From the NCBI GenBank assembly GCA_963843575.1, contig CAWJKZ010000015.1, positions 1 to 64,000 on the forward strand: a stretch of 64,000 nt of DNA, given 5' to 3'. This stretch comes from an uncultured Acidobacteriota bacterium (lineage in GTDB: Bacteria; Acidobacteriota; UBA6911). The notes under the pieces are model-generated. The model was given only the letters and a program-made list of their open reading frames with translations. It did no database searches and was not told the DNA's origin. The translations under genes and the position numbers were made by a program. Below, one piece after another: positions 1-64,000 of this stretch; within the stretch, counting starts at the first letter, position 1; each line of letters begins with the position of its first letter.

Positions 1-473
1 GCGCCGGAATACCTCGCGCGCCGTCGGAATCCAGCTCCACAATAAATTGCCGGCCAATTCGTTAAGGCGGTTGAGACGGTCGGGAAGGGCCAAATTCATT
101 ACTCTCTTATCATCAGTTGTCATAGTTCTTGCCAAAGGAAATGTCAGCCTGACGTACCGGGTAAGGGGCTACGCGTAGGTTTAGAGCCTCGCCCCACTCT
201 GATCGACACCAGGGCAAAATGACTCTATCGGCATAATAATACGAATCCGTTTCAGGTACGGGTAACCGTCAGAAATAGACCCAACATTTTTGTATCCTCT
301 CACTCGTCTATGGAGATCCTTCAGGAACTCCACGCATTGGCTTCCGCGAGTATCGGCGTCGGCTTTACCATTGGTTCCGGTCAAAGGCAGGGCGCCATCT
401 TCGAGGAATTCAGCACCAGAAGCCTTCCAACTTGGCTGCGGCTGGCTGGAGGTGGTTACGCTGAGATTCTCGC

Positions 474-495
474 GGGCACAGCTTGGGACACAGCT
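474..495. repeat. Tandem arm-type repeats downstream of tRNA-Phe
   Basis: GGGCACAGCT and GGACACAGCT lie 12 bp apart, about 85 bp beyond the tRNA 3' end, where GC content drops. Confidence 0.45.
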
Positions 496-577
496 GGGGT
501 ATTTTGAGGGTATTTCGGTCGGTTCTTCGGAGGAGGTTAAACGACCGCAAATCCTTGACGGACGCGGGCTTTGAAGC

Positions 578-653
<76 letters not shown>

Positions 654-739
654 ATGCCTTGAGGTGCGCACGTTTATAACATTTAGCCGCACGCAGTGTC
701 TAGGCCGATTTGGCCGTGGCTGGCGAGGCTGGGCCGGTC

Positions 740-1777
740 TCAGGCGGGCGGGGTCGAGCCGCCCCCGCCCACGCGGAAAAACAGCCGGAGCATGTAGGCG
801 ACGAGCGCCAGCGCCACGACGAACGACACCAGGAAGACCACAAACGCCGACCACTGGGGCGCGACCCTCACCGATGACGGGTCGAACGTCCCGGCCAGCC
901 GCAGCAGACGCACCTCGTGGCGGGTGACCACCATCAAAAGCAGCGACACGAACAGCGTCAATCCCGAGGCGGCGAACGCGCGCCGGTAGAACAGGTGGAG
1001 CGAGCCAACCGACAGGACGATCGCGACCGTGAGTGCCCAGATCGCGGGCGAACGCATCAGGGGCACCATGATGTCCTGCAGCGACCCGAGGTACGCCACG
1101 CCGGCGAGCGCCGCCGCGGCCATGCCCCACGTGAAGGCCCGCTTTCCGGCCGGGAAGGCTTCCGCATCGTCCCTGCCGATCACACCCAGGAAAAATCCCC
1201 CGACCGTCACCGCCCCCGTCAGCATGTGCAGCCACCGCATGGCGTATTCGCCGACGCGCGGGTTCCACACCAGGCCCGTCTGGTTGGCCCCATAAAGCTC
1301 CCGCATCAGGCCCGGACGCTCGGCCAGCGAGAAGACGGAACTGTAAACGAGCGAAACGTAGACGAGGGCAGCCAGCGCCGGCCACAAGTACCGTCCCTGG
1401 GCCGATACTCCGGCCTTCGACGCAAACGAGGCCCCGTACAGCAGGGAATAGGCCAGGATCGCCGCCGGGATCACCATTATCCAGAACCAGCCGCTCACGA
1501 TCGCCGCCGAGTACATCTGGGCCGGATAGACCAGCTGCAGGAACAGAAGCGGCGCCACCCCGAGCGTCACCGTCAGGGCCATGACGCTCGGGAAGAGCGC
1601 CACCATGCGGCGCACGGCCGGGTTTTCCCACCGGCTGGAGAACCGTCCCGCGAACACCGCGACGATCCCTCCCGCCAGGAAATTCATCGCGGCGAAGTGC
1701 AACGTGAGAGTGAGGATGTGGAGGCTCGTGATCAACCAAAGCGGCGCCGGAAGTACGTTGGAGTCGGGGAGGTTCAT
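740..1777 (-). CDS. Integral membrane protein, probable second subunit of the cytochrome bd-like oxidase
   Basis: About 9 hydrophobic helices, HILTLTLHF motif resembling the CydA N-terminus, and a 4-bp overlap with the upstream gene. Confidence 0.75.
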   Translation of the reverse strand: MNLPDSNVLPAPLWLITSLHILTLTLHFAAMNFLAGGIVAVFAGRFSSRWENPAVRRMVALFPSVMALTVTLGVAPLLFLQLVYPAQMYSAAIVSGWFWIMVIPAAILAYSLLYGASFASKAGVSAQGRYLWPALAALVYVSLVYSSVFSLAERPGLMRELYGANQTGLVWNPRVGEYAMRWLHMLTGAVTVGGFFLGVIGRDDAEAFPAGKRAFTWGMAAAALAGVAYLGSLQDIMVPLMRSPAIWALTVAIVLSVGSLHLFYRRAFAASGLTLFVSLLLMVVTRHEVRLLRLAGTFDPSSVRVAPQWSAFVVFLVSFVVALALVAYMLRLFFRVGGGGSTPPA

Positions 1778-3276
1778 TTTGCCCCCAGGGTTTTAAAGTA
1801 GGCTATCAGAGCATCGCGTTCGGAAACGTCGCCGGTGAAAGGAGGCATCCCCTCTCCCAGATCGGCCGCGCTCTCGAGCATGCCCCGGTAGTCGTCGTCG
1901 GCCAGGCCGGTAACGGAGCCGTGCACATCTTTGACGGTTCCCGTGGTGTGACACTTTCCGCAGCGCACGGCGAACACTTTTCTCCCCAGGTCGACACCCT
2001 GCAGGCCGTAGACGGCGGCCATCGGGCGCCTGTCTGTGTGGCGCTCCAGGTACGCGGCGAGCGCGTCCGCATCCTCGGGCGTGCCGGCGAACGGGGGCAT
2101 GTTCCCCTTGAGCATGTGAACGGTCTTGACCACGGCGGCGATGAAGCGGGCGTCGGTGCCGTCGAAGGCGGGCTTCAGCGGGTTGTATCCTCCGAGCGTG
2201 TGGCAGCTGCGGCACATGTGCCTGAACAGGTCGGCCCCCGCGTCCCCCGACCGGTAAGCCAGGGCCGCAAGCGCACCGGTTTTGCCGTACTCGCTGGCCC
2301 GGGCCAGTTCGACGCCGTTTCCGTACATGTAGCCCGTGATGACGTACGGCTTCCGGATGGCTTCGCGAAACCACTCGACCGCGCCGAACCAACCGAGGCC
2401 GGCGGCGAGGGCGGCGGCGGCGATCAGCACATGCTGCCGCCGCGGCAGCAGCAGCCCGAACAGCACGAGGAGAATCGCGATAGCCCCCGCGCACCAGAAG
2501 GAAAAACGCAGGGCGAGCATTGGGATCGGCATGGATTTCATGGCCGCCGCGGTGACCGTCGCCGGGATCGCCGTCCAGTACCAGTGGAGCGCCGGGATCG
2601 CCGCGGCCAGCCCGACCAGACCCCAGGACGCCGTCTGCCGCACCATCCGGCGCTTGAATTCCGGAGGGCGCTCCCGAGCCGCGATCAGCAGGCCGTAGAG
2701 GCCGGCCAGCATGACGGCCACGGCGGTGCGCAGCACGAGCGACGGCCAGAACGTGGGGTTGAAAAAGCCGTCCCATATGTTGCCCGTCTCGAGCCAGCGG
2801 CCGGGCGTGAGCATGAACGTCAGGATGCCGTTGATGACGAAGAGCGAGAGCCAGGCGGCGACAAAGTAAATCCAGCCGAGGACCATGTGAGGCCCGGCCT
2901 CCATCCGCTTCCAGCCGTAGAAATACAGGATTGCCGCCAGGATCTCGACCAGGAAAAACGTCCACTCGGTCGCCCAGGCCCAGACGAAATTGTGGATCAG
3001 CACCGCCGTCGCCGCCGGGTTCAGGAGCCCGATGACGAACCAGATCCCCACCCCGCTGAGCGCGCCCCCGACGAGGGTGACGAGCACGAAGAACTTGCTG
3101 AGCCTCTGGAGGAATTCCAGCCGTTGCGCATCCCGGGCCTTGTGTGCGGCCCGCTCGCTGACGACGAGGTAGAGCCCGCCGCCGATGGCAAAGTGCGAGA
3201 TGAAGACATGAATGACGGCCACCCCGGCCATCAGGATGCCGTAGCCGGCAGCCACGTCCCAGAACGGATATCTCAC
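1774..3276 (-). CDS. Cytochrome bd oxidase subunit I-like protein with C-terminal dihaem cytochrome c extension
   Basis: CydA-like motifs HVFISHFAIGGG, WATEWTFF and EWFREAIRKPY, plus two CxxCH sites (CRSCH, CGKCH). Confidence 0.88.
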   Translation of the reverse strand: MRYPFWDVAAGYGILMAGVAVIHVFISHFAIGGGLYLVVSERAAHKARDAQRLEFLQRLSKFFVLVTLVGGALSGVGIWFVIGLLNPAATAVLIHNFVWAWATEWTFFLVEILAAILYFYGWKRMEAGPHMVLGWIYFVAAWLSLFVINGILTFMLTPGRWLETGNIWDGFFNPTFWPSLVLRTAVAVMLAGLYGLLIAARERPPEFKRRMVRQTASWGLVGLAAAIPALHWYWTAIPATVTAAAMKSMPIPMLALRFSFWCAGAIAILLVLFGLLLPRRQHVLIAAAALAAGLGWFGAVEWFREAIRKPYVITGYMYGNGVELARASEYGKTGALAALAYRSGDAGADLFRHMCRSCHTLGGYNPLKPAFDGTDARFIAAVVKTVHMLKGNMPPFAGTPEDADALAAYLERHTDRRPMAAVYGLQGVDLGRKVFAVRCGKCHTTGTVKDVHGSVTGLADDDYRGMLESAADLGEGMPPFTGDVSERDALIAYFKTLGAK

Positions 3277-3403
3277 CTGCTCCCCTCCGCGGTTTGCGAA
3301 CCCATTATGGCAGAGAATCCGGAAGTTCCTGAAGCCCTACATCGCATTTTCAATCGCCCGGCCTGATGGTATCGTTACACCAAACATTCGGGTGAGGATA
3401 GCG

Positions 3404-3970
3404 ATGAAGAAAACTCAACTCCTTTCGGTAGGATCTGCGTTTTGCTCTCTGGCTGCGTTCGCGTTGCTCGTTTACGGCGCCCAGGGGGGCGCTTCGAAGG
3501 AACTGGTTGCGCGCGGGGAATACCTCGTCAACGCCGGCGGATGCGACGACTGCCACAGCCCCAAGCTGTTCACCGAGAAAGGGCCGGTGCCGGATCTCAG
3601 CCGCCGGTTTGCCGGGGCCGCTGCCGGGACCAAGGTTCCTCCACTGCCGGCGGGACTGATCTCCCCCAACGGTTGGGGTGCGGCAGGGTCGAACGACATG
3701 ACTGTCTGGGCCGGTCCCTGGGGGGTCAGCTTCGCCTCGAACCTCACTCCGGACAAGGCCACGGGCCTCGGCAGCTGGACCGAGGCGTCGTTCCTGAAGG
3801 CGATGCGCACCGGGAAACACAAGGGCACGCTGCGCGACATCCTGCCCCCCATGCCGTGGCAGAGCGTGGGCAAGATGAACGACGCGGACCTGAAGGCGGT
3901 CTTTGCGTACCTGCAGAGCACGAAACCGATCGCAAACAAAGTGCCCGACCCGCTGCCCCCGAAGCGGTAA
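3404..3970 (+). CDS. Exported c-type cytochrome (c-553-like family)
   Basis: Signal peptide, RGEYLV..GCDDCHSP, ASNLTPDKATGLGSW and ILPPMPW motifs. Confidence 0.88.
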   Translation: MKKTQLLSVGSAFCSLAAFALLVYGAQGGASKELVARGEYLVNAGGCDDCHSPKLFTEKGPVPDLSRRFAGAAAGTKVPPLPAGLISPNGWGAAGSNDMTVWAGPWGVSFASNLTPDKATGLGSWTEASFLKAMRTGKHKGTLRDILPPMPWQSVGKMNDADLKAVFAYLQSTKPIANKVPDPLPPKR

Positions 3971-3977
3971 GGCGCTA

Positions 3978-4150
3978 TGGAGTGCGGCGGCTCGACGCCG
4001 CTTTACGTTCAGGATCCGGCCGGCGCCGAGGCGCCGGCACCAAAGCGGCGTCAAGCCGCCGCACTCCAAAATTCGGGAAGGGCGGCGCTTGGGCGCCGCC
4101 TCTGTTTCGAGATGCAGATCTCGGGGTAGCGCCGAGGCGCCGCACTCCAG
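3978..4150. repeat. REP/BIME-like inverted repeat cluster between convergent genes
   Basis: TGGAGTGCGGCGGCTCGACGCCGCTTT (3978-4004) is inverted against AAAGCGGCGTCAAGCCGCCGCACTCCA (4042-4068). A degenerate third copy ends near 4149. Confidence 0.8.
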
Positions 4151-4153
4151 ATC

Positions 4154-5053
4154 TCAGCCGGAGGCCAGCCTCGGGTAGGCCGCGACGAGCGTCGGCGGGG
4201 CGGCCGGGGGGGTCGGGTCGAGTTCCCGAAGGATCTCGATCGCGTTCACCAGCGCCTGCCCGCGGAAGTGGTTGTTGGTGATGGCGTACGTCTCCTCGGC
4301 CCCCTGCCTGATTTTCCGGATCAGCGTGCTGATCTGGCCGATCTCGTCCCTGGTGTAGAGATAGTCGTATCGGGCATCCCGGCCGGCCCCCTCCTGGAAC
4401 CAGGTTTTGTAGTTGCGTCCGTGCAGCCGGATGTATCCGACCCGGGAGGTCACCCGGGCCGCCGGGCGGAGCGACCGGCCGATCACGGGTTGATCCACGT
4501 TGCAGAAGCCTGCCCCGTGTGCGGAGAGGAACCGGTCCGCCTCGGGATCCTCCCAACTGCCGTGCCGCACCTCGACGACCAGCGGGAATCCGGCCAGCAG
4601 GCGGAGGACGGCGGCGAGGTAGTCGAGGTTTTCCGGAGTGCGCTTGAAGCTCCAGGGGAACTGCACCAGCAGCGCGCCGAGCAGGCCCGCGTCCGCGAGC
4701 GGGGTCATCGACCGGCGCACCTGGTCGCAGCCGTCGCGCAGCAAAGCGGCGCCGGGTTCGGGGCGCTCGTGGGTCAGCTGTCGCCAGGCCTTGGCCGTGA
4801 ACCGGAAGCGCGGGTTGTTGCGCACGCGCCGGGCCCAGGCCGCCGCGTCCTCGGGGCGCGGGGGCGCGTAGAACGACGAGTTTATCTCGACGGTGTCATA
4901 GTAATCGGTGAGGTAGGCGAGCGGGTCGAACGATTTCCCGGCGCCCGCCGGGTAGACGATCCCATCCCAGTCTCTGTAATTCCAGCCCGCGGGCCCCACC
5001 CGCAGCGACGTGTCGCGCGAGGGGGGGTGAAACAGCGAGCCCTGGGTGGACAT
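4154..5053 (-). CDS. DUF72 family protein
   Basis: VGPAGWNYRDWDG, DTVEINSSFY, LLVQFPWSF, YIRLHGRN and YDYLY motifs; ATG at 5053. Confidence 0.92.
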   Translation of the reverse strand: MSTQGSLFHPPSRDTSLRVGPAGWNYRDWDGIVYPAGAGKSFDPLAYLTDYYDTVEINSSFYAPPRPEDAAAWARRVRNNPRFRFTAKAWRQLTHERPEPGAALLRDGCDQVRRSMTPLADAGLLGALLVQFPWSFKRTPENLDYLAAVLRLLAGFPLVVEVRHGSWEDPEADRFLSAHGAGFCNVDQPVIGRSLRPAARVTSRVGYIRLHGRNYKTWFQEGAGRDARYDYLYTRDEIGQISTLIRKIRQGAEETYAITNNHFRGQALVNAIEILRELDPTPPAAPPTLVAAYPRLASG

Positions 5054-5061
5054 CGGTAGCG

Positions 5062-5859
5062 CTATCCGAGTACGACGCCGATGGGAGCGCCGGCCGAGAG
5101 GTTGAGAAGCGAGGCGGCGGAGCCGTTGCGCACCGCGATTTCGACAAATCCCGCCGAACCCGGCACGAGGAACACCTCCCCCGCCGCGCCGTCGCCGAAG
5201 GTCTTGTGGAATGCGGTGATCTCCCGGTGGCCGGCGAGCACCCTGCAGGGGCGCGCGACGCCGGCGAAGGCCGGGATGTCCTCGGGCCTGAGGTTGGTCA
5301 CCAGGTTGCCGAACTGGTCGACGGCGAGCACCGCGCCCTGGATCAGCGAGTCGCGTACCCGCTTCAGCGCGGGGATCTTGAGCCGGACGGGGTTCTCGCA
5401 GACCGGGCCGAGCTGGTGCAGCGGGATGTCGCGGCTGATCCACGCGGCGATGGGGGCGAACACGTCGCGCCCGTGAAAGGTGGACGAGAGCGGTTTGCAG
5501 AAGTAGTGGTCTGCCGTGATCTCGTATGCCGTGGCGTCCTCCTCGCGTTCCAGGACGTACGAGAGCAGCCCGTTGTCGGGGGCCACGAAGTAGTGGCCTC
5601 CCGCGGAAACCGCGAGCGCCCTGCGATCCGTCCCCACCCCCGGGTCCACCACCGCCAGGTGGATCGTCCTCTCCGGGTACCAGCGATAGGCCTGTCCGAG
5701 GGTGAACGCTCCGGAGTGGATGTCCTGGGGAGTCACCAGGTGCGTCAGGTCGACGAGGTTGACCGACGGGTTGATGCCCAGGATGACGCCCTTCATCGCC
5801 CCCACATAATGGTCGCGCAGGCCGAAGTCGGTGAGCAGCGTCAGTATCCGTCTGTCCAT
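5062..5859 (-). CDS. SAM hydrolase / SAM-dependent halogenase family protein (DUF62)
   Basis: LLTDFGLRDHYVGAMKGV, VVDPGVGT, STFHGRDVFAP and VDQFGNL motifs. Confidence 0.93.
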   Translation of the reverse strand: MDRRILTLLTDFGLRDHYVGAMKGVILGINPSVNLVDLTHLVTPQDIHSGAFTLGQAYRWYPERTIHLAVVDPGVGTDRRALAVSAGGHYFVAPDNGLLSYVLEREEDATAYEITADHYFCKPLSSTFHGRDVFAPIAAWISRDIPLHQLGPVCENPVRLKIPALKRVRDSLIQGAVLAVDQFGNLVTNLRPEDIPAFAGVARPCRVLAGHREITAFHKTFGDGAAGEVFLVPGSAGFVEIAVRNGSAASLLNLSAGAPIGVVLG

Positions 5860-6015
5860 GGCAGGTCCCTCGCTAGGCAGCGACATTTTATCATTCGGAG
5901 TTCTCGGAATAACCGGGCGACTTTCGGCCCGCCCCCGCTCGGTCTTTCGGGCAATGGCCCGTCGAGGGGGCCCCGCCTTGACTTGGCGGCCGGGCTCCGG
6001 TATTTATTCAGCACC

Positions 6016-7185
6016 TTGAAACCTCGCATATACCTCGACAACAGCGCCACGACCCGGCCCGACCCCCTCGTCGTCGAAGCGATGCTCCCCGCGCTCACGG
6101 GGACGTTCGGGAACGCCAGCTCGATCCACACGTTCGGCCAGGAGGCGCGGGCGGCGGTCGAAGAGGCGCGCCGCGCCGTCGCTGATCTTATCGGCGCGGA
6201 GCCCCGGGAGATTGTGTTTACCTCGGGGGGGACCGAGGCCGACAACGCCGCGCTCTGGGGGGCGTTCCGCAGCGCCCGCTCGCGCGGCAACCACATCGTC
6301 ACGAGCCGGATCGAGCACCCGGCGATACTGGCCACCTGCAAGGCTCTCGAGGCTGCCGGGGCTGAGGTGACGTACGTGCCGGTGGACTCGTCCGGGCGCG
6401 TCGATCCGGCCGCGGTCGAGGCGGCGCTCACGGACCGGACGGTCCTGATTTCCGTGATGCACGCGAACAACGAGACCGGGGTGCTGCAGCCGGTCGGCGA
6501 GCTGGCCGCCATCGCGCGGTCCCGCGGCATCCTCCTGCACACGGACGCCGTGCAGTCGACGGGGAAAGTCTCGTTCGCGGTGAAAGACCTGGGCGTTGAC
6601 CTGCTGTCGCTTTCGGGGCACAAGATTCACGGGCCCAAGGGTGTCGGTGCCCTTTTCGTCCGGCGCGGCGTCCAGATCGAACCGTTCATGACGGGCGGGT
6701 CGCACGAACGAAAGCGGCGCGCGGGGACGGAGAACGTTCCCGGGATTGTCGGGCTGGGCGCCGCGGCGCGCCTCGCCGCCGAGAGGCTCCCGGACATGGC
6801 GGGACGCGTGACCGCCCTGCGCGATGCGCTGGAGGGGCGGATTCTCGAGCGGATTCCGGGGACGGCCGTCAACGGGCGGGCGCCCCGCCTGCCCAACATC
6901 AGCAACATTTCCTTCGGGAAACTGGAGGGGGAGGCGGCCGTGATCGCGCTGGACCTCGAAGGGGTGGCCGTATCGACCGGGTCCGCGTGCTCGTCCGGGT
7001 CGCTGGAACCCTCCCATGTCCTGATCGCCATGGGGCTGCGCCCGGAGGTGGTGCAGGGCTCGCTGCGGTTCAGCCTCTGCTGGCACAACACCCAGCAGGA
7101 GATCGACGCCGCCGTGGAGGCGCTGGTGAATGTTACGTCCCGGCTGCGTGGACTGCGGGGGCGCGCGCTGGTTCATCTCGACTGA
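6016..7185 (+). CDS. iscS: Cysteine desulfurase (IscS/NifS group I)
   Basis: IYLDNSATT, FTSGGTEADN, PLP lysine in SGHKIHGPKG and catalytic STGSACSS; TTG start inferred. Confidence 0.92.
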   Translation: MKPRIYLDNSATTRPDPLVVEAMLPALTGTFGNASSIHTFGQEARAAVEEARRAVADLIGAEPREIVFTSGGTEADNAALWGAFRSARSRGNHIVTSRIEHPAILATCKALEAAGAEVTYVPVDSSGRVDPAAVEAALTDRTVLISVMHANNETGVLQPVGELAAIARSRGILLHTDAVQSTGKVSFAVKDLGVDLLSLSGHKIHGPKGVGALFVRRGVQIEPFMTGGSHERKRRAGTENVPGIVGLGAAARLAAERLPDMAGRVTALRDALEGRILERIPGTAVNGRAPRLPNISNISFGKLEGEAAVIALDLEGVAVSTGSACSSGSLEPSHVLIAMGLRPEVVQGSLRFSLCWHNTQQEIDAAVEALVNVTSRLRGLRGRALVHLD

Positions 7186-7197
7186 CGGGTTCATCCA

Positions 7198-7590
7198 ATG
7201 ATATCGCGGGAGCCGCAGACATCGGTGCTGCACGAACGCATCGAGGACGGCATCGTCGTCATGTACGTCGAAAGGGCCTTGAAGGGCCCCGGTGAGGTCA
7301 CGCTCAGGGAACGGCTCGACGAGCTCGCGCGCAAGGGCTCGCTCGACGTTGTGGTGAACCTGCAGCATCTTCCTTACGTGGACTCGACCGAGTTGGGACG
7401 GCTGATCCGGGCGCACATCTCGGTGCGGCAGGCGGGCGGACACGTGCGCCTGTGCAACCTCTCCGAAAGGGTCGTAACGCTGCTCAAGCTGAGCCGCCTG
7501 GACACGGTGCTCGAAATCTACGGCACCGAGGAAGAGGCGCTGGCCCAGATCCGGCGGAACCGCGAGGCGCGCAACTGCGGCCAGGCCTGA
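7198..7590 (+). CDS. STAS-domain anti-sigma factor antagonist
   Basis: VVVNLQHLPYVDSTELGRL phosphorylatable Ser motif and typical C-terminal YGTEEEAL. Confidence 0.88.
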   Translation: MISREPQTSVLHERIEDGIVVMYVERALKGPGEVTLRERLDELARKGSLDVVVNLQHLPYVDSTELGRLIRAHISVRQAGGHVRLCNLSERVVTLLKLSRLDTVLEIYGTEEEALAQIRRNREARNCGQA

Positions 7591-7599
7591 GCGGACGCG

Positions 7600-8266
7600 A
7601 GTTCCCGCTCGGTAAGATCAGGGGAATACTCGACAATTACCAGGAGGACCCGGAACTCCTCGTCTTCCTGGAGCGCCAGCGAGACGTCATCCGGGAGAGA
7701 CAGCTCCGGCTGGACAGGGCCGCCCGGTCGATTGACCAGATCATCGAGACAGAGAGGGAGGCGAGCGCCATGACCGATAGGAATCCGTTCACAGTAGGGG
7801 AGAAGTAACTGCCGGAAATGCTGGTGGCCGGCGTGCGGTGGAAGGGGAAGTACGAAGACACGGGCAAGGCGATGCAGCAGGTGGGGAAACACGCGGGCCG
7901 GCACATCCGGGGTAAGGCGATGAATCTCTATTACGATGGGGAGCACACGAGGACGCGGACATCGAATCCTGTTTCCCGGTGAGCGAGATGAAGCCGGCAG
8001 GGCAGGTCTCGGTGCGCCGCCTCGCGGGCGGCCGGTGCGTCTACCTTGTGCACAAGGGCCCGTACGATCAGCTGGGCCGCTGGCACGCCAAGGTGATGGA
8101 GTACGTGCAGGGAAAGGGGTACGAGGTGGAGTTGCCGACGCGGGAGGTGTATTTGAAGGGGCCCGGGATGGTGTTCCGGGGCAACCCGCGCAACTATCTG
8201 ACCGAAATCCAGGTCCTGGTGCACGGGAAGTCGGGAGAGACGGCGGGGGCGAGCTGGCCTGCTTGA
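7600..8266 (+). pseudogene. MerR/GyrI-like (BmrR-type) regulator remnant
   Basis: Coiled-coil fragment without an HTH, in-frame stop at 7806-7808, a frameshift, then GyrI-like HKGPYDQL and REVYLKGPG..YLTEIQ. Confidence 0.72.
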
Positions 8267-8309
8267 CCCTCCGTGCCCCAAAATGGTACAAGCTACATCT
8301 CACCAGGGA

Positions 8310-8385
<76 letters not shown>

Positions 8386-8547
8386 TGAAAACAAAAGACT
8401 TACAGCTTTTCATCTTTCCAATTTCTCGCCGAAAACAGCCCGCATTTGCCGAACATTTGCCGATGCCGTATCCAGGACTGCCAGCCGAAATCCGCCGCGT
8501 CCCCGACGTTCAGCTTAATCACTTGTTAAAGCAAATTAGATTTGGAA

Positions 8548-8576
8548 TTGACAATCCCGGGTGCTATCCGTATTAC
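8548..8576 (+). promoter_or_regulatory. Putative sigma70 promoter
   Basis: TTGACA, 17-bp spacer, TATTAC. Confidence 0.35.
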
Positions 8577-8950
8577 TTCCTCGAAGCCGACTTTTGGGGA
8601 CCGGAGGCTACCCCGGTCTGATGTGATGGAGGTCGACCACGACAGAACTGGTAACAAGAGCGTAAAATACAGGACGGAACTGGAGCTGTCGTATGGCCAT
8701 TTCTTTCACCATTTTGCTTACCTTTTCCATATCGTTCGCCTTCATGCCCGTCCAGGAGACGGGGACCTCGCCGAAATCGGTGGCCTCACACAACCCTTCG
8801 GCACTGGAGATCACGCAAATCGACCTGTTTACTCTAAAAGGTTGAGGCTGGCGGCGGCAGTATTCACGATTCGGCAGTCTGGCGGTACTTGGAAAAAAAT
8901 AGCCGCGACACTGGAACAGCAGGAGTCCATCATTATTTTGGAGGTGAACT

Positions 8951-9262
8951 ATGCGATTTCTTGTCAAAGTGAACATCCCTGTCGAGGCCGGGAACGAGGC
9001 AGCGAGGGCGGGAAAGCTCGGCACAACCATTCAGTCTATACTTGGGGATCTGAAGCCCGAGGCCGTTTATTTCACGGACAACAATGGTCAGCGGACGGCT
9101 TTTCTTTTCCTCGAAATGCGGGACGCCTCACAGATCCCCGCGATTGCCGAGCCTTGGTTCCTTGCGTTCAACGCCAGTATTGAGATTCATCCAGTGATGG
9201 TGCCCGATGATCTAGCCAAGGCTGGCAGTGCCATTGAAGCGGCGGTCAAGAAGTACCACTGA
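8951..9262 (+). CDS. Conserved small hypothetical protein (DUF3303/GYD-like)
   Basis: GGAGG RBS; LKPEAVYF and DASQIPAIAEPWF motifs. Confidence 0.75.
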   Translation: MRFLVKVNIPVEAGNEAARAGKLGTTIQSILGDLKPEAVYFTDNNGQRTAFLFLEMRDASQIPAIAEPWFLAFNASIEIHPVMVPDDLAKAGSAIEAAVKKYH

Positions 9263-9370
9263 ACAGCCCGAACGCCAGCTGCTTCCCTCATCAATTGTTA
9301 GTCTGATCAGTGTAAGGCTTTAGACGGCAGCAGGTTACAGCCAAATTTGGCTTGAGCAATTCCACGTAGC

Positions 9371-11230
9371 TCAAAATCGGGGGCAAGTACTTTGGCAAAA
9401 AGGGGTTGAGGACCAGTCGTCGGTCGCGTACTGGATCACGCAGTCGTCCAGGGAGTTAGCGCCGGCCAGGGGATCGTCCCAGTCCGCCTTGAAGGTGCCG
9501 CCCGCTCCTGCGACCCGGAAATTCCCGACCGCTCCGGGCAGGACCGCGTCGATGGGGAGCGCGGTCGAGACGAAGGCCTTCGGGCCGGCGGTGATGCGCG
9601 TCCCGACGCCGAACAGGTTGCGGGAGCAGGCCGTGGCATGGAAGGTCCCGACCGGATACGGCACGGGCGGCGTGCGCCAGGTCGCCTGGTTGACGTCCCC
9701 GAGCTTCTCGACCGGGAACCACTCGTACCAGCCGTTGGCGGTTTCCCCGGCGGTCCCGAGATCCCACCAGCGCTTGAGGACATAGCCGGTGTAAGAGCCC
9801 GACTTCGTGAACGGCCTGTCGACGTCGTAGTAGTTCAGCCCCTGCGCCTGGATGATATTGCCCTCGAGGTCGCTGTCGGGGTTGGCGTCGTTGGTGAAGA
9901 TCACCAGAGGCCGGCCGACCACGGACGCGCTCGCCGCCCTGACGCACCCGACGCGCCTGCCGCCCGCGATGACGGTGACCGCGATCGGGCCCTCGACGAC
10001 GGAGGTCGGGAACGCGGCCCGCTCCGCGGAGTACGGCTCCTGCCCGGGCAGCGCCGCCGAGAGCCTGACCTCGACGCCGTAGACGGACCGGTAGTTGGTC
10101 GTGTCGCGGCTGAACTGGAACACCATCATGCCGGGAGGGACCTTCGCGTCGTCGTCGTTCGTGAGGATCTGGAGGCCCGACGCGCCGGCGGGGTTGCCGG
10201 TGTCCTTCGTGAGGACGAGCTCCGCGGCCGGGGCGTAGCCGTAGGGGTAGCGGTCGGTCTCGGCGGAGTTCTCCGAGCACAGGACGACGGTGATCTTCGT
10301 GTCGCCCGCCTCCGGAGGCTCCGGCTGGAAGATCAGCTCCGAGTCCGCCGGGGCCGAGGTAGTCCCGCCGTCGCGGACCGTTTCCGGCGATCCGTCGTAG
10401 AAGTAGAAGGCGCGGACGTGGTGGAATCGGGGATCCGGCGACAGGGATGCCGAGTCGAGGGCAGAGATGTCGGCGATGGAGATCTCGAACCAGTTCGTTC
10501 CGGGGGATGCGATCTCGGCGCCGAGGGCGAACATCCGGCCCACGCGCGGGCCGACGCGGATCTGGTAGTGCGTCATCGCCGCATCCGGCAGCCGGCACTG
10601 GATCGTGAACCTGTTCGTGTTCGTTCCCGCCGGGATGACCACCTCGAGCGGGTCCGATGCCAGGCCGTCGACGCCGCCCGCGCGCGCGCACGCTTCCACG
10701 TACAGCGTCTGGTCTCCGGGGATCGCTCCGCCTGCCCCCTGAACCGCCGGGGTGGCGACCTGGGCGCGCCTGGCGAGCGTGTCGGCGTAAGCGGTCGGAG
10801 GAGGCGTGAACTCCACCTTGACCTTGCGGTGATAGAGGTCGGGATTCCGGTCGTCCTGGACGAAGAGCTCCGTGAGGGTCGGGGTTCCCGTCGCGTTGCC
10901 CGCGCCGGCCACGGCTTTTCCTCCGGGCGCGCGCTGGTTCCAGGAGGCGGGCTCGACGGGAAGCGGATCCGCGCCCACGTCGGCGGGCTTGGGGCCGACC
11001 ACCATGTCGTACATCTCGTCGACGGTCGTGCGCCCCTGGATCGCAATGGAGAAGTCCCGGTTCAGCCGCCAGCCCTGGATGCGGAATTCCCCGGCGCCTC
11101 CCGGCATGTTCGGGTGCGTCAGCGAGCAGACCATCCCGGCCTCGGAGTTCAGCGCCAGGACGGTCGTGCCGAAGGAGATCTGCCGCGCCTTGCGCCACTG
11201 TGTCCCGGAGATCCCGCCGAGCTCCTCGCG
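9371..11230 (-). pseudogene. Phage tail/host-specificity protein fragment
   Basis: Long, very high-GC frame with beta-rich FN3-like segments, cut at both ends by lower-GC DNA. Function inferred from context. Confidence 0.6.
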
Positions 11231-11499
11231 TTGGCCGGTTTGTATTCGCTTCGCAAGACCGGCCTCGCGGGATATACGCCTACGGGGGTGAGACGGCTCT
11301 TGCCGAAAGCGCTGATTTTACTGCAAGATGGAAACATTCTGGCTGACGATGCTCCGGGATACCTCGCCACTTCCCTCTAGGTGAAAGATTTCGCGAGTTC
11401 CATCGATTTCGAGTTGGTCTTGGTCGCCTATTGTTTGAAACGGATGGGGCAATAGGCAGGTCACTGAGAAGCATCCGTTGATCGGTAGGAGGAACAAGC

Positions 11500-11886
11500 A
11501 TGCGCATAGCTAAAGAGGATGTGGACGTCAAGATGGAGATTCCGGGCGCCGTGATCCGTCAGAAAATGGATTTCGGCGACGCAACCGGTTTAGGCATGAT
11601 CAGCTGTGAGTATTTCACCCTTGCAGCAGGCGTCGATACCACGCCGTTGTTCCAGGGACTACAAGGCAATTCGTGCCAGTGCCCGCACTGGGGCTTCGTC
11701 TTGCGCGGCCAACTGACGACGACTGACGAGCGCGGTGTGCAAGAGACGGTCAAGACGAATGATCTTTTTTACTGGCCGCCTGGCCACAACGTCAAGGTCG
11801 ATGCAGATGCGGAAATCATCATGTTTAGCCCGCAGCGGGAGCACAGCCATGTCATCAATCACATGATCGAGAAGGTGAAAGGCTAA
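11500..11886 (+). CDS. Cupin-domain protein (integron-type cassette gene)
   Basis: AGGAGG RBS; CQCPHWGFVLRG and FYWPPGH cupin motifs. Confidence 0.85.
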   Translation: MRIAKEDVDVKMEIPGAVIRQKMDFGDATGLGMISCEYFTLAAGVDTTPLFQGLQGNSCQCPHWGFVLRGQLTTTDERGVQETVKTNDLFYWPPGHNVKVDADAEIIMFSPQREHSHVINHMIEKVKG

Positions 11887-11915
11887 TCTGGTTGCCCAGG
11901 GTTGTCGGGCGTGGC

Positions 11916-11982
11916 GCCCAACCCATCATTCCACCGGACCTGCGCGAAAAGCCGCGCAGTCCGGTGAATTCAGACGTTACGC
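11916..11982 (+). other. Integron attC recombination site
   Basis: GCCCAAC (RYYYAAC), imperfect palindrome CACCGGACCTGCGCG-AAAAGC-CGCGCAGTCCGGTG with an extra-helical base, then GTTACGC; 30 bp after the stop codon. Confidence 0.82.
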
Positions 11983-12490
11983 ACATCCGGCGGCCTCGCT
12001 GGAATCCCAAATGTCCTCCCGCACCCCGATAAAGATCATCCGCTCCCGCGACTGGGGAACACCATAGTACATCGCGTTCATCAGCCTGGCCGAGACCGTG
12101 TAGCCGGAGGCCTTCAGCTCGCGCAGAATCTCCGCAAAGATCAGCTTCATCTTGCCCTTCACAGGGCGGTGAGCCGTCCAGGACGTCCAGTTCCCCCGGT
12201 TTCAGTCCGGTGATCTTCAGGCATTCCTCGACCGAGAGCTCAGCGATGTCCCCGTGCCAGACCGGCACGTCCGGGAAGTTAAGCTTAAAGGTCTCCACGG
12301 CGTGGTCATCCCACTCCACCGCCAGGAGCTCGCGAAACCCGGCCATGCTGTAGCCGAGCGAGGATCCGCCGCAGCCGGCGAAGAGCGAGATCACAGTCGG
12401 CGCGTCGGACTCCCGCGGCTTCAGGTGCTCCCGCCAGCAGGCCTCGAGGTGAGCCGGGTAGTCTTCTATTTTGGGAAGGAGTGTCCGCAT
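11977..12490 (-). pseudogene. Phage C5-cytosine DNA methyltransferase, internally deleted and truncated
   Basis: Motif I SLFAGCGG and motif IV GSPPC, then a frame jump to motif VIII YGVPQSRER. The ENV motif and C-terminus are missing. Confidence 0.85.
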
Positions 12491-13005
12491 TTCGGGCGGG
12501 TCGTCAGCTCGACGTCGTCGGCCGCCGACTCGTCGTATTCCTTCTGCTCGATGTCCTTTCCGTACATGATGTCGGCCAGTTCACTTCCGTCGAAACCGGT
12601 CAGATCCAGGGGGAAATCAACTTCCTTGAGGTCGAGCAGCTCGAGGCGCAGCAGCTCCTCGTTCCACCCTGCACTGAGCGCCAGCCTGTTGTCGGCGATG
12701 ACGTAGGCCCTCTTCTGGGCCTCGCTCAGGTGCGGCAGCCTGATGCACGGCACCTCCTGCAGGCCGAGCAGCTGCGCCGCCAAGACCCGCCCGTGGCCGG
12801 CGATGATCCCGTCGCAGCCGTCGACCAGCACCGGGTTGGTGAAGCCGAACTCCTTGATGCTGGCGGCGATCTGCGCAACCTGCTCGTCGGAGTGGGTGCG
12901 GGCGTTTCGGGCATATGGGATCAGGGCGGAAACCGGGCGGTACTCTATCGCCAGAGTGCAGTCAGAAGGCCGCACGGCGGCCGCCGTGGCTTTGTTTTTG
13001 CCCAT
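12466..13005 (-). CDS. Phage ParB/Srx N-terminal domain protein
   Basis: LIPYARNARTHSDEQV, IIAGHGRVLAA and YVIADNRLA motifs. Confidence 0.9.
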   Translation of the reverse strand: MGKNKATAAAVRPSDCTLAIEYRPVSALIPYARNARTHSDEQVAQIAASIKEFGFTNPVLVDGCDGIIAGHGRVLAAQLLGLQEVPCIRLPHLSEAQKRAYVIADNRLALSAGWNEELLRLELLDLKEVDFPLDLTGFDGSELADIMYGKDIEQKEYDESAADDVELTTRPKCGHSFPK

Positions 13006-13007
13006 CC

Positions 13008-13484
13008 CTAGACCAATGCCTCCCATCGGTTCGATTCGTCTGCGGCCTTCCCGTGGCCCGGGGCGGCCAGCCTTGCCCTGCTGGCGGGGGAAAGCCCGAA
13101 CTCGGCGAGCAGCGACTGGCAGTGGCGCATGGCTTCAGAGCGCTGCGCGACGGCCGGGTTGGCCTTCCATATCTTCTGCGCCCTGGCGATGGTCCTGCCG
13201 GGATGCTCCGGGTCCGGAACGTCGATGATCTCGATCTTCGCGTAGGTCGACCCGTTCGCCCGGATGTTCTCCGTGGCTAGCTCGTATTCCTCCAGCCTGG
13301 CTGCCAGGAGCGCCAGAAGCTCGGTGTCCGTCGCCGATGCGAGGCGCATGGACTCCAGGCGGCCGACGAGGGTCCCGAATATCTCGGTCGCCCGCTTCGA
13401 CAGTTCAGCCGGAGCCCGCGGCGGTTCGTCCTGGGCTGCCGGCGCATTCCGGTTGATGCGGCACGGCCGCGCAGTCCCGCGCAT
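13008..13484 (-). CDS. terS: Phage terminase small subunit (P27 family)
   Basis: KANPAVAQ and LAEFGLSPASRARL C-terminal signature; the frame extends upstream as KGRKH. Confidence 0.88.
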   Translation of the reverse strand: MRGTARPCRINRNAPAAQDEPPRAPAELSKRATEIFGTLVGRLESMRLASATDTELLALLAARLEEYELATENIRANGSTYAKIEIIDVPDPEHPGRTIARAQKIWKANPAVAQRSEAMRHCQSLLAEFGLSPASRARLAAPGHGKAADESNRWEALV

Positions 13485-13700
13485 CTTCTTGTCGACCAGG
13501 CGGAGGTGCTTGCGGCCCTTCAGGATTTTCCCTCAATTTTTGATGCGCGAAGAATCACGCAACGGAACTCAGTCCCTGAAGATTCGACCCGCCCTACCGC
13601 TTCCGCCTGGTCTCGACATTCGCCGTGGCCTACCCCGATTGCTACTATCTTGAAGGGGCCGTTCGTAACGAGATCCATCCTGAGTCTGTGAGGTAGTCAG

Positions 13701-14213
13701 ATGTACAAGACAACTCGGCGCACAGTCGATCTGAGCGACTTTCCTGACCTCGTGGTCATTTACCTCGGAATGCGGGTGAACACTATTACCGGACTCAAGA
13801 CCCTTATGGGATTCGGGCCCAGGATTTCCGCTTCCGTGGCAGCCAAACCTGACGGACTGCTGCTGCACGAAAACATCGTCTACTCTCTTTTCCCGCTGCA
13901 TACGGGAATGCGCCAGTACTGGCGCGATTTCGACTCCCTGGAACGCTGGGCACGGTCCGAACCTCATCGTGTCTGGTGGCAGCAATTCCTGCGTAATTCG
14001 GGCGGCACGGGTTTCTGGCACGAAACGTACTTCATGCGTGGCGGAATGGAAGCTGTCTACGACGACATGGTCCAGGCAACCGGCTTTCTGAAGTTTGCAC
14101 CGGTTCATCCCGCGCGCGGAGCGATGTTCTCGGCACGAGCACGGGGGAAGCGAGCCGGCGAGGCGGAAACCGAATCCCCCGTGCTCGAAACCGAGCTCTA
14201 CCCGAAAGATTGA
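13701..14213 (+). CDS. DUF4188 / monooxygenase-like protein
   Basis: LVVIYLGMRVN, RQYWRDFDSLERWARSEPH and GFWHETY motifs. Confidence 0.8.
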   Translation: MYKTTRRTVDLSDFPDLVVIYLGMRVNTITGLKTLMGFGPRISASVAAKPDGLLLHENIVYSLFPLHTGMRQYWRDFDSLERWARSEPHRVWWQQFLRNSGGTGFWHETYFMRGGMEAVYDDMVQATGFLKFAPVHPARGAMFSARARGKRAGEAETESPVLETELYPKD

Positions 14214-14214
14214 T

Positions 14215-14508
14215 CTATGTTCCCGCGACGGCCGGATCCTTCCCCAATTCAGTCAAGCGGTCCACTTCGGGCTGCAGGACGGCTGCAATCTCCTCGGGAG
14301 TGGCCGTGCCGGCGTTGACCTTGTCGATGAGAGTCTGGATCCTGGCGGCAATCGCGTTCGTCGCGTCGTCGATCTTTGCCGCGAAATCCTTCACCTGCTC
14401 AAGCACCTGTGACATGTCTTCGATCCTTTCGAGAATCCGATTTTGATTTGCGAGAATCCGGCGCTGACTGCGCAGGATTTTTTCAAGAACGGCGCACAGG
14501 ACCCGCAT
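14215..14508 (-). CDS. Small phage hypothetical protein (coiled-coil)
   Basis: Plausible ORF in phage orientation with RBS-like GGTGGGG. Confidence 0.5.
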   Translation of the reverse strand: MRVLCAVLEKILRSQRRILANQNRILERIEDMSQVLEQVKDFAAKIDDATNAIAARIQTLIDKVNAGTATPEEIAAVLQPEVDRLTELGKDPAVAGT

Positions 14509-15114
14509 CTATCCCCACCTACCCGTCGGCGACGCTGGTCAGCGTTTGCACAGAGGCTGTCCGTGACTGTCGCGCCGACTATGCGATATCGTGATCTGCA
14601 GGTACGATTTCTTTAGCGAGGGACTTCCCGTTTTCCAGCACGTATGCCGGGCGGCGCTTCTCCTGGCGGTAAACGTCCTTCCAGTCGGATGCGACACTCC
14701 GTGCCTTCCCGCGCATCTTGTCGGCCGGGCAGAGGTGCTTGTAGTCTTTCAGGATTTTCCCTCAATTATGGATGCGCGAAAAATCAGGCACGGGACCGGT
14801 CTACGTATTTGAGCCGTCAGCTTTTAGAGCCCCCCTACCCAGTACCAGGCTCAGAATTCTGGTAGGTTCGCCTCTGAAGATAGTTTCTGACTAGTAATGA
14901 CGCCAGGCCAGTTTGGTAACCGCTCTCGTGCAGGAGTACATACTTGCAGCCCAATCTTTTTAACTGATTTCGAAGACTCTGGGATCCAGCATCGTAGTGC
15001 CAAGCACTCCCGGATGTTATGGTCGTAAGTCCTGATTTATCAGGTCCGGAAAATTTTTCCACACCGGCCCGCATGCAGGCTTTGGGATTGAGGATCGGAG
15101 CGCGGGCCGAAAAG

Positions 15115-15480
15115 CTATCCCCACCTGCCATCGGCGACGGCGGTCTTTCGATCGTGACAGCACTTGCACATCGGTGCCCAGTTCGCCTGATTCCAGAACA
15201 GCGCGGGATCTCCCTTGTGCGGCACGATGTGATCCACAACAGTTGCCGCAGTCACGCGTCCCATGCGATTGCATTCGGCACACAGAGGATTCAGCTCGAG
15301 GAACAGTTTCCTTGCAGTCCGCCATCTGGAACCATAGCCCCTGGAGTTGGCGGACCCTCGGCGGTTCTCCTGTTCCTTGCGTGCGCGCGCCTGGTGTCGC
15401 TCACACCTGCTTGAAGGCGGATCCACAAGAACCGGACAGCCTGGATAATTGCAGGGATGCTTAGGAGCGACAGGACTCAC
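15115..15480 (-). CDS. Phage packaging-associated HNH endonuclease (HK97 gp74-like)
   Basis: RGYGSRW, PLCAEC, ATVVDHIVPHKGD and NWAPMCKCCHDRKT; located upstream of terS. Confidence 0.92.
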   Translation of the reverse strand: MSPVAPKHPCNYPGCPVLVDPPSSRCERHQARARKEQENRRGSANSRGYGSRWRTARKLFLELNPLCAECNRMGRVTAATVVDHIVPHKGDPALFWNQANWAPMCKCCHDRKTAVADGRWG

Positions 15481-15629
15481 GCCACCTTTTTCTTCTCGCG
15501 CGGGGCAGGCGTCGCATCTCGCCGCTGCGAGTCTGTACCGTGTGCCTTGGCGATGGATTTCCCGTTTTCAAGCACGTATGCCGGGCGCCGCCTCTCTTCG
15601 CGGTAAACGTCCTTCCAGTCGGTGGTCAC
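15477..15629 (-). CDS. Small phage hypothetical protein (DWKDVY..ERRRPAYV)
   Basis: GTGA overlaps on both sides; homologous segments elsewhere in the window. Confidence 0.55.
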   Translation of the reverse strand: MTTDWKDVYREERRRPAYVLENGKSIAKAHGTDSQRRDATPAPREKKKVA

Positions 15630-16054
15630 GATATTTTCCGCCGCTTTGCCTTGACTGCCCGCAGCGCCTCGTCCACTGCTACCCGCCGGCATTCGCCCGA
15701 AAGGCGTGAGTGATCAAGGTCGGATTCAAAGTTGTGCGTGCGCTCGATTGCGGGATTTACGAGGCCGGAACAGTCACGCCCGAGCGCCTTGAGAAATGCG
15801 CTCGCATAGCCGCTGTCTTTGGAGCACGCCCGCTGGTAACCGGGGTCGAATGCGCGGAATCGGCGGTCCGGCCGGAAGTCAGGGCCTTCCCAGAGATCGA
15901 TCAGCCCGAACACGCGCTCCTGGATGCGCCGTTTTCCGGTTTCACGATCGCGTTCGAGCAGGTGCAGTTTCTTGAGCCGCTTGAATACCCAGAAGGGGAG
16001 ATCGATCTCGACGCCGTGAGGATTGAGGATCCTGCCGTCGAATTCGTCGGACAA
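15626..16054 (-). CDS. Phage hypothetical protein
   Basis: Coupled to the downstream gene; a homologous remnant lies at about 42.2 kb. Confidence 0.6.
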   Translation of the reverse strand: MSDEFDGRILNPHGVEIDLPFWVFKRLKKLHLLERDRETGKRRIQERVFGLIDLWEGPDFRPDRRFRAFDPGYQRACSKDSGYASAFLKALGRDCSGLVNPAIERTHNFESDLDHSRLSGECRRVAVDEALRAVKAKRRKIS

Positions 16055-16300
16055 AGCTTCGCCAATGAAAAGCTGGTTGATTTCGGAGCTCCAGCCCGCT
16101 CTCTCGGAGGTTGTCTCTGGGCCGCTGCCAGATCACTGCTCGGCAGCACCCGCCACTACGAACTCACCGTAAATGCTCTCACTTCAGCCAGTCAAGAGGC
16201 GTGAGGGCAGCAACGCTGTGAAATACGAGTTTCGGTGTTACAATGGGAGGCAGTCCTTGCCCTTCCCCTCCGTCGTTCACTGTGTCATGTCGGAGTCACG

Positions 16301-16804
16301 ATGGAAATTGAACTGCGAAAGACCCTCAGCCTAACCCAGTCGCTAACCAACCAGGAATTGGCCTCTCTCTTCACGCTCATGGTGGAACAGGCACCTGTCG
16401 GATTTGCCTTTTTCGACACCGAGTTCCGTTACCGCTTTATCAACGAAAAGCTCGCTGAAATTAACGGAGTCCCCGCCGAGGCACACATCGGAAGAATGGT
16501 GTTACAAGTGGCCCCTTCAATCCACGACCAGGCATTTGCTGTATTCGAGTCGGTCAAACGAACTTCGAAGCCAGTGATCGACCGGTTGTTGATAGGCGAG
16601 ACACCGGCAACTGCGGGAAAGCACCACTACTGGAAGGAAAGTTGGTATCCCGTTTGCGGTTCATCGGGCGAGCTGATCGGAGTGGCCGCAATAGTCGAGG
16701 ACGTTACAAACCTCATTAATGCCGAACGCGAACGCGCGGAGTATGGGGCTGATCTTCGGGCTTCGAACGAGAAGCTGACGGTTTCCTTGTCTAACCCTGC
16801 TTGA
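16301..16804 (+). pseudogene. PAS-domain protein, probably a truncated sensor
   Basis: QAPVGFAFFD..INEKLAEING and VEDVT PAS/PAC motifs; ends within the following coiled coil. Confidence 0.7.
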
Positions 16805-16908
16805 GTGATCGACGGCTCAAAGTGCAACGAGGCGACGACGGCTTGGAGGGAGAACTCCTGGAAATGCAGCAGGGTCGGCAAGTCATCCGAGTACCTTGCC
16901 GGTTCTTC

Positions 16909-18072
16909 TTACAGACCCCGATTCGCGGCAGTATTGGCAGGCCGAATCTCGCGTGGCAGCGACACACCGAAGGTGGTGCTATCGTCTGAAGACTGGACGC
17001 ATATCTCGCCGCCATGAGCCCGCGCGATCTCGCGCGCGATGAACAGGCCCAGACCGAGGCCCGTCCTGCCAGAACTCGAGGATCCAGCCCCCGCCGTTCG
17101 CTTGAAAGCCTCAAAAAGGTTCGGAAGCGCCTCCGGCAGGATGGCACCCACGTTGTGCACTCGCACATGCACGGTCGATGCTTCCGTGCCGTCGAGCTCG
17201 ACGCTGACGGGCTTGTCCTTCGTCCCGTGTTGCACCGCGTTGCCCGCGAGGTTCGACAGCATCTGGGCAAGGCGATCGGCGTCCCAGACACCGGAGAGGT
17301 TCCCGACCTCCTGGATGTGGATGCTCGCTTGCGGGTTTGCATCCTGCAGTTCCTGCATCACTCCCCGGCAGAGTTCTCCGAGGTGCATGCCCTCGCGGTG
17401 GATCGGAATGCCTCCTCCGTGTCTGATCCGGGCGAAGTCGAGGAGCTGTTCGATCATCCGCGTGATTCGGTCGGCCGACGCCAGGATGCGGCCGGCGGGA
17501 CGAAGCGCCCGCGTGTCGGGAGAAAGCCGGACGATAATCTCCGCGGCGAGTTTGATCGCGTTAATCGGCGTTCTGAGGTCGTGGCCCAGGATGCTCACGA
17601 ACATGTCGCTGAGCTGCATCGAACGCTCGAGCTCACGATACAGATCGCGCATCTGGTACTGGCGCCGCCGTGCGCGCAAAGCCGATCGAACGCTGCTCAG
17701 GAAAAACTGAATGCCCAGCGGGCGCTGCAGGAGGGTGACGTTGGCACGCTCAAAGAAGCCCGGAACAAAATGTGCGCGACTTTGCCTCCTCGACTTGGCT
17801 GCGGAAAGGAGGAGTACGGGGATGTCCGACCACGGCTCCTGAGCCTCCAGCGCTGTCAGCAGGCTGGCAGCCCCGCTTGGCGACAGCGCTTCGTCGGCGA
17901 TGACTGCTGCCCCGGCCCCGGAGGAAATGCCCGCCAGCAGCGATTCCAGGTCGGCGCAGATCTCGCACGGCAATCCGTCCGCTTCGAGCTGCTCACAAAT
18001 CATCTTGCCATCCCGACCGGTCGGGGTCAGGACCAGCACGCGCTCTGCGGCGGATTCATTCCATCGGCTCAC
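16909..18072 (-). CDS. Sensor histidine kinase with degenerate receiver-like N-terminus
   Basis: H-box ILGHDLRTP, N-box NLAGNAVQH and G-box GLGLGL. Confidence 0.92.
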   Translation of the reverse strand: MSRWNESAAERVLVLTPTGRDGKMICEQLEADGLPCEICADLESLLAGISSGAGAAVIADEALSPSGAASLLTALEAQEPWSDIPVLLLSAAKSRRQSRAHFVPGFFERANVTLLQRPLGIQFFLSSVRSALRARRRQYQMRDLYRELERSMQLSDMFVSILGHDLRTPINAIKLAAEIIVRLSPDTRALRPAGRILASADRITRMIEQLLDFARIRHGGGIPIHREGMHLGELCRGVMQELQDANPQASIHIQEVGNLSGVWDADRLAQMLSNLAGNAVQHGTKDKPVSVELDGTEASTVHVRVHNVGAILPEALPNLFEAFKRTAGAGSSSSGRTGLGLGLFIAREIARAHGGEICVQSSDDSTTFGVSLPREIRPANTAANRGL

Positions 18073-18102
18073 GGACGCCTTCCGGGAGACGGATCCTGCA
18101 GC

Positions 18103-19548
18103 CTAGACGGAGTCGCCGGCGAGAACGCCCTGGAACCTGGTCAGAGGCGGCCCGACGTGCAGGCCGTGCGGTCCGAACTGAAGTTCGCGGATCGATCGTT
18201 CGTGGTTGCCGGTGCGCTTCTTCACGACCGAAAACGCCTGCTTCACCACGCCGGCATCCTCGAAGTATCGAAACAGGAGGACCGTATCCGCTATGTAGCT
18301 TATATTCACGGGCGAATCGGCGGCGCCGAAAAAGCCATGCTGCGCGAGCGTGAGGATCGTGGCCACTCCCTTCTCGGAAAGAAATGCGAGCAGCTCGTGC
18401 AGGTGCGCGCTCAGGAACCGCTCCTCAGGCAAGGAGTTCAGGTAGCCGTTGATGCTGTCGAGCACGATAACACGAGCTCCCTCGTCGACCTTTTTTTGAA
18501 TCCGGTGCGACAGCTCGCCGGCAGTGAATTCAGCTGGATCGACGGGCAGAAGGTGTACCTTGCCTGCCTTCACGTGCTCGGCCAGCGGGATCCCCAGGCT
18601 GCTGGTACGAATGAGCAGGTTCGTCGGACTCTCGTCAAAACAGAAGATCGCGGCGCGCTCGCCGCGACTGGCGGCGGTAGCAACGAACTGAGCCGCGACC
18701 GTGGACTTTCCCGTGCCGGCAGGCCCCATGAATACAGTGCTTGTCCCTCCATCGAGACCGCCGCCCAGCAATGCGTCGATTTCGCGCACGCCGCTCGGCA
18801 CCGCAGCGCTCGAATGGGTGCTGCGATGGGACGCAGCCACGAGGCGAGGGTAGACCTCGATCCCGTGGTCCCCTATGGTGAAGTCGTGGTACCCGCCGAT
18901 GCTCTTCGACGCGCGCAGCTTGTGAACCCGGAGCCGCCGACGCTCTCCGCCGTATGCGGGCGAGAGATTCTCCAGGTGGACTACGCCACTCACGAGCGTC
19001 TCGGCAACGCTTGCCGCGCTGGCTTCCTGCTCCACGTCGATGAGCCACCCGGTGCAGTTGCGGCCGGCGATCTGGTCACTCAACGTGAGCAGCTCGCGCC
19101 GATATCGGGAAGGGTCTTCCGCAAGCAGCCGGATCTCGGAGAGGGAGTCGAGAACCAGCCTTGTCGGCTGCACCCTCTCGAGCTGCTCGAGGAACTCCCG
19201 GGAGATCTCTCCCAGCTCAACTTCCGAAGGGCTGAACACGGTGTAGCCCGTGCGCTCGTTGCCGGAATCGGCGCCGCCACGGCGCCGCATCTCGTGGACT
19301 TCTATCCCGTCGAGCGTCTGGCCGTAAGCCTCCGCGATGTGATTCAACTGCCCGCTCGTCTCCGCCAGACAGAGATACAGGCACTTCTCGCCGCGCCGGG
19401 CGCCTTCCAGCAGGAACTGCAAGCCGATGGTTGTCTTGCCCGTCCCGGGCTGTCCCTTCAGGAGGTAGATCGCTCCCGGGGGCAGCCCGCCCCCCAAAAT
19501 CGGGTCCAGGCCGGGCACACCGGTTGGGACTCGCGTCTCGTCTTCCAT
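18103..19548 (-). CDS. KaiC-like tandem RecA-fold ATPase
   Basis: Two Walker A motifs (GQPGTGKT, GPAGTGKS); ISYIADT at the KaiC phospho-site position. Confidence 0.92.
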   Translation of the reverse strand: MEDETRVPTGVPGLDPILGGGLPPGAIYLLKGQPGTGKTTIGLQFLLEGARRGEKCLYLCLAETSGQLNHIAEAYGQTLDGIEVHEMRRRGGADSGNERTGYTVFSPSEVELGEISREFLEQLERVQPTRLVLDSLSEIRLLAEDPSRYRRELLTLSDQIAGRNCTGWLIDVEQEASAASVAETLVSGVVHLENLSPAYGGERRRLRVHKLRASKSIGGYHDFTIGDHGIEVYPRLVAASHRSTHSSAAVPSGVREIDALLGGGLDGGTSTVFMGPAGTGKSTVAAQFVATAASRGERAAIFCFDESPTNLLIRTSSLGIPLAEHVKAGKVHLLPVDPAEFTAGELSHRIQKKVDEGARVIVLDSINGYLNSLPEERFLSAHLHELLAFLSEKGVATILTLAQHGFFGAADSPVNISYIADTVLLFRYFEDAGVVKQAFSVVKKRTGNHERSIRELQFGPHGLHVGPPLTRFQGVLAGDSV

Positions 19549-19802
19549 GCGTGGCTCCTTCTGGATATCCCGGTGCTTATCATAAGAGCAGGCTGACCGC
19601 AGTTCGCCGAACCATTCCCGGTGCGATCCTGGGGATTAAGCCTCATGAGGATCGCGCCCGCCTGTTGGTCAACAGCTCCCACCCGAGCCGTCTGGGATGT
19701 GTGTGTGCGCTTCTAATGGTACCACAGGGTCAAAAGGAGCCGCTGGTAAGGGAGAAAGGGGGCGGAGCCGGGTCAGTTGTCCAGATACGGCGATGTAGGA
19801 AA

Positions 19803-20033
19803 CTACTCTGGTTCTTTCTCGCAGATGATGCTGTCCGGATGAACGTTCACCAGTTTCTCGGATCCCTGCAGATTCACCTTGAGCCTGATCCGATGCTTGC
19901 AGACCCGGATGACCTCCGCGGGCACTCTCTGCACCCCGTAACCAAGCAGAAGAGAACGCTTTTTGGAGTAGAGCCAGGTTACGCGGTCTCCCGGTCTTAG
20001 CCGAGAGAAATGGATGTCAATCGATGCCGGCAT
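19803..20033 (-). CDS. Small phage hypothetical protein
   Basis: Overlaps the upstream gene in the replication module; LRPGDRV SH3/KOW-like start. Confidence 0.5.
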   Translation of the reverse strand: MPASIDIHFSRLRPGDRVTWLYSKKRSLLLGYGVQRVPAEVIRVCKHRIRLKVNLQGSEKLVNVHPDSIICEKEPE

Positions 20034-20319
20034 CGCCTCGCGCCTCCCATTCCGAACGCATCCTGTCGAGGTGTTCCGAATTTGCCGCCAGTTGCGCTTC
20101 ATGCGTGATTTCCGACGCGATCTCGTAAAGCTCGCCGGGCATCGGGAACTTCCGGGTGAGCCGCATGACGGCGCGGTCGGCAAGGTCCTCCCACTGCCCG
20201 GGAGTCAGCTTCCATCGGACAAGAATCCGCAGATATCTTGCGATTGCGGCCTTCTGCGGCACGTAGTCGTAACAGGCGGCCAGATCCATCAGCCATTTCG
20301 CGAGCTGCTTTTCGTTCAC
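20017..20319 (-). CDS. Phage protein, possible helicase loader/inhibitor-like
   Basis: GTGA-coupled to rep; KFPMPGEL motif. Confidence 0.5.
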   Translation of the reverse strand: MNEKQLAKWLMDLAACYDYVPQKAAIARYLRILVRWKLTPGQWEDLADRAVMRLTRKFPMPGELYEIASEITHEAQLAANSEHLDRMRSEWEARGDAGID

Positions 20320-21152
20320 GATTCCTCCTTCCCGGGTTCGCCGATGAACTCGTCCCACACGGAACCGTCAGGCAGATCGGGCTGAACGTCGTCCTCCCAT
20401 TGCCGGTTGTTGAGCCAGGTCGCAGGGTGAGGGATGAACTGACCGTTTTCTTTGCGCCAGGCGCGGCTCTGTTTCTGCCGTTCAATCGCTTCGAGCATGC
20501 GGTCGAGCAGAGCCCGATCCGGCTTGAGCTTCAGGAAAGCCGCCAGCCCCTTGGGTTTTTTGACCTTCAGCGGGTAGTGTTCCCAGAAAATCAGAAACAG
20601 GCTGTCTGCATCTAGCCCCCCGTCGGGGGGTAGGGGGGTATGTTCTGAAGAAGAAGATGAAAAAGAAGCAGAAGAAGAAGGGTTTGGTTTTTGTTTGGCC
20701 CCATCTTTGGAGTCACCTTTCACGCCACCTTTGAGATGACCTTTAAAGGTCGACGGCAAGTCGCGTGTTTCGTTGCTCTTGCCGAAATGTGTCCTGTAAG
20801 TCGGGTTTCCGCCACCCTTCTTTCCCGCATCGCTGCATGCCGCCCTTTTCCGTTCGTCCCGGATCATTCGTCTCGAGTAGATCATGCCGTGTTCAGTCCT
20901 GGAGAAAACGCCGGAGTCTTCGAGCTCCCGCAACAGCCGGGAAACCTGTTCGGCGGAACCGCCGGTCATTCGAGCGAGCTGTTCGTCGGATACGGGTTTG
21001 CCGGTTGCGTGTTGGAGGTAGCCCCTGCGGCCGCTCTCGAAGAGCAGACAGAGCATGTCTATCCAGAGGCCTCGCGCTTCAAGCGAGACGGAACGAAGTG
21101 CTGGATCTTTCATCCAGTCCCCGGGATAGAACTGAAAAGAGGGCAGCTTCAT
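20316..21152 (-). CDS. Phage replication initiator protein
   Basis: FQFYPGDW and ARGLWIDMLC N-terminus; FWEHYPLK and FIPHPATWLNNRQWED C-terminus. Confidence 0.85.
   Translation of the reverse strand: MKLPSFQFYPGDWMKDPALRSVSLEARGLWIDMLCLLFESGRRGYLQHATGKPVSDEQLARMTGGSAEQVSRLLRELEDSGVFSRTEHGMIYSRRMIRDERKRAACSDAGKKGGGNPTYRTHFGKSNETRDLPSTFKGHLKGGVKGDSKDGAKQKPNPSSSASFSSSSSEHTPLPPDGGLDADSLFLIFWEHYPLKVKKPKGLAAFLKLKPDRALLDRMLEAIERQKQSRAWRKENGQFIPHPATWLNNRQWEDDVQPDLPDGSVWDEFIGEPGKEES
20702..20749. repeat. Four 12-bp-period iteron-like repeats, putative phage origin
   Basis: CATCTTT, CACCTTT, CACCTTT and GACCTTT at 20702, 20714, 20726 and 20738, next to a purine/AT-rich tract within rep. Confidence 0.55.
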
Positions 21153-21171
21153 TATGTTCCTCAGAATGTCG

Positions 21172-22145
21172 TCAGTCGGATTTCTTGTACTGGTTCTCGA
21201 ATTGTGTGATGCATTTTCGGAACGTCAGCCTGAAGGTGCCCGTCATCCCGTTCCGTTGTTTCGCGATCGAAATCTCCGCCGTGCTGTCCCCGGCGCCGAT
21301 GTCGTCGTCCATGTTTTCGCGCGAGATGAAAAGGACGAGGTCGGCGTCCTGCTCGATCGCCTCGCTCTCCCTGAGGTCGGACAGCTGGGGCTTTCTGCCG
21401 CCGGAACGTTTCTCGACCTCCCGATTCAACTGGGAGACGGCGATCACGGGTATGTCCAATTCCTTGGCGAGGTTCTTGAACCCGCGGCTGATCTCCGTCA
21501 CCTCCTGCGTCCGGTTCTCGTAGCGGCGGGATCCGGATACAAGCTGAAGGTAGTCGATGACCAGAAGATCGATGCCGTGCTCGAGAGCGAGCCGCTGCGC
21601 CCGGGCCCGCACCTGAAGCATCGTGAGGTTCGCGGAGTCGTCGATGTAGATGGGAGCGGCGGAAAGGGAAGCGCTGGCCTGGCCGATTTTCATGCAGTCG
21701 TCCCGGCCGATGTATCCGCTCTGGATTTTGCTCGCATCCACTTCGGACAGGGACGAGATCATCCGCTTCATGATCTCGGGCGTTGACATTTCCAGGCTGA
21801 AGATGCCGACTGGCCGCCGGCCATTGATCGCCGCGTGACAGGCGATGTTGAGGCAGAAAGACGTTTTCCCGAGACCCGGCCTGGCGGCAACCACGACAAG
21901 GTTCTGATCGTGGAGGCCACCGGTCATCCGATTCAGGTCGGCGAAACCGGTATCTATCCCGGACACCGCTCCGCGGTTCCGGGCGGTTTCCTCTATTTCC
22001 CTATAAGCCGAGTGGGCGAGTTCGCTCGTGGGTTCGAAACCGCCACGGATTTCGCGGGACGCGATCCTGAAGATCTGCGACTCCGCCTGTTCGAGGATCC
22101 GGGCCGGCCGATCCTCTCCCGCGTAGCATGCGTGGAAAATTGTTC
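21172..22145 (-). pseudogene. dnaB: Replicative helicase DnaB, N-terminally truncated
   Basis: AARPGLGKT, IDYLQL, SQLNR and SDLRES.AIEQDAD motifs. The frame runs to about 22145 without a start codon or N-domain. Confidence 0.88.
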
Positions 22146-22223
22146 CTCGGATGCATGGAAAATGCGCGGAATTAATTTTCCGAATGCGGAAAGAAGATCT
22201 TGGTTCTGAAAAAAGGAGATGAA

Positions 22224-25200
22224 TCAGCGTTCGGAGATCTTTTTGAGAACTCGCCCCAGGGCCTCCAGATCGACGGGTTTCACGAGATGATCGTCGAATC
22301 CGGCTTCCCGCGACTTCTCTATATCTTCCTGCTGTCCGTATCCAGAAACTGCTACAAGTGCAGTATGCTTCAACTGCTGAGAAGAGCGAAACCGTCTTGC
22401 TACCTCAAACCCGTCCATTCCCGGCATTCCGATGTCCATCAACGCCATTTCGGGCAATTGAGCGAGAGCCAGGTCAATCGCTGCCGGACCGGAGTTGGCG
22501 GTCATTACTTCATGCCCCTGGATTTGCAGCAAAGCAGCGAGCAGTTCGGCGGAATCCGCGTTATCGTCGACGACCAGTATACGGAGGGGTCTCCGCTCCT
22601 TTATTGTCCCTGGTTTCTTTTCAGTCGCATGCTCTTTTTCATCGGATAGGAGCGGCAGCCGAATCCGGAATTCGCTCCCGCGGCCGGGACCTTCACTGCG
22701 TGCCTCGATGCTGCCGCTGTGCAGTTCTATGATGGACCGCACGAGGGTCAATCCAATACCCAGGCCCCCCTCTGCGCGGTCAGGGGATCGGCTCCCCTGG
22801 ACAAATAGTTCAAAAATATGCGGAAGCAATTCCGGCTCGATCCCCTTGCCGTTGTCTCGCACGGAAATCAACGCCTGGCTGCCATCTCGGTCCACAGTCA
22901 GATAGACTTCACCCCCAGGTGAAGTGTACTTCGCGGCGTTGTCCACCAGATTGCTGATTGCCTGCGCGAGCCGAACCGGATCACCCTGCAGGCGCATCGG
23001 TTCTCGGGGATGGGAAACGTACAGTCTGTGTTTCCGTGAGTTCACGGCCGGATTGCTCGCTTCTACAGCGCTCTCCAGCACCGAGAGGAGAGAGACATCC
23101 GTTTTGTTCAGCGTTACCTTTCCCTGCGTTACACGCGCGACGTCCAGCAGATCGTCCAACAGCCGCGCCATATGAGCCGTCTGGCGTGTTGCTGCGTCGC
23201 GCGCACGCCGGACCATCGGGTCCGAAGAGCCAATTTGTTGGAGCAACTGGTTCGCGCAAGCGATAGCGGCGAGCGGATTGCGTAATTCATGTGCCAGCAT
23301 TGCGAGAAACTCGTCCTTGCGGCGGTCGGCCACCTTTAATGCTTTCTGCGCTTGCGTCAATTCGGTGATATCCATGACCGCAACGACCGCCCCGTTCACT
23401 CTTCCATTTGCGTCGTGCAAAGGCATCGCATTGTTCAGAATCGTTCCTCGTGATCCATCGAAACGCTGGATATCGATGACCTCACCCACCGACATCTCAC
23501 CCTTCGTAAGCGCTCGAGATGATGCCCAATCTTCGCCTGTCAACGGCACGCCCGTGTCTGCCCACCATCCTTTGAAGCGACCGGTATCGGGAATGTCCGA
23601 TGTGAACTCAGGAGCGGGTTTAGAGCCGCCCCAGATCCGGTCCATGGTTTCGTTCGCAAGCACGGTATGTCCGGCTGTATCCATAACGGCTACGCCTACT
23701 GGAAGAGTCGAGATGATGGCCCGCAGTCGTTCTTCACTCGCGCGTAGCGCTTCCTCGATGTGCTTGCGGTCCGTGATATCCAACGTGGCGCCTACGTATC
23801 GGACCAGCTTGCCATTCTCATCGAAATGAGGATTCGCCCGGTCAAAAACGACGCGCACAGTCCCATCGGGGCGCACGATCCGGTGTTCGAGCTCATAGAT
23901 TCCGTTGCTTTGCATGGCCGAGGTGAAGGTCTCATGCAGCAGGGCAGCATCGTCCGGGTGAATAAATCTCTCGAGCATCACTTCGTAAGGTGGAGATGGG
24001 GCGTCTGGGGGGAGGCCGTAAATGCGGCACTCCTCGTCGGACCACAGTGTCGTCCGGCTCTCCATAATGTATTCAAAACTTCCAACATGCGCGATCCGCT
24101 GGCCCTCGGACAGCATGAACCGCATCTTCTCAAGTGCCTCTTCGGCTCGTTTGCGCTCCGTGATGTCGCGGACGACCGCCACTGAGCCGATGATTGCACC
24201 ATCGGGCCCACGGACCGGTGCTGCATTCACCTGTCGGTGCCGCAGTTCGCCAGTCGCTGGAGTCCGGACGATCTCTTCCTCGTTCGTGACAATTTCTCCC
24301 CGCAGAGCCCGCAATGGCGGGGCTTCCTCTACTGGTCGGGGGGTGCCGTCCCCCCTGTAGACCTCGAAAGCAGCCGCAATTTTCTCCACGTCTTCCGTGT
24401 CGCCCAGGCCGGAGTCGAACTGTCTCGAGACGGCAGGATTTACGAGAGTGAGCCTCTTCTCTGCGTCGGCAAACCAAATCTCGTCGGTGATGCTATTGAC
24501 TAGCGCTGCGAGGCGGTCGCGCTCCTGCTGCACGACGGTCGCCGTACGTCGTTGCTCCGCCTCAATCCGCGCCCGCTCTACAGCGTGCCACGTCCGGTCC
24601 ACGGTTTGTTCCGCGAGCCTTATTTCCTCCCCTGTCCAGTGCCGCGGCCGCCTCTGAAGAACTCCCAGGACACTCACCAGTTTCCCCTGTTTTACCAATG
24701 GGACGCCGATGAAGGCGGCGACATTAACGGCCCGGTACGCCTCGCGTTGACTCGGCTCCCTCTCGTCGGTGAATACGTTCGGGGAGCATACCGTTCGACC
24801 CGCTCTGTAATCCTCGTAATCGGTGTGGCTGAATTCTCTAAAAGGGAATCGGCCGGTAAGTGAAGATACTTCTGGCCGATGGTAGTCGCGCTCGATCACC
24901 AGGGTTTCAATGCCGTCCTCCAAGAGAATCTCACCAAAGAAAACGCGGTCTGTCTGCATGCGCTCACCCAGCAGACGGGCTGCGACGGCCTTGACCTGAA
25001 TCGGATCGTCGATTTGTGTTAACGCATCGTTCAATTGCAGCATGAAGGATCGTTCGGCTTCGCTTTGCTGCAGTTTCTGCTCGGCCTGCTTCCGTTCGGT
25101 GACATCGCGGACCGTTCCGCGAATGATGGCCTCATCCCGGACTATATCAACCGAGGCATTGGATTGGAGCCACACCACCGAACCGTTCGCATGGATGTAC

Positions 25201-26357
25201 CGATACTCGTCCTCATGGCCTACAACCTCTCCTTCCGAGCGGGCGCGTTCCAGCAAGCGGGCGGCATTCTCGGCAACTCGGTTCCGATCATCGGGATGTA
25301 CGGCTTGCAGCCAACGGTCCCACGTTATCGGCGAGCCTGTCTCGTACCCAAACAATTCGTAGTGCTCAGGGCTCCAGTAGGCCGTCTCCTTTGACGCATT
25401 CCACTCAAAAATTCCGATGCGGCCGGCCTGCGCAACGCGGCGGAATCTCGACTCGCTGGAGCGCAGATCCTGTTCTGATTGTTGGCGTGCGGTGATGTCG
25501 AGGACCTGGGAGAAGACGGAGCTCAACCGACCGCTGGCATCAAAAATCGCCGAGTTATACCACTCGCAGAGCACCACTGTGCCGTTCTTGCGATAGTTGC
25601 GGTTGACGTGCAGGTTGCGACGGCTTTTACCGTTGAGCATTTCCGTCGATGTCTGGCGCACCTCATCTATGTCGTCTTCGTGAACCCAGCGCAGGTCAGC
25701 TATCGCGCGGCCGATAACCTCGGCGGTAGACCAACCGAAAAGCCGTTCCGCCTCGCGTGACCAGCGGATCACGCGAAAATCCGGATCAAACTCGATTACT
25801 GCCAGCGGTGAATTGTCAATGTGCGCATCCAGCCGCTGTTTTTCAGTGGCGAGGGCCTCCTCGGCCTCTTTGCGTTTGGTGATGTCCTGCTGGATGCCTA
25901 TTATGCGCAGCGCATGACGGTTGTCGCATTCTCCTGAAACGATGGCCCGGCCTCTTGCACTCGTCCAACGAACCGAACCATCAGGCCAGAGGATGCGGTA
26001 TTCCGATTCATAATTGCCGTTCCCGTCCGGAGACATTGCTTCGGCGAATGTCCGAGTGACCCTTTCCCTGTCTTCAGGATGGATCCGCGCTATGGCCCCT
26101 GGGTAGTCGAGGTTTTCGTCCTCTGAGATCCCCCATATCTGTTTCGTTCGCGAATCCAAGACTACGTTGCCCGTCTGGACATCGTATTCGAACGTGCCGA
26201 ACTGCGCAGCTTCGAGCGTCAGTCGCAAACGTTCTTCCGTTTCGCGGAAGGCTCCTTGGAGTTCCAGCGCTTCCTCTTGTGTGGTGCTTCTCCGCAAGTC
26301 AGAGTCAGCCTGATGACTCTCCCGCTGAATCTTTGTCTGCTTACGCGGGCCACCCAT
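22224..26357 (-). CDS. Hybrid sensor histidine kinase (multi-PAS, GAF, HisKA, HATPase, REC)
   Basis: Repeated PAC DIT motifs, LAHELRNPL, GLGIGL and receiver VVDDN..MDIGMP..LVKP. Confidence 0.94.
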   Translation of the reverse strand: MGGPRKQTKIQRESHQADSDLRRSTTQEEALELQGAFRETEERLRLTLEAAQFGTFEYDVQTGNVVLDSRTKQIWGISEDENLDYPGAIARIHPEDRERVTRTFAEAMSPDGNGNYESEYRILWPDGSVRWTSARGRAIVSGECDNRHALRIIGIQQDITKRKEAEEALATEKQRLDAHIDNSPLAVIEFDPDFRVIRWSREAERLFGWSTAEVIGRAIADLRWVHEDDIDEVRQTSTEMLNGKSRRNLHVNRNYRKNGTVVLCEWYNSAIFDASGRLSSVFSQVLDITARQQSEQDLRSSESRFRRVAQAGRIGIFEWNASKETAYWSPEHYELFGYETGSPITWDRWLQAVHPDDRNRVAENAARLLERARSEGEVVGHEDEYRYIHANGSVVWLQSNASVDIVRDEAIIRGTVRDVTERKQAEQKLQQSEAERSFMLQLNDALTQIDDPIQVKAVAARLLGERMQTDRVFFGEILLEDGIETLVIERDYHRPEVSSLTGRFPFREFSHTDYEDYRAGRTVCSPNVFTDEREPSQREAYRAVNVAAFIGVPLVKQGKLVSVLGVLQRRPRHWTGEEIRLAEQTVDRTWHAVERARIEAEQRRTATVVQQERDRLAALVNSITDEIWFADAEKRLTLVNPAVSRQFDSGLGDTEDVEKIAAAFEVYRGDGTPRPVEEAPPLRALRGEIVTNEEEIVRTPATGELRHRQVNAAPVRGPDGAIIGSVAVVRDITERKRAEEALEKMRFMLSEGQRIAHVGSFEYIMESRTTLWSDEECRIYGLPPDAPSPPYEVMLERFIHPDDAALLHETFTSAMQSNGIYELEHRIVRPDGTVRVVFDRANPHFDENGKLVRYVGATLDITDRKHIEEALRASEERLRAIISTLPVGVAVMDTAGHTVLANETMDRIWGGSKPAPEFTSDIPDTGRFKGWWADTGVPLTGEDWASSRALTKGEMSVGEVIDIQRFDGSRGTILNNAMPLHDANGRVNGAVVAVMDITELTQAQKALKVADRRKDEFLAMLAHELRNPLAAIACANQLLQQIGSSDPMVRRARDAATRQTAHMARLLDDLLDVARVTQGKVTLNKTDVSLLSVLESAVEASNPAVNSRKHRLYVSHPREPMRLQGDPVRLAQAISNLVDNAAKYTSPGGEVYLTVDRDGSQALISVRDNGKGIEPELLPHIFELFVQGSRSPDRAEGGLGIGLTLVRSIIELHSGSIEARSEGPGRGSEFRIRLPLLSDEKEHATEKKPGTIKERRPLRILVVDDNADSAELLAALLQIQGHEVMTANSGPAAIDLALAQLPEMALMDIGMPGMDGFEVARRFRSSQQLKHTALVAVSGYGQQEDIEKSREAGFDDHLVKPVDLEALGRVLKKISER

Positions 26358-26627
26358 GATGCTTTCTCCTGACCAGGACGTTCGGCCTTACTTCAGCCCG
26401 GCGTTTTCTTCGTACCGTAATAGAGTTCATGATCCCCAGGGGGTAGGGCGACCCAATATACTCCGATGCCATTAATTGAACCAATTGATTTGGTTTGGGC
26501 AAGGCCGCTGAGCTAGCAACCCAGGTTGCCGTATAGTTGCCTTTTTGGGCCAAAAAGTACGGAATTGCCTTTCTGTAAGTCGTTGATTCTGCTGCAAGTT
26601 GCTGAGGGGAAAGGGGCGGGAAGGCGC

Positions 26628-26691
26628 TTCGTAATCAGTAGGTCGTCGGTTCAAGTCCGACCGCTGGCTCCATGAAAACAAAAGACTTACA
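26628..26691 (+). repeat. att copy 2: tRNA-Thr 3' half plus 19 bp
   Basis: Identical to 8341-8404. IHF consensus on the bottom strand at 26576-26588; TTTGCCGA repeats at 26732 and 26743. Confidence 0.95.
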
Positions 26692-26799
26692 TCTTTTCCT
26701 CTTTCCCTTCTTTCACCTAAAACCACCCACATTTGCCGAACATTTGCCGATGTGTCGTATCAGGAACTGGGGCCGAAATCCGGCGCATCCCAGAGGCCC

Positions 26800-26973
26800 A
26801 GTACAAACAAGTCCTCATTTTTCATGACTGGCCGTATTTGCTTCTTTGCTTCGCTGCACCGCCGGGCGCACGCTTGCGGCATCTGAAAAGCGGAATGCGG
26901 CGCCGTAACCCTCGTGCAGCGCTTAGGCGGCGAATGTCCACCTGCACAGTCTAATTCTCGACGGCGTCTACTA
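26800..26973 (+). pseudogene. IS91/ISCR-family rolling-circle transposase fragment
   Basis: Reads CGAVTLVQRLGG, a deletion, then NVHLHSLILDGVY (HUH motif). Confidence 0.72.
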
Positions 26974-27107
26974 TCTGGAAGATCGGCAGCAGATCATGAA
27001 TTCCGAGTAAGATCGATCCGGGACTGGGCAAAATTTGACAAATGCCTTGCTTTCCATCTCTGAACTTTTGACCTTAAATTGTGGTTCGACATTGCGAGGG
27101 GTAGTCC

Positions 27108-28187
27108 ATGGATAGGAAGAAGACGAGAATCGTATTTTGTGATCAGGATGCGTTTTATCCATTTCGTTCGCTCGTTGAGGGCCATATACGCAGTCCCGAA
27201 GAGCTCGTGGAGGCAGAGAGGTTCATCAGAGGCATTCTGCTTCATGACGAAGTTGTCATGGAATATCAACCGATCCCCGCTCCGTTGGAGGAACCCGAAT
27301 GGACGGAGGAGCAGATTGCCTTCGGAGCGCGCAACGTTATCACTGCTTTCGGTCCTACTCTTGATGGATATGAAGAACTCGTGTCAATGAGGAAGGGGCC
27401 ACATGAACGTTTAAAAGTTCAGTTGGCTCCGAGCTTGCTGAAGCTGGCAGAGGACTTTTCCGGCGCGGGACCAGGTGACCCCTATCACGAGGCCCATGTT
27501 TATTACATCGGCAGACTTGTAACGACAGTGAGAGATGGTGGGAGCGCGATCTGCGCAGGCGAAGTCGGAACAGCAGTGATCAAAACCTCTTCATCCTATC
27601 CCGAGCAGCTTTTTTCGGAACTCGATCGATCCTGGCAGGAGTATGCACAGGCGGCTCATGGGGGCGATATCGGTTTGAAACTCCCGCCAATGCTGGCCGT
27701 AATCTTGTCACGGACACAAAAACGGGAATATCTCCCAACCATTCTCAGAGACCTAAGGGACGAATGGGCCGCAGCGAGGGCAAAGGTCTGGGGCTTGATT
27801 GATGAGCTTTCGACTGCCGCCACTTTAGAGCAAGCAAACGACATAAAGAAGCAGCTCCAGGAGGCATCAAAGCTATTGTTGCCTGGATCTCTGACTGGCG
27901 TCGATCCGGTGCGGATTTTATGGGAGCTTGTGAGTGAATCCGGCGCGGGTGCAGTAGAGGCACAATTGTCAGGTGGGAATCCCTTAATCGGTGCCGCAGC
28001 TGGGATAGTGAAAGGCTTTGCCGAGGCAACGAAGGAATCGTCCGGTTTCGCCCGTGTCCTATTCGGCCGTGGCGCTTTCGACCTTGCAAAAAAGGTCAGT
28101 CATTTGCTTTCCCAGGTCGAGCCGATTCCTGGCCTGCTCAATCGTTTACTTTCAGAAGACGAAAAGGTTGCACTCGGGTTGAAATGA
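27108..28187 (+). CDS. Hypothetical protein (359 aa)
   Basis: Long, lower-GC ORF with GAGGGG RBS; family not recognised. Confidence 0.8.
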   Translation: MDRKKTRIVFCDQDAFYPFRSLVEGHIRSPEELVEAERFIRGILLHDEVVMEYQPIPAPLEEPEWTEEQIAFGARNVITAFGPTLDGYEELVSMRKGPHERLKVQLAPSLLKLAEDFSGAGPGDPYHEAHVYYIGRLVTTVRDGGSAICAGEVGTAVIKTSSSYPEQLFSELDRSWQEYAQAAHGGDIGLKLPPMLAVILSRTQKREYLPTILRDLRDEWAAARAKVWGLIDELSTAATLEQANDIKKQLQEASKLLLPGSLTGVDPVRILWELVSESGAGAVEAQLSGGNPLIGAAAGIVKGFAEATKESSGFARVLFGRGAFDLAKKVSHLLSQVEPIPGLLNRLLSEDEKVALGLK

Positions 28188-28229
28188 CAGGTGTGACCCG
28201 TGCTCAAGGGGAGAGTGGCTTTGGCTCGC

Positions 28230-28490
28230 CTATGCGAGGACGAAACGCCGGGAGTTCGGGGATGCTACCGCATCCCCCGCCGCTCCCATTCGGGAAGGGT
28301 CGAGAGTTTTGAAGGTAAAAGTCCGTGCCGGGACATCTACGAATATGTCCTTCATGTCCACGTAGACGCTGTCCAATTCGTACCCATAGTTCGCGGGGTT
28401 GGTCTCGTCCAGATGTTCATTCCAAAGGTCATGCGTCTCGTCAGAAGAGAGTTTGTCGGCGATACGCTCTCGAATCTCACTGATCTCCAT
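28230..28490 (-). pseudogene. Acidic hypothetical protein, probably truncated
   Basis: GGAGG RBS; protein-like for about 62 aa, then composition changes. Confidence 0.4.
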
Positions 28491-29361
28491 TACAACCTCC
28501 GTATTTGGGGCGCGGCGACTGCCCCTCCTTCTAGAAAAGATTCAGAGAAGAATAAACAAAAAATGTTGTTAGAGAGGACTGCCTCAAAAGGGCGAAAACG
28601 CAATAGAGGCCGCGCGATTCTTCGCTTCCGGCTGTTGATGACGAAAGTGATGTTCCGACCGGGGAAAGTGTGGGCGAAATTGCGGATCGCAAGCAGATCA
28701 ACTTTCCAAGAGTCAACAAGGCGTTCGCTGAGAGTGCTTTCTTTCATTGCCCTGGCCGCCAGGTCCGTGGGGGTATGAGTCCCCGCTTCGGTGCCTTCAC
28801 TGAATCCTTGCCGCTTTCCGTACTCGGATACGCACTCGCTATGTGATGCAGGTTGGCGGATATATCGGCCGTAAGAATTGCCATCGCGCCAGCAATGGCC
28901 GCTGCGGTATTGAACAGTAGGTCACCGAGAAACGACTGAATGTTCATGTGCTTGGATTATCAGACAAATACGCATTATGAAAGCCCGCCCCGCGGAATCG
29001 GGATGGGCACAGTAATGGCGGCTGTCTGGCGACAGGCGAGGGGCTCTGCCCCTGACCCCGGGATTTTCTGAGGCATGGCTCTGGTGTCCGATAGATTAGG
29101 TGAGGCATCTGATGAATGTCATATGTCAGAGGCCTGATGCACCATCGGCGCACCGTCGGCCTGACTATCCCTTGCCAGGTTGCGTCCCCGCAGAGCCTGA
29201 CTCGGTTTCGCCAGGCGGGTTCAGTCTAGCACACAGGAAATTGCAGGTTGAAGAATCGGCGCGAGCTGTCGGGGAGATCCATTATGAAAAGAAGACGCTC
29301 CAACAGCGGTAAGATTGGTATCGGTGAAAAAAACCATTCCAAACCGTCGAAGGAGCGTCTG

Positions 29362-30417
29362 ATGAAAAAGTATATCGGCATGGATGTCCACAAAGCAACA
29401 ACGGTGATAGCGGTCATCAGTGAATCGGGCAGGTGGATTATGGACACCGTTGTTGAAACGTCCCCACAGGAAATCCTCGATTTCATCAACGGGCAGCGCG
29501 GGACGCTGCATGTCACTCTGGAGGAGTGTGCACAGGCGGCCTGGCTTTACGACCTGCTCCGGCCGCACGTCGCGGACGTGTTGGTTTGCGATCCACGAAA
29601 GATCGCCAGGGCAAGCAACAACAAGGCAGACAAGTCCGACGCCATGCGGTTGGCGGAGTTGCTTCGCACCAATGCCCTGAGGCGGGTCTATCATGGCGAG
29701 CAGAGTACGCAGGGGTTGAAGGAACTGACGCAAGGTTACACCTGCCTGATCTCGGACCGGACCCGCGTCAAAAATCGCCTGAAGGCTCTGTTCCGAGCCC
29801 GGGGAATCGCCTGTGAAGGCGCCGGAGTCTACAGCCTGGAGGAACGGGAACAGTGGCTGGCGAAACTGGACACGGCAGCGGTCCGTGCCCGGGCGGAGCG
29901 ACTCTGCACTGAACTGGACTGCCTCGAGTGTCTGTCTATAGAGGCAGAGCAGGAAATGACGGCCGAGGCACGGAAACATCCGGCGGTAAGGATTCTTCGC
30001 ACCATACCCGGAATCGGATTTGTCCGGGCAGCCGTCATTATCGGCGTGGCTGGCACTCCCCACCGTTTTCGAACCAAGAGGCAGTTCTGGAGCTACTGCG
30101 GCCTGGCGGTACGCACCGAGGCGAGTTCGGAATACAGGATCGTCGATGGGAAAGTCCTTCGATCCGGCAGGCGGCCACTTGTTCGAGGGTTGAATCAGAA
30201 CTACAGCCGTCCGCTGAAGTCGGTATTCAAGAGTGCGGCCAGGACTGTCGCCTCGGGACCATGGCGGTCGTATTTCGAGGCCATGATCGGAAACGGAACA
30301 CCCGAATCCCTGGCATACCTGACTCTGGCCAGGAAAATCGCTTCCATTACCCTGGCACTCTGGAAAAGAGGAGAACGCTATAGCGAGAAGAAACTGAAAA
30401 TGTCGCACGCGGCATGA
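29362..30417 (+). CDS. IS110-family DEDD recombinase/transposase
   Basis: YIGMDVHK, LEE, KADKSDA, TIPGIG and YCGL..EASS motifs; AAGGAG RBS. Confidence 0.95.
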   Translation: MKKYIGMDVHKATTVIAVISESGRWIMDTVVETSPQEILDFINGQRGTLHVTLEECAQAAWLYDLLRPHVADVLVCDPRKIARASNNKADKSDAMRLAELLRTNALRRVYHGEQSTQGLKELTQGYTCLISDRTRVKNRLKALFRARGIACEGAGVYSLEEREQWLAKLDTAAVRARAERLCTELDCLECLSIEAEQEMTAEARKHPAVRILRTIPGIGFVRAAVIIGVAGTPHRFRTKRQFWSYCGLAVRTEASSEYRIVDGKVLRSGRRPLVRGLNQNYSRPLKSVFKSAARTVASGPWRSYFEAMIGNGTPESLAYLTLARKIASITLALWKRGERYSEKKLKMSHAA

Positions 30418-30424
30418 GGCGTCT

Positions 30425-30790
30425 CGAAGGCTGACTGCACAAGTCGGCAAGGGTATTCCGGTTGAAACCCGAACGAGACGCGAGGTCGAGGGTGAGTCTC
30501 AAGAACGCCGTTAGGCCCGGAGCTGGAGTCTCCCAGATACCATAGGCCCCCTCGCATGACCAAATAAAGCAATAGGCTTCCAAGTCTCAGATAGGACCAT
30601 GGTCGGCAACATGGCCGCTGCGCTTTGAAAGTCTCGAACGGACCTGAATCCCGCTGCCCCTTACGCAGTCAGCTGCAATGACGGCAAGTGCAGGCGTCAA
30701 TCCATGAAGTGGTAGTGCAGGTTCGGCGGGGCAGCATTAACGAGCGTTGGCTGGATGTCGTGCACCGACAAAAAGCGCCCCCGTGCCTGG
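30425..30790 (+). ncRNA. Putative bridge/seek RNA
   Basis: Structured non-coding region (GCTGACTGC 30430 pairs with GCAGTCAGC 30665) containing a 9-nt match to the target flank. Ends approximate. Confidence 0.65.
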
Positions 30791-31092
30791 GGCGGAGAGA
30801 TTTGTCCTTGACATCCGCTTTCATAGGACGGCGTTCAGGGAAGCTATCTTGTGAAATGTCCTGAATCCAACCTGCCTTGGAAGTAATACATCAGACTTCG
30901 CCTTGCTTCTGTGGCTGCCAAAATACTACGCGTTTTCTAGCGGATGGGAAGTCTCCATCCCGGTCGAGGAGAAGCCGTGGTTGCCGATCGCTTGCCGATT
31001 TGTTTGCTGATTTGCGTGGAAAAGGGCGGAAAAAGGCGGCAAAACGTTATTAGAACCGCGTATCTTGTTGATTCCATTGGTTCTGGACCGAG

Positions 31093-31137
31093 CTGGCAGT
31101 CAGGAGGTCGCGAGTTCGATCCTCGCCAGCTCCACCA
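31093..31137 (+). repeat. tRNA-Ala(GGC) 3' half as an att core
   Basis: CTGGCAGTCAGGAGGTCGCGAGTTCGATCCTCGCCAGCTCCACCA starts at the anticodon loop, with no 5' half upstream. Confidence 0.85.
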
Positions 31138-31713
31138 ATAGAATCAACGGATTACGGTCGTCTCCGTTCCTTCCTCCCCTCCGTTTTCCTCCAACATTTG
31201 CCGATTGTTTGCCGATTTCCTATTGAGAATCTAGAAGACCATGGGAACTGCGAGTTTCCCAGGAGACGTCATCCCTGAGGTGTGATGGGAGATTTCACTA
31301 CTCCGAGCAGCCCGTTGCGCCTTAAAGCACCCGTGCGAGGTGTGGCTAATCCTTCTTGGGTGTGAAGGGCTTCTGAGCTTCCAATTCGGGTGGTAGTTTA
31401 GTTCCTTTGTCATCGCAAGCAAGAGATTCTTCCAGCTCAGCTATCCGCCGGGCTACTTCTGATCGAGGCCGCATGGTCGGCAAACCGCTTATCCGCACTG
31501 CAAATCGGAGGTGTGCCCAAAATCGACTCTCCCGCAGCATCGTTTTGAGTTAAGATGCCACCCAAGTCCAAGAATAAGGACTTGGTTAACATATTGGAGG
31601 CGAGAGGGAGAGCCTGCCGCGTCTGGATCAGAGCGGATGGGAATCAATCACGCAGCTTAAAATTCCTACTCATTCCGAGATTGAACGAACCTAACTATTG
31701 GAGAGGATTTACC

Positions 31714-32616
31714 ATGAAAAGAGAGAGTGTGTTATATGTCCTGATTTCTTTGGTGATGGCCATGCTTCCCCTGAGCGCATTAGCCCAGACAGGTCCAGTG
31801 GATCCGGCAGTACTAAAGGCCGAGAGGACCCAAAGGCCCCGGAGACAGCAAACGCCTCCGGAAGATCCGACCACCTGGAGGAACAAAACCATTATGTGCG
31901 TCATGCCGCACGAGGACGATGAAGCCAGCAGCCTGGGAACGTTGGGATTACTGAAGGCCAATGGCAACAAGATAGTCATGGTGTGGTATACAACCGGTAA
32001 CAAGGGAACAAGGGACTTCACCCTGTCCGGCGAGAAAATCGCGGCGATAAGGAAGGCTGAATCGGAGAATGCCTGCGCAGAGATGGGGATAACGCCGCAA
32101 AACTCTACTTTCATCTGGCTGGGATACGATGACGGAATGCTGGAATATGTTCCTGCCAAGGAGCTGACTGAAAAAGTCTGCAAGCTGGTAAGGCAATACC
32201 GCCCGAATGCATTGTTCACCATGGATCCCGGTGACCAGTCAGTGAAATGGCATAAAACAGACCATCGGGCGTCAGCCTTGATCACCCTCGATGCCGCTCG
32301 GGCGGCCGCCTACTGGCTGTATTTCCCAAGCCAGTATACCCATGAAGGCTTGCAACCCTTTACCGTAACCGACTTTTTCTTCACTTCCAGCAATGAGCCG
32401 AATTACCGGGTGGACGTCACCGGCGTAAGCGACAAAAAGATCCGCGTTGGGGCTTCGTATCCGAGCCAGCACGGTGACGGGAATTTAAAGTACGCGGGCC
32501 CGGCAATAGATCAGGAAAACCTCAATAAGCAGTTGAAAGCCAATGCTGATAGAATCGCCAAGAGCGAAAAGGTCTATGAGATATTCCGGAGGGTTACGGG
32601 CTCAATGTCTTTCTAA
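31714..32616 (+). CDS. PIG-L/LmbE family deacetylase, exported
   Basis: Signal peptide; MPHEDDE, TTGNKG, RKAE and HKTDH motifs. Confidence 0.9.
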   Translation: MKRESVLYVLISLVMAMLPLSALAQTGPVDPAVLKAERTQRPRRQQTPPEDPTTWRNKTIMCVMPHEDDEASSLGTLGLLKANGNKIVMVWYTTGNKGTRDFTLSGEKIAAIRKAESENACAEMGITPQNSTFIWLGYDDGMLEYVPAKELTEKVCKLVRQYRPNALFTMDPGDQSVKWHKTDHRASALITLDAARAAAYWLYFPSQYTHEGLQPFTVTDFFFTSSNEPNYRVDVTGVSDKKIRVGASYPSQHGDGNLKYAGPAIDQENLNKQLKANADRIAKSEKVYEIFRRVTGSMSF

Positions 32617-33209
32617 CGTGCTGCATTAAAGGGCCACGCTAGGATTGCCCGGGAGGTCCGGGCACCCTTGAAAAAAGTCTGATCGACAGGGCAGGTTTGA
32701 TTTTCGTTTACCGGCTCAAACCTGCCCCCGATCCAGCAAATGTCCAGAGAGCGTCAGGCATCGCCGCGCATGAATGTATTGCTAACGAGAAAGCGTCAGT
32801 GGATGGGCGACGCTTCGTCCTTCTCGACCTTGACCAACTCCAACTCGCTCACAATCCTCGCCAGCCGTCGCACCGTGTCGCAACCGCAGGGATGACCATG
32901 CCGGAGTATCCCGTCATGATTCTCCCCAGCGGTGCTGCGTTGGCGGCGGAGCTTCTGGAAGAGGGGTACGGATCTGCGCGACGTCCCCGAGGACCGGCTG
33001 ACCCGCCCGATCCATCAGAAGGCATAGCGGGCAACGGTCAGCGGGAGGTACCTCCGCTATGAAGACCGTGACGCCATTGAGAAACTCCTGTCTGCGCTTG
33101 CCGATTGCTTGCCGATTTGTTTGCTGATTCAGGTGGAAAACGGCGGCAAAATGCGGAAAATCGTGCCGGTAACCGCGTATCTTGTTGATTCTAAAGGTGC
33201 GAAAGGTAG

Positions 33210-33255
33210 TTCGTAATCAGTAGGTCGTCGGTTCAAGTCCGACCGCTGGCTCCAT
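33210..33255 (+). repeat. att copy 3: tRNA-Thr 3' half
   Basis: 46-bp identity to 8341-8386, followed by the similar TGAAAACGAAAGACTTA. Confidence 0.95.
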
Positions 33256-33655
33256 TGAAAACGAAAGACTTATCGCCTTACCCTCCCCTCAAGACCAAGA
33301 GCTTGGCGATGGCGCCGTTGCCAGACCGGTACGTTGAGCCTGAACGTCTCGAAGACGTTGTCGTCCCACTCGACGCGAGCTGTTCCCGGTACCCGCCAGC
33401 TTGCAGTCGTCTATCGGACGGCCGCATGAGTCGCAGATCACCTTCGGGCAGTGCAGTCCGTCCTCCAGCTTCACCTGGATCCCCATCGTCCGGTCAGGAG
33501 GCACGTGTGCGAACCTGTGCGTTTTCTATAGAAAATGCCGCACAGGTCCTCGCAACCTGCGGGCGGACAGGTTGCCGCAGTTTGACGCGGCGTCGACAAG
33601 TCGTGCATCCATTTTATGAAACCCCGGTCACGATGGAGTTCCGGTTCCGGATTTG

Positions 33656-34648
33656 TCAGGTTTGGAGATCCGAATCCTGACTGCCTCGCCGGCTATACTC
33701 GCGAACATTCTGGGCTTTCCACAACAGGCCAGGGTGAGAACGAATAATCGCCTGCAAGTCGGGATCTTGCGTCAACAGCCCCGTTACGATTTCACCTTTG
33801 TCATTTAAGGTCGAAAGAAATTCCATTTCACAGCTGGTCAGCGGCAGGACTGCGGACAGGAGCCGGCGACACTCCATCACGAGATTCTCGCTCCATGGAC
33901 GGACATCGGCGCGTTTCGGGGCCTGCTCGGATTGAAGCATGGGCAGAAGCTGCTGCGCCACAGCATTGCCGTCAGCCCGGAGATCGTCGACCGATACCTT
34001 TCGCCAATCCCGGCGGCTTATCCCCCCATATACAACGAAAGCGAGTCGCAGCCGTGCTTTGTCGAGCTGAACCTCACGCAATAGGCGGCACGTATCGAAC
34101 AGATCTCGGGGAGCGCTCCTGTCGAAGAGGGCTGCGAGCTTGCCGGCAGCCAGTTCATGCACATCCAGCAGCGGCACTCTCATCGCGCGCAAGGAGCCGA
34201 TGGGATGCGAATCCATGAGTACGGGAGGCCAGAGCGGAGTGCGCAACAGGAAGTTGATATCGAGTTCAAGCGAACCCGGGTGCCCCCATGCGCTCACATA
34301 GGTCAGGAGCCATTTCCCGCCGGCATGCTCGCTCGGAGCTCGCCTGACTTGCATTCCGACTCGGCTGCAAACCGCCTGCACCGATTGCTCGACCTTCGGC
34401 CGCTCGCTGAGCATGGTCTCACGATCCTCGGACCCGATGTAATTGAGGTCGATATCAATGGACAAGCGGGGCACCTGAAGCACGAATAAATTGAGTGCCG
34501 TGCCGCCTTTCAGCGCAATCCGCTCCTTGAGGAAAGGATGGCTGCGCAGGGATTCGAGCAGCTCGAAGAGGGCGAGCGTCTTCTCCAGCGATTCGGCATG
34601 AAATCCTGATGCCGCAGCCTCGCCTAGCAGGTCATCTAAAGAGAGCAT
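33656..34648 (-). CDS. abiEii: AbiEii-family nucleotidyltransferase toxin (type IV TA)
   Basis: LKGGTALN, RLSIDIDL, GKLAAL and RDLFD motifs; TGATG overlap with the antitoxin. Confidence 0.92.
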   Translation of the reverse strand: MLSLDDLLGEAAASGFHAESLEKTLALFELLESLRSHPFLKERIALKGGTALNLFVLQVPRLSIDIDLNYIGSEDRETMLSERPKVEQSVQAVCSRVGMQVRRAPSEHAGGKWLLTYVSAWGHPGSLELDINFLLRTPLWPPVLMDSHPIGSLRAMRVPLLDVHELAAGKLAALFDRSAPRDLFDTCRLLREVQLDKARLRLAFVVYGGISRRDWRKVSVDDLRADGNAVAQQLLPMLQSEQAPKRADVRPWSENLVMECRRLLSAVLPLTSCEMEFLSTLNDKGEIVTGLLTQDPDLQAIIRSHPGLLWKAQNVREYSRRGSQDSDLQT

Positions 34649-35448
34649 CAGACGGTCTCCTCCCAACGGCGACTCAGCACATATTCTGGAATGATCAGAT
34701 TCCACGGCCGGACCAGTTTACCGGCTTTGCGGCTGCCATCGAGGTACCGCGGTTGTGTTGGAGCCAGCTCCCGGAGCGCTTCGAGATGCTTGTCCTCCAC
34801 CATTAGACTCTCGCGATGCCGCTCCAGAAAGAAACCGACGCGTGCCGCCGATATCGCGGAACCCAGCGCCCGGACATGTGAGATCACGGCATCGAGATCG
34901 AAGAATTCGACCATTTCAAGCGAACGCCAGAGTTCTTCCCAGCCGCCGCCCTTATCCGGTTCATCGAGAACATCGACAAGGGTCCGTTCCAGGGTGGTCA
35001 CCCGCACCCGGCCGCCCACGTGCCGTACCTCCCTAACTCCTTTGGCCTCGTCCGGAAGGGATTGGAGCGCCGACGAGACTTGGACCGGAACAAACTCGAG
35101 GTCACGAAATGAAAAGGGTCGCGCCCGCATGGCGGTAAGGTAGTGAAATCGTTTCCACACCGAGTAGGCCTTCCCGAAGAACTGAAGAGCGGCGTGGTAG
35201 GCGACCACCGCGTCATCCGTAACCTTCGAAGCCACCAGGTATGGATCCAGACTGGAGCCGATGCCCTCAGCACGACGTGGAACGGCGGCGTACAGACCCC
35301 GCCGCACCCTGAGAAGACGGCCCGATGCGAGGTGCCTGGCAAGCAGATTATTGCTGGTCCGCGGGCTCCTGCCCGAGGCCGTGTGTGCTGCCAGGTACTC
35401 GGCATGTCTGAATACCGGATGAGCCTCAAAGAAATCGACCGATCGCAT
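34648..35448 (-). CDS. abiEi: AbiEi-family antitoxin/transcriptional regulator
   Basis: wHTH LLRVRRGLY, AYHAALQFFG and VTTLERTLVD motifs. Confidence 0.9.
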   Translation of the reverse strand: MRSVDFFEAHPVFRHAEYLAAHTASGRSPRTSNNLLARHLASGRLLRVRRGLYAAVPRRAEGIGSSLDPYLVASKVTDDAVVAYHAALQFFGKAYSVWKRFHYLTAMRARPFSFRDLEFVPVQVSSALQSLPDEAKGVREVRHVGGRVRVTTLERTLVDVLDEPDKGGGWEELWRSLEMVEFFDLDAVISHVRALGSAISAARVGFFLERHRESLMVEDKHLEALRELAPTQPRYLDGSRKAGKLVRPWNLIIPEYVLSRRWEETV

Positions 35449-35460
35449 GACTTGCTCCTA

Positions 35461-35499
35461 TGCGCACTTGTGCTCACAAATAGTAGCAATAAGTGCACA
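35461..35499. promoter_or_regulatory. Imperfect inverted repeat, candidate AbiEi operator
   Basis: TGCGCACTTGTGCT...AGCAATAAGTGCACA immediately upstream of abiEi. Confidence 0.5.
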
Positions 35500-35639
35500 A
35501 CTCGGCAAGTAAAACTAGCTATAATGAGCAATTGTACTCATTTATGGTGGGTACTTATGCGCCGATAGGACACTACCGATCCCGTGGATCACAATCCTTC
35601 TGCGGCTCGCACGGTACTGCCGAGACAACTCCTGATCGA

Positions 35640-35850
35640 TTTGTGATTTCGGGAACAGTGATGGATCCAACTCATGCATCAGTACCGGGAGCAAACCTGC
35701 TTCTGAGCAAGGGTACGAACGGGCCCGAACAATCGCTGGTGACTGATGAAACTGGTGTTTTCCGTTCTGCGCCGGTCGATCCTGGTCGCAATGAAATCGA
35801 GATCTCCCGAAATTCCTTCAGGACGCTAACCCGACGAGTTACGGTTCGGG
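35640..35850 (+). pseudogene. Carboxypeptidase-regulatory-like domain fragment (TonB receptor N-terminus)
   Basis: ISGTVMDPTHASVPGA..TDETGVF motif; no continuation. Confidence 0.55.
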
Positions 35851-35984
35851 ATCGGGTCGGAAGCCGACTCGAAGGCTCAAAAGCCTCAAAGAACGCGCCT
35901 GTTGTTTCCCACACGCTATTATAGACTTTCGAGAGGCAGACCCGTAACCCCAGAACCAGCGGAGGGCATCCATGCTCCAGCGAA

Positions 35985-36629
35985 TCGCAGATGGGCGCAG
36001 CAGCGGCCGACGGCGTTGGGCGCCACCCAGACTGTGCCCCTGGTCTACGATTTCTACGGTTTTCCCGACCGGTACTATCGGACCGAGTACCCGGCCCCCG
36101 GGGCGCCCGAACTCGCCACCCGCGTCCGCGAGCTGCTCCGCCGGCGGGACATGGCGTTCACCGACGGACCGGAGCGCGGGCTCGACCACGGGGCGTATGT
36201 GCCTCTCGTCGCAATGTACCCCGGCGCCGACGTGCCCGTGCTCCAAATCTCCATGCCGCGCCTCGACCCCCAGGAGTTGTTCGCGCTCGGACAGGCGCTC
36301 GGGCCGCTGCGCGACGGAGGCGTGCTCGTGTTCGGCAGCGGCTTCCTCACCCACAACATGAGGTACGCGTTCCGATCCGACATCCCGGCATGGGCCAGGG
36401 AGTTCGATGCCTGGGCGGCGGACGCGTTGTCGCGTTTCGACGTCGACGCCCTGTTGGACTTCCGCCGCCGCGCCCCGGCGGCCCAGACGGCTTTGCCGAC
36501 CTGGGAGCACTTTGCCCCCGTGCTCGTCGCCGCGGGCGCGGTCGCGGCGCTCGCCCTGCGACGACGTTCCCGATTACCGGCTACTGGATGGAGGGGGCGT
36601 TCACGAAGCGATCGGTCCAGTTCGGCTGA
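35985..36629 (+). pseudogene. DODA/LigB-type extradiol dioxygenase, 5' truncated and frameshifted
   Basis: YDFYGFP, RGLDHG, GSGFLTHN and PTWEHFAP motifs; the C-terminus shifts frame near 36555. Confidence 0.85.
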
Positions 36630-37065
36630 TATCGGTCGTCCTAGTTCGCGAACGCACCGCGGCGCAGCCCACTGCCGCGGGCGGCGGGGATCGTTTCGCC
36701 CCTTGCATCGTCCTGACGCGGACAAACGCTGCGTTATGCATCGGCGGCGCTCGGGGAAGTGGGGTCGTAGACGATGCAGGGTCATACGCCCATGATCGGA
36801 AACCGCCTACTGCGGCACGTGGGATGGCAACATTTCGTCCGAGGGCTTCAATGCAGACTTGTGCCAAAACTCGATGTCGAACACCCATGCCGGCTTATAA
36901 TCGACCTCGACGACCCATGCGGGAGCCGCGGAATGACGCGCCGAAGTTGACATTTTGGAGGCCAGCCTTCGGAGCAGCTGCCGGTCAGGTTCCGAATGCA
37001 GCCCATTCCGATTATCCGCTCGCTCCAACGACTGAAACAGAGGTCCTCTCAAGGCTGGGGAGCAT

Positions 37066-39914
37066 ATGCTCGATCCGGTGACCGACCGCCCTCGACCGAA
37101 CGATCCGGTGGCACCAGCGCGCGGCAATGCCCTGGCCGACGCCTGGCGCCTGAGCGCGGACGACGTGCTGCGGCGCCTGGCGGTCGATCGGGTCGCGGGT
37201 CTTGGTGCGTCCGAAGCGGCGGCGCGTCTCGAGACGACCGGCGCCAACGAACTGACGGAACGGGCCGGGCGCGGCCGACTCGCCATCGTGCGCGAGCAGT
37301 TGATCAACGTCATGACCTTCATCCTCCTCGCCGCCGTGGTCCTCTCGGTCACGCTCGGAGACTGGATCGAAGCCGTCGTCATCCTCGCCATCGTGGTCCT
37401 CAACGCGATCCTTGGCTTCACGCAGGAGTACCGCGCCGAACAGTCGATGGCCGCGCTCAAGCGGATGTCGGTCCCGACGGTGCGGGTCCGGCGCGATGGC
37501 GCAGGTGCAGGAGATCTCATCGCGCGACCTCGTGCCCGGCGACATCGCGCTCCTGGAGACCGGAAACGTCGTACCGGCCGACGGCCGAGTCCTCGAGAGC
37601 GTCAACCTGCGCGCCCAGGAGTCGGCGCTCACGGGCGAATCGGAGGCGGTGGAGAAGGACGGGGCGCTCGTCTTCGAGGCGGAGAGGCCGCTGGCCGAGC
37701 GGCGCAACATGGTCTACGCCGGAACCATCGTCACTTACGGCCGCGGCGAGATCGTCGTGACCGCCACCGGCATGGGCACCGAGCTGGGGAAGATCGCGGG
37801 CCTGCTCCAGTCGGTGGAGGAGGAGAAGACCCCCCTCCAGGGGCGGCTCGATCGCCTGGGCAGGGGACTGGCCATAGCGGCGGGGGTGCTGGTCGCGGTC
37901 GTCTTCCTCCTGGGAATCCGGAAGGCAGAGTCGCGCGAACAGGTCCTGGAGGTGCTCCTGACCGCCGTGAGCCTCGCCGTCGCGGCAATACCGGAGGCGA
38001 TGACGGCGGTCGTCACCATCGCCCTCTCCCTGGGCGCGCAGCGCATGCTCAAGCGCAAGGCGCTGATCCGGAAACTGCCGGCGGTCGAGACGCTCGGCTC
38101 GGTCAGCGTCATCTGCTCGGACAAGACGGGAACCCTGACCCAGAACCGGATGACGGTGACGGCGATCGACGTCGCCAACCGGCGAATCGACCTCGTCCAG
38201 CGGGAGGATGGGGGGCGATTGACGCTGAGGCGCGCCGGCTCCGCCGAAGGGGGGGCGCTGGCCTCGACCCTCGACCTGCTCTTGGTGGGCGGCGCGCTCT
38301 GCAACGATGCCGTTCTCGTCCAGGAGGAGGCGCCGGCCGGCGGCTGCCACGCCGTGGGCGACCCGACCGAGGGAGCGCTGGTCCTGGCCGCGGCGGAGTA
38401 CGGCATCCGCAAGGACGACCTCGACAGGGCCCTGCCGCGGGTGGCCGAGCTCCAGTTCGACTCCGTGCGGAAACGGATGACGACGGTGCACCGCATGCCG
38501 GCCGAGGACGTGGAGGTCCCCGGTGCGTTGCGGTCGCTCTGGGCCCGGCGGAGCCAGGCCGTCGAGACGCCCGACTTCCTCGCAGTGACGAAGGGGGCCG
38601 TCGACGGGCTCCTGACGCAGACCCGGCACCTCTGGGTCGAGGGAGCGCTCGCGCCGCTCGACGAGGACGGGCGCCGCCGCGTGATGGCGGCGCACGACGA
38701 CCTCGCGGCGAAGGGGATGCGCGTCCTGGGCGTGGCGGTTCGCCCACTCGAGCATCCTCCGATCGGACCTGAGCTGGACGGACTGGAGACCGACCTGACG
38801 CTCGTCGGGCTCTTCGGCCTGCTCGACCCGGCCCGCCCCGAGGTCGCGGACGCGGTGGCCCGGTGCCGTGCGGCCGGCATCCGCCCCGTCATGATCACGG
38901 GCGACCACCCGCTGACGGCGCGTCACATCGCGAAGCAGGTCGGCATCACCGAGAGCGAGGAGTTCCTGACCGGGCAGGAGCTCGACCGGCTCACCGACGC
39001 CGAGCTGCGCGACCGGGTGAACGGCGTGTCGGTCTTCGCCCGCGTCTCGCCGGAGCACAAGATCCGGCTCGTCACGAGTCTCCAGGAGCAGGGCCTCGTC
39101 GTGGCGATGACCGGGGACGGCGTCAACGACGCGCCCGCGCTCCGCAAGGCGGACATCGGCGTGGCGATGGGCATCACGGGAACCGACGTCTCCAAGGACG
39201 CGGCCGACGATGGTCCTCCTCGACGACAACTTCGCCACGATCGTGGCGGCCGTCGAGGAAGGCCGGAAGATCTACGACAACATTCGGAAGTTCATCAAGT
39301 ACCTCCTGAGCTGCAACGCCAGCGAGATCGCCGTCATGCTGCTGGCGCCGCTCCTCGGCATGCCGCTACCCCTGCTTCCACTCCAGATCCTCTGGATGAA
39401 TCTGGTGACGGACGGCCTACCGGCCCTGGCCCTCGGCGTGGAGCCGGCCGAAGAGAACATCATGAAGCGCCCTCCCTACTCGTCGGAGGAGAGCATCTTC
39501 GGGCGAGGCCTCGTGGGGTTCGTCGTCGTGATGGGCATCGTGATGAGTCTGATCTCGCTCGGCATCGGCGCCTGGGCGTTCCGCAGCGGCGACCCGGCCT
39601 GGCAGACGCTCCTCTTCACGACCTTGATCTTCTCGCAGGTGATCCTGGCTCTCGAGGTGCGCTCCGAGCGGAGATCGATCTTCCGCATCGGGCTGTTCAC
39701 CAATCCGCTGATGGTCGTGGCGTTTCTCTCGACGGTCGGCCTGCAGGTGGCGGTCGTCTACCTGCCGTTCCTGCAGAAGGTCTTCTCGACCTCCCCGCTC
39801 GGTGCGCGCGACCTCTTGATCGCCTTCGGATCCGGCCTTGCCGTGCTGGCCGCCGTCGAACCCTGGAAGTGGGCGCTGCGCCGGACGACGACGGCCTCCC
39901 GCCGCACCGTGTGA
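37066..39914 (+). pseudogene. Ca2+-type (P2A) P-type ATPase split by two +1 frameshifts
   Basis: TGES, AIPE, DKTGT, TGDH and GDGVND motifs across three ORFs; extra G at about 37501 and at 39209. Confidence 0.9.
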
Positions 39915-40285
39915 GCGCAGTGAACAGGCTCGAAAGGCACTGCACCGAATGTGCCCGCGCCCAACGCTCGTGGCCGCATTCTGGAAACAAGCGACTCTCA
40001 GCGTCACTATATTATGCGGGACTCAATAATTCGCGGCACTTGCATCCATTTTCCCTTGTGTAGTATCCGTAGTTTTGATCTATGCTCGACATGTGGAAGG
40101 CCTGCGGGCGATGAAAGACAAAAGCCAAAAACAGAACGCAGATTCCGCGGATCCGCGCGCATCCGCGTCCTGAAAATACGTTGGCGTATTTGTGAACGAG
40201 GATCTCAAGAAGCCACTCTCTGGCACCCACTGGATTCTTCACAAAGATCAGCGAGTCCATTGCAGGATCGTCCCGTTAGATCCCT

Positions 40286-41842
40286 ATGCGCATACACTTC
40301 GTCAACCCGTCGGATATTTCGTTCGGCACTGCGGTCATCACGCCTCGCTGGCTGTACGTGCTTGCCGGGGCGACGCCTGGTCGCTACGGCACGCCGTCCA
40401 TCGTCGATGAAACGCTCGAGCCGTTCGACCCCGACCGCGTGGCTCCCGGCGACGTAGTGGGCATCGGCATCCACACCGGGAATGCGATTCGCGGCTATCA
40501 AGTCGGTCGACTGGCACGCGAACGCGGCGCAACGGTCGTCTTTGGTGGGGTCCATTCCAGCCTGTACCCCGACGAAGCTCTTGATTACGGCGCGGCTCAC
40601 GCCGTCGTAAGAGAGGATGGCGATCTCGTCTGGCCGACAGTGCTCGCCGACTGTACCGCCGGAACGCTCAAGGCTGTCTACGACGGCGGGCGCGTCGACG
40701 GCGACTCGTTCATTCCGGCGCGATGGGATCTGCTGCCGGCGGACCGCTACATGTGGGGTTCAGTCCAGACGGTGCGCGGCTGTCCGAAGCATTGCTCGTT
40801 CTGTTCCGTGTGGCGCACGGACGGCCAGAAGCCGCGACAGCGGGGCGTGGAGGATGTGGTGGCCGAGATCGTGGAGCTTCGACGCCGCGGCTTCCGGTTC
40901 ATTCTTCTCTCGGACGACAACTTCTACCCGGTCACGCTGGCCGATCTCGCCATGGCGGCCCGGCGTGCCGATCCGGCGCGACTCGAGAATCTCAAGACGT
41001 TGCGGCGGGAGCGCTTCGAGCTGATGTCGCGGTTGGAGCAGCTGCCCGACGATCTCGTGTTCTACACGCAGATCACGATGGAGGCTGCCGAGGATCCGGC
41101 GTTCCTCAAGGCGATGCGCAGAGCCAGGATTCGCGGGGCGCTCGTCGGCATCGAGTCGGTGACGCCTGAAGGCCTCAAGGCGGTCTACAAGGATTTCAAC
41201 CCGGCAGGGGACGCGCTTGTGACTCGTCTGCAGGCGTTTGGACATAACGGGGTGCACGTCCTCGGATCGTTCATTTTTGGTTTGCCGACCGACAGGGAGG
41301 GCACGTTCAAGGCGACAGCCGATCTGGCACAGCGGGCTGGCCTCTCCTTCGCGCAGTTTGTGATGCTGCAGCCGTTTCCCGGCACCGTAGATTTCGCCAA
41401 GTGGGAGAAGGGGGAGTCGGCCTCGATTCGTGTCGGGTCGACCCCTTTGTCTAGATACTGGCTCATCCCTTCATCCGAGCGGCCGAAGATCTACTTGTCG
41501 CACCCGGTGATGTCCGCCGACGAGATTCGCCGGCGGACGCAAGTGACGTGGGACGAGTTCTATAGTCTCCCGCTCATCTGGAAACGTTCGAAGGGATGCG
41601 TCAAGTCGCTGAAAGCCCGGGTCGCCTTCGTGTTGATCTCGAAGTTGTACCGCCAGATGTACGCGAACACGGGAATCGCCACCGACAGCGCTCGCGTCGC
41701 CCGGTCGGCGCGTCGCGCACGGGTGCTCGCCAGGCTGGCGAGGCGGCTCTTCGTCGGTGCGCCGATGCCGGAGCTCCAGGTCTCTCGTGGGGGACCGGCC
41801 GTTGGGACGACTATCCACCGCAAGCGACGGCGGCCATGCTGA
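40286..41842 (+). CDS. B12-binding radical SAM protein
   Basis: N-terminal cobalamin-binding-like domain (VVFGGVH), RGCPKHCSFC, DDNF and GIES motifs. Confidence 0.9.
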   Translation: MRIHFVNPSDISFGTAVITPRWLYVLAGATPGRYGTPSIVDETLEPFDPDRVAPGDVVGIGIHTGNAIRGYQVGRLARERGATVVFGGVHSSLYPDEALDYGAAHAVVREDGDLVWPTVLADCTAGTLKAVYDGGRVDGDSFIPARWDLLPADRYMWGSVQTVRGCPKHCSFCSVWRTDGQKPRQRGVEDVVAEIVELRRRGFRFILLSDDNFYPVTLADLAMAARRADPARLENLKTLRRERFELMSRLEQLPDDLVFYTQITMEAAEDPAFLKAMRRARIRGALVGIESVTPEGLKAVYKDFNPAGDALVTRLQAFGHNGVHVLGSFIFGLPTDREGTFKATADLAQRAGLSFAQFVMLQPFPGTVDFAKWEKGESASIRVGSTPLSRYWLIPSSERPKIYLSHPVMSADEIRRRTQVTWDEFYSLPLIWKRSKGCVKSLKARVAFVLISKLYRQMYANTGIATDSARVARSARRARVLARLARRLFVGAPMPELQVSRGGPAVGTTIHRKRRRPC

Positions 41843-42070
41843 ACCTCCTTGATTCGCACACGATGGCAATCGTGCGCTGTATGTGATGACCGAAGCGACC
41901 GACACCGGCCTGGTGCAGGCGAAGCAGCGGCTGGAACTGGCGGCGCTGTTTCAGTTCACCTACATGGGCGAATGATGGACGTCAACTACATTGACCGGTG
42001 ACGAAGTCGCAGTGAATTCGCCGTCGCCGGCCAATAGCGATAACGGCCCAATCGGTGATCCTTACACACC
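41805..42070 (+). pseudogene. GH13 amylopullulanase/neopullulanase fragment
   Basis: DDYPPQATAAMLNLLDSH, AKQRLELAALFQFTYMG and GDEV..DPY pieces in shifting frames. Confidence 0.6.
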
Positions 42071-42099
42071 TCGATACCCTGTCCGTTAATGGGACCGCG

Positions 42100-42340
42100 G
42101 TACCTTGGCGGCGCTCTTCCCGCTCTATGTCACGTATCCCGGGCGGCGCCGCTCGTCCTGACCCCCTGCACGGCCTGTTCAGCCCTCACCCGGCGGAGCT
42201 CGCCGGATAGCCTGGAGTGGTTGATGCCGGCTTCGAAGCGGTGCGCGCGCTCGATGGCGGGGTTCGCCGGGCCCAGCAGTCCCGGCCGAGCTCCTGCAGG
42301 AACGCGCGCGGGTAGCCGCTGTCCTTCGAGGTCGCGTTAA
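42100..42340 (-). pseudogene. Remnant of two prophage genes homologous to 15477-16054
   Basis: SKDSGYPRAFLQELGRDC..NPAIERAHRFEAGINHSRLSGE and DERRRPGYVT*SGKSAAK. Confidence 0.85.
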
Positions 42341-42557
42341 CTCGTTTGGGCCGGGACGCATTGCATTGGCGTGCCCTGCACTGCTAGAATCGCCCCCTGT
42401 TATTGAGGGCGACCCGTGGATTGAACCACAATGAACTGGTTGCCGAACACGCTACACTTCCCCATGGGCACAGGGTTGCTGTGTCAGTACCTTCAAATGC
42501 AAATGTGCGTTAATGGCGCTAACTTGAGATCGCCTACTCAACCCTTTAGGAGTAGCT

Positions 42558-43172
42558 ATGAACACGGTAACGATGCGATTGAGTTTGGTTGTGGCCGTCT
42601 GCGTAGCGGTATCCCTATCTCTCTCAGGATGTGCATCTGCCCCCACGGCGGAAATCAATGCAGCCAAGGCGGCTATCACCGCAGCGCAGGCCGATGATGT
42701 CCGGACTTATGCTCCCGAGGCCCTGAAAGCTGCTGAAGACACCCTTGCCAAGGCGACCGGTGAAGTGCAGACCCAGGATGGCAAATTCGGACTTTCGCGC
42801 GACTACAAGGCTGCCTCCCAATTGCTGAAGCAGGTCAGCGACGCAGCAGCCCAAGCCCAAGCGGATGCCCAGGCTAACAAGGCCAAGACCAAATCCGAAG
42901 CCGAGGCTTTGATTGCTGGTTTGGCGACGCAGCTTGCCGATGCCAAGAAGGCTCTCGCCACCGCCCCAAAGGGGAAAGATACCAAGGCGGAGCTAGAAGC
43001 GCTTCAGAACGATCTGAAGAGCGCGGGCGAGGCTGCGACAGCGGCTTCCACGGCGATGACCCAGGAGAAGTTCATGGATGCCCTCGGCCAGGCCAAGACG
43101 GCGAAGGCGAAGGCCGATGGCGTTATCGAACAGGTTACAGCTGCGAAAGCGAAGATTAAGGGTCGCAGATAG
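42558..43172 (+). CDS. Ala/Lys-rich helical lipoprotein (DUF4398-like)
   Basis: Lipobox LSGC, AGGAG RBS and YAPEAL..A repeat-like helices. Confidence 0.82.
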   Translation: MNTVTMRLSLVVAVCVAVSLSLSGCASAPTAEINAAKAAITAAQADDVRTYAPEALKAAEDTLAKATGEVQTQDGKFGLSRDYKAASQLLKQVSDAAAQAQADAQANKAKTKSEAEALIAGLATQLADAKKALATAPKGKDTKAELEALQNDLKSAGEAATAASTAMTQEKFMDALGQAKTAKAKADGVIEQVTAAKAKIKGRR

Positions 43173-43197
43173 TTCCTTCGCAGTTTCGGGAAGGTAA

Positions 43198-44322
43198 ATG
43201 GCGTCTGAAATAAGGCGGGGAATCATCTGGGTATTCGTCGCCCTGATGGTCCTGATTCTTTGGGTGGCGGCGAATCGACTGTGGCTTTACACGGCACTGC
43301 GCAACCACCCCTGGCAGTTTGAGTCCTATGTCGACAACATGTCGGCGCGCTGTGCGGCAGATGCGGGAGCCTATGCATTTGCAGAGGAGTTGCGCGCTCT
43401 GGCCAGCCAGGCGCAAGAAGCAAGGCTTTGCCTGAACAGAGAAGACGAGAGATGGGTGGTTGGCCGCGATTACGCCCCCTGTTATCAGAAACTGGCAAGT
43501 TGCGCTTTGACTGCGCTCCAAGTCCGCCGAACCCAGGAGCAGCGGGCGCGAGACCAGAAAGCCCGTCTTAATGCCACGCTGAAACCACTTGAATCGGAAC
43601 TGGACAGCGATGCCCGCGCCAGGAGGGCAGGGATCAAGCTCGAGATCCGGAACCTCGCTCAGTCCCAGGCCAGGACTGAGATTGAGACAGCCCGCAACCT
43701 GATCGCGCTCGGCCAAACCGATTCTGCTCTCACTGCCGCCATGCGCGCCCGCGCCGCATGGGATCGGAGCGAAAACTCCATATCGGCTGATCTGGGTCGT
43801 TTTTATGATTCCGGGCATCGGGCCCAATGGGAAAACAGCGCGCAAGATCTGCTGCGCTGGACCAGGCGAACGGGGCGCGCGGCAATTCTCGTGGACAAGC
43901 TGGAGCATCGCTGCCTGCTGCTGGCCGCAGGACGCGTTGAGAGAGCTTATGTTGCCAACCTCGGCAGAAACTGGTATCGATCGAAGTTACAGGAGAACGA
44001 TGCTTCCACGCCCGAAGGGGAATACAGGATAAAGAGCAAGTTCCGCTCCGGCAGTTTTGGCTGGGCCTTGCTTCTGGACTATCCCAATGCCGCCGACCGG
44101 CAGCGTTTTAATGCGCTGAGAAAAATGGGGGTGATCTCGGCGCGCGCACGGATCGGAGGCAACATCGAGATTCACGGAGGCGGTCGGCGTAATTCGGACT
44201 GGACCGATGGCTGCGTCTCTCTGGAGAATCCCGAAATGGCCGGTCTGTACAGACGGGCGTATGTCGGCATGCCGGTAACGATCGTGGGTACAAGCAGTCT
44301 TGGAGCCTCGGTGAAAGAGTAG
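43198..44322 (+). CDS. Membrane-anchored L,D-transpeptidase (YkuD) family protein
   Basis: TPEGEY, LDYPN and catalytic IEIHGGG..WTDGCV motifs. Confidence 0.88.
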   Translation: MASEIRRGIIWVFVALMVLILWVAANRLWLYTALRNHPWQFESYVDNMSARCAADAGAYAFAEELRALASQAQEARLCLNREDERWVVGRDYAPCYQKLASCALTALQVRRTQEQRARDQKARLNATLKPLESELDSDARARRAGIKLEIRNLAQSQARTEIETARNLIALGQTDSALTAAMRARAAWDRSENSISADLGRFYDSGHRAQWENSAQDLLRWTRRTGRAAILVDKLEHRCLLLAAGRVERAYVANLGRNWYRSKLQENDASTPEGEYRIKSKFRSGSFGWALLLDYPNAADRQRFNALRKMGVISARARIGGNIEIHGGGRRNSDWTDGCVSLENPEMAGLYRRAYVGMPVTIVGTSSLGASVKE

Positions 44323-44329
44323 GGTTGTC

Positions 44330-45010
44330 ATGCCTGGTGCGGCACGGAAACTGGCGAGGATAAGTTGCGCATGCCTTGGATGCCTGGCTGCGATTGCCCT
44401 GCTGCAAGCCTGCTCGTCTTCAAATAGATCGGAGCAGACACAGGCCTCGCCAGCTGGCAAGGGTGGAACTGTAAGAGGGCACGGAGAGCGGGGTGCCCTG
44501 CGCGATCGAGCGCGAGCCCTGGAGAACAAAGTGCGCAAGCTGGAAGCCACCAGAGACCGTTTGTACCCCAGCGCGCCGGTTATCCTGGTCGATACCGCTC
44601 AAAGCCGCCTTAGCCTGGTGGCGGGATCCAGGGTGATTGCCGCGGGGACGTGCTCCACCGGTAACGGCATGGAATTGACCGACGGTGCCGGCAAACGCTC
44701 GTGGACTTTTGACACGCCCAGGGGATATTTCCGCGTTCTCGGCAAGGTGGCCAACCCGGTATGGTATCGGCCCGACTGGTCCTATGTTGAAGAAGGGGAG
44801 CCGATTCCTAAAGACCGTTCCAAGCGTGCCGAGGCGAATGTACTGGGGGATTATGCCCTTGCCTTCGGCAACGGCTTCTTTATACACGGCACTCTTTATA
44901 CCCGCCTGCTGGGCGCCAATGTGACCCACGGGTGCATTCGAATCGACGACGACCTGTTGAAGAAGGTCTTCCAGGTCGCGCAACCCGGGACCCCAATCTG
45001 GATCTACTGA
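44330..45010 (+). CDS. L,D-transpeptidase (YkuD) lipoprotein
   Basis: Lipobox LQAC; TPRG and FIHGT..THGCIR motifs. Confidence 0.9.
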   Translation: MPGAARKLARISCACLGCLAAIALLQACSSSNRSEQTQASPAGKGGTVRGHGERGALRDRARALENKVRKLEATRDRLYPSAPVILVDTAQSRLSLVAGSRVIAAGTCSTGNGMELTDGAGKRSWTFDTPRGYFRVLGKVANPVWYRPDWSYVEEGEPIPKDRSKRAEANVLGDYALAFGNGFFIHGTLYTRLLGANVTHGCIRIDDDLLKKVFQVAQPGTPIWIY

Positions 45011-45011
45011 G

Positions 45012-45743
45012 ATGCCCCACACGGAAAACACGAAACCAGGAATCACGGCTTTCGTGCGGGTACGCGCATTGGCTCTGGCTGCGATTCTCGCAGGCTCGCT
45101 GGCGGTTTCCTGTCGTTCGCGCTCCGGGCAGCCATCCGAAAGTTCATCCGAAGACCAGAACATTCAGGAGCGGATCGCGACGCTGACCCGTCAAGAGCAG
45201 ATTCTATCGGCGGAAGTTTCAGTTGCGAAGGCCCCCACACCTTATCTCTCTGTTGACTTCCTGAGCGGGAAAATCGAATTGAGGGCTCAAGGCCGGACGT
45301 TGCGCAGCTTTCCCGTCGGCAAGATCAGCCGGTCGGGCGGGTCGCCGTCCGCGGCCCAGACTTGGGAGGAAACTGAAGCCAAGCCGCTGGAGCTTCCTGC
45401 GCGGGCCAAGGTGGTCCCGGGATCGGGAGAGGAGACCACATCATCCATCGCAAGCCAGAATCCCTGGGGACCGAAAAGGATGCCGTTGGACTATGATTTG
45501 GTCTGTAAAGAAAACCGCTTGGTTGGAGTCCGCTCGTTGCCGTCCGCGCAATCGCGCAGCCGTTTCACCCGCTGGATCATAGGCGGTTTTCGCCAGTTGC
45601 TCGACCGAGCCCGCAATGTACTTGGCGGAAGGAAATCGGCCTATCGGGAATCGCTCGAGATCTGGCTCTCCGAAGATCAGGCACAGCTGCTTTTCTGGTC
45701 TCTCCCCAAGCAGTTCAACATTCTGATCCTCAACGCCTCCTGA
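45012..45743 (+). CDS. Lipoprotein, possibly a degenerate YkuD fold
   Basis: AVSC lipobox-like site; YLSVD..LRSFPV resembles the YkuD start, but there is no His/Cys motif. Confidence 0.65.
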   Translation: MPHTENTKPGITAFVRVRALALAAILAGSLAVSCRSRSGQPSESSSEDQNIQERIATLTRQEQILSAEVSVAKAPTPYLSVDFLSGKIELRAQGRTLRSFPVGKISRSGGSPSAAQTWEETEAKPLELPARAKVVPGSGEETTSSIASQNPWGPKRMPLDYDLVCKENRLVGVRSLPSAQSRSRFTRWIIGGFRQLLDRARNVLGGRKSAYRESLEIWLSEDQAQLLFWSLPKQFNILILNAS

Positions 45744-46206
45744 CTCTGAACGCCAGGAGCTCGAACACGGATTTGTCGTCGCCATGCTCGTTCATCTCGT
45801 GGGATTGCTCCTCACGGAGCCGCTTTACACGCCTCACTGCTGGCCGGAGGGACAGGAAGGGAAAACGGTGGCCTGAACGAGGTGCCGTTGGGAACGTGAT
45901 CTGTGCTGGAGCCTGTTCTCTCTTGTTTGTGGAACGACCCTACGCCCGCTCAAGAATGACTGTCAACGAAAAATGTAGTTGCCAGACAGCGCCCTGGGAG
46001 GGGGTGCTTCGCCCGGGGCGTAACCCGTGGCACCCCCGCCCCTGATCCAGCGCCAGCAAGGCAAATTAGTCGCGCAGGCGGCTCAGGTTGAATCATAGGA
46101 GAGCCTAGCGGGACGCGGTGATTGTGGTGGGTAAAGGAGGCGAATCATTGAGAAGAAAGGCGGGTGGTCGTTTGCTTCACATGAGACTATTCCCAGCACG
46201 TTTCGT

Positions 46207-47001
46207 TCAGGCCCGTCCCTTCCTGCTTATTATGGAGAGGGTGGAGGGGGTGGAGAGGGTTTCGAGCGGGGTGAAGCCGGCGGACGCGAGGATGTTCTGG
46301 AGATCGGTCGGGTAGAAATAGCGGATGCGCTCGCGGGTGACCACCGTACGCGAGCGCGAGCCGTTCGCGGCCATGACGGTGTAGGTGCGCTCCACGATAT
46401 TGACCTGTTTCGAGGGATTTTTCAGGATTTGTTTTTCTCTCTGAAGAACGGTGCCGTCGGCACGGGTCCTCCGGTAATCCAGATAGACGCAATCGTCGGA
46501 ACGCAGAAGCACGTCGGGATCAGGAAGAAACGTGTCCATCACGAACCTGCCCCCCGGCTTCAGATGCCTGGAGATACAGGCCAGAGCCGAGCGTTGCGCG
46601 CTTTCCTCCACCAGGTAGTTGAAGGCGGAAAAAGGGCAGATCACGAGCGAAAACACGGCACCGAGCTCGAATCCGCTCATGTCGGCGCAGTGCACCTGCA
46701 ACCGTGTCCTCTCCTGAGGATCCAGCACCGCATCGGCCTTCCTCCGCAGAGCTTCCAGCATGCGCGGCGAAACATCGAGGCCAACCACCCGGCATCCCGC
46801 CCTGACCAACGGCAGAGAGACCCGGCCCGTCCCGCATCCGAGTTCGAGCACGGGGCCCGAAGCCGCCAGGGCTTGGCTCGCGTAGAAGGCGATGTCGGCC
46901 CCTGGATTCGTCACCCCCATGTCGTCGTCGTAGAACTCTGAAATGGCGTCATAGACCCTGGCGGGGCTGTCGAAGGTTTGCTTCTCCCAGCAGCCTGTCA
47001 T
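46207..47001 (-). CDS. Class I SAM-dependent methyltransferase
   Basis: VLELGCGTGR, GLDVSPRML and HLKPGGRF motifs. Confidence 0.9.
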   Translation of the reverse strand: MTGCWEKQTFDSPARVYDAISEFYDDDMGVTNPGADIAFYASQALAASGPVLELGCGTGRVSLPLVRAGCRVVGLDVSPRMLEALRRKADAVLDPQERTRLQVHCADMSGFELGAVFSLVICPFSAFNYLVEESAQRSALACISRHLKPGGRFVMDTFLPDPDVLLRSDDCVYLDYRRTRADGTVLQREKQILKNPSKQVNIVERTYTVMAANGSRSRTVVTRERIRYFYPTDLQNILASAGFTPLETLSTPSTLSIISRKGRA

Positions 47002-49156
47002 ATGCCTCCATAGATTTCCCGGCGGACGCACGCCACGAATGTCTCGCGAGATAGTCGGCGGGCGGCGGCTCTATCGACTTGCGGAGCGCGCCGTCCAGCA
47101 ATAGACGCTCGAGCGGCTCCAGGAAGTCGCGCGTGCCTTCGACGACGATCAGTGAAGGCGGACGGTCGGAGAGAAACCCGCGCGCCCCTTCCCTGGTCGA
47201 TACGCAGACGCGCCCCGCCGCCGCGGACTCCAGTAGTTTCACGCTCGAGCCCCGGATTCCCGAGACCGGGTTTATGGTCAGCGCACACCGCCTCAGGAAT
47301 GGCCGCGGATCCTCGCCGTAATCGTAAATGGTCACGCCCGGAACCCGAAATAAGTCGAGCTCCCGGTCTTCGCGTTCGGCCGCGCCGGCACCGGCCAGGA
47401 TCCACAACTCCGCCCCGGGGACGCGCCGCCGCAGTTGCGGGAACACGTCCCGCACGAACTCCGAGATTCCCTCGAAGTTCGGCATGTAACGAAAAGGCCC
47501 CGCAAAGAGAATCCCACGCCCGCCGTCCTCGGATGGAACGTATTCCATCTCCTCCATCCCGTTCGGCACCACCACGGGGCGCAGGCCCGGGACGAGCGCC
47601 GCATCCTCGTCCGAACACACAAACACACCGTCAAACCGCGACAGCTGATCCATCTCGCGCGCATCATCCGCATGCGAACCGTCCACCCCCAGGTTGACGT
47701 CGTGGAGGGTTATGGACCAGCTCCCACCGCCGCGCCTCATTGCGACCAGCCCGGCGAGCTCCGAGAACTCTATCTGCACGGCATCCGGCCGCACGGTGCC
47801 GATCAATCTCAGAAGCTCCTGCCGCAGCTGCGGGTGACAGTGCGCCTCACCCCGCGCGCTCCGCCCCGCCCCGGCGGGCACGGCCGCTCTCCCCCCAACC
47901 AGGTGAACAGCCGCCAGGTTCCCGAAGCGCTTCCCCGGCCCTCCCGCGAAGGCCTCGGCCTCGTCGCCGAGCAGGACCACGTTGTACCGTTCCGAAAGCG
48001 CCTCCACCAGACGGCACATTCGGACCGCGCCGCCGTGGGCCGGCGGATACATTGCGAACGGCGAGACCATCAGGACCACCGGACGCGCATTCAACGACGT
48101 CGCAGGCCGCAGGAAGTACTTCAGCTGTGCGAACCCGAGACACGAATCATCGAACGGCTGCAGGGCAGCGAACAATCGCGTCCGCAGGATCGCGGCCGCG
48201 TTCCGCTTGGATGTCAGCTGCAGCAAAGAAACGTCGTCCAGTTCTGCCGCGGCCGCATACACCCGTTCCATGGATCCCATCGTGTCCAGGTTGCGCAGGT
48301 GGAAAAGCAATCCATTGCGGCGGAACACCCGTTCGATCTCACGGTGGTCGTAATACCTCGAGATCGTTCCCCGCCGGGCATGCCATACCCTGGACGACGG
48401 GCAGAAGAGGGTCTCGTATCCCTGCCTCCATGCGAGAACACCCCACTCGACGTCCTCCCAGTAGAACGGCGCGTACGCGTCGCTCCACGCGACCAGGCGG
48501 CGCAAGAGGCGCGACTGAAACAGCGACGACCCGCCGCCCGCATAAACACCGCCGCGCACGCTGGTCTCGTCCTCCGGCGGCGTGTCGAGTATCTCGGCAA
48601 CTCCCTGAGGGCAGCGCAGCGCCGTCCACCCGGTTTCTTCGCGCCTGCGGGACGGATCCTGCGGCAGAATCTGCGAGGCGATGGAAAACACGTGCGGCGC
48701 CCGCCAGGGGAGAAGCTCGACGAGTGTCCGCCGCTCAACCACGACGTCGCTGTTGAGCAGATAGGCCCACGGGTGCCGCGCCGTGCTCATACCGCGGCGC
48801 ACGGCCTCGGAGAACGTCGCCGGGGCGGGATCAAAAATCCAGCGCACGTCCCCGAACCGTCGCGCCTCTTCCTGGTAGTCCTCCGGGTCCGAACCGTTGA
48901 CTACAACTATGGTCTCGAGCGGTTCCTCGATTTCCCTGGCAGCGCGTTCGAGCGATTCGAGGCAGGCACGCAAGAGCTTCGGGCTGCCGCGTTCCGGGAT
49001 GATCACCGAAACGCCCTGGCCGATCGATGACGGGAGCCTGATGCTTCGGGACCCGCGGCGCGACCGTATGTATGCGCCGACGCGATCGCAGAACGCCACT
49101 GCACCCTGCAACCGGAGCAACCTCGCCCTTTTCGTTGCTGCGGGCAGCGTGTTCAT
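46949..49156 (-). CDS. Bifunctional glycosyltransferase (GT2 + GT4)
   Basis: VSVIIP, LLNSDV and FYWEDVEW motifs, then YPPAHGGAVR, VVPNG and KLLESAAAG. Confidence 0.88.
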   Translation of the reverse strand: MNTLPAATKRARLLRLQGAVAFCDRVGAYIRSRRGSRSIRLPSSIGQGVSVIIPERGSPKLLRACLESLERAAREIEEPLETIVVVNGSDPEDYQEEARRFGDVRWIFDPAPATFSEAVRRGMSTARHPWAYLLNSDVVVERRTLVELLPWRAPHVFSIASQILPQDPSRRREETGWTALRCPQGVAEILDTPPEDETSVRGGVYAGGGSSLFQSRLLRRLVAWSDAYAPFYWEDVEWGVLAWRQGYETLFCPSSRVWHARRGTISRYYDHREIERVFRRNGLLFHLRNLDTMGSMERVYAAAAELDDVSLLQLTSKRNAAAILRTRLFAALQPFDDSCLGFAQLKYFLRPATSLNARPVVLMVSPFAMYPPAHGGAVRMCRLVEALSERYNVVLLGDEAEAFAGGPGKRFGNLAAVHLVGGRAAVPAGAGRSARGEAHCHPQLRQELLRLIGTVRPDAVQIEFSELAGLVAMRRGGGSWSITLHDVNLGVDGSHADDAREMDQLSRFDGVFVCSDEDAALVPGLRPVVVPNGMEEMEYVPSEDGGRGILFAGPFRYMPNFEGISEFVRDVFPQLRRRVPGAELWILAGAGAAEREDRELDLFRVPGVTIYDYGEDPRPFLRRCALTINPVSGIRGSSVKLLESAAAGRVCVSTREGARGFLSDRPPSLIVVEGTRDFLEPLERLLLDGALRKSIEPPPADYLARHSWRASAGKSMEAYDRLLGEANLRQPRQGL

Positions 49157-50577
49157 CGGAGGACCTCGATCCCGAATAGCGCAAAGCCGAGTTCGCGGGC
49201 ATCGCCGCTCACGCCTGCGTGCGCCGGACGAAAGGTATCGTCGACCCTGAGACTCACGATCATCGGCCCGCTGCCCGCGTCGACCTCCACACACGTGTTG
49301 AATCGCAGCAGGCTGTCGGTCGGATTGACCACACGCCCGGCCGGTATGCCGTCGCAGCTGATTCCAAGTCCATTGGGCTGCTCATTGCCCGAAGGAGGCA
49401 AGGCTCCCCTGAGCACGAGACCGCCTCCGCGCGGGAGCAACAAGACACCCTCGCGCTTGCTCCAGAGTGTGCCCGCGCCATCCCTCGGGTGCCACCCGCG
49501 CAAGAACTGGGCGTTTTCCCAATCGGCAGCCGAGAGCTCGCGCGTCGACGCCGGGATCGGGCCCGGCACCTTCCACTCGCATGAGAGGCATGCCGGGTTC
49601 AGCCCCGAAACGAAAGCGCGCCTGAATTCGCGGTACGCGTCGCCCTGCCAGATAGAACGCAGGCTCTGGTCCCGCAGATTGCCCAGCACGAGCGCGTCCT
49701 GCACCTCGCACGGCACGACGTCGCCATTGGACAGGATGTGTACTGTGGTCCAGGGGTCCTGATCGCAGGTCCGTATCCGAGTGCCCGGCGTGACGGCGCC
49801 TGGAGCGGACGCGCCCGCACAGTCGATCTCGGGTCCGCACCGGATTTCGACAGACGGGAATGCCCCACGTGCCTTCGCCACCACCTCTCTCAGAGCCGTT
49901 CTGAATTCACCCCGCAGTACCCCGCGGTCGTCCCGTTCCGCCGCAAAGGCCGCGGGCGCCAGGCCGCGCCGGATGACCGGAAGCACCGTCACGAGCGTGA
50001 TCCCTTTGCGCCGTGCGAGGGAAACCACCGCCGGGAGGTCGCGCAGGTTGGCTTCCATTGCGACGAACGCGATTTCCAGCGCGGGCCGGCCAGTCCCGCA
50101 CTCTTCCCGCAGCGCGAGCAGCCGGTCGAGCCTGGAGAACAGCCGCTCGAGCGCCCCGCCGCCGTAAATCGCGGTCCACTCCCCCGCAGAAGCCGTGTGC
50201 AGCGAAATACCCAGGCGGTCCAATCCGGAGCGGACAACCGCCCGCAGCGTCTCCTCGTCGGCAGAGGCCAGCGAGGTCACGAGCTCCACGGGGGCACCCG
50301 TCTGCTTCGCCAGCCGGATCGCGTCAGCCAGCCGAGGGTAGTGGATCGACTCGCCCGAATAGTTCAGCCTGATACACTCCGGATGTTCCAGCGCGCCGAT
50401 CAATTCCTCCAGCAGCCCGAAATTCATGTGTTCGCCGTTTCCCCGGCGCGCGTGGCGGGAGCAGAACACGCAGGCGAACGGGCACTTCGACGTCAGTTCG
50501 ATCCAGAGCGTGATCGGCACCGAGGCGGCGGCGTAGTCGGCTTCCGGGCAGGCTGGATTCGGTTTCGCGGTCATCAT
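49153..50577 (-). CDS. Radical SAM protein with SPASM/twitch domain and extra C-terminal domain
   Basis: CPFACVFC; C..PW..NGDVVPC..LGNL..IW..CLSC. Confidence 0.9.
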   Translation of the reverse strand: MMTAKPNPACPEADYAAASVPITLWIELTSKCPFACVFCSRHARRGNGEHMNFGLLEELIGALEHPECIRLNYSGESIHYPRLADAIRLAKQTGAPVELVTSLASADEETLRAVVRSGLDRLGISLHTASAGEWTAIYGGGALERLFSRLDRLLALREECGTGRPALEIAFVAMEANLRDLPAVVSLARRKGITLVTVLPVIRRGLAPAAFAAERDDRGVLRGEFRTALREVVAKARGAFPSVEIRCGPEIDCAGASAPGAVTPGTRIRTCDQDPWTTVHILSNGDVVPCEVQDALVLGNLRDQSLRSIWQGDAYREFRRAFVSGLNPACLSCEWKVPGPIPASTRELSAADWENAQFLRGWHPRDGAGTLWSKREGVLLLPRGGGLVLRGALPPSGNEQPNGLGISCDGIPAGRVVNPTDSLLRFNTCVEVDAGSGPMIVSLRVDDTFRPAHAGVSGDARELGFALFGIEVLR

Positions 50578-51599
50578 GCGAGGAACTCCATTTCTGCCCG
50601 CCCCGGGGTCTCCCCGCATTCGACCCGGTCCAGAAGTGTCAGCGCCTGATGGCTGAAGATCGCGCTCCACGTATTCCAGTGACGTGCTCCGCCGTATGGC
50701 ACTCTCCTGAACACGGGGGCGCCGTTTTCGTCCAGAAGGCCCAGGAGCGCTTCACGCGACCGGGTCATCGAGCGATGGCCGCCGGCTGGCAGGGGCACCA
50801 GGCAACCTGCCCGGAGCGTCTGCGCAAGGACGTCGGAACGCGCGCAATTCCCGACGCGCCGCAGGATCGCGGGGTACAGGGCGCCGGCGGCAGTCAGGCC
50901 GCCGTGATCGATTCCGCAGGCAAAACCCAGGACAAGTCCTTCGATGTGATACAGCAGAGGGTGGAGCTCATCGTCCGCAGGGTGTTCCCGGTAGTGATCG
51001 CGCCATCTGAAGTAAACGCGCGCCATCTCCTCGTGCAAGCGGGCGCCAGCGATCTCGCGCGGGATCCCCAGAATCGCCGCTGCGGGTTTCAGCTGGCAAG
51101 GGCCGGGCCGGGTCGACCATCGGGAGGGTAGGTCCCCAGTTTTTGCGTTACTGCGGGGGAGTACTGGCATCAGGGAGCCGTCGAAGGGGCAGAGCCGGGA
51201 ATACAGCCGCAACAACCGGTCGAGACACTCGTCGGCGAGCGCCCGCGGGATCCAGTCGCGGACGGCGGCAACGCCCCTGCACGCCATGGCCAAGTCGAAA
51301 GAAAAGAGTCCCCTGTTGCGCCAGTCCTGGGCTTTGCTGTTCAGATGATGGCGTGTCGTCAGCCCATCCCCGGCCTGGTACGAGAGCCAGGTCGCGGCAC
51401 GCAAAGCGCGCGTGGAAAGGTCAGGGGTGACGCCGCGCATCAAGCCCAGGAAAGCAAGCCACGTCAGGAAATAACCCGTCGCTTCGGGGTAGAGGTATTC
51501 CGGACCACAGACGCTGCTCGTGGAGCCGACCACGCCCCCGCAGTCGGGCCCTCGCTCGACCTGAACAGCGCTGAGAAGCCAATTCTCGAGCCTCTGCAT
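50574..51599 (-). CDS. Hypothetical protein, probable alpha/alpha-toroid enzyme
   Basis: YPEATGYF and FDLAM motifs; ATGA-coupled to the radical SAM gene. Confidence 0.65.
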   Translation of the reverse strand: MQRLENWLLSAVQVERGPDCGGVVGSTSSVCGPEYLYPEATGYFLTWLAFLGLMRGVTPDLSTRALRAATWLSYQAGDGLTTRHHLNSKAQDWRNRGLFSFDLAMACRGVAAVRDWIPRALADECLDRLLRLYSRLCPFDGSLMPVLPRSNAKTGDLPSRWSTRPGPCQLKPAAAILGIPREIAGARLHEEMARVYFRWRDHYREHPADDELHPLLYHIEGLVLGFACGIDHGGLTAAGALYPAILRRVGNCARSDVLAQTLRAGCLVPLPAGGHRSMTRSREALLGLLDENGAPVFRRVPYGGARHWNTWSAIFSHQALTLLDRVECGETPGRAEMEFLA

Positions 51600-51754
51600 C
51601 AAAACCCGGCGGCTCGGGGGAAACCGGGAGGGCGAGGCAGACAAACTTCCCCCCTCGGGCAAAGGGTTAGCGCCCTCATTCTATCGGATCTACAGGGTGT
51701 CGGATCCTGAAAATAGCAGAGCGTGATTTGTCTTTCCGGAAACCCCCTGCTCAT

Positions 51755-52090
51755 GTGATAGAAGGGAACGTGCGCACGCTCAACGACACGGCTGACTCTT
51801 ACCGCTTCTTCGACGCCACGCCGCACGCCGAGTTTCTCTATTCCTGCGTTCGGAGGACCATCGAGGAAGACCTGCCGCGCGAAACCGAATTGCTTGCCCG
51901 GTACGACCAATTTCGCGCGCGCATCGGGGCCATGGTCGACATGCCGGGGGGCGTACCTTGGAGCTTCTGTTTCGGTTTCTCCGGCAGAATGGCGGCCGTC
52001 TTTCCATGCGAGCCCGCGAGGGCGAACTGGCGGCAATGTCCGATAAAGAGGTTGCCTCCGCCGAACAGGCCTATGCCGACCTGTTTTCCC
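51755..52090 (+). pseudogene. Fic-family protein C-terminal remnant
   Basis: GNV..LNDTADSYRFFDATPHAEFLY..VDMP, a frameshift, then LLFRFLRQNGGRLS. Confidence 0.65.
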
Positions 52091-52166
52091 ACCTGTCAAA
52101 CCGCTGGGAATGACGGGATTTCTCCTTTGCCGCCCAGAGAGGTGCGGCGATTATTCCAGGTCTCAA

Positions 52167-53267
52167 TCATTTTGCGGGCATCTGCAGAAGGGTGCCCTCT
52201 CGAAGTTCATCCGTCGCTCGCCGGACGACCAGGTCGCCGGCCTTCAAGTCGCCAAGAACCTCCACAAGATCACCTTCGGCAGCCAATTTCCTGACATCTA
52301 CCCAATGAATTCGTCCGTTCTGGTTCCGTACCACAAACGTGCGTTCTGTGGTGGTAACTACGCTGGTCCTCGGGACAAAGAGCGCCGGCTGCGTGCGCCG
52401 GACGGGCCATTTGACCGTCGGATACATACCCGGGGCCAGTGAGCCGTCCTGGTTGACGATATCCATTTCAACTGGCATGGTGCGCGTCTTCTGATCCAGC
52501 ACTTGTGCTATTCGCGCCACCGTTCCCGCATAGGTACGTCCCGGGCGCGCGGGAACCGTGAAGTTCACCCTGGCGCCGTGCATGATTCCGCCGAGGTGTT
52601 CTTCGGGTATCGCGACAACGAGTCTGAGATGAGAAACCTGCTGGAGAACGAGCAAGACAGGATCGGCACCGGGACCGACCAGGGCCCCGGGGTGTACCAG
52701 GCGGTCCGTGACGACCCCGTCGAATGGGGCCGCTATTTTCAAGTAGGCCTGCATATCCATCAGGGAACGGACCGTCGCCTCGGCTGCCCTGATTGATTGT
52801 TGGCGCGCATTGAGGAGGGCTTTGGCTGCATCGACCTGTTTTTCGGCTTGAACAACTTCATTGCCTGCGATGGCTCCCGGAGTTTGGGCCGCCCTCTGCA
52901 TGCGATCCGCGGTGCTCTGCGCGGCTGCAAGTTGAGCTTCGGCCAGGAGGCGCTCAGATTCTGCCGCCTGCACCTTTGACTGGGCTTCGGCAATCTGGGC
53001 TGCCATTTCAGGAGCGGAGAGTTCGGCGAGGAGGTCCCCGTGTTTGACGACACTCCCCCTGTCCACGAGGATGCGATCGACGTATCCCGGCACTTTGGCG
53101 TGAAGCGAGACGCTCAGGTATGGCGCGATTTCGCCCGGCAGATCGATCGTTCGCGACACCGGCTTAGATACCACCGCTACGAGATCGCGACTTTGCGACC
53201 AGGCGATGCAGGCGATGGCAGAGAACGCCGAGATTGTCAAAACGAGAGAAGTGTCATGTCGCGTCAT
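52167..53267 (-). CDS. RND efflux membrane fusion protein
   Basis: [26 protein letters not shown] and LAPGMY motifs. Confidence 0.93.
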
Positions 53268-56200
53268 AATATCGGCTCGCTGGATCCATGGGGTTGAGAG
53301 AAGAGGAAGCCGTGGATGCCCCGCCCTGAAGAATGGCGTAGATCGACGGCAGAACGGTCAGCGTCGCGAAGGTCGATGCGATAAGGCCGCCAATGACGGC
53401 TCGGCCAAGAGGCGCCGATTGTGATCCGCCTTCGCCGAACCCGATGGCCATCGGCACCATGCCGACAATCATCGCGGCCGCGGTCATGAGGATGGCACGC
53501 AGGCGGCTCGCGGCACCCTCGCGCGTGGCTTCGAATAAAGGCCTCCCCTCGTGCCGGAACCGTTCGGCGAAGGTGATCAGAAGAATCGAGTTCGCCGCTG
53601 CAATCCCGATCGACATGATCGCGCCCATGAACGATTGAATGTTCAAGGTCGTCCCGGTCAAATCGAGCATCAGCAGAACGCCGCAAAGCACCGCGGGAAC
53701 GGTCAGAATGACGGCCAGGGCCAGCCGCATGGATTGGAAGTTAGCCGCGAGCAGGAGAAAGATCACGGCGATCGCGAGCAGCAGTCCGGTTCGAAGGCCC
53801 GAAATCGTCTGTTCGAGCGGAGGAATCTGTCCCCGATACCTGACGCTGATGCCCCTGGGCGGCGTTCCGGCCCGGGCGAGCGCGGCATTCAGAGCGGGTG
53901 CCGCTTTACCGAGGGTGATGCCATTCAGATTTGCAGTCAGACTGATCACTCGCTGACCGTTGTTACGCTCGATCATCCCGGGCATGGTTCCGAGCTTCAG
54001 GTCCGCGATGTTCGTGAGTTCGGTATCGGTGCGGCCGTTTTGCATCACCGGGAGCTCGCCGAGATCCTCCAAGCTCTGCAGCCGGTTCTGAGGCAGCTGG
54101 ACCTGTATCTGAAAGGCGTTGCCTGAGTTCGGATCCCGCCAGTAGTTCGGCTGGGTAAATCGCGAAGAGGATGTGGCCGGTACGACGGAGCGCACGACAT
54201 CGGCCATGGTCAAGCCAAACTGCCCGGCCCGGTCACGGTTGACGTTGATGTCCAGCGTCGGATAGTTGAGTTCCTGGGCAAACTGGAGGTCACGCAGAAA
54301 AGGCAGTTTCGCAATCTCCGCCTGGACCTTCTGAGCGTATGCGTAATTGTCTTGCAGATTAGTCCCCTGAATGGCCACCTCGACCGGCGTTGGGGAACCG
54401 AAGCCCATGACTTGGCTCACTATATCGCCCGCCTCAAAGGAGAACCGGCAGGCCGGGAGTTCCCGGTGCAGGGCGGCACGCAACTCTTCCCGCAAGGCGT
54501 CTCCTCGTTGCGTCTTGGGGCTGACGGCCACCTGAATCACCGCTTCCTGAGGCCCGCTGGTAAACAGATGGATCAAATCCACCGGATAGCTGGAGGGCAC
54601 GACACCCACGAAGTCGCTGGTGATTAAAACGTTTTCCTGTCCGATTTCGCGGCGAATCACATCCAGTGCGCGCAGAACGATTCGCTCCGTTTCTTCTACC
54701 CGGGTGCCCGTCGGAGCGCGGAGGCGCAGCCGCAGCACCGGAGCATCGACATCGGGAAAGATCTCGGTCCCCATGCGCGGCAGGATGAGGTAGACGAGTC
54801 CAACGGAGACCATCAGATAAGTGAGAACGACCGGCCAGCGGAACCGCAACACAAGCCGGAGGTATCCCGAATAGAGTGCCCGAAGGCGCCCGAAGAGCGC
54901 TTCGCCGCGATGCGATTCCCGCATCAGCCACGTCGCAAACACCGGAACCAGACTGCTGGAAAGCAGGTAGGACGCGATCATCGCGAACCCGACCGACAGG
55001 GATAAAGGGACGAACAGCTGGCGGCTGACGCCGATCATGAAGAATGAGGGAACGAACACGGCCAGGATGCAGAGCATCGAGAGCAATCGCGCGACGGCTG
55101 TTTGGCTGGAGGCCTGAAGCACTGCGCGGGCCCGCGATACGCCCGGGAGCATCTGGGTATGAATATTTTCGATCGACACCGTGGCTTCGTCGACCAGAAC
55201 GCCGACGGCGAGCGCCAGACCTCCCAGCGTCATGATGTTGATCGTCTGGCCCGCGCCCCACAGCAGGATCACGGCACTGAGCAGGGCGAACGGGATGTTC
55301 AGGACGACGATGAGCGCGCTTCGCCAGTCGCGCAGGAAGATCAATACCATCAGACCGGTCAAAACGGCGCCAAGCGCCCCTTCCGTAATCAAGCCGCGGA
55401 TCGAGTTCGTGACGTAGGGAGACTGGTCGAATTCCAGCCTCACATCGACATCCTCGGGAACTGCCTTCCTGAAATCGGGAATGGCAGCCTTCACCTCGTC
55501 GATCACCGCCAGGGTGGAGGCGTCCGCTCGCTTCGTCACTGGGATGTAGACCGTCCGCTTCCCGTTTACGTGCGCATAAGCCGTAACGAGGTCGGTGCCG
55601 TTCTCGATGGTCCCGATGTCCCGGAGGAAAACGGTAGTTCCGGACACGGGACGGATCGGCGTGCTCATCAGCTCCGAGAGGTTGCCCCCCAGCGCGGCAT
55701 TGGTTCTCGCGATGCGATTGATGGATCCCGTCCACATGTTCCCGGACGGCATAACCAGGCTGGATTTGCTCACGGCCGAAATCGCTTCGTCCGGAGAGAT
55801 GTGATACTGCTTCAGCTTGCCCGGATCGAGGGTAATGACGATCGACCTTTGGTTTCCGCCGAACGGAGGCGGGGCGGAGACTCCCGGCAGCGTCGCGAAC
55901 AGAGGCCGTACTCGGTTCAAGGCATAATCCTGCAACTCGCCCTGTGTGCGGGTAGCGCTGCTGAAAACCAGCTGGCCCACGGCCACGCTCCCCGCGTCAA
56001 AACGGGTGATGAACGGCGGAACAGTCCCCGGCGGCATGAAGGCGCGGGCCCGGTTCACATATCCCACCGTCTCCGACATGGCCTGGCTCATGTTTGTTCC
56101 TTCATGAAACACCAGCTTCATGAGCGCTGCCCCCTGGATACTCTTGCTTTCGACGCGATCTATGCCGGTGATGTACAGGAAGTGGTACTCGTAGTAGTAG

Positions 56201-56391
56201 GTGAGGTATCCCTCCATCTGGGCCGGGTCCATGCCGCCATATGGCTGCGCCACGTAGATTGCCGGGTCCCCCACTTGCGGGAAGATATCGACCGGCATTC
56301 GCTCAATTGCGAGGACCGCGCAAAGCGCGACCGCAATCAAGGCAACAACGACCGTCATGGGCCTGTTGAGAGCGGCCAGAACGAGGCGCAT
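53254..56391 (-). CDS. RND efflux permease (AcrB/CusA superfamily)
   Basis: MPVDIFP, GVLVDEATVSIENI and RLRAILMT motifs; about 1045 aa. Confidence 0.95.
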   Translation of the reverse strand: MRLVLAALNRPMTVVVALIAVALCAVLAIERMPVDIFPQVGDPAIYVAQPYGGMDPAQMEGYLTYYYEYHFLYITGIDRVESKSIQGAALMKLVFHEGTNMSQAMSETVGYVNRARAFMPPGTVPPFITRFDAGSVAVGQLVFSSATRTQGELQDYALNRVRPLFATLPGVSAPPPFGGNQRSIVITLDPGKLKQYHISPDEAISAVSKSSLVMPSGNMWTGSINRIARTNAALGGNLSELMSTPIRPVSGTTVFLRDIGTIENGTDLVTAYAHVNGKRTVYIPVTKRADASTLAVIDEVKAAIPDFRKAVPEDVDVRLEFDQSPYVTNSIRGLITEGALGAVLTGLMVLIFLRDWRSALIVVLNIPFALLSAVILLWGAGQTINIMTLGGLALAVGVLVDEATVSIENIHTQMLPGVSRARAVLQASSQTAVARLLSMLCILAVFVPSFFMIGVSRQLFVPLSLSVGFAMIASYLLSSSLVPVFATWLMRESHRGEALFGRLRALYSGYLRLVLRFRWPVVLTYLMVSVGLVYLILPRMGTEIFPDVDAPVLRLRLRAPTGTRVEETERIVLRALDVIRREIGQENVLITSDFVGVVPSSYPVDLIHLFTSGPQEAVIQVAVSPKTQRGDALREELRAALHRELPACRFSFEAGDIVSQVMGFGSPTPVEVAIQGTNLQDNYAYAQKVQAEIAKLPFLRDLQFAQELNYPTLDINVNRDRAGQFGLTMADVVRSVVPATSSSRFTQPNYWRDPNSGNAFQIQVQLPQNRLQSLEDLGELPVMQNGRTDTELTNIADLKLGTMPGMIERNNGQRVISLTANLNGITLGKAAPALNAALARAGTPPRGISVRYRGQIPPLEQTISGLRTGLLLAIAVIFLLLAANFQSMRLALAVILTVPAVLCGVLLMLDLTGTTLNIQSFMGAIMSIGIAAANSILLITFAERFRHEGRPLFEATREGAASRLRAILMTAAAMIVGMVPMAIGFGEGGSQSAPLGRAVIGGLIASTFATLTVLPSIYAILQGGASTASSSLNPMDPASRYYDAT

Positions 56392-56408
56392 ATCTTCATC
56401 TCCTGAAC

Positions 56409-57857
56409 TTATTGGCTGACTTCGGCGAGAAACGGCTGAATGTCCCCCGCCGCGGCAGCGACTGCCAGGAGGCCGCGCCACACGTTCAGCCGGGCAAGGG
56501 CATCGTCAATCTCGGATTGTGCGAGCAGCCGCTCTGCTTCCGCCACGTCGTCGATATTCCCCAGCCCCGATTGATAGCGAGCCGTTGCCTGTTCGACGGT
56601 GGCCCGTGCGGCCGAGACCTGTATGGGCGTGTTGGCCGCCACCCTTCGGGCGCCCATCAGAGTGGCTGTGGCCGCATTCCACTGCGCTTTGAGGTCTGCG
56701 GCGATCTGCTGATATCGGGCGGTCTCCGCACGAATGGCCGCTTCTTGCCCGGCCTCTCGCGCATGTAACGAAAAGCGGTCGAACACGGGAAATGTAACGG
56801 TAAATCCCACGGCATAGTTCTGAGTGTCGGGAGCTAGGCCGTTCAACCCTCCGAGCCGATTTCCGTTCGTCTCGGCACCTGTCCCGCGCGCATATGCGGA
56901 ACCCTGCAGGAGGAACCGGGGAAAGTACGATCGCTCCAGGATCCTGAGTTGCGCTGTCAACTGTTCGATGGCGGCGCTCTGCTCCCGGGCCGAGGGATTT
57001 GCGGCTGTGTCGAGCGGCCTTATAGCCTGTTCCGGCGCCGGCTGGAGCAATCTCGGCGCAGCAGTCGAGATCTGGACTGGTTCCATTCCCACGAATTGCG
57101 AAAGGTGGGCGCGCGCAACCTCGACCGCCTGCTGAGCCTGTATCATCTGGGTCCTCGCAGCGGCAACCTCGGCCTGGGCCCGCGAGGCGTCTGCGCCGGG
57201 GCGCAGTTGCGCGTCTGCCAACGCATTGATCGTTCTGGCGATCACCTCTGTTCGATCCACGGCGGCTTGCGCCGCCCGGACCGTCTCCTGTGCCGCCATG
57301 AGCGTGACGTAGGCTTCCGCCGTTGTGACTGCGATGTCAAACCGCGTTCGCTCCAGCGTCGCCTCGGACCGTGCCCGCGCGGCCGCTGCAGCCGCAACAC
57401 CCGCCCGTCGATATCCGAAATCAAAAGGCTCCCAGCTGACGAGCGTTCCCACCGCGCTGCCCCATACCGTTCCGAAATTGTTCGTCCCGAGCACGGGGCC
57501 GGACAGGGAAGGGACGACGCCCTGGGGCAACAACTGGCCGAAGACGTTGTTTCTCGTGGCGCGATTCACCTGTACCAGCGCATCGACTCGCGGCAAATAC
57601 GCAGTCCGCGCGAGCTGAATTGCGGCAGCCGCCACATTGATCTGTTCCTGCGAGACCTGTACGGAAGGATAGTTGCGCAATGCGGTTTCGACCGCCTGCG
57701 CGAGCGTCAGGCCAGCCGATTGACCGGCCTGCTGGGCCGCAAGAGCAAAGCTGCCCATTAGACTCAGGACCAGAACTCTTACCGCGTAGCCACACCCGCG
57801 TTTAATTGTCTTGACCACGGCCGCTATTCCCCTTCGACAAATCAACCATGAATTCAC
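56409..57857 (-). CDS. TolC-family outer membrane factor
   Basis: LTLAQAV..AL.NYP, ARTAYLP and ARYQSGL motifs. Confidence 0.92.
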   Translation of the reverse strand: MNSWLICRRGIAAVVKTIKRGCGYAVRVLVLSLMGSFALAAQQAGQSAGLTLAQAVETALRNYPSVQVSQEQINVAAAAIQLARTAYLPRVDALVQVNRATRNNVFGQLLPQGVVPSLSGPVLGTNNFGTVWGSAVGTLVSWEPFDFGYRRAGVAAAAAARARSEATLERTRFDIAVTTAEAYVTLMAAQETVRAAQAAVDRTEVIARTINALADAQLRPGADASRAQAEVAAARTQMIQAQQAVEVARAHLSQFVGMEPVQISTAAPRLLQPAPEQAIRPLDTAANPSAREQSAAIEQLTAQLRILERSYFPRFLLQGSAYARGTGAETNGNRLGGLNGLAPDTQNYAVGFTVTFPVFDRFSLHAREAGQEAAIRAETARYQQIAADLKAQWNAATATLMGARRVAANTPIQVSAARATVEQATARYQSGLGNIDDVAEAERLLAQSEIDDALARLNVWRGLLAVAAAAGDIQPFLAEVSQ

Positions 57858-58079
57858 GATCTCGATCCCTGGTTGGCGGGCGGCGCCAGGCTGACGCCGG
57901 CCAAATCATTCTTCAAAGCTGAGACAACCTTGCCGCCGATGTCCGGGCGCCGGGCATCGCCGCCGACGATCCGCAAAGACAACCCCGCCCAGCATGGCTG
58001 TCTGAAACAGCACCCGAAAACCGGCAGCCACGACGAGGGCCTGTGCGCCGTTAGGTCGGCTTAATGGGAGACGACTCAT

Positions 58080-58409
58080 TCATGACTCGCGATCGTCCTC
58101 ACCGAGGATCACTTCGCGATAAAGTTCCCCGACATTGGTGCGCAGCAGGCGGAGTACCTCACTGCCTTTCCTGGTAAGCGAGTACTCCTTGCGGGCGCGC
58201 AGACCGCCCCGCGGGTCGACTTTGCACTTCAGCCAGCCGCGATCGGACATGCGGGCGAGCATGGGATAGACTGTTCCGGGACTCACCTCATATCCGTGGT
58301 GTCGCAATTCCCGGATAATCCACTGGCCGACGACGGGCTTCTTCTCCGCGTGATGAAGGATATGGACCTTCCAGAAGGAAAGCAGGATCTCTCGCTCTAC
58401 GTCTTTCAT
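58080..58409 (-). CDS. PadR-family transcriptional regulator
   Basis: VSPGTVYPML and RKEYSLT..G motifs. Confidence 0.92.
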   Translation of the reverse strand: MKDVEREILLSFWKVHILHHAEKKPVVGQWIIRELRHHGYEVSPGTVYPMLARMSDRGWLKCKVDPRGGLRARKEYSLTRKGSEVLRLLRTNVGELYREVILGEDDRES

Positions 58410-58426
58410 GACTCCCGAGCCTGTTG

Positions 58427-58443
58427 TCGATTATCGTAGTCGA
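58427..58443. promoter_or_regulatory. Near-palindrome, candidate PadR operator
   Basis: TCGATTA-TCG-TAGTCGA, 18 bp upstream of padR. Confidence 0.45.
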
Positions 58444-58558
58444 ATACTGTAATGACTTCAATAGCAGGGCACTTACTCGGTTTCAACGCGGTTCCGGTGT
58501 GAGGGGTATTGCGCTCGACCTCGATACTTCATGAACAACCGAGCGGCAGGAGAGCGGT

Positions 58559-58624
58559 ACGCGGATGAACGCGGAGAAACGCGGATCAGAACTGACGATT
58601 CGGTCTGCCAGCGTTTATCCGCGT
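58559..58624. repeat. Decamer tandem repeat (ACGCGGATNN x3) with inverted partner
   Basis: Related arrays at 40151-40170, 59987-60016 and 61559-61576. Confidence 0.65.
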
Positions 58625-58872
58625 GCGCGGCGCCGGCCTCACCACGGGGTTTGAACGGACGCGGCCTGACGCGCGGCGGGCGCCAGTTGCAGTAAAACAG
58701 CCGCATCAGCGCGCTGCGTTCGGCCGGGTCGGAAGGCCTTGAGTTGTTCATCCGTTCTGCCCTCCTTCAGTCGGGTGTTTTCCGGACGCGGCCAACCCTG
58801 CGGACGCAGATGGATGCCACGTTATATCCGATGCAGGTCATTTTGCCACCCGATCCTGCCGCTTTCACCAAG

Positions 58873-58958
58873 CGTCCGGGCTGAAGAGGCTGTCCAACGG
58901 TTGATCTGCCCGCCCTGCCCGTAAAACAAGTGGGTCCGGGCTTCAGCCCGGACGTCTT
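58873..58958. repeat. REP-like hairpin pair / possible terminator
   Basis: GTCCGGGCTTCAGCCCGGAC hairpin at 58934-58953 and a partial inverted copy at 58873-58886. Confidence 0.55.
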
Positions 58959-58991
58959 TTGATCGGATCTATGTGGCGAAGGGCGCACGAT

Positions 58992-59849
58992 CTAGCGACC
59001 GCAAAAAGCGTCCGGGCTGCTCTCCGTCGAACTCCGGCGGATCACCTGGCTCAACGGGGTGTACACGACGCGGAAGCCCAGCCGGTGTATGGGGCTGAGG
59101 GGGTCCCGGAGGCCGGCACGAACAAAAAAGGCGGGAAGGTCCCATCCGCCCCCGCGCACCGGGTGGTGGGTGGATCCGGTCCCTTCCCAGGCGCTCCCGT
59201 CCGTCGGCGCTCCCTTATAATCGGGATGCCAGGTGTCCTGGCACCACTCCGGCACGTTGCCCAGCATGTCATAGAGCCCGAAGGCATTGGGCTGCTTCAC
59301 ACCCACGGGGTGGGTGGTGCCGCCCGCGTTCTCCGCAGCCCACGCGATCGCGTCCACCGGGCCGTAGGTCTCCTCCTTGCCGCCTGCCCGGCAGCCATAC
59401 TCCCACTCGGCCTCGCTGGGAAGACGGTAGCGCCGGCCCGGTTCGAGGGCGTTCAGCTTCCGGATGAACGCCTGAGCTTCCTGCCAGCTGACCCCTTCCA
59501 CGGGAGCATCGGGGCCTGCCTGACGAAAGTGGGATGGGTTGCCGCCCATTAAGGCCTGCCACTGTGCCTGGGTAACCTCGGTCACTGCCATCCAGAAGCC
59601 CGGCACGTCCACGCGGTGGACCGGCTGCTCCGCTGCGCGAACGGTGGAACCCATTTCGAAGCTGCCTGCAGGGATCTCGACGAATCGCATCCCGATGCTG
59701 TTGCAGACCGGGGCGGCCGCGACCCTGTTTCCGGCTCCGACGCGCTGGTCTTCGTGCGGGCCGAAGGGCGAGCGGGCGAAAACGCGTGGCGGTTGAGTGC
59801 AGGCCAGTAGCATGACGAGGACGACGCGGGTGGTTCTCTTGGCAACCAT
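58992..59849 (-). CDS. Formylglycine-generating enzyme (FGE-sulfatase) domain protein
   Basis: IPAGSFEMGS, RLPSEAEWEY, PNAFGLYDMLGNV.EW and RGG motifs. Confidence 0.92.
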   Translation of the reverse strand: MVAKRTTRVVLVMLLACTQPPRVFARSPFGPHEDQRVGAGNRVAAAPVCNSIGMRFVEIPAGSFEMGSTVRAAEQPVHRVDVPGFWMAVTEVTQAQWQALMGGNPSHFRQAGPDAPVEGVSWQEAQAFIRKLNALEPGRRYRLPSEAEWEYGCRAGGKEETYGPVDAIAWAAENAGGTTHPVGVKQPNAFGLYDMLGNVPEWCQDTWHPDYKGAPTDGSAWEGTGSTHHPVRGGGWDLPAFFVRAGLRDPLSPIHRLGFRVVYTPLSQVIRRSSTESSPDAFCGR

Positions 59850-60071
59850 CAGTGTCTCCCTTTCGGTCCCGGACGAGTCGCTGCCCTAGGCCCGGCGCGA
59901 TAGAAGTGAGGTTGTGAAGGTCCGTTTCCAAACCACGGGCCTCCTCCATCCCGCTAGACGAAGATCAGGCGCATGAAGTTCTGCTGATCTGCGTGGACCC
60001 GCGTCCATCAGCGTCCGATTTTGACCTGGTGGCCTCTGGACACCGGTCGCGCGGTCATCTATAACGACTGC

Positions 60072-61556
60072 ATGTCGCTCTCAGTCCTTGTCCTTTCCTT
60101 ACAGCTGGCGGCGGCCGGCGCCGGCCAGGCGCACCAACCTGCCGCAGCCCGGTTCGAGGGTGCGGCGTGCCCGGTCGAAGTTGCTGCGGACGAGCGTATC
60201 GACTGCGGCGTGCTGCTTGTGCCGGAGAACCGGCGCAGAGCGGGGAGCCGAACGGTGCGGCTGCCGGTGATGATATTCCGGAGCCGCTCGTCGGTGCCGG
60301 CACCGGACCCGATCCTGTTCCTGACCGGAGGCCCGGGCAACAGCGGCGTGGCCGGGCGGCGATCGGCCCGCGGGAATCCGTTCCTGGATGAGCGCGACTT
60401 CGTGGTGATGGAACAGCGTGGCACGCGGTATGCTCAACCGGCGCTCGAGTGCCCGGCCGTCAACGCTTTAAAGGGCGAGATCGCCGCGGGACGCTTGCGT
60501 GGAAACGCTGCGAACGCCGACCTGGTCAAGGCGGCGCGTGCTTGCCGCGACAAGCTGACGGCGGCGGGAACGGATCTGGACGGCTACTCGACGGAGGCCA
60601 GCTCCGACGACATCGAGGATCTGCGCAAGGCGCTGGGCTACCGGAACTGGAACCTCTACGGGATTTCGTATGGCACCCGTCTCGCCCTGACGGTGCTCCG
60701 CAGGCATCCGTCCGGGGTTCGCAGCGTGGTACTCGATTCGGTGCTGCCGCCCGAGGTGAATTTCGACGAAGTAGCCGCCAGCAACCTGCTGCGCGCCCTG
60801 AACGCGGTGTTCGACGGGTGTGCGAGTGATCGGGAGTGCGGCACCGCCTATCCGAACCTGAGACAGCGCTTCGCCGATCTCGTGGCCGGCGCCGACCGGC
60901 GGCCGCTCGGGTTACCGATCGATGCGGCGGACGCCGGCGGGCGTCCCGCCGAGATACGCGGCGCGCAGATCGTGGATGCAATCTACAACGCACTGCACAA
61001 GCCTCAGGCGATCCCGCGGATTCCGCGGATCATCAGCGCCGCCGCTGCCGGAGAGTACGCCGAGTTGCTGCCGCTGGTGAAGGAGAACCAGGGCCCCTCG
61101 TCTTCGAGTTGGGGGATGCGGTACTCGGTCTGGTGTTCGGAGGAATCGCCGTTCCAGAGCGCCGACAGGATCGCCGCCCAGCTCTCGCCCGCCCTGGGAC
61201 TGGGCGGCATCGACGAAACCACCGCGTCGCCGGAGGTGTGCCGGGCGTGGAACGTTTCCCCGGCCCCGGCGGTCGAGAACGAGCCGGTGAAAAGTGACGT
61301 TCCGGCCTTGGTTTTCGCCGGCGAGTTTGATCCCGACACGCCACCCGACTGGGGACGCCGACTCCTGGAGTCGATGCCCAACGCGCGCTACGTGGAGTTC
61401 CGCGGGCACAGCCACGGGGCGGGATTCAACGCGTGTGGCGCCGAACTCGTGACGGCCTTCCTGCGCGCCCCGGGCTCCCCGCTTCCCACGGACTGCGTGC
61501 TCAAACTCCGCGGCGCGGACTTCGGCTTGAGCGCGCGCCGACCCGTCAGCAAGTAA
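60072..61556 (+). CDS. Exported alpha/beta hydrolase (TAP-like peptidase)
   Basis: LTGGPG, nucleophile GISYG, GEFDPDTP and GHSH motifs. Confidence 0.92.
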   Translation: MSLSVLVLSLQLAAAGAGQAHQPAAARFEGAACPVEVAADERIDCGVLLVPENRRRAGSRTVRLPVMIFRSRSSVPAPDPILFLTGGPGNSGVAGRRSARGNPFLDERDFVVMEQRGTRYAQPALECPAVNALKGEIAAGRLRGNAANADLVKAARACRDKLTAAGTDLDGYSTEASSDDIEDLRKALGYRNWNLYGISYGTRLALTVLRRHPSGVRSVVLDSVLPPEVNFDEVAASNLLRALNAVFDGCASDRECGTAYPNLRQRFADLVAGADRRPLGLPIDAADAGGRPAEIRGAQIVDAIYNALHKPQAIPRIPRIISAAAAGEYAELLPLVKENQGPSSSSWGMRYSVWCSEESPFQSADRIAAQLSPALGLGGIDETTASPEVCRAWNVSPAPAVENEPVKSDVPALVFAGEFDPDTPPDWGRRLLESMPNARYVEFRGHSHGAGFNACGAELVTAFLRAPGSPLPTDCVLKLRGADFGLSARRPVSK

Positions 61557-61674
61557 AAATCTGCGTGGATCCGCGTATTGAAAATCTTAGCCGCTCAGTG
61601 ACCGGAGATTGGCGAAGGGCGGGATGCCGCGTGTTTTCGGGGCGGGGTTTTCGGGAGCGCAGCGCGTTCGCAGA

Positions 61675-62544
61675 TCAAACGTGTCCGGTGCCCGGGTCCC
61701 GGTAGACGAGCGGGTTTTTGTCGCCGGCCGCGAGCGCCCCGGGCTCAACGCCCGGCATGCAGATGCGCAGATCGTTCAGCCGGATCGGGGTCAGATCCCT
61801 CCAGACATACGTGCCGTCGGGGAAATAGGAGATTGCCGCCGCCTCCCTCGCTCGGTCCGTGGCGTTTCCCTGCGCCGAGTGGAGCGTCCATCCCGCGTGG
61901 AAACTGGCGTCCCCCGCCTTCATGGGGCAGGTGACGACCGGGAGCTGATGCTCTGCGATGAAGCGGTCGAAGTGGGCCATGGCCTCATCCGATATGCCGA
62001 GATCGTCCGTAAAGGGGAAGCGGTGCGAACCCGTCGCGAAGCGCAGCGCCCCCATTTCCGGTGTGACGTCGACAAGGGCGACCCAGCACGTGAGCATGTG
62101 GTCGGTATCCAGGGGCCAGTAGTAGTGATCCTGGTGCCACGGTGTCGGGCCTCCGCCCGGCTCCTTGAAGAAGACCTGGTTGTGATAGATGCGAACGGCG
62201 TCCGCGCCCGCGAGCCGCGCGGCCATCCTGGCGAAACGGTGCGCAAGGACAAAAGGGCGGGTCTCCTCGTCCGAGAGGAAAGTGTTGGTCAGCGCAAGGA
62301 ACGCGCGTCCGAAGATGTCCCGGTCCCCAAGAGCGGGAGGTGCGGGGAAATGTTTCCGGATGACACTTCGAAACACCTCCCGGTGCGCGGCTATCTCCTC
62401 CGGAGTGCACACCCCGGGCAGAAAGAGATGCCCGTTTTCCCTGAATTCCGCTACTTGTCGATCGGTAAGGGGGTAGTCGCTGGACAGGTTGGGCGTGGGC
62501 GGGAAATTTTCGATCGGGCTTCCCATTACGAGTCCTCCTGGCAT
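61675..62544 (-). CDS. Phytanoyl-CoA dioxygenase (PhyH) family protein
   Basis: FFKEPG..TPWHQD, GSH, AGDASFH..TLH and N.TDRAR motifs. Confidence 0.92.
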   Translation of the reverse strand: MPGGLVMGSPIENFPPTPNLSSDYPLTDRQVAEFRENGHLFLPGVCTPEEIAAHREVFRSVIRKHFPAPPALGDRDIFGRAFLALTNTFLSDEETRPFVLAHRFARMAARLAGADAVRIYHNQVFFKEPGGGPTPWHQDHYYWPLDTDHMLTCWVALVDVTPEMGALRFATGSHRFPFTDDLGISDEAMAHFDRFIAEHQLPVVTCPMKAGDASFHAGWTLHSAQGNATDRAREAAAISYFPDGTYVWRDLTPIRLNDLRICMPGVEPGALAAGDKNPLVYRDPGTGHV

Positions 62545-62615
62545 TGCTTTCGATAGGGGTGTGGCCTCGGCCTGCGCGCTCGTGGTCCCGCCCCTTGACC
62601 CTCGACAAGCATAGC

Positions 62616-63791
62616 TCAGCGGTCCCAGATCTTCTCGAAATCCTCGATGAACTTGCGAACTACAGGCGACCCCTGAACGAAGACGGCATTCCCGAAACTG
62701 TTCTCTTCGGCGTTTGCCGACCAGTTGTAGCTTCCCGTCAGGAGCACCCTTCCATCTATGATCATGTACTTGTTGTACATGTTACCGCTGAACGCCCCGG
62801 AAGAACGCTTGAGATTGAATCCATGAGACTCGAGGTAGCCTATCTCGCTGAACATGTCGTCCGCGCGACTGGAATCGGCAATGATGCGGATCGCCACGCC
62901 CCTGTACCTGGCTGCCACCAGGGCGTCGCGGATTTCTTCGGTGGTGAAATTGTAGATGGCGATGTCGAGGCTGGACTGAGCCTTGTCGATTTCCGAGATG
63001 ATCCTGGCGCGGACCGAGCCGTTCGGGGAGAACAGAGGAGCGATGCCGGAGAGGGCGTATCCCGGCTGCCCCACCGACACGGTGCTGAAGACCGATGACG
63101 TGTGGAAGCGCAAAGCCGAAAAGGACGCATACCCCGAGGAGAGGTCGATCTGCGCTCTCCCCGAAGACGCACCCGCAATCAGCTGGAAGAGGAATGCCGA
63201 CATCTGGTTGCCCGGAGGAAGAGAAATCGGGTACGCGCCGACCGTCTCGCCGCCGCTGTTCCTCAGCGTCAGAGTCCCGACTGCCGTGGTCGAACCGGGA
63301 TTGGCCAGGGCGACGGCCGTCGTGAACCCGCCCTCCTCGTCGGCATAGAAATCCGCCGAGGAAACCGGTAATGCTGCTGGGACTGAAGCTTCGGACATGA
63401 GGTCCGATCCTCTGAAGAGCTGGAAGACGGCGTTCCCGTTCAAGTCGACCGCCGGCGACGTGGCCACTCTGGCCCACCCGGTTGAGACTTCAGATCCCGT
63501 GCCGGAGGTCGTCAGCTTTGCGGAACCCAAGGCGAGGATAGGGAGCTGGAAGAAAGTGGAACTGTTACCCCCAACCGTCACGGTCAGCGGGACCCCGGTC
63601 TTCGAGAAGAACGAGATCGTTGCCGTGGTGGCTGTCCCGGTGGCGTTTGTCAGCAGCAGAACCGTCTTGTACCCCCCGCCGTCCGCAACGTGGGGGAACA
63701 CGACTTCCTGGGCAAAGGCGCGTGATGCTGTTGCGGAAACCACCGCCAGCGTCACTGCGATCGAGAACAAATTGACGAACCTTCGATACAT
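62616..63791 (-). CDS. Secreted protein with C-terminal PLD/Nuc-like domain
   Basis: Signal peptide, FPHVADGGGY beta-domains, then FSPNG, LDIAIYNFT and MYNKYMIIDG..TGSYNWS. Confidence 0.85.
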   Translation of the reverse strand: MYRRFVNLFSIAVTLAVVSATASRAFAQEVVFPHVADGGGYKTVLLLTNATGTATTATISFFSKTGVPLTVTVGGNSSTFFQLPILALGSAKLTTSGTGSEVSTGWARVATSPAVDLNGNAVFQLFRGSDLMSEASVPAALPVSSADFYADEEGGFTTAVALANPGSTTAVGTLTLRNSGGETVGAYPISLPPGNQMSAFLFQLIAGASSGRAQIDLSSGYASFSALRFHTSSVFSTVSVGQPGYALSGIAPLFSPNGSVRARIISEIDKAQSSLDIAIYNFTTEEIRDALVAARYRGVAIRIIADSSRADDMFSEIGYLESHGFNLKRSSGAFSGNMYNKYMIIDGRVLLTGSYNWSANAEENSFGNAVFVQGSPVVRKFIEDFEKIWDR

Positions 63792-64000
63792 GTCCTTGTG
63801 GTTCCTTTAAGAGAATGCAACTGAGGTGCGCACATCGGGCACAGTCCACAAAGAGCCTGAGTGTGCTCCAGACGATCCAAACTCGGCATCGCTTTTGGGA
63901 AATTTCGTGAACTCCCCGCCCACGTCAGCCGGTACCGAGAATCGTCGTCAGGGCGGCGCAACTTTGCTATTTCCTTTTCCGAACCCGAGAAAGCTAGTAA

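Follow-up and report, generated by a model that had tools for sequence, protein, structure and literature searches.

The locus described here raises the question of how a complete attachment site of the attP type, built around the 3' half of tRNA-Ala(GGC), came to lie inside an array of islands behind a tRNA-Thr(CGT) gene, and whether it still works. The window, that is the whole stretch of DNA analysed, covers 64,000 nucleotides of contig C15 of an uncultured Acidobacteriota bacterium. Its features are listed in the table, where P and P' denote left and right arms.

Table. Coordinates of the tRNA-Thr(CGT) array and of the Ala-core site inside it
Feature	Position	Strand	Remarks
tRNA-Thr(CGT), intact target gene	8310..8385	+	ARAGORN; Rfam tRNA 75.2 bits; repeat family D3
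Island T1, 18.2 kb	8386..26627	+	Cargo: small terminase, HNH, ParB-N, C5-methylase piece, DnaB-C helicase, KaiC-like ATPase, histidine kinases
T1 right (P') arm repeats	8446/8457		Integrase 3' tip to ~8510
T1 left (P) arm, diverged	~26526..26627		IHF consensus 26576-26588(-)
Thr core 2, second copy of tRNA-Thr 3' half	26628..26672	+	100% identical; repeat family D3
Segment H1	26673..31092	+	Thr-type P' arm at start, Ala-type P arm at end
H1 P' repeats	26733/26744		Integrase 3' tip to ~26800
H1 ORFs without family match	27108..28187, 28200..28778
IS110-family insertion sequence	28968..30836	+	Transposase 29248-30417; Pfam DEDD_Tnp_IS110, Transposase_20
Ala-site left (P) arm	30981..31092	+	Last 24 bp specific to Ala type
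Ala left-arm repeats	30981, 30992, 31004		TTGCCGAT, TTGCCGAT, TTGCTGAT
Ala left arm, further in	~31018..31046, ~31058..31076		GGCGGAAAA-like repeats, then near-IHF box
Ala core, tRNA-Ala(GGC) 3' half	31093..31137	+	Anticodon loop to CCA
Ala-site right (P') arm	31138..31231	+	TTTGCCGAT at 31197, 31208; IHF consensus 31142-31154
Segment H2 cargo	31232..33097	+	PIG-L family deacetylase gene 31555-32616 (Pfam); 121-aa ORF 32697-33062
Left (P) arm of third Thr site	33098..33209	+	Three same repeats; last 24 bp Thr-type-specific
Thr core 3, third copy of tRNA-Thr 3' half	33210..33254	+	Repeat family D3
Remnant T3	33255..35856	+	Degenerate P'-like start
T3 AbiEii/AbiEi pair	33656..34705, 34648..35448	-

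The intact tRNA-Thr(CGT) gene contains a 45-bp identity block that starts at position 8341, within the anticodon loop, and this block recurs in the same orientation as 3' fragments at 26628 and 33210. Synteny with the same-genus genome G001 breaks at the tRNA-Thr gene and restarts at 35857, and the GC content is 0.52–0.60 over 26–36 kb as against 0.64–0.73 in the flanks; the insert thus sets the locus apart from that of a close relative and differs in composition from its surroundings. No fragment of tRNA-Thr closing the remnant T3 was found. The H1 and H2 segments, as well as the 6.6-kb unit that they form together (26673–33209), are bounded by cores and arms and contain no integration genes. 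Neither this unit nor either of its halves was found in the 60 relatives searched, and the H2 cargo as a unit was likewise not found in them. The stretch from 8386 to about 35856 is most likely a tandem array, now decayed, of islands that tyrosine integrases had inserted behind tRNA-Thr(CGT).

The Ala core, read in the preliminary description as a tRNA-Ala(GGC) 3' half within an attP-like site, is identical at 45 of 45 positions to the tRNA-Ala(GGC) gene of the host (C10:617086–617130) and has conserved arm-type repeats on both sides. TTGCCGA pairs with a four-nucleotide spacer occur five times in the window (at 8446, 26733, 30981, 31198 and 33098), compared with none in 100 shuffled sequences, and the pairs at 8446, 26733 and 31198 bear out the proposed match between the right arm of the Ala site and those after the Thr copies. 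The homology proposed between the two left arms is real, at 84% identity (30981–31074 against 33098–33191), but extends over 94 bp and not the 110 bp first given; the final 20 bp or so ahead of the cores are unlike. The perfect IHF consensus reported after the Ala core is also present: WATCAANNNNTTR matches at 31142–31154, and the sole other match in the window lies on the minus strand, in the arm ahead of Thr core 2. Two matches compare with 0.61 expected, and at least two occur in 9 of 100 shuffles; the count by itself is weak evidence, while the placement stands out. The right arm terminates in about 15 nucleotides of the 3' tip of an integrase gene and is 86% identical over 139 bp to C10:625415–625553. 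Judged by its sequence, 30981–31231 is an authentic attP-type junction of left arm, core and right arm, which belongs to the Thr arm family and has a tRNA-Ala core. The site is undecayed, with its core and all five repeats intact, which fits a recent event or continued use.

The array was originally described as integrase-free, and this holds: there is no PF00589 match in C15:1–64000, no integrase among the 64 open reading frames selected from 8542–37081, and none in the window by tblastn with 11 integrase queries. What remains of the integrase that each island would be expected to carry is a 3' stump, since the right arms hold, beside each core, the 3' tips of deleted integrase genes. With only these stumps left, the array must be regarded as decayed. 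It had further been suggested that the repeats and their cognate integrase be sought throughout the genome. For the repeats this was productive: outside the array, TTGCCGA pairs spaced by 9 to 13 bp occur only at C10:625520, where they adjoin a second Ala fragment, and at two places in C13. For the integrase it yielded a single homologue, at C10:629063–630211, which aligns to residues 108–380 of a relative of 396 amino acids and lacks the N-terminal part (the equivalent of residues 1–107). A tblastn search of the genome with the intact G069 integrase gave this truncated copy, a scrap of 28 amino acids on C18 and otherwise only matches of at most 37% identity; intact integrases next to such sites were met in other genomes only. 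With the assembly at 88% completeness, the missing portion could still encode a cognate integrase. As the assembled genome has no working cognate integrase, the Ala site is most likely a fossil in this organism.

Among related Acidobacteriota, 8 of the 51 family genomes searched carry the left-arm pattern, at 13 sites in total; the reversed pattern, used as a control, gave none. Behind these 13 left arms there is an Ala core in four cases and a truncated one in a fifth, a Thr core in five cases, and no core in three. When ten of the arms are aligned, the first 91 bp are 85.5% identical within a core type and 83.4% between types (with single cross-type pairs as high as 93%), while for the last 24 bp the values are 80.6% and 55.0%; the core type sorts the end of the arm, not its first 91 bp. 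The nearest relatives of the two left arms in the window are arms of their own core type, at 91% and 92% identity, and for this reason no crossover point is visible. Where relatives have kept the gene intact, the integrase is encoded immediately next to the tRNA in the opposite orientation, and its final codons contain the right-arm repeats, both where the core is Ala (G004) and where it is Thr (G007 and G062). Between the integrase 3' remnants of L022, next to a Thr core, and of L026, next to an Ala core, the identity is 87% over 166 nucleotides. A second mixed array is present in G025:C6, where 3.1 kb separate a Thr core from a decayed Ala core. No intact element that pairs TTGCCGAT arms with a full integrase was found; the intact relatives carry variants (TTGCAGAT, CTGCGGA). 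These comparisons support the earlier proposal of one family of elements that appears to keep its arms and to have either tRNA-Thr or tRNA-Ala as its core, the same arm standing before both cores with its first 91 bp unsorted.

The two tRNAs have one feature in common that sets them apart. Among the 47 tRNAs of the genome, the anticodon stem CTGA-loop-TCAGNAGGTC is present in exactly two, Ala(GGC) and Thr(CGT), and the right half-sites of both cores are nearly alike (TCAGG/TAGGTCG). In lambda-type integrases, arm-type sites are the target of the N-terminal domain, and the overlap of 7 bp is promiscuous as long as the partner sites match, according to the available part of PMC7736782. In the present family, the N-terminal domain of the integrase would most likely bind the TTGCCGAT repeats, of which the left arm holds three and the 3' end of the integrase gene itself two, and the core-binding domain would bind the CTGA/TCAGNAGGTC stem common only to these two tRNAs, with strand crossover presumably taking place within the 7-nucleotide anticodon loop. 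Because the presumed binding stem of the enzyme is found in both tRNAs, an element might be retargeted from one to the other by swapping a cassette of about 130 bp that takes in the last 24 bp or so of the left arm, the whole 45-bp core and the beginning of the right arm. That the integrase is naturally bispecific, with a single arm set and a single anticodon-stem half-site serving two heterospecific overlaps (the Thr and the Ala loop), is a speculative extension to which we give little credence. Were it so, chromosomal sites like 30981–31231 would be live substrates: an incoming helper element could excise H1 and H2 separately or swap cassettes between Thr-bounded and Ala-bounded segments, recombination of the Ala attP with tRNA-Ala on C10 could rearrange the chromosome, and the result would be a natural system of two-site cassette exchange.

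How the mixed array arose is probably best explained by homologous recombination between a Thr-type and an Ala-type element. An Ala-type element related to a resident Thr-type element would have recombined with it, either in the arm module that they share or in the integrase gene, bringing the Ala site into the Thr array, and every integrase gene would have been deleted down to its 3' tip, leaving the decayed array and fossil site of today. The preliminary description had offered something close to this, a piece of Ala-type DNA recombined into the Thr array, and in that respect it agrees with the explanation preferred here, although the route itself is one that we infer. A related but unlikely course of events is a one-off cointegrate: a Thr-type and an Ala-type circle would have merged through homologous recombination, either within their integrase genes or within their arms, and the resulting circle with two attP sites would have integrated via its Thr site and later lost both integrase genes. 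Its topology is an exact match (Thr core, right arm, cargo, left arm, Ala core, right arm, cargo, left arm, Thr core), with an integrase stump behind every right arm, and the arm modules are 83–93% alike between core types; but the present data fit equally well an Ala-type element recombining into an already resident Thr element, and the cointegrate requires two independent later integrase deletions.

The preliminary description had also entertained an active cassette, in which the unit 26673–33209, devoid of an integrase, would be mobilised in trans to either tRNA through two attP sites. When circularised, the unit would indeed hold two full sites of left arm, core and right arm, both cores are identical to host tRNAs, the arm repeats are intact, and a putative integrase-binding stem is common to both tRNAs. 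This is nevertheless improbable and not supported: the window yielded no integrase, the sole homologue of the integrase in the genome lacks its N-terminal part, an IS110 element lies inside the unit, the unit and its halves were not found in the 60 relatives searched, and deletion stumps in both right arms are expected of decay and not of a dedicated satellite. No sequencing run contained the locus: the best had 15% of the sampled words, and the metagenome contigs obtained were short. Very improbable is an illegitimate site-specific event, by which an integrase would have joined Ala-core and Thr-core sites directly despite their differing overlaps. The nearly identical right half-sites and the occurrence of mixed arrays in two genomes speak for it, yet it predicts a Thr-type arm end on the Ala core, where the last 24 bp are in fact of Ala type, as in four other Ala sites, and exchange by tyrosine recombinases is blocked by non-matching overlaps (PMC7736782, in the part available). 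An assembly artefact, a chimeric join that placed the Ala site inside the Thr island, is scarcely credible. The IS110 copy of 1.87 kb, located 145 bp ahead of the left arm of the Ala site, has a 99.9% identical twin at C9:12841–14709 (copies elsewhere are about 85% identical), and such repeats can mislead short-read assemblers. However, both flanks of the insertion sequence are tied to the Thr locus, by the cores at 8341 and 26628 on the left, and on the right by the core at 33210 and, from 35857, by the flank syntenic with G001; the left arms, just 84% alike, would not collapse in assembly, and similar complete sites and another mixed array are present in other assemblies.

If the proposed cassette swap holds, the locus would record a natural retargeting of an integrase, in which some 130 bp surrounding the core suffice to shift an element from tRNA-Thr(CGT) to tRNA-Ala(GGC) and the arm module and integrase stay unchanged. 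If true, this would give a testable rule for target change by tRNA-targeting integrases and would supply two heterospecific sites served by the same enzyme, as required in cassette-exchange tools. For island finding the array carries two cautions: a fragment of one tRNA can sit in the array of another, and filters that demand an integrase miss arrays that have none.

The integrases of phages lambda and HK022 have arm-site recognition in common and differ in core specificity. Like the system described here, they have arm repeats, IHF-like boxes and a core; their N-terminal domain binds the arms, and any overlap serves if it matches in both partners (available part of PMC7736782). The putative targets in the present case are the anticodon stem-loops of two different tRNAs; the arm repeats are numbered the other way round, three to the left of the core against two to its right, and the right-arm sites lie within the 3' end of the integrase reading frame. 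The accessible text of PMC4383910 counts tandem arrays and displaced tDNA fragments among the standard signatures of islands, and credits Islander with 125 tandems of at least two islands and 2083 anticodon-centred sites. The Thr array resembles Islander-type tandems in its intact tRNA-Thr followed by direct 45-bp 3' copies from the anticodon loop and in its foreign, low-GC cargo. It differs from them in that no island has an integrase, so that Islander's integrase filter would reject them, and in that one internal junction is a fragment of another tRNA. In streptococci, elements that have decayed but retained their att sites accumulate in tandem with others (ICE, IME, CIME), and CIMEs (cis-mobilizable elements), like the segments here, have lost their integration genes, kept attL and attR and become stacked by repeated site-specific integration (PMC5704250, sections available). 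Unlike in CIMEs, mobility here is putative, no functional partner element or cognate integrase having been found in this genome, and the same sections describe no mixed Thr and Ala cores. Prochlorococcus tycheposons belong to a host of a phylum other than Acidobacteriota, and their description, in the portion at hand (bioRxiv 10.1101/2020.12.28.424599), contains no complete heterologous attP-type site; it does contain repeated tRNA integration that pushes older elements inward, fragmented integrases and scattered partial tRNAs of degenerated elements, all as seen here. An Ala site in a Thr array is, in the light of these systems, most likely a variant form of the tandem or CIME-like arrays already known for islands.

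Behind the tRNA-Thr(CGT) gene, the array runs in the order tRNA-Thr, T1, Thr core, H1, Ala core, H2, Thr core and T3, where a core is a 45-bp tRNA 3' half and T1, H1, H2 and T3 are successive segments. The Thr cores repeat the last 45 bp of the gene, from the anticodon loop at 8341, in direct orientation (26628–26672 and 33210–33254). Both H1 and H2 have a right (P') arm at their left end and a left (P) arm at their right end, and their end cores are mismatched. The host genome assembly, of which the window is C15:1–64000, comprises 6.68 Mb in 27 contigs and is 88% complete; the genomes used for comparison are Acidobacteriota MAGs, and none of the conclusions depends on the unpublished genome G046. 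In the same-genus genome G001, synteny reaches up to the tRNA (578–7562, equivalent to G001:C10:119336–126226) and is back from 35857 (G001:C10:159187). The GC content is 0.52–0.60 across 26–36 kb, compared to 0.64–0.73 in the flanks.

Features of the tRNA-Thr array and of related loci (positions in the window unless a contig is given)
Feature	Position	Remark
tRNA-Thr(CGT)	8310–8385	basis ARAGORN
T1	8386–26627	between tRNA-Thr and second Thr core
H1	26673–31092	between Thr core and Ala core
IS110-family element	28968–30836	in H1; 99.9% identical twin at C9:12841–14709
Left-arm repeats, TTGCCGAT, TTGCCGAT and TTGCTGAT	30981, 30992 and 31004	before Ala fragment
AATCAACGGATTA	31142	after Ala fragment
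Right-arm repeats, two TTTGCCGAT	31197 and 31208	after Ala fragment
H2	31138–33209	between Ala core and third Thr copy
T3	33255–35856	after last Thr core; carries AbiEii/AbiEi
Ala core after left arm	30981, G017:C65, G069:C1, G027:C500	4 sites
Ala-type arm end, truncated core	G017:C71	1 site
Thr core after left arm	33098, G017:C31, G019:C30, G033:C196 (two)	5 sites
tRNA-Ala(GGC) locus (L001)	C10:617055–630211	itself an array
Mixed array (L026 and L039)	G025:C6:430855–459704	contains two Thr cores, one decayed Ala core and integrase stumps

The segments carry diverse cargo. T1 contains phage- or satellite-like pieces between 11855 and 22000 (small terminase, HNH, ParB-N, a C5-methylase fragment and a DnaB carboxy-terminal helicase) and internal repeats of 76–80 bp at 13487/14716 and 14613/15547, with a KaiC-like ATPase and histidine kinases beside them. 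The third Thr fragment is closely followed, on the minus strand, by AbiEii/AbiEi, a complete pair of toxin-antitoxin (abortive-infection) genes (33656–35448; PADLOC E-values 3e-104 and 7e-93); PADLOC analysis of six cargo ORFs gave no match besides these two. Upstream of the array, a GC-rich palindromic interspersed repeat of the REP type is present (3976–4158), for which an 82-bp query (4018–4099) gives 123 BLAST hits in the host genome; G001 contains many copies, often arrayed with a 117-bp period. In G001, a 5' partial tRNA-Thr copy (C10:126293–126367) precedes the complete gene (138735–138811) by 12.4 kb, and an integrase match (138146–138595) lies immediately before the gene. The G001 locus looks like a different island type, displacing a 5' fragment.

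The core between H1 and H2 (31093–31137) is the 3' half of the host tRNA-Ala(GGC) (C10:617055–617130), identical at 45 of 45 positions. The attP-like Ala site reported in the preliminary description is confirmed: besides the core match, the repeats are in place, and TTGCCGA-N4-TTGCCGA pairs occur five times in the window and not once in 100 shuffles. Genome-wide, TTGCCGA-type pairs are found at the window sites, at C10:625520 and in two places in C13. The left arm had also been described as homologous, over about 110 bp, to the one at 33098–33209; the homology is present, at 84% identity, but it is 94 bp long and the last 20 bp or so differ. The Ala core is intact, as is each of its five repeats; the copy in G025, a related genome, and the right arm of T3 are decayed. 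Rfam gives a sub-threshold tmRNA match at 31067–31137 (19.7 bits, the gathering score being 47 bits), which can be discarded, as it is just the tRNA-Ala-like half.

When 51 genomes of the family were searched for the left-arm pattern, allowing at most 2 mismatches, 13 sites were located in eight of them, three without any core; the reversed pattern, used as a control, gave 0. The ten arms with a core type were aligned, leaving out the three coreless ones. Over the first 91 bp, their mean identity is 85.5% within core types (20 pairs) and 83.4% between them (25 pairs), with cross-type pairs up to 93% identical, while over the last 24 bp the corresponding values are 80.6% and 55.0%. The integrase 3' remnant at a Thr core (L022) shares 87% identity over 166 nt with the one at an Ala core (L026), and CTGA-loop-TCAGNAGGTC is present in Ala(GGC) and Thr(CGT) alone, two of the 47 host tRNA genes. 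The earlier proposal that one element family keeps its arms and swaps its core between the two tRNAs is supported by the arm comparison, the sites with one or the other core, the integrase remnants and the shared stem. The stem also suggests an explanation for the choice of tRNA: from their sequences, Ala(GGC) and Thr(CGT) would offer a common stem to the core-binding domain and differ in the 7-nt loop. The domain would recognise the anticodon stem, and strand crossing would presumably take place in the loop, where the two tRNAs differ. In lambda and HK022, according to PMC7736782, the overlap may be any sequence if both partners match. Upstream of the left arms, tblastx of six loci revealed no conserved genes.

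The window contains none of the ten PF00589 matches of the host genome. Among 64 ORFs chosen from 8542–37081, no recombinase domain was found except for the IS110 transposase, and tblastn with 11 integrase queries gave no match in the window. The alignment of the sequences after each core includes three relatives with intact integrase genes (G004 at tRNA-Ala, G007 and G062 at tRNA-Thr). In all three, the tyrosine integrase gene immediately adjoins the tRNA, on the opposite strand, and the translations place both right-arm repeats inside its last codons; the repeat variant differs by lineage (TTGCCGA, TTGCAGA or CTGCGGA). Since the window's three right arms retain just the tip of this gene, to about 8510, 26800 and 31231, the islands are integrase-less by deletion. 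The sole homologue of this gene in the host genome (C10:629063–630211) aligns to residues 108–380 of the intact 396-aa protein of G069, with unrelated sequence in the upstream frame; it therefore lacks the amino-terminal part, which in lambda-type integrases binds the arm-type sites (PMC7736782). A 28-aa integrase scrap is present on C18. A search for an intact element that has both TTGCCGAT arms and a complete integrase gave none, and the nearest intact integrases (G069:C7 and G022:C232) lack an adjoining tRNA core. Directly after the right-arm repeats, L030 (G034:C300), L034 (G069:C7) and L023 (G019:C30) have about 70 nt of conserved non-integrase sequence in common, with a weak match at 31217–31270. 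This block could be an unknown module or stem from a deletion derivative that these loci share.

At the C10 locus, an 8.3-kb island follows the tRNA-Ala; its integrase is interrupted by an IS110 copy, and IS3-like and serine-recombinase pieces come next. A second Ala fragment (625415) and a right arm lie after the island. This right arm (TTTGCCGAT) is 86% identical to that of the window; beyond it lie AraC, AurF-like and DUF4395 genes and then the amino-terminally truncated integrase. No TTGCCGAT-type left arm closing the C10 element was found at the locus.

A complete left arm, core and right arm in a chromosome can be one of two things: the place where two elements in tandem meet, or an unused attP whose element came in some other way. 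If an integrase had acted directly between Ala and Thr sites, a Thr-type arm end would be expected on the Ala core; the arm end there is of the Ala type instead, which speaks against this exchange. A route via IS110 is unsupported: apart from the element in H1 and its twin there are three copies at about 85% (C9:109945, C9:119976 and C10:617396), the flanks of the five share no common target sequence, and only one copy is present here. The simplest and most likely route is homologous recombination of related Thr-type and Ala-type elements, which would use either the 91-bp arm module that both types have in common or the integrase gene, in place or in a cointegrate circle that later used its Thr site; no crossover point is visible in the alignment of ten arms. 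Mixing of Thr and Ala recurs, since G025:C6 contains a second mixed array. There, 3.1 kb beyond a Thr core with a right arm, comes a mutated Ala core that has a truncated left arm before it and a right arm and an integrase stump after it. The 58 kb examined there contain no tRNA gene; a multi-copy 296-aa recombinase gene adjoins the array.

Misassembly of the Ala site is unlikely, because the sequence on either side of the IS is anchored in the Thr locus and the left arms share just 84% identity. Twenty sequencing runs contain part of 30840–33300, the best with 15% of the sampled words; none contains the locus in full. Metagenome contigs derived from the runs are short and fall on tRNA cores, arm parts and the PIG-L gene, one of 114 nt covering 31049–31149; two apparent joints are single low-depth contigs with short sides. 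Nothing points to activity at the Ala site: the 88%-complete assembly contains no cognate integrase, and the IS110 element sits inside the 6.6-kb unit. A search of 60 relatives for the cargo of H1 and H2 did not find it as a unit and gave gene-level homologues alone (66–76% identity). The intact Ala core and five repeats count against a very old fossil. The Ala site is a real feature, a variant of known tandem islands and most likely a fossil.

Displaced tDNA fragments are a standard mark of tandem islands, and anticodon-centred sites are standard as well (PMC4383910). CIMEs are described as decayed elements with retained att sites, which pile up in tandem (PMC5704250), and tycheposons as islands with fragmented integrases and scattered partial tRNAs (bioRxiv 10.1101/2020.12.28.424599). 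A narrow literature search found no description of a heterologous tRNA core in the array of another tRNA, which does not imply its absence from print. Compared to these three kinds of system, what is unusual here is a complete site on another tRNA inside the array, together with cross-genome evidence for one arm module serving two tRNA targets.

Follow-up and report, generated by a model that had tools for sequence, protein, structure and literature searches.

The window analysed here, a 64,000-nt stretch of DNA from an uncultured Acidobacteriota bacterium, raises two questions: where an insertion sequence that it carries begins and ends, and which segments of the non-coding DNA behind the transposase gene, if any, act as RNA guides to the target and to the ends of the element. 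A preliminary description, made from the sequence alone, had placed the left end at 29276, read the core as GA, and proposed a bridge RNA of about 400 nt in which four copies of the motif AGTCTC each lead a guide. We conclude, with a probability of roughly 0.9, that positions 28970-30829 form an IS110-family, IS1111-type insertion sequence with a bridge/seek RNA 3' of its transposase gene; the element is apparently intact and recently active. The protein domains, the RNA helices and the covariation between guides and flanks all agree with the preliminary description on the kind of element and on the presence of a guide RNA in its 3' non-coding region. They lead to a different anatomy.

The transposase identifies the family.

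29362..30417, + strand: transposase gene, 351 aa, with AAGGAG at 29350-29355, six bases upstream

Both domains expected of an IS110-family transposase are present, the N-terminal DEDD/RuvC-like domain as Pfam PF01548 (DEDD_Tnp_IS110; residues 5-144, 66.5 bits, cut-off 29, E 3e-18) and the C-terminal one as PF02371 (Transposase_20; residues 210-273, 49.9 bits, cut-off 21.3, E 4.3e-13). The NCBIfam model NF033542, "IS110 family RNA-guided transposase", covers residues 4-338 with 160 bits against a cut-off of 140. The length of the protein fits the 330-350 aa quoted for the IS1111 group in the account of that group by Siddiquee et al. (2024, PMC11187229), and the 410 nt that run from the stop codon (30417) to the right core are the long downstream non-coding region typical of the group. 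The only solved relatives are the transposases of ISCro4 and IS621, both weak matches in phmmer searches (E = 1.6e-7 and 8.9e-5, respectively) in which the C-terminal part alone passes the threshold. At the catalytic serine motif, G..P....S(T)G, the weak ISCro4 alignment sets CGLAVRTEASSE opposite AGLTPRRYESGS, serine on serine, with V in place of P and S in place of G. The motif thus reads SS rather than the usual SG; in relatives the serine is followed by A, S or G.

The host genome (27 contigs, 6.68 Mb, 64% G+C) holds five full copies of the element, two of A type and three of B type, and one interrupted copy, C. The A-type pair, consisting of the window copy and a copy on contig C9, differs at 2 of 1860 positions. 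The B-type copies are about 85% identical to the window copy and the C copy is 71% identical, and the transposase frame is open in all six. A single genome therefore provides a clean natural series: three guide variants, flanks that change with the guides, and uninterrupted paralogous targets for comparison. In two loci the element lies at a similar distance (263 and 265 nt) from a tRNA-Ala 3' fragment, which we take as a coincidence because the DNA between is unrelated.

The boundaries were drawn from these copies and from empty sites, as follows.

28963..28969, + strand: left target flank GACAAAT of the window copy, from copy comparison
28970..28971, + strand: left-junction core dinucleotide AC; a single AC lies between the flanks at empty paralogous sites
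28972..30827, + strand: insertion-sequence body of 1856 bp (1858 bp including one core), common to the five full copies and the interrupted one
28976..28984, + strand: left subterminal inverted repeat TATGAAAGC, reverse complement of 30817-30825
29278..29291, + strand: inner, degenerate left-end-like motif TCCATTATGAAAAG, previously taken as the left end
30817..30825, + strand: right subterminal inverted repeat GCTTTCATA, pairing with 28976-28984
30828..30829, + strand: right-junction core dinucleotide AC, from empty paralogous sites
30830..30836, + strand: right target flank GGCGTTC, part of the host target and not of the element, from the empty site at C22:49685 onward and two further paralogues

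In copy-to-copy comparison the block common to the genome copies starts at 28968-28970 and ends at 30835-30836. All six copies, and a seventh in another genome of the same genus, share sequence from 28968-28970 onward within flanks that are unrelated. Because site-specific elements carry conserved target bases into such comparisons, we sought sites without an insertion. Paralogous regions on contigs C22, C24 and C14 have the two 300-bp flanks of copy B1 side by side, separated by exactly 2 nt; the site on C22 reads CAGGAGAA-AC-GGCGTTGTGGCGG, where GGCGTTG follows the AC. It follows that insertion adds the body and one AC. The subterminal inverted repeats are 9 bp long and lie 4 nt (left) and 2 nt (right) inside the cores, within the 7-17 bp that characterise the IS1111 group.

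The left end first proposed was therefore misplaced by 306-308 bp, and the core in the reconstructed empty target GTCGGGGA-GA-CGGCGTTC was misread, the uninterrupted sites giving AC. That the element might nonetheless span 29276-30828 around a GA core, with the 308 bp upstream being host sequence, has some basis in the left-end-like motif TCCATTATGAAAAG at 29278, which stands 84 nt before the start of the transposase, a spacing similar to the 93-106 nt of relatives that have no leader module (described below). Yet none of the genome copies begins at 29276, in both A- and B-type copies the inner motif has no AC core, the shared sequence of all seven copies reaches out to 28968-28970, and the empty sites do not contain the 308 bp, by which this anatomy is already refuted; we give it practically no credence. 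The C copy shows ACGCATCATGAAAAA where the window copy has TCCATTATGAAAAG. As this element illustrates, an inner copy of an end motif can mislead the calling of boundaries. Since the boundaries rest on empty sites, GTCGGGGAGA and TCCATT both fall inside the element.

The right end poses the converse problem. Similarity among the five A and B copies continues through 30835-30836, and conserved target bases are often confused with IS ends, and vice versa, a point made in the treatment of IS1111 ends by Siddiquee et al. (PMC11187229), so GGCGTT(C/G) could be regarded as a terminal extension of the element, in which case 30503-30511 would be a donor guide rather than a target guide. We consider this very improbable: GGCGTTG is present without the element at the uninterrupted paralogue on C22, and what follows the right-end AC varies in step with the guide, both in relatives and in the C copy. 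The empty paralogous sites identify GGCGTT(C/G) as target sequence.

Within the 3' non-coding region, comparison of the A- and B-type copies delimits a short conserved core.

30474..30636, + strand: conserved structured core of the bridge/seek RNA, about 163 nt, from CGAGAC (30474-79) to GTCTCG (30631-36), drawn from the A/B comparison, the alignment and the fold

Though the two types differ by 15% overall, this interval is nearly invariant between them, with six differences; three lie in 30532-40 (CCCAGATAC in A, CCTTGAAAC in B), and 30524, 30613 and 30622 carry one each. The structured RNA is thus considerably shorter than the 400 nt first proposed. Downstream regions were retrieved from 79 related loci of Acidobacteriota, Myxococcota and other groups, with transposases 39-91% identical, and they follow one common plan. 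Its 5' half consists of a stem (CGAGGG / CCCUCG), a short second stem, a variable segment, g1, a hairpin, and a second variable segment, g2. The closing strands of both stems come next, and then a third stem (GACC / GGUC) that encloses a conserved A-rich segment, a second hairpin and the segment ATAG(G/A)A(C/G). Relatives from two phyla share this architecture with either AC or AG as the core.

Several lines of evidence support the helices. In an alignment of 22 Acidobacteriota sequences, 88.8% of the cells in the drawn helices are paired, compared with 33-50% when the partners are slid; both sides have changed in 8 of the 23 pairs, and none of 500 shuffles matched the observed covariation score. 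RNAalifold independently recovers P1, P2, P3 and the second hairpin, that of the donor loop. The hairpin of the target loop is poorly supported (59.7% of cells paired in the same alignment), in part because variable insertions misalign it. A fold of the RNA had been suggested in the preliminary description as a check; the single-sequence fold of the 3' region is no better than shuffles (z = -1.44) and mispairs the loops. The comparative structure was used for this reason. Scanned against Rfam with E values up to 10, the region as a whole and its two non-coding ends gave no family for the guide RNA, only chance hits: a tmRNA-like match at 31067-31137, which is the 3' half of a tRNA, and miRNA and snoRNA models. 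Membership among the bridge/seek RNAs accordingly rests on the alignment made in the present analysis. The relatives yield an alignment fit for covariance work on an IS1111-type bridge RNA that is absent from Rfam 15.

Four segments of this core are candidates for guides.

30503..30511, + strand: target guide g1, GAACGCC-GT (GAACGCCGT), exact reverse complement of AC-GGCGTTC (ACGGCGTTC, 30828-30836)
30532..30540, + strand: left target guide g2, CCCAGAT+AC in A-type copies, same sense as the left flank plus core; CCTTGAA+AC in sub-family B
30563..30570, + strand: candidate right donor guide AAUAAAGC, for which discontinuous pairing with the left-end top strand GCATTATG is possible
30591..30597, + strand: left donor guide ATAGG+AC, same sense as the right end plus core

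The two target guides, one matching the target's top strand (30503-11) and the other the bottom strand (30532-40), overlap at AC and covary with the flanks, as is expected of a bridge RNA. Within the host genome, the match of g1 to AC+GGCGTTC is complete (9 of 9) in four of the five A and B copies, while B1 has 8 of 9. In the C copy g1 is different, GTAAGCGGT (GTAAGCG-GT), and the right flank, CGCTTAC, matches it perfectly; g2 there is TAACTT-AC and the left flank GGCTT-AC. For g2 the agreement is looser: CCCAGAT matches the left flank at 4 of 7 positions in the window copy and at 6 of 7 in the sister copy on contig C9, the range in the genome being 3-6 of 7. Flank position -1 is as g2 predicts in every case: the two A copies have T, the three B copies A. 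A more distant relative, 49% identical and present in 15 copies in one MAG, has the junctions GATATGGGGC-AC-GCATAATAAAGG and CCCTTTATAGA-AC-CCTCGATTGG; its g2 is CATGGGGCAC, its g1 TAAACGAGGGA, and its third segment ATAGAAC.

The same relationship was measured across the related loci, counting those whose ends were recognised by patterns and leaving out loci without a recognisable end. For g1 and the right flank (50 loci, which give 38 unique pairs and 23 guide types) matches averaged 6.42 of 9 positions in own pairs and 4.33 in cross pairs, and at least 7 matches were found in 21 of 38 own pairs compared with 20 of 800 cross pairs. For g2 and the left flank (33 loci, 17 unique pairs) the averages were 5.12 and 1.81 of 7, with at least 5 matches in 12 of 17 own pairs and in 0 of 81 cross pairs. 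Because the related loci are kin, these contrasts overstate independence and are descriptive rather than formal tests. The 7-mer in the donor loop equals the right end plus core in 48 of 50 loci and occurs in five variants: ATAGGAC, ATAGAAC, ATAGAAG, ATGGAAG and ACAGAAG. The evidence for the fourth guide is of a different order. AAUAAAGC pairs with GCATTATG at 6 of 8 positions with a constant A-A mismatch, and one position covaries across families (T:A, C:G, G:C), but two multi-copy families fit badly. A right donor guide on the 5' side of the second loop is the most likely role for AAUAAAGC, on weak evidence from sequence comparison.

These observations bear on a reading in which the conserved 3' region acts as DNA only, for example as protein-binding end sites or a promoter, and the flank matches come from the protein recognising preferred targets without any RNA. 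In its favour, TTGACA in the right end is a DNA signal. However, P1, P2 and P3 contain compensatory changes that include conserved G-U pairs, the guides take opposite strands with an overlap at the core, an arrangement shared with the systems proven by experiment, and the protein is recognised by the NCBIfam model of RNA-guided IS110 transposases. We judge a purely DNA-level role very improbable, by only a shade less than a terminal extension at the right end, and retain the guide RNA.

How does this arrangement compare with the four AGTCTC-led segments? The strings on which that proposal was built are all present: AGTCTC at 30495, 30527, 30583 and 30630, GAACGCCGT at 30503-30511 as the reverse complement of ACGGCGTTC at 30828-30836, ATAGGA at both 30591-30596 and 30823-30828, and AACGGA behind the fourth AGTCTC. 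The 64 kb contain three occurrences of ACGGCGTTC or its complement (0.96 expected), two of which are inside the element. AGTCTC itself is not enriched in the window, with 17 matches on both strands where 27.8 are expected; of the nine copies on the plus strand, four are clustered in 141 nt.

The first segment was correctly recognised as a target guide, since it matches AC+GGCGTTC and covaries with the right flank across relatives, and the third as a donor guide, being identical to the right end plus AC (the agreement extending to 48 of 50 loci). The second and fourth were misjudged. Because GTCGGGGAGA and TCCATT are internal, the poor left-flank match attributed to segment 2 and the "AATGGA" match attributed to segment 4 were both measured against the wrong sequence. 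With the true left flank plus AC, segment 2 (30532-40) does match. Segment 4 matches neither a true end nor a flank; it is the 3' strand of the outer stem, since the minimum-energy fold joins its AGTCTC(G) to CGAGAC (30474-79), and the motif is missing from this position in relatives. In the comparison of homologues that had been proposed to settle the matter, segments 1, 2 and 3 covary with flanks or ends.

Nor does AGTCTC act as a leader of guides. The first copy is the 5' strand of P2 and reads GAGTATC or GAGCATC in relatives (GAGUAUC or GAGCAUC in the RNA), with compensating changes opposite; the others are the 3' strands of both loop hairpins and the 3' strand of the outer stem. From these pairing partners, the four copies are helix strands in three structural roles, and the likely fourth guide at 30563-30570 has no AGTCTC before it.

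By analogy with IS621, ISEc11 and ISKpn4, we propose the following mechanism. The RNA would be made, processed and bound by the transposase; a search of public RNA runs listed none that contain the element. Its helices give it a target loop and a donor loop, both internal and each divided by a small hairpin. Both target-guide pairings would overlap at the core, and the 5' side of the donor loop (30563-70) would probably pair discontinuously with the start of the left end. A circle would be formed, with the expected junction GCTTTCATAGG-AC-GCATTATGAAAGC (...CATAGG-AC-GCATTATG...), and the complex of recombinase and RNA would bring this junction (right end-AC-left end) to a target of the form NNNAT-AC-GGCGTTC, where strands would be exchanged at AC. 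That the guides may be reprogrammable, as the preliminary description envisaged, is suggested by what is known of the family.

The ends also carry what may be the two halves of a promoter.

30808..30813, + strand: TTGACA of the right end, a -35-like hexamer that faces outward and is conserved across 50 related loci
28973..28978, + strand: CATTAT, a -10-like hexamer in the left end, read from the sequence

In the circular form CATTAT would lie 17 nt after TTGACA, which would create a promoter at the junction. A promoter formed by the joined ends is a known trait of the family, according to the description of IS1111 circles in PMC11187229. A promoter scan of the linear element found no sigma-70-like sites.

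The left end of the element is also long. The distance from the left end to the start codon is 392 nt in the clade of the window element, compared with 93-106 nt in relatives, and within this stretch lies a structured module.

29028..29227, + strand: structured RNA module of about 200 nt in the left-end leader, from sequence comparison, a covariance model and covariation

Among the A, B and C copies and the same-genus copy, this interval is conserved above the level of the transposase gene. In 28 matches, 87.7% of the cells are paired (37-40% when slid) and 37 of 46 pairs have changed on both sides, figures that are favoured by the fitting of this alignment to the model. Several conserved G-U pairs indicate the plus strand. 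An nhmmer profile finds the module in the host genome only in the six IS copies, and the covariance model (R1) finds it in 17 of 51 genomes of the family. Elsewhere in the Acidobacteriota it lies behind solitary left ends and also without nearby IS sequence: an IS left end stands 58-90 nt upstream in 9 of 20 foreign loci inspected (eight by pattern and one, L108, by eye), and a transposase homologue is found downstream in 4 of 21 foreign loci searched. The other foreign loci adjoin varied genes, such as a reverse-transcriptase fragment, an IS3 transposase and an AAA_25 protein; further neighbours, judged by eye from N-terminal residues rather than by a family search, we take to be an ECF sigma factor and a UDP-GlcNAc 2-epimerase.

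The module has no match in Rfam, and a scan of viral contigs with its conserved 31-nt pattern gave no matches. A limited literature search found, among the results listed, no described leader RNA of this kind in Acidobacteriota or IS110 elements, though the motif may already have been published. Two explanations were set aside. A second IS110-style bridge RNA is at odds with a core that is near-invariant among A, B and C despite their differing targets, and with occurrence in places that have no transposase. A small protein gene is unlikely, given that indels in the variable hairpin are not multiples of three and that the ATG is absent in one locus (L089). The module is the sole part of the element that might be new. 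It is conceivable, if on balance doubtful, that the leader represents an undescribed class of RNA outside the basic IS1111 plan, set between the outer left end and the decayed inner one. It could be a regulatory leader adopted by several mobile and non-mobile genes. It could also be a hitch-hiking module that spreads with, or by way of, an RNA-guided recombinase, by analogy with ssr9 and ISPpu9 as portrayed in PMC12288879.

Three sets of described elements come closest and allow comparison, each as far as the published accounts cited here describe it. The first are the seekRNA-bearing IS1111 elements ISEc11, ISKpn4, ISPa11 and ISPst6 (PMC11187229), which by description, not by sequence, share with the element studied here a DEDD transposase of about 330-350 aa, subterminal inverted repeats, a long non-coding region 3' of tnp, two target matches that overlap in the target, and a promoter that arises only when the ends are joined (here deduced from sequence). 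The order of the guides is also that given for IS1111-type seekRNAs by Siddiquee et al. (2024, PMC11187229), with the top-strand target match 5' of the bottom-strand match; g1 precedes g2 in the RNA. The present element differs from these four in its Acidobacteriota host, in a target that is a plain 12-14-nt sequence rather than a REP, an attC or a transposon end, in a long left end (392 nt before tnp) with an additional structured RNA module, and in its SS serine motif.

The bridge RNA of IS621 and the IS110 group, as outlined by Durrant et al. (2024, PMC11208160) and Hiraizumi et al. (2024, PMC11208158), likewise has a target and a donor internal loop and a discontinuous right donor guide, the latter weakly supported here. 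Unlike in IS621, the RNA lies at the 3' end instead of the left end, the order of the guides within each loop is reversed, the core is AC instead of CT, and each loop is split by a hairpin; the transposases are only distantly alike, and handshake guides were not identified here. With its mechanism on record since 2024, the element is a further example and not a new principle. The leader module finds its nearest parallel in ISPpu9 and ssr9, where, in the account of Pares-Guillen et al. (2025, PMC12288879), an IS110-family element is again accompanied by an RNA module that also occurs elsewhere without a transposase; whereas ssr9 lies downstream of tnp and forms circles of its own, the module described here sits in the leader, between the outer and inner left-end motifs.

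The left-end leader of the insertion sequence, which precedes the transposase gene, is predicted to contain a structured RNA module of about 200 nt (window 29028-29227). This module shows strong covariation (37 of 46 pairs), and comparison with Rfam gave no match to it. It was found in 17 of the 51 genomes searched from the family, often without a neighbouring transposase. A sequence on another contig, CATTATGAAAACAAGACG at C4:45984, is similar to the inner left-end motif (a degenerate copy of the left end) together with the start of the leader, and may be what is left of a further related element.

The window also contains 3' sequence of a tRNA-Ala(GGC) gene, one of three copies:

Window 31093-31137: 45-bp copy of the 3' part, scored by Rfam as a tmRNA 3' end
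C10:617055-617130: intact tRNA-Ala(GGC) gene
C10:625415-625459: third copy

Two of the three have IS copies at 263 and 265 nt, and the set looks like att-site duplications from integrated elements.

The guide RNA of the C copy (L006/L007) is broken directly 3' of its left target guide, where 1350 bp have been inserted (C10:639697-641046). The inserted DNA has terminal inverted repeats (CTAGCAGGATGCTGAAA) and probably represents a different insertion sequence; part of it is present a second time at the end of C18. The 91%-identical copy in a same-genus genome (L008/L096) has a broken transposase frame, with the first stop after 63 amino acids and two pieces recovered by tblastn. Its guide RNA is intact and carries its own left guide, CCCTGAA-AC.

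At four related loci (L009, L015, L020 and L043) the right end has its final ~17 bp (ATCCCCCTTTATAGAAC) tandemly duplicated ahead of the target flank. Two candidate unoccupied target sites were located in this genome:

C13:87038: candidate unoccupied target site
C13:535298: candidate unoccupied target site

The targets of the element in this genome are plain sites of 12-14 nt, whereas its relatives in other metagenome-assembled genomes (L012-L025; L009-L011, L017, L026) are inserted in REP-like palindromic repeats.
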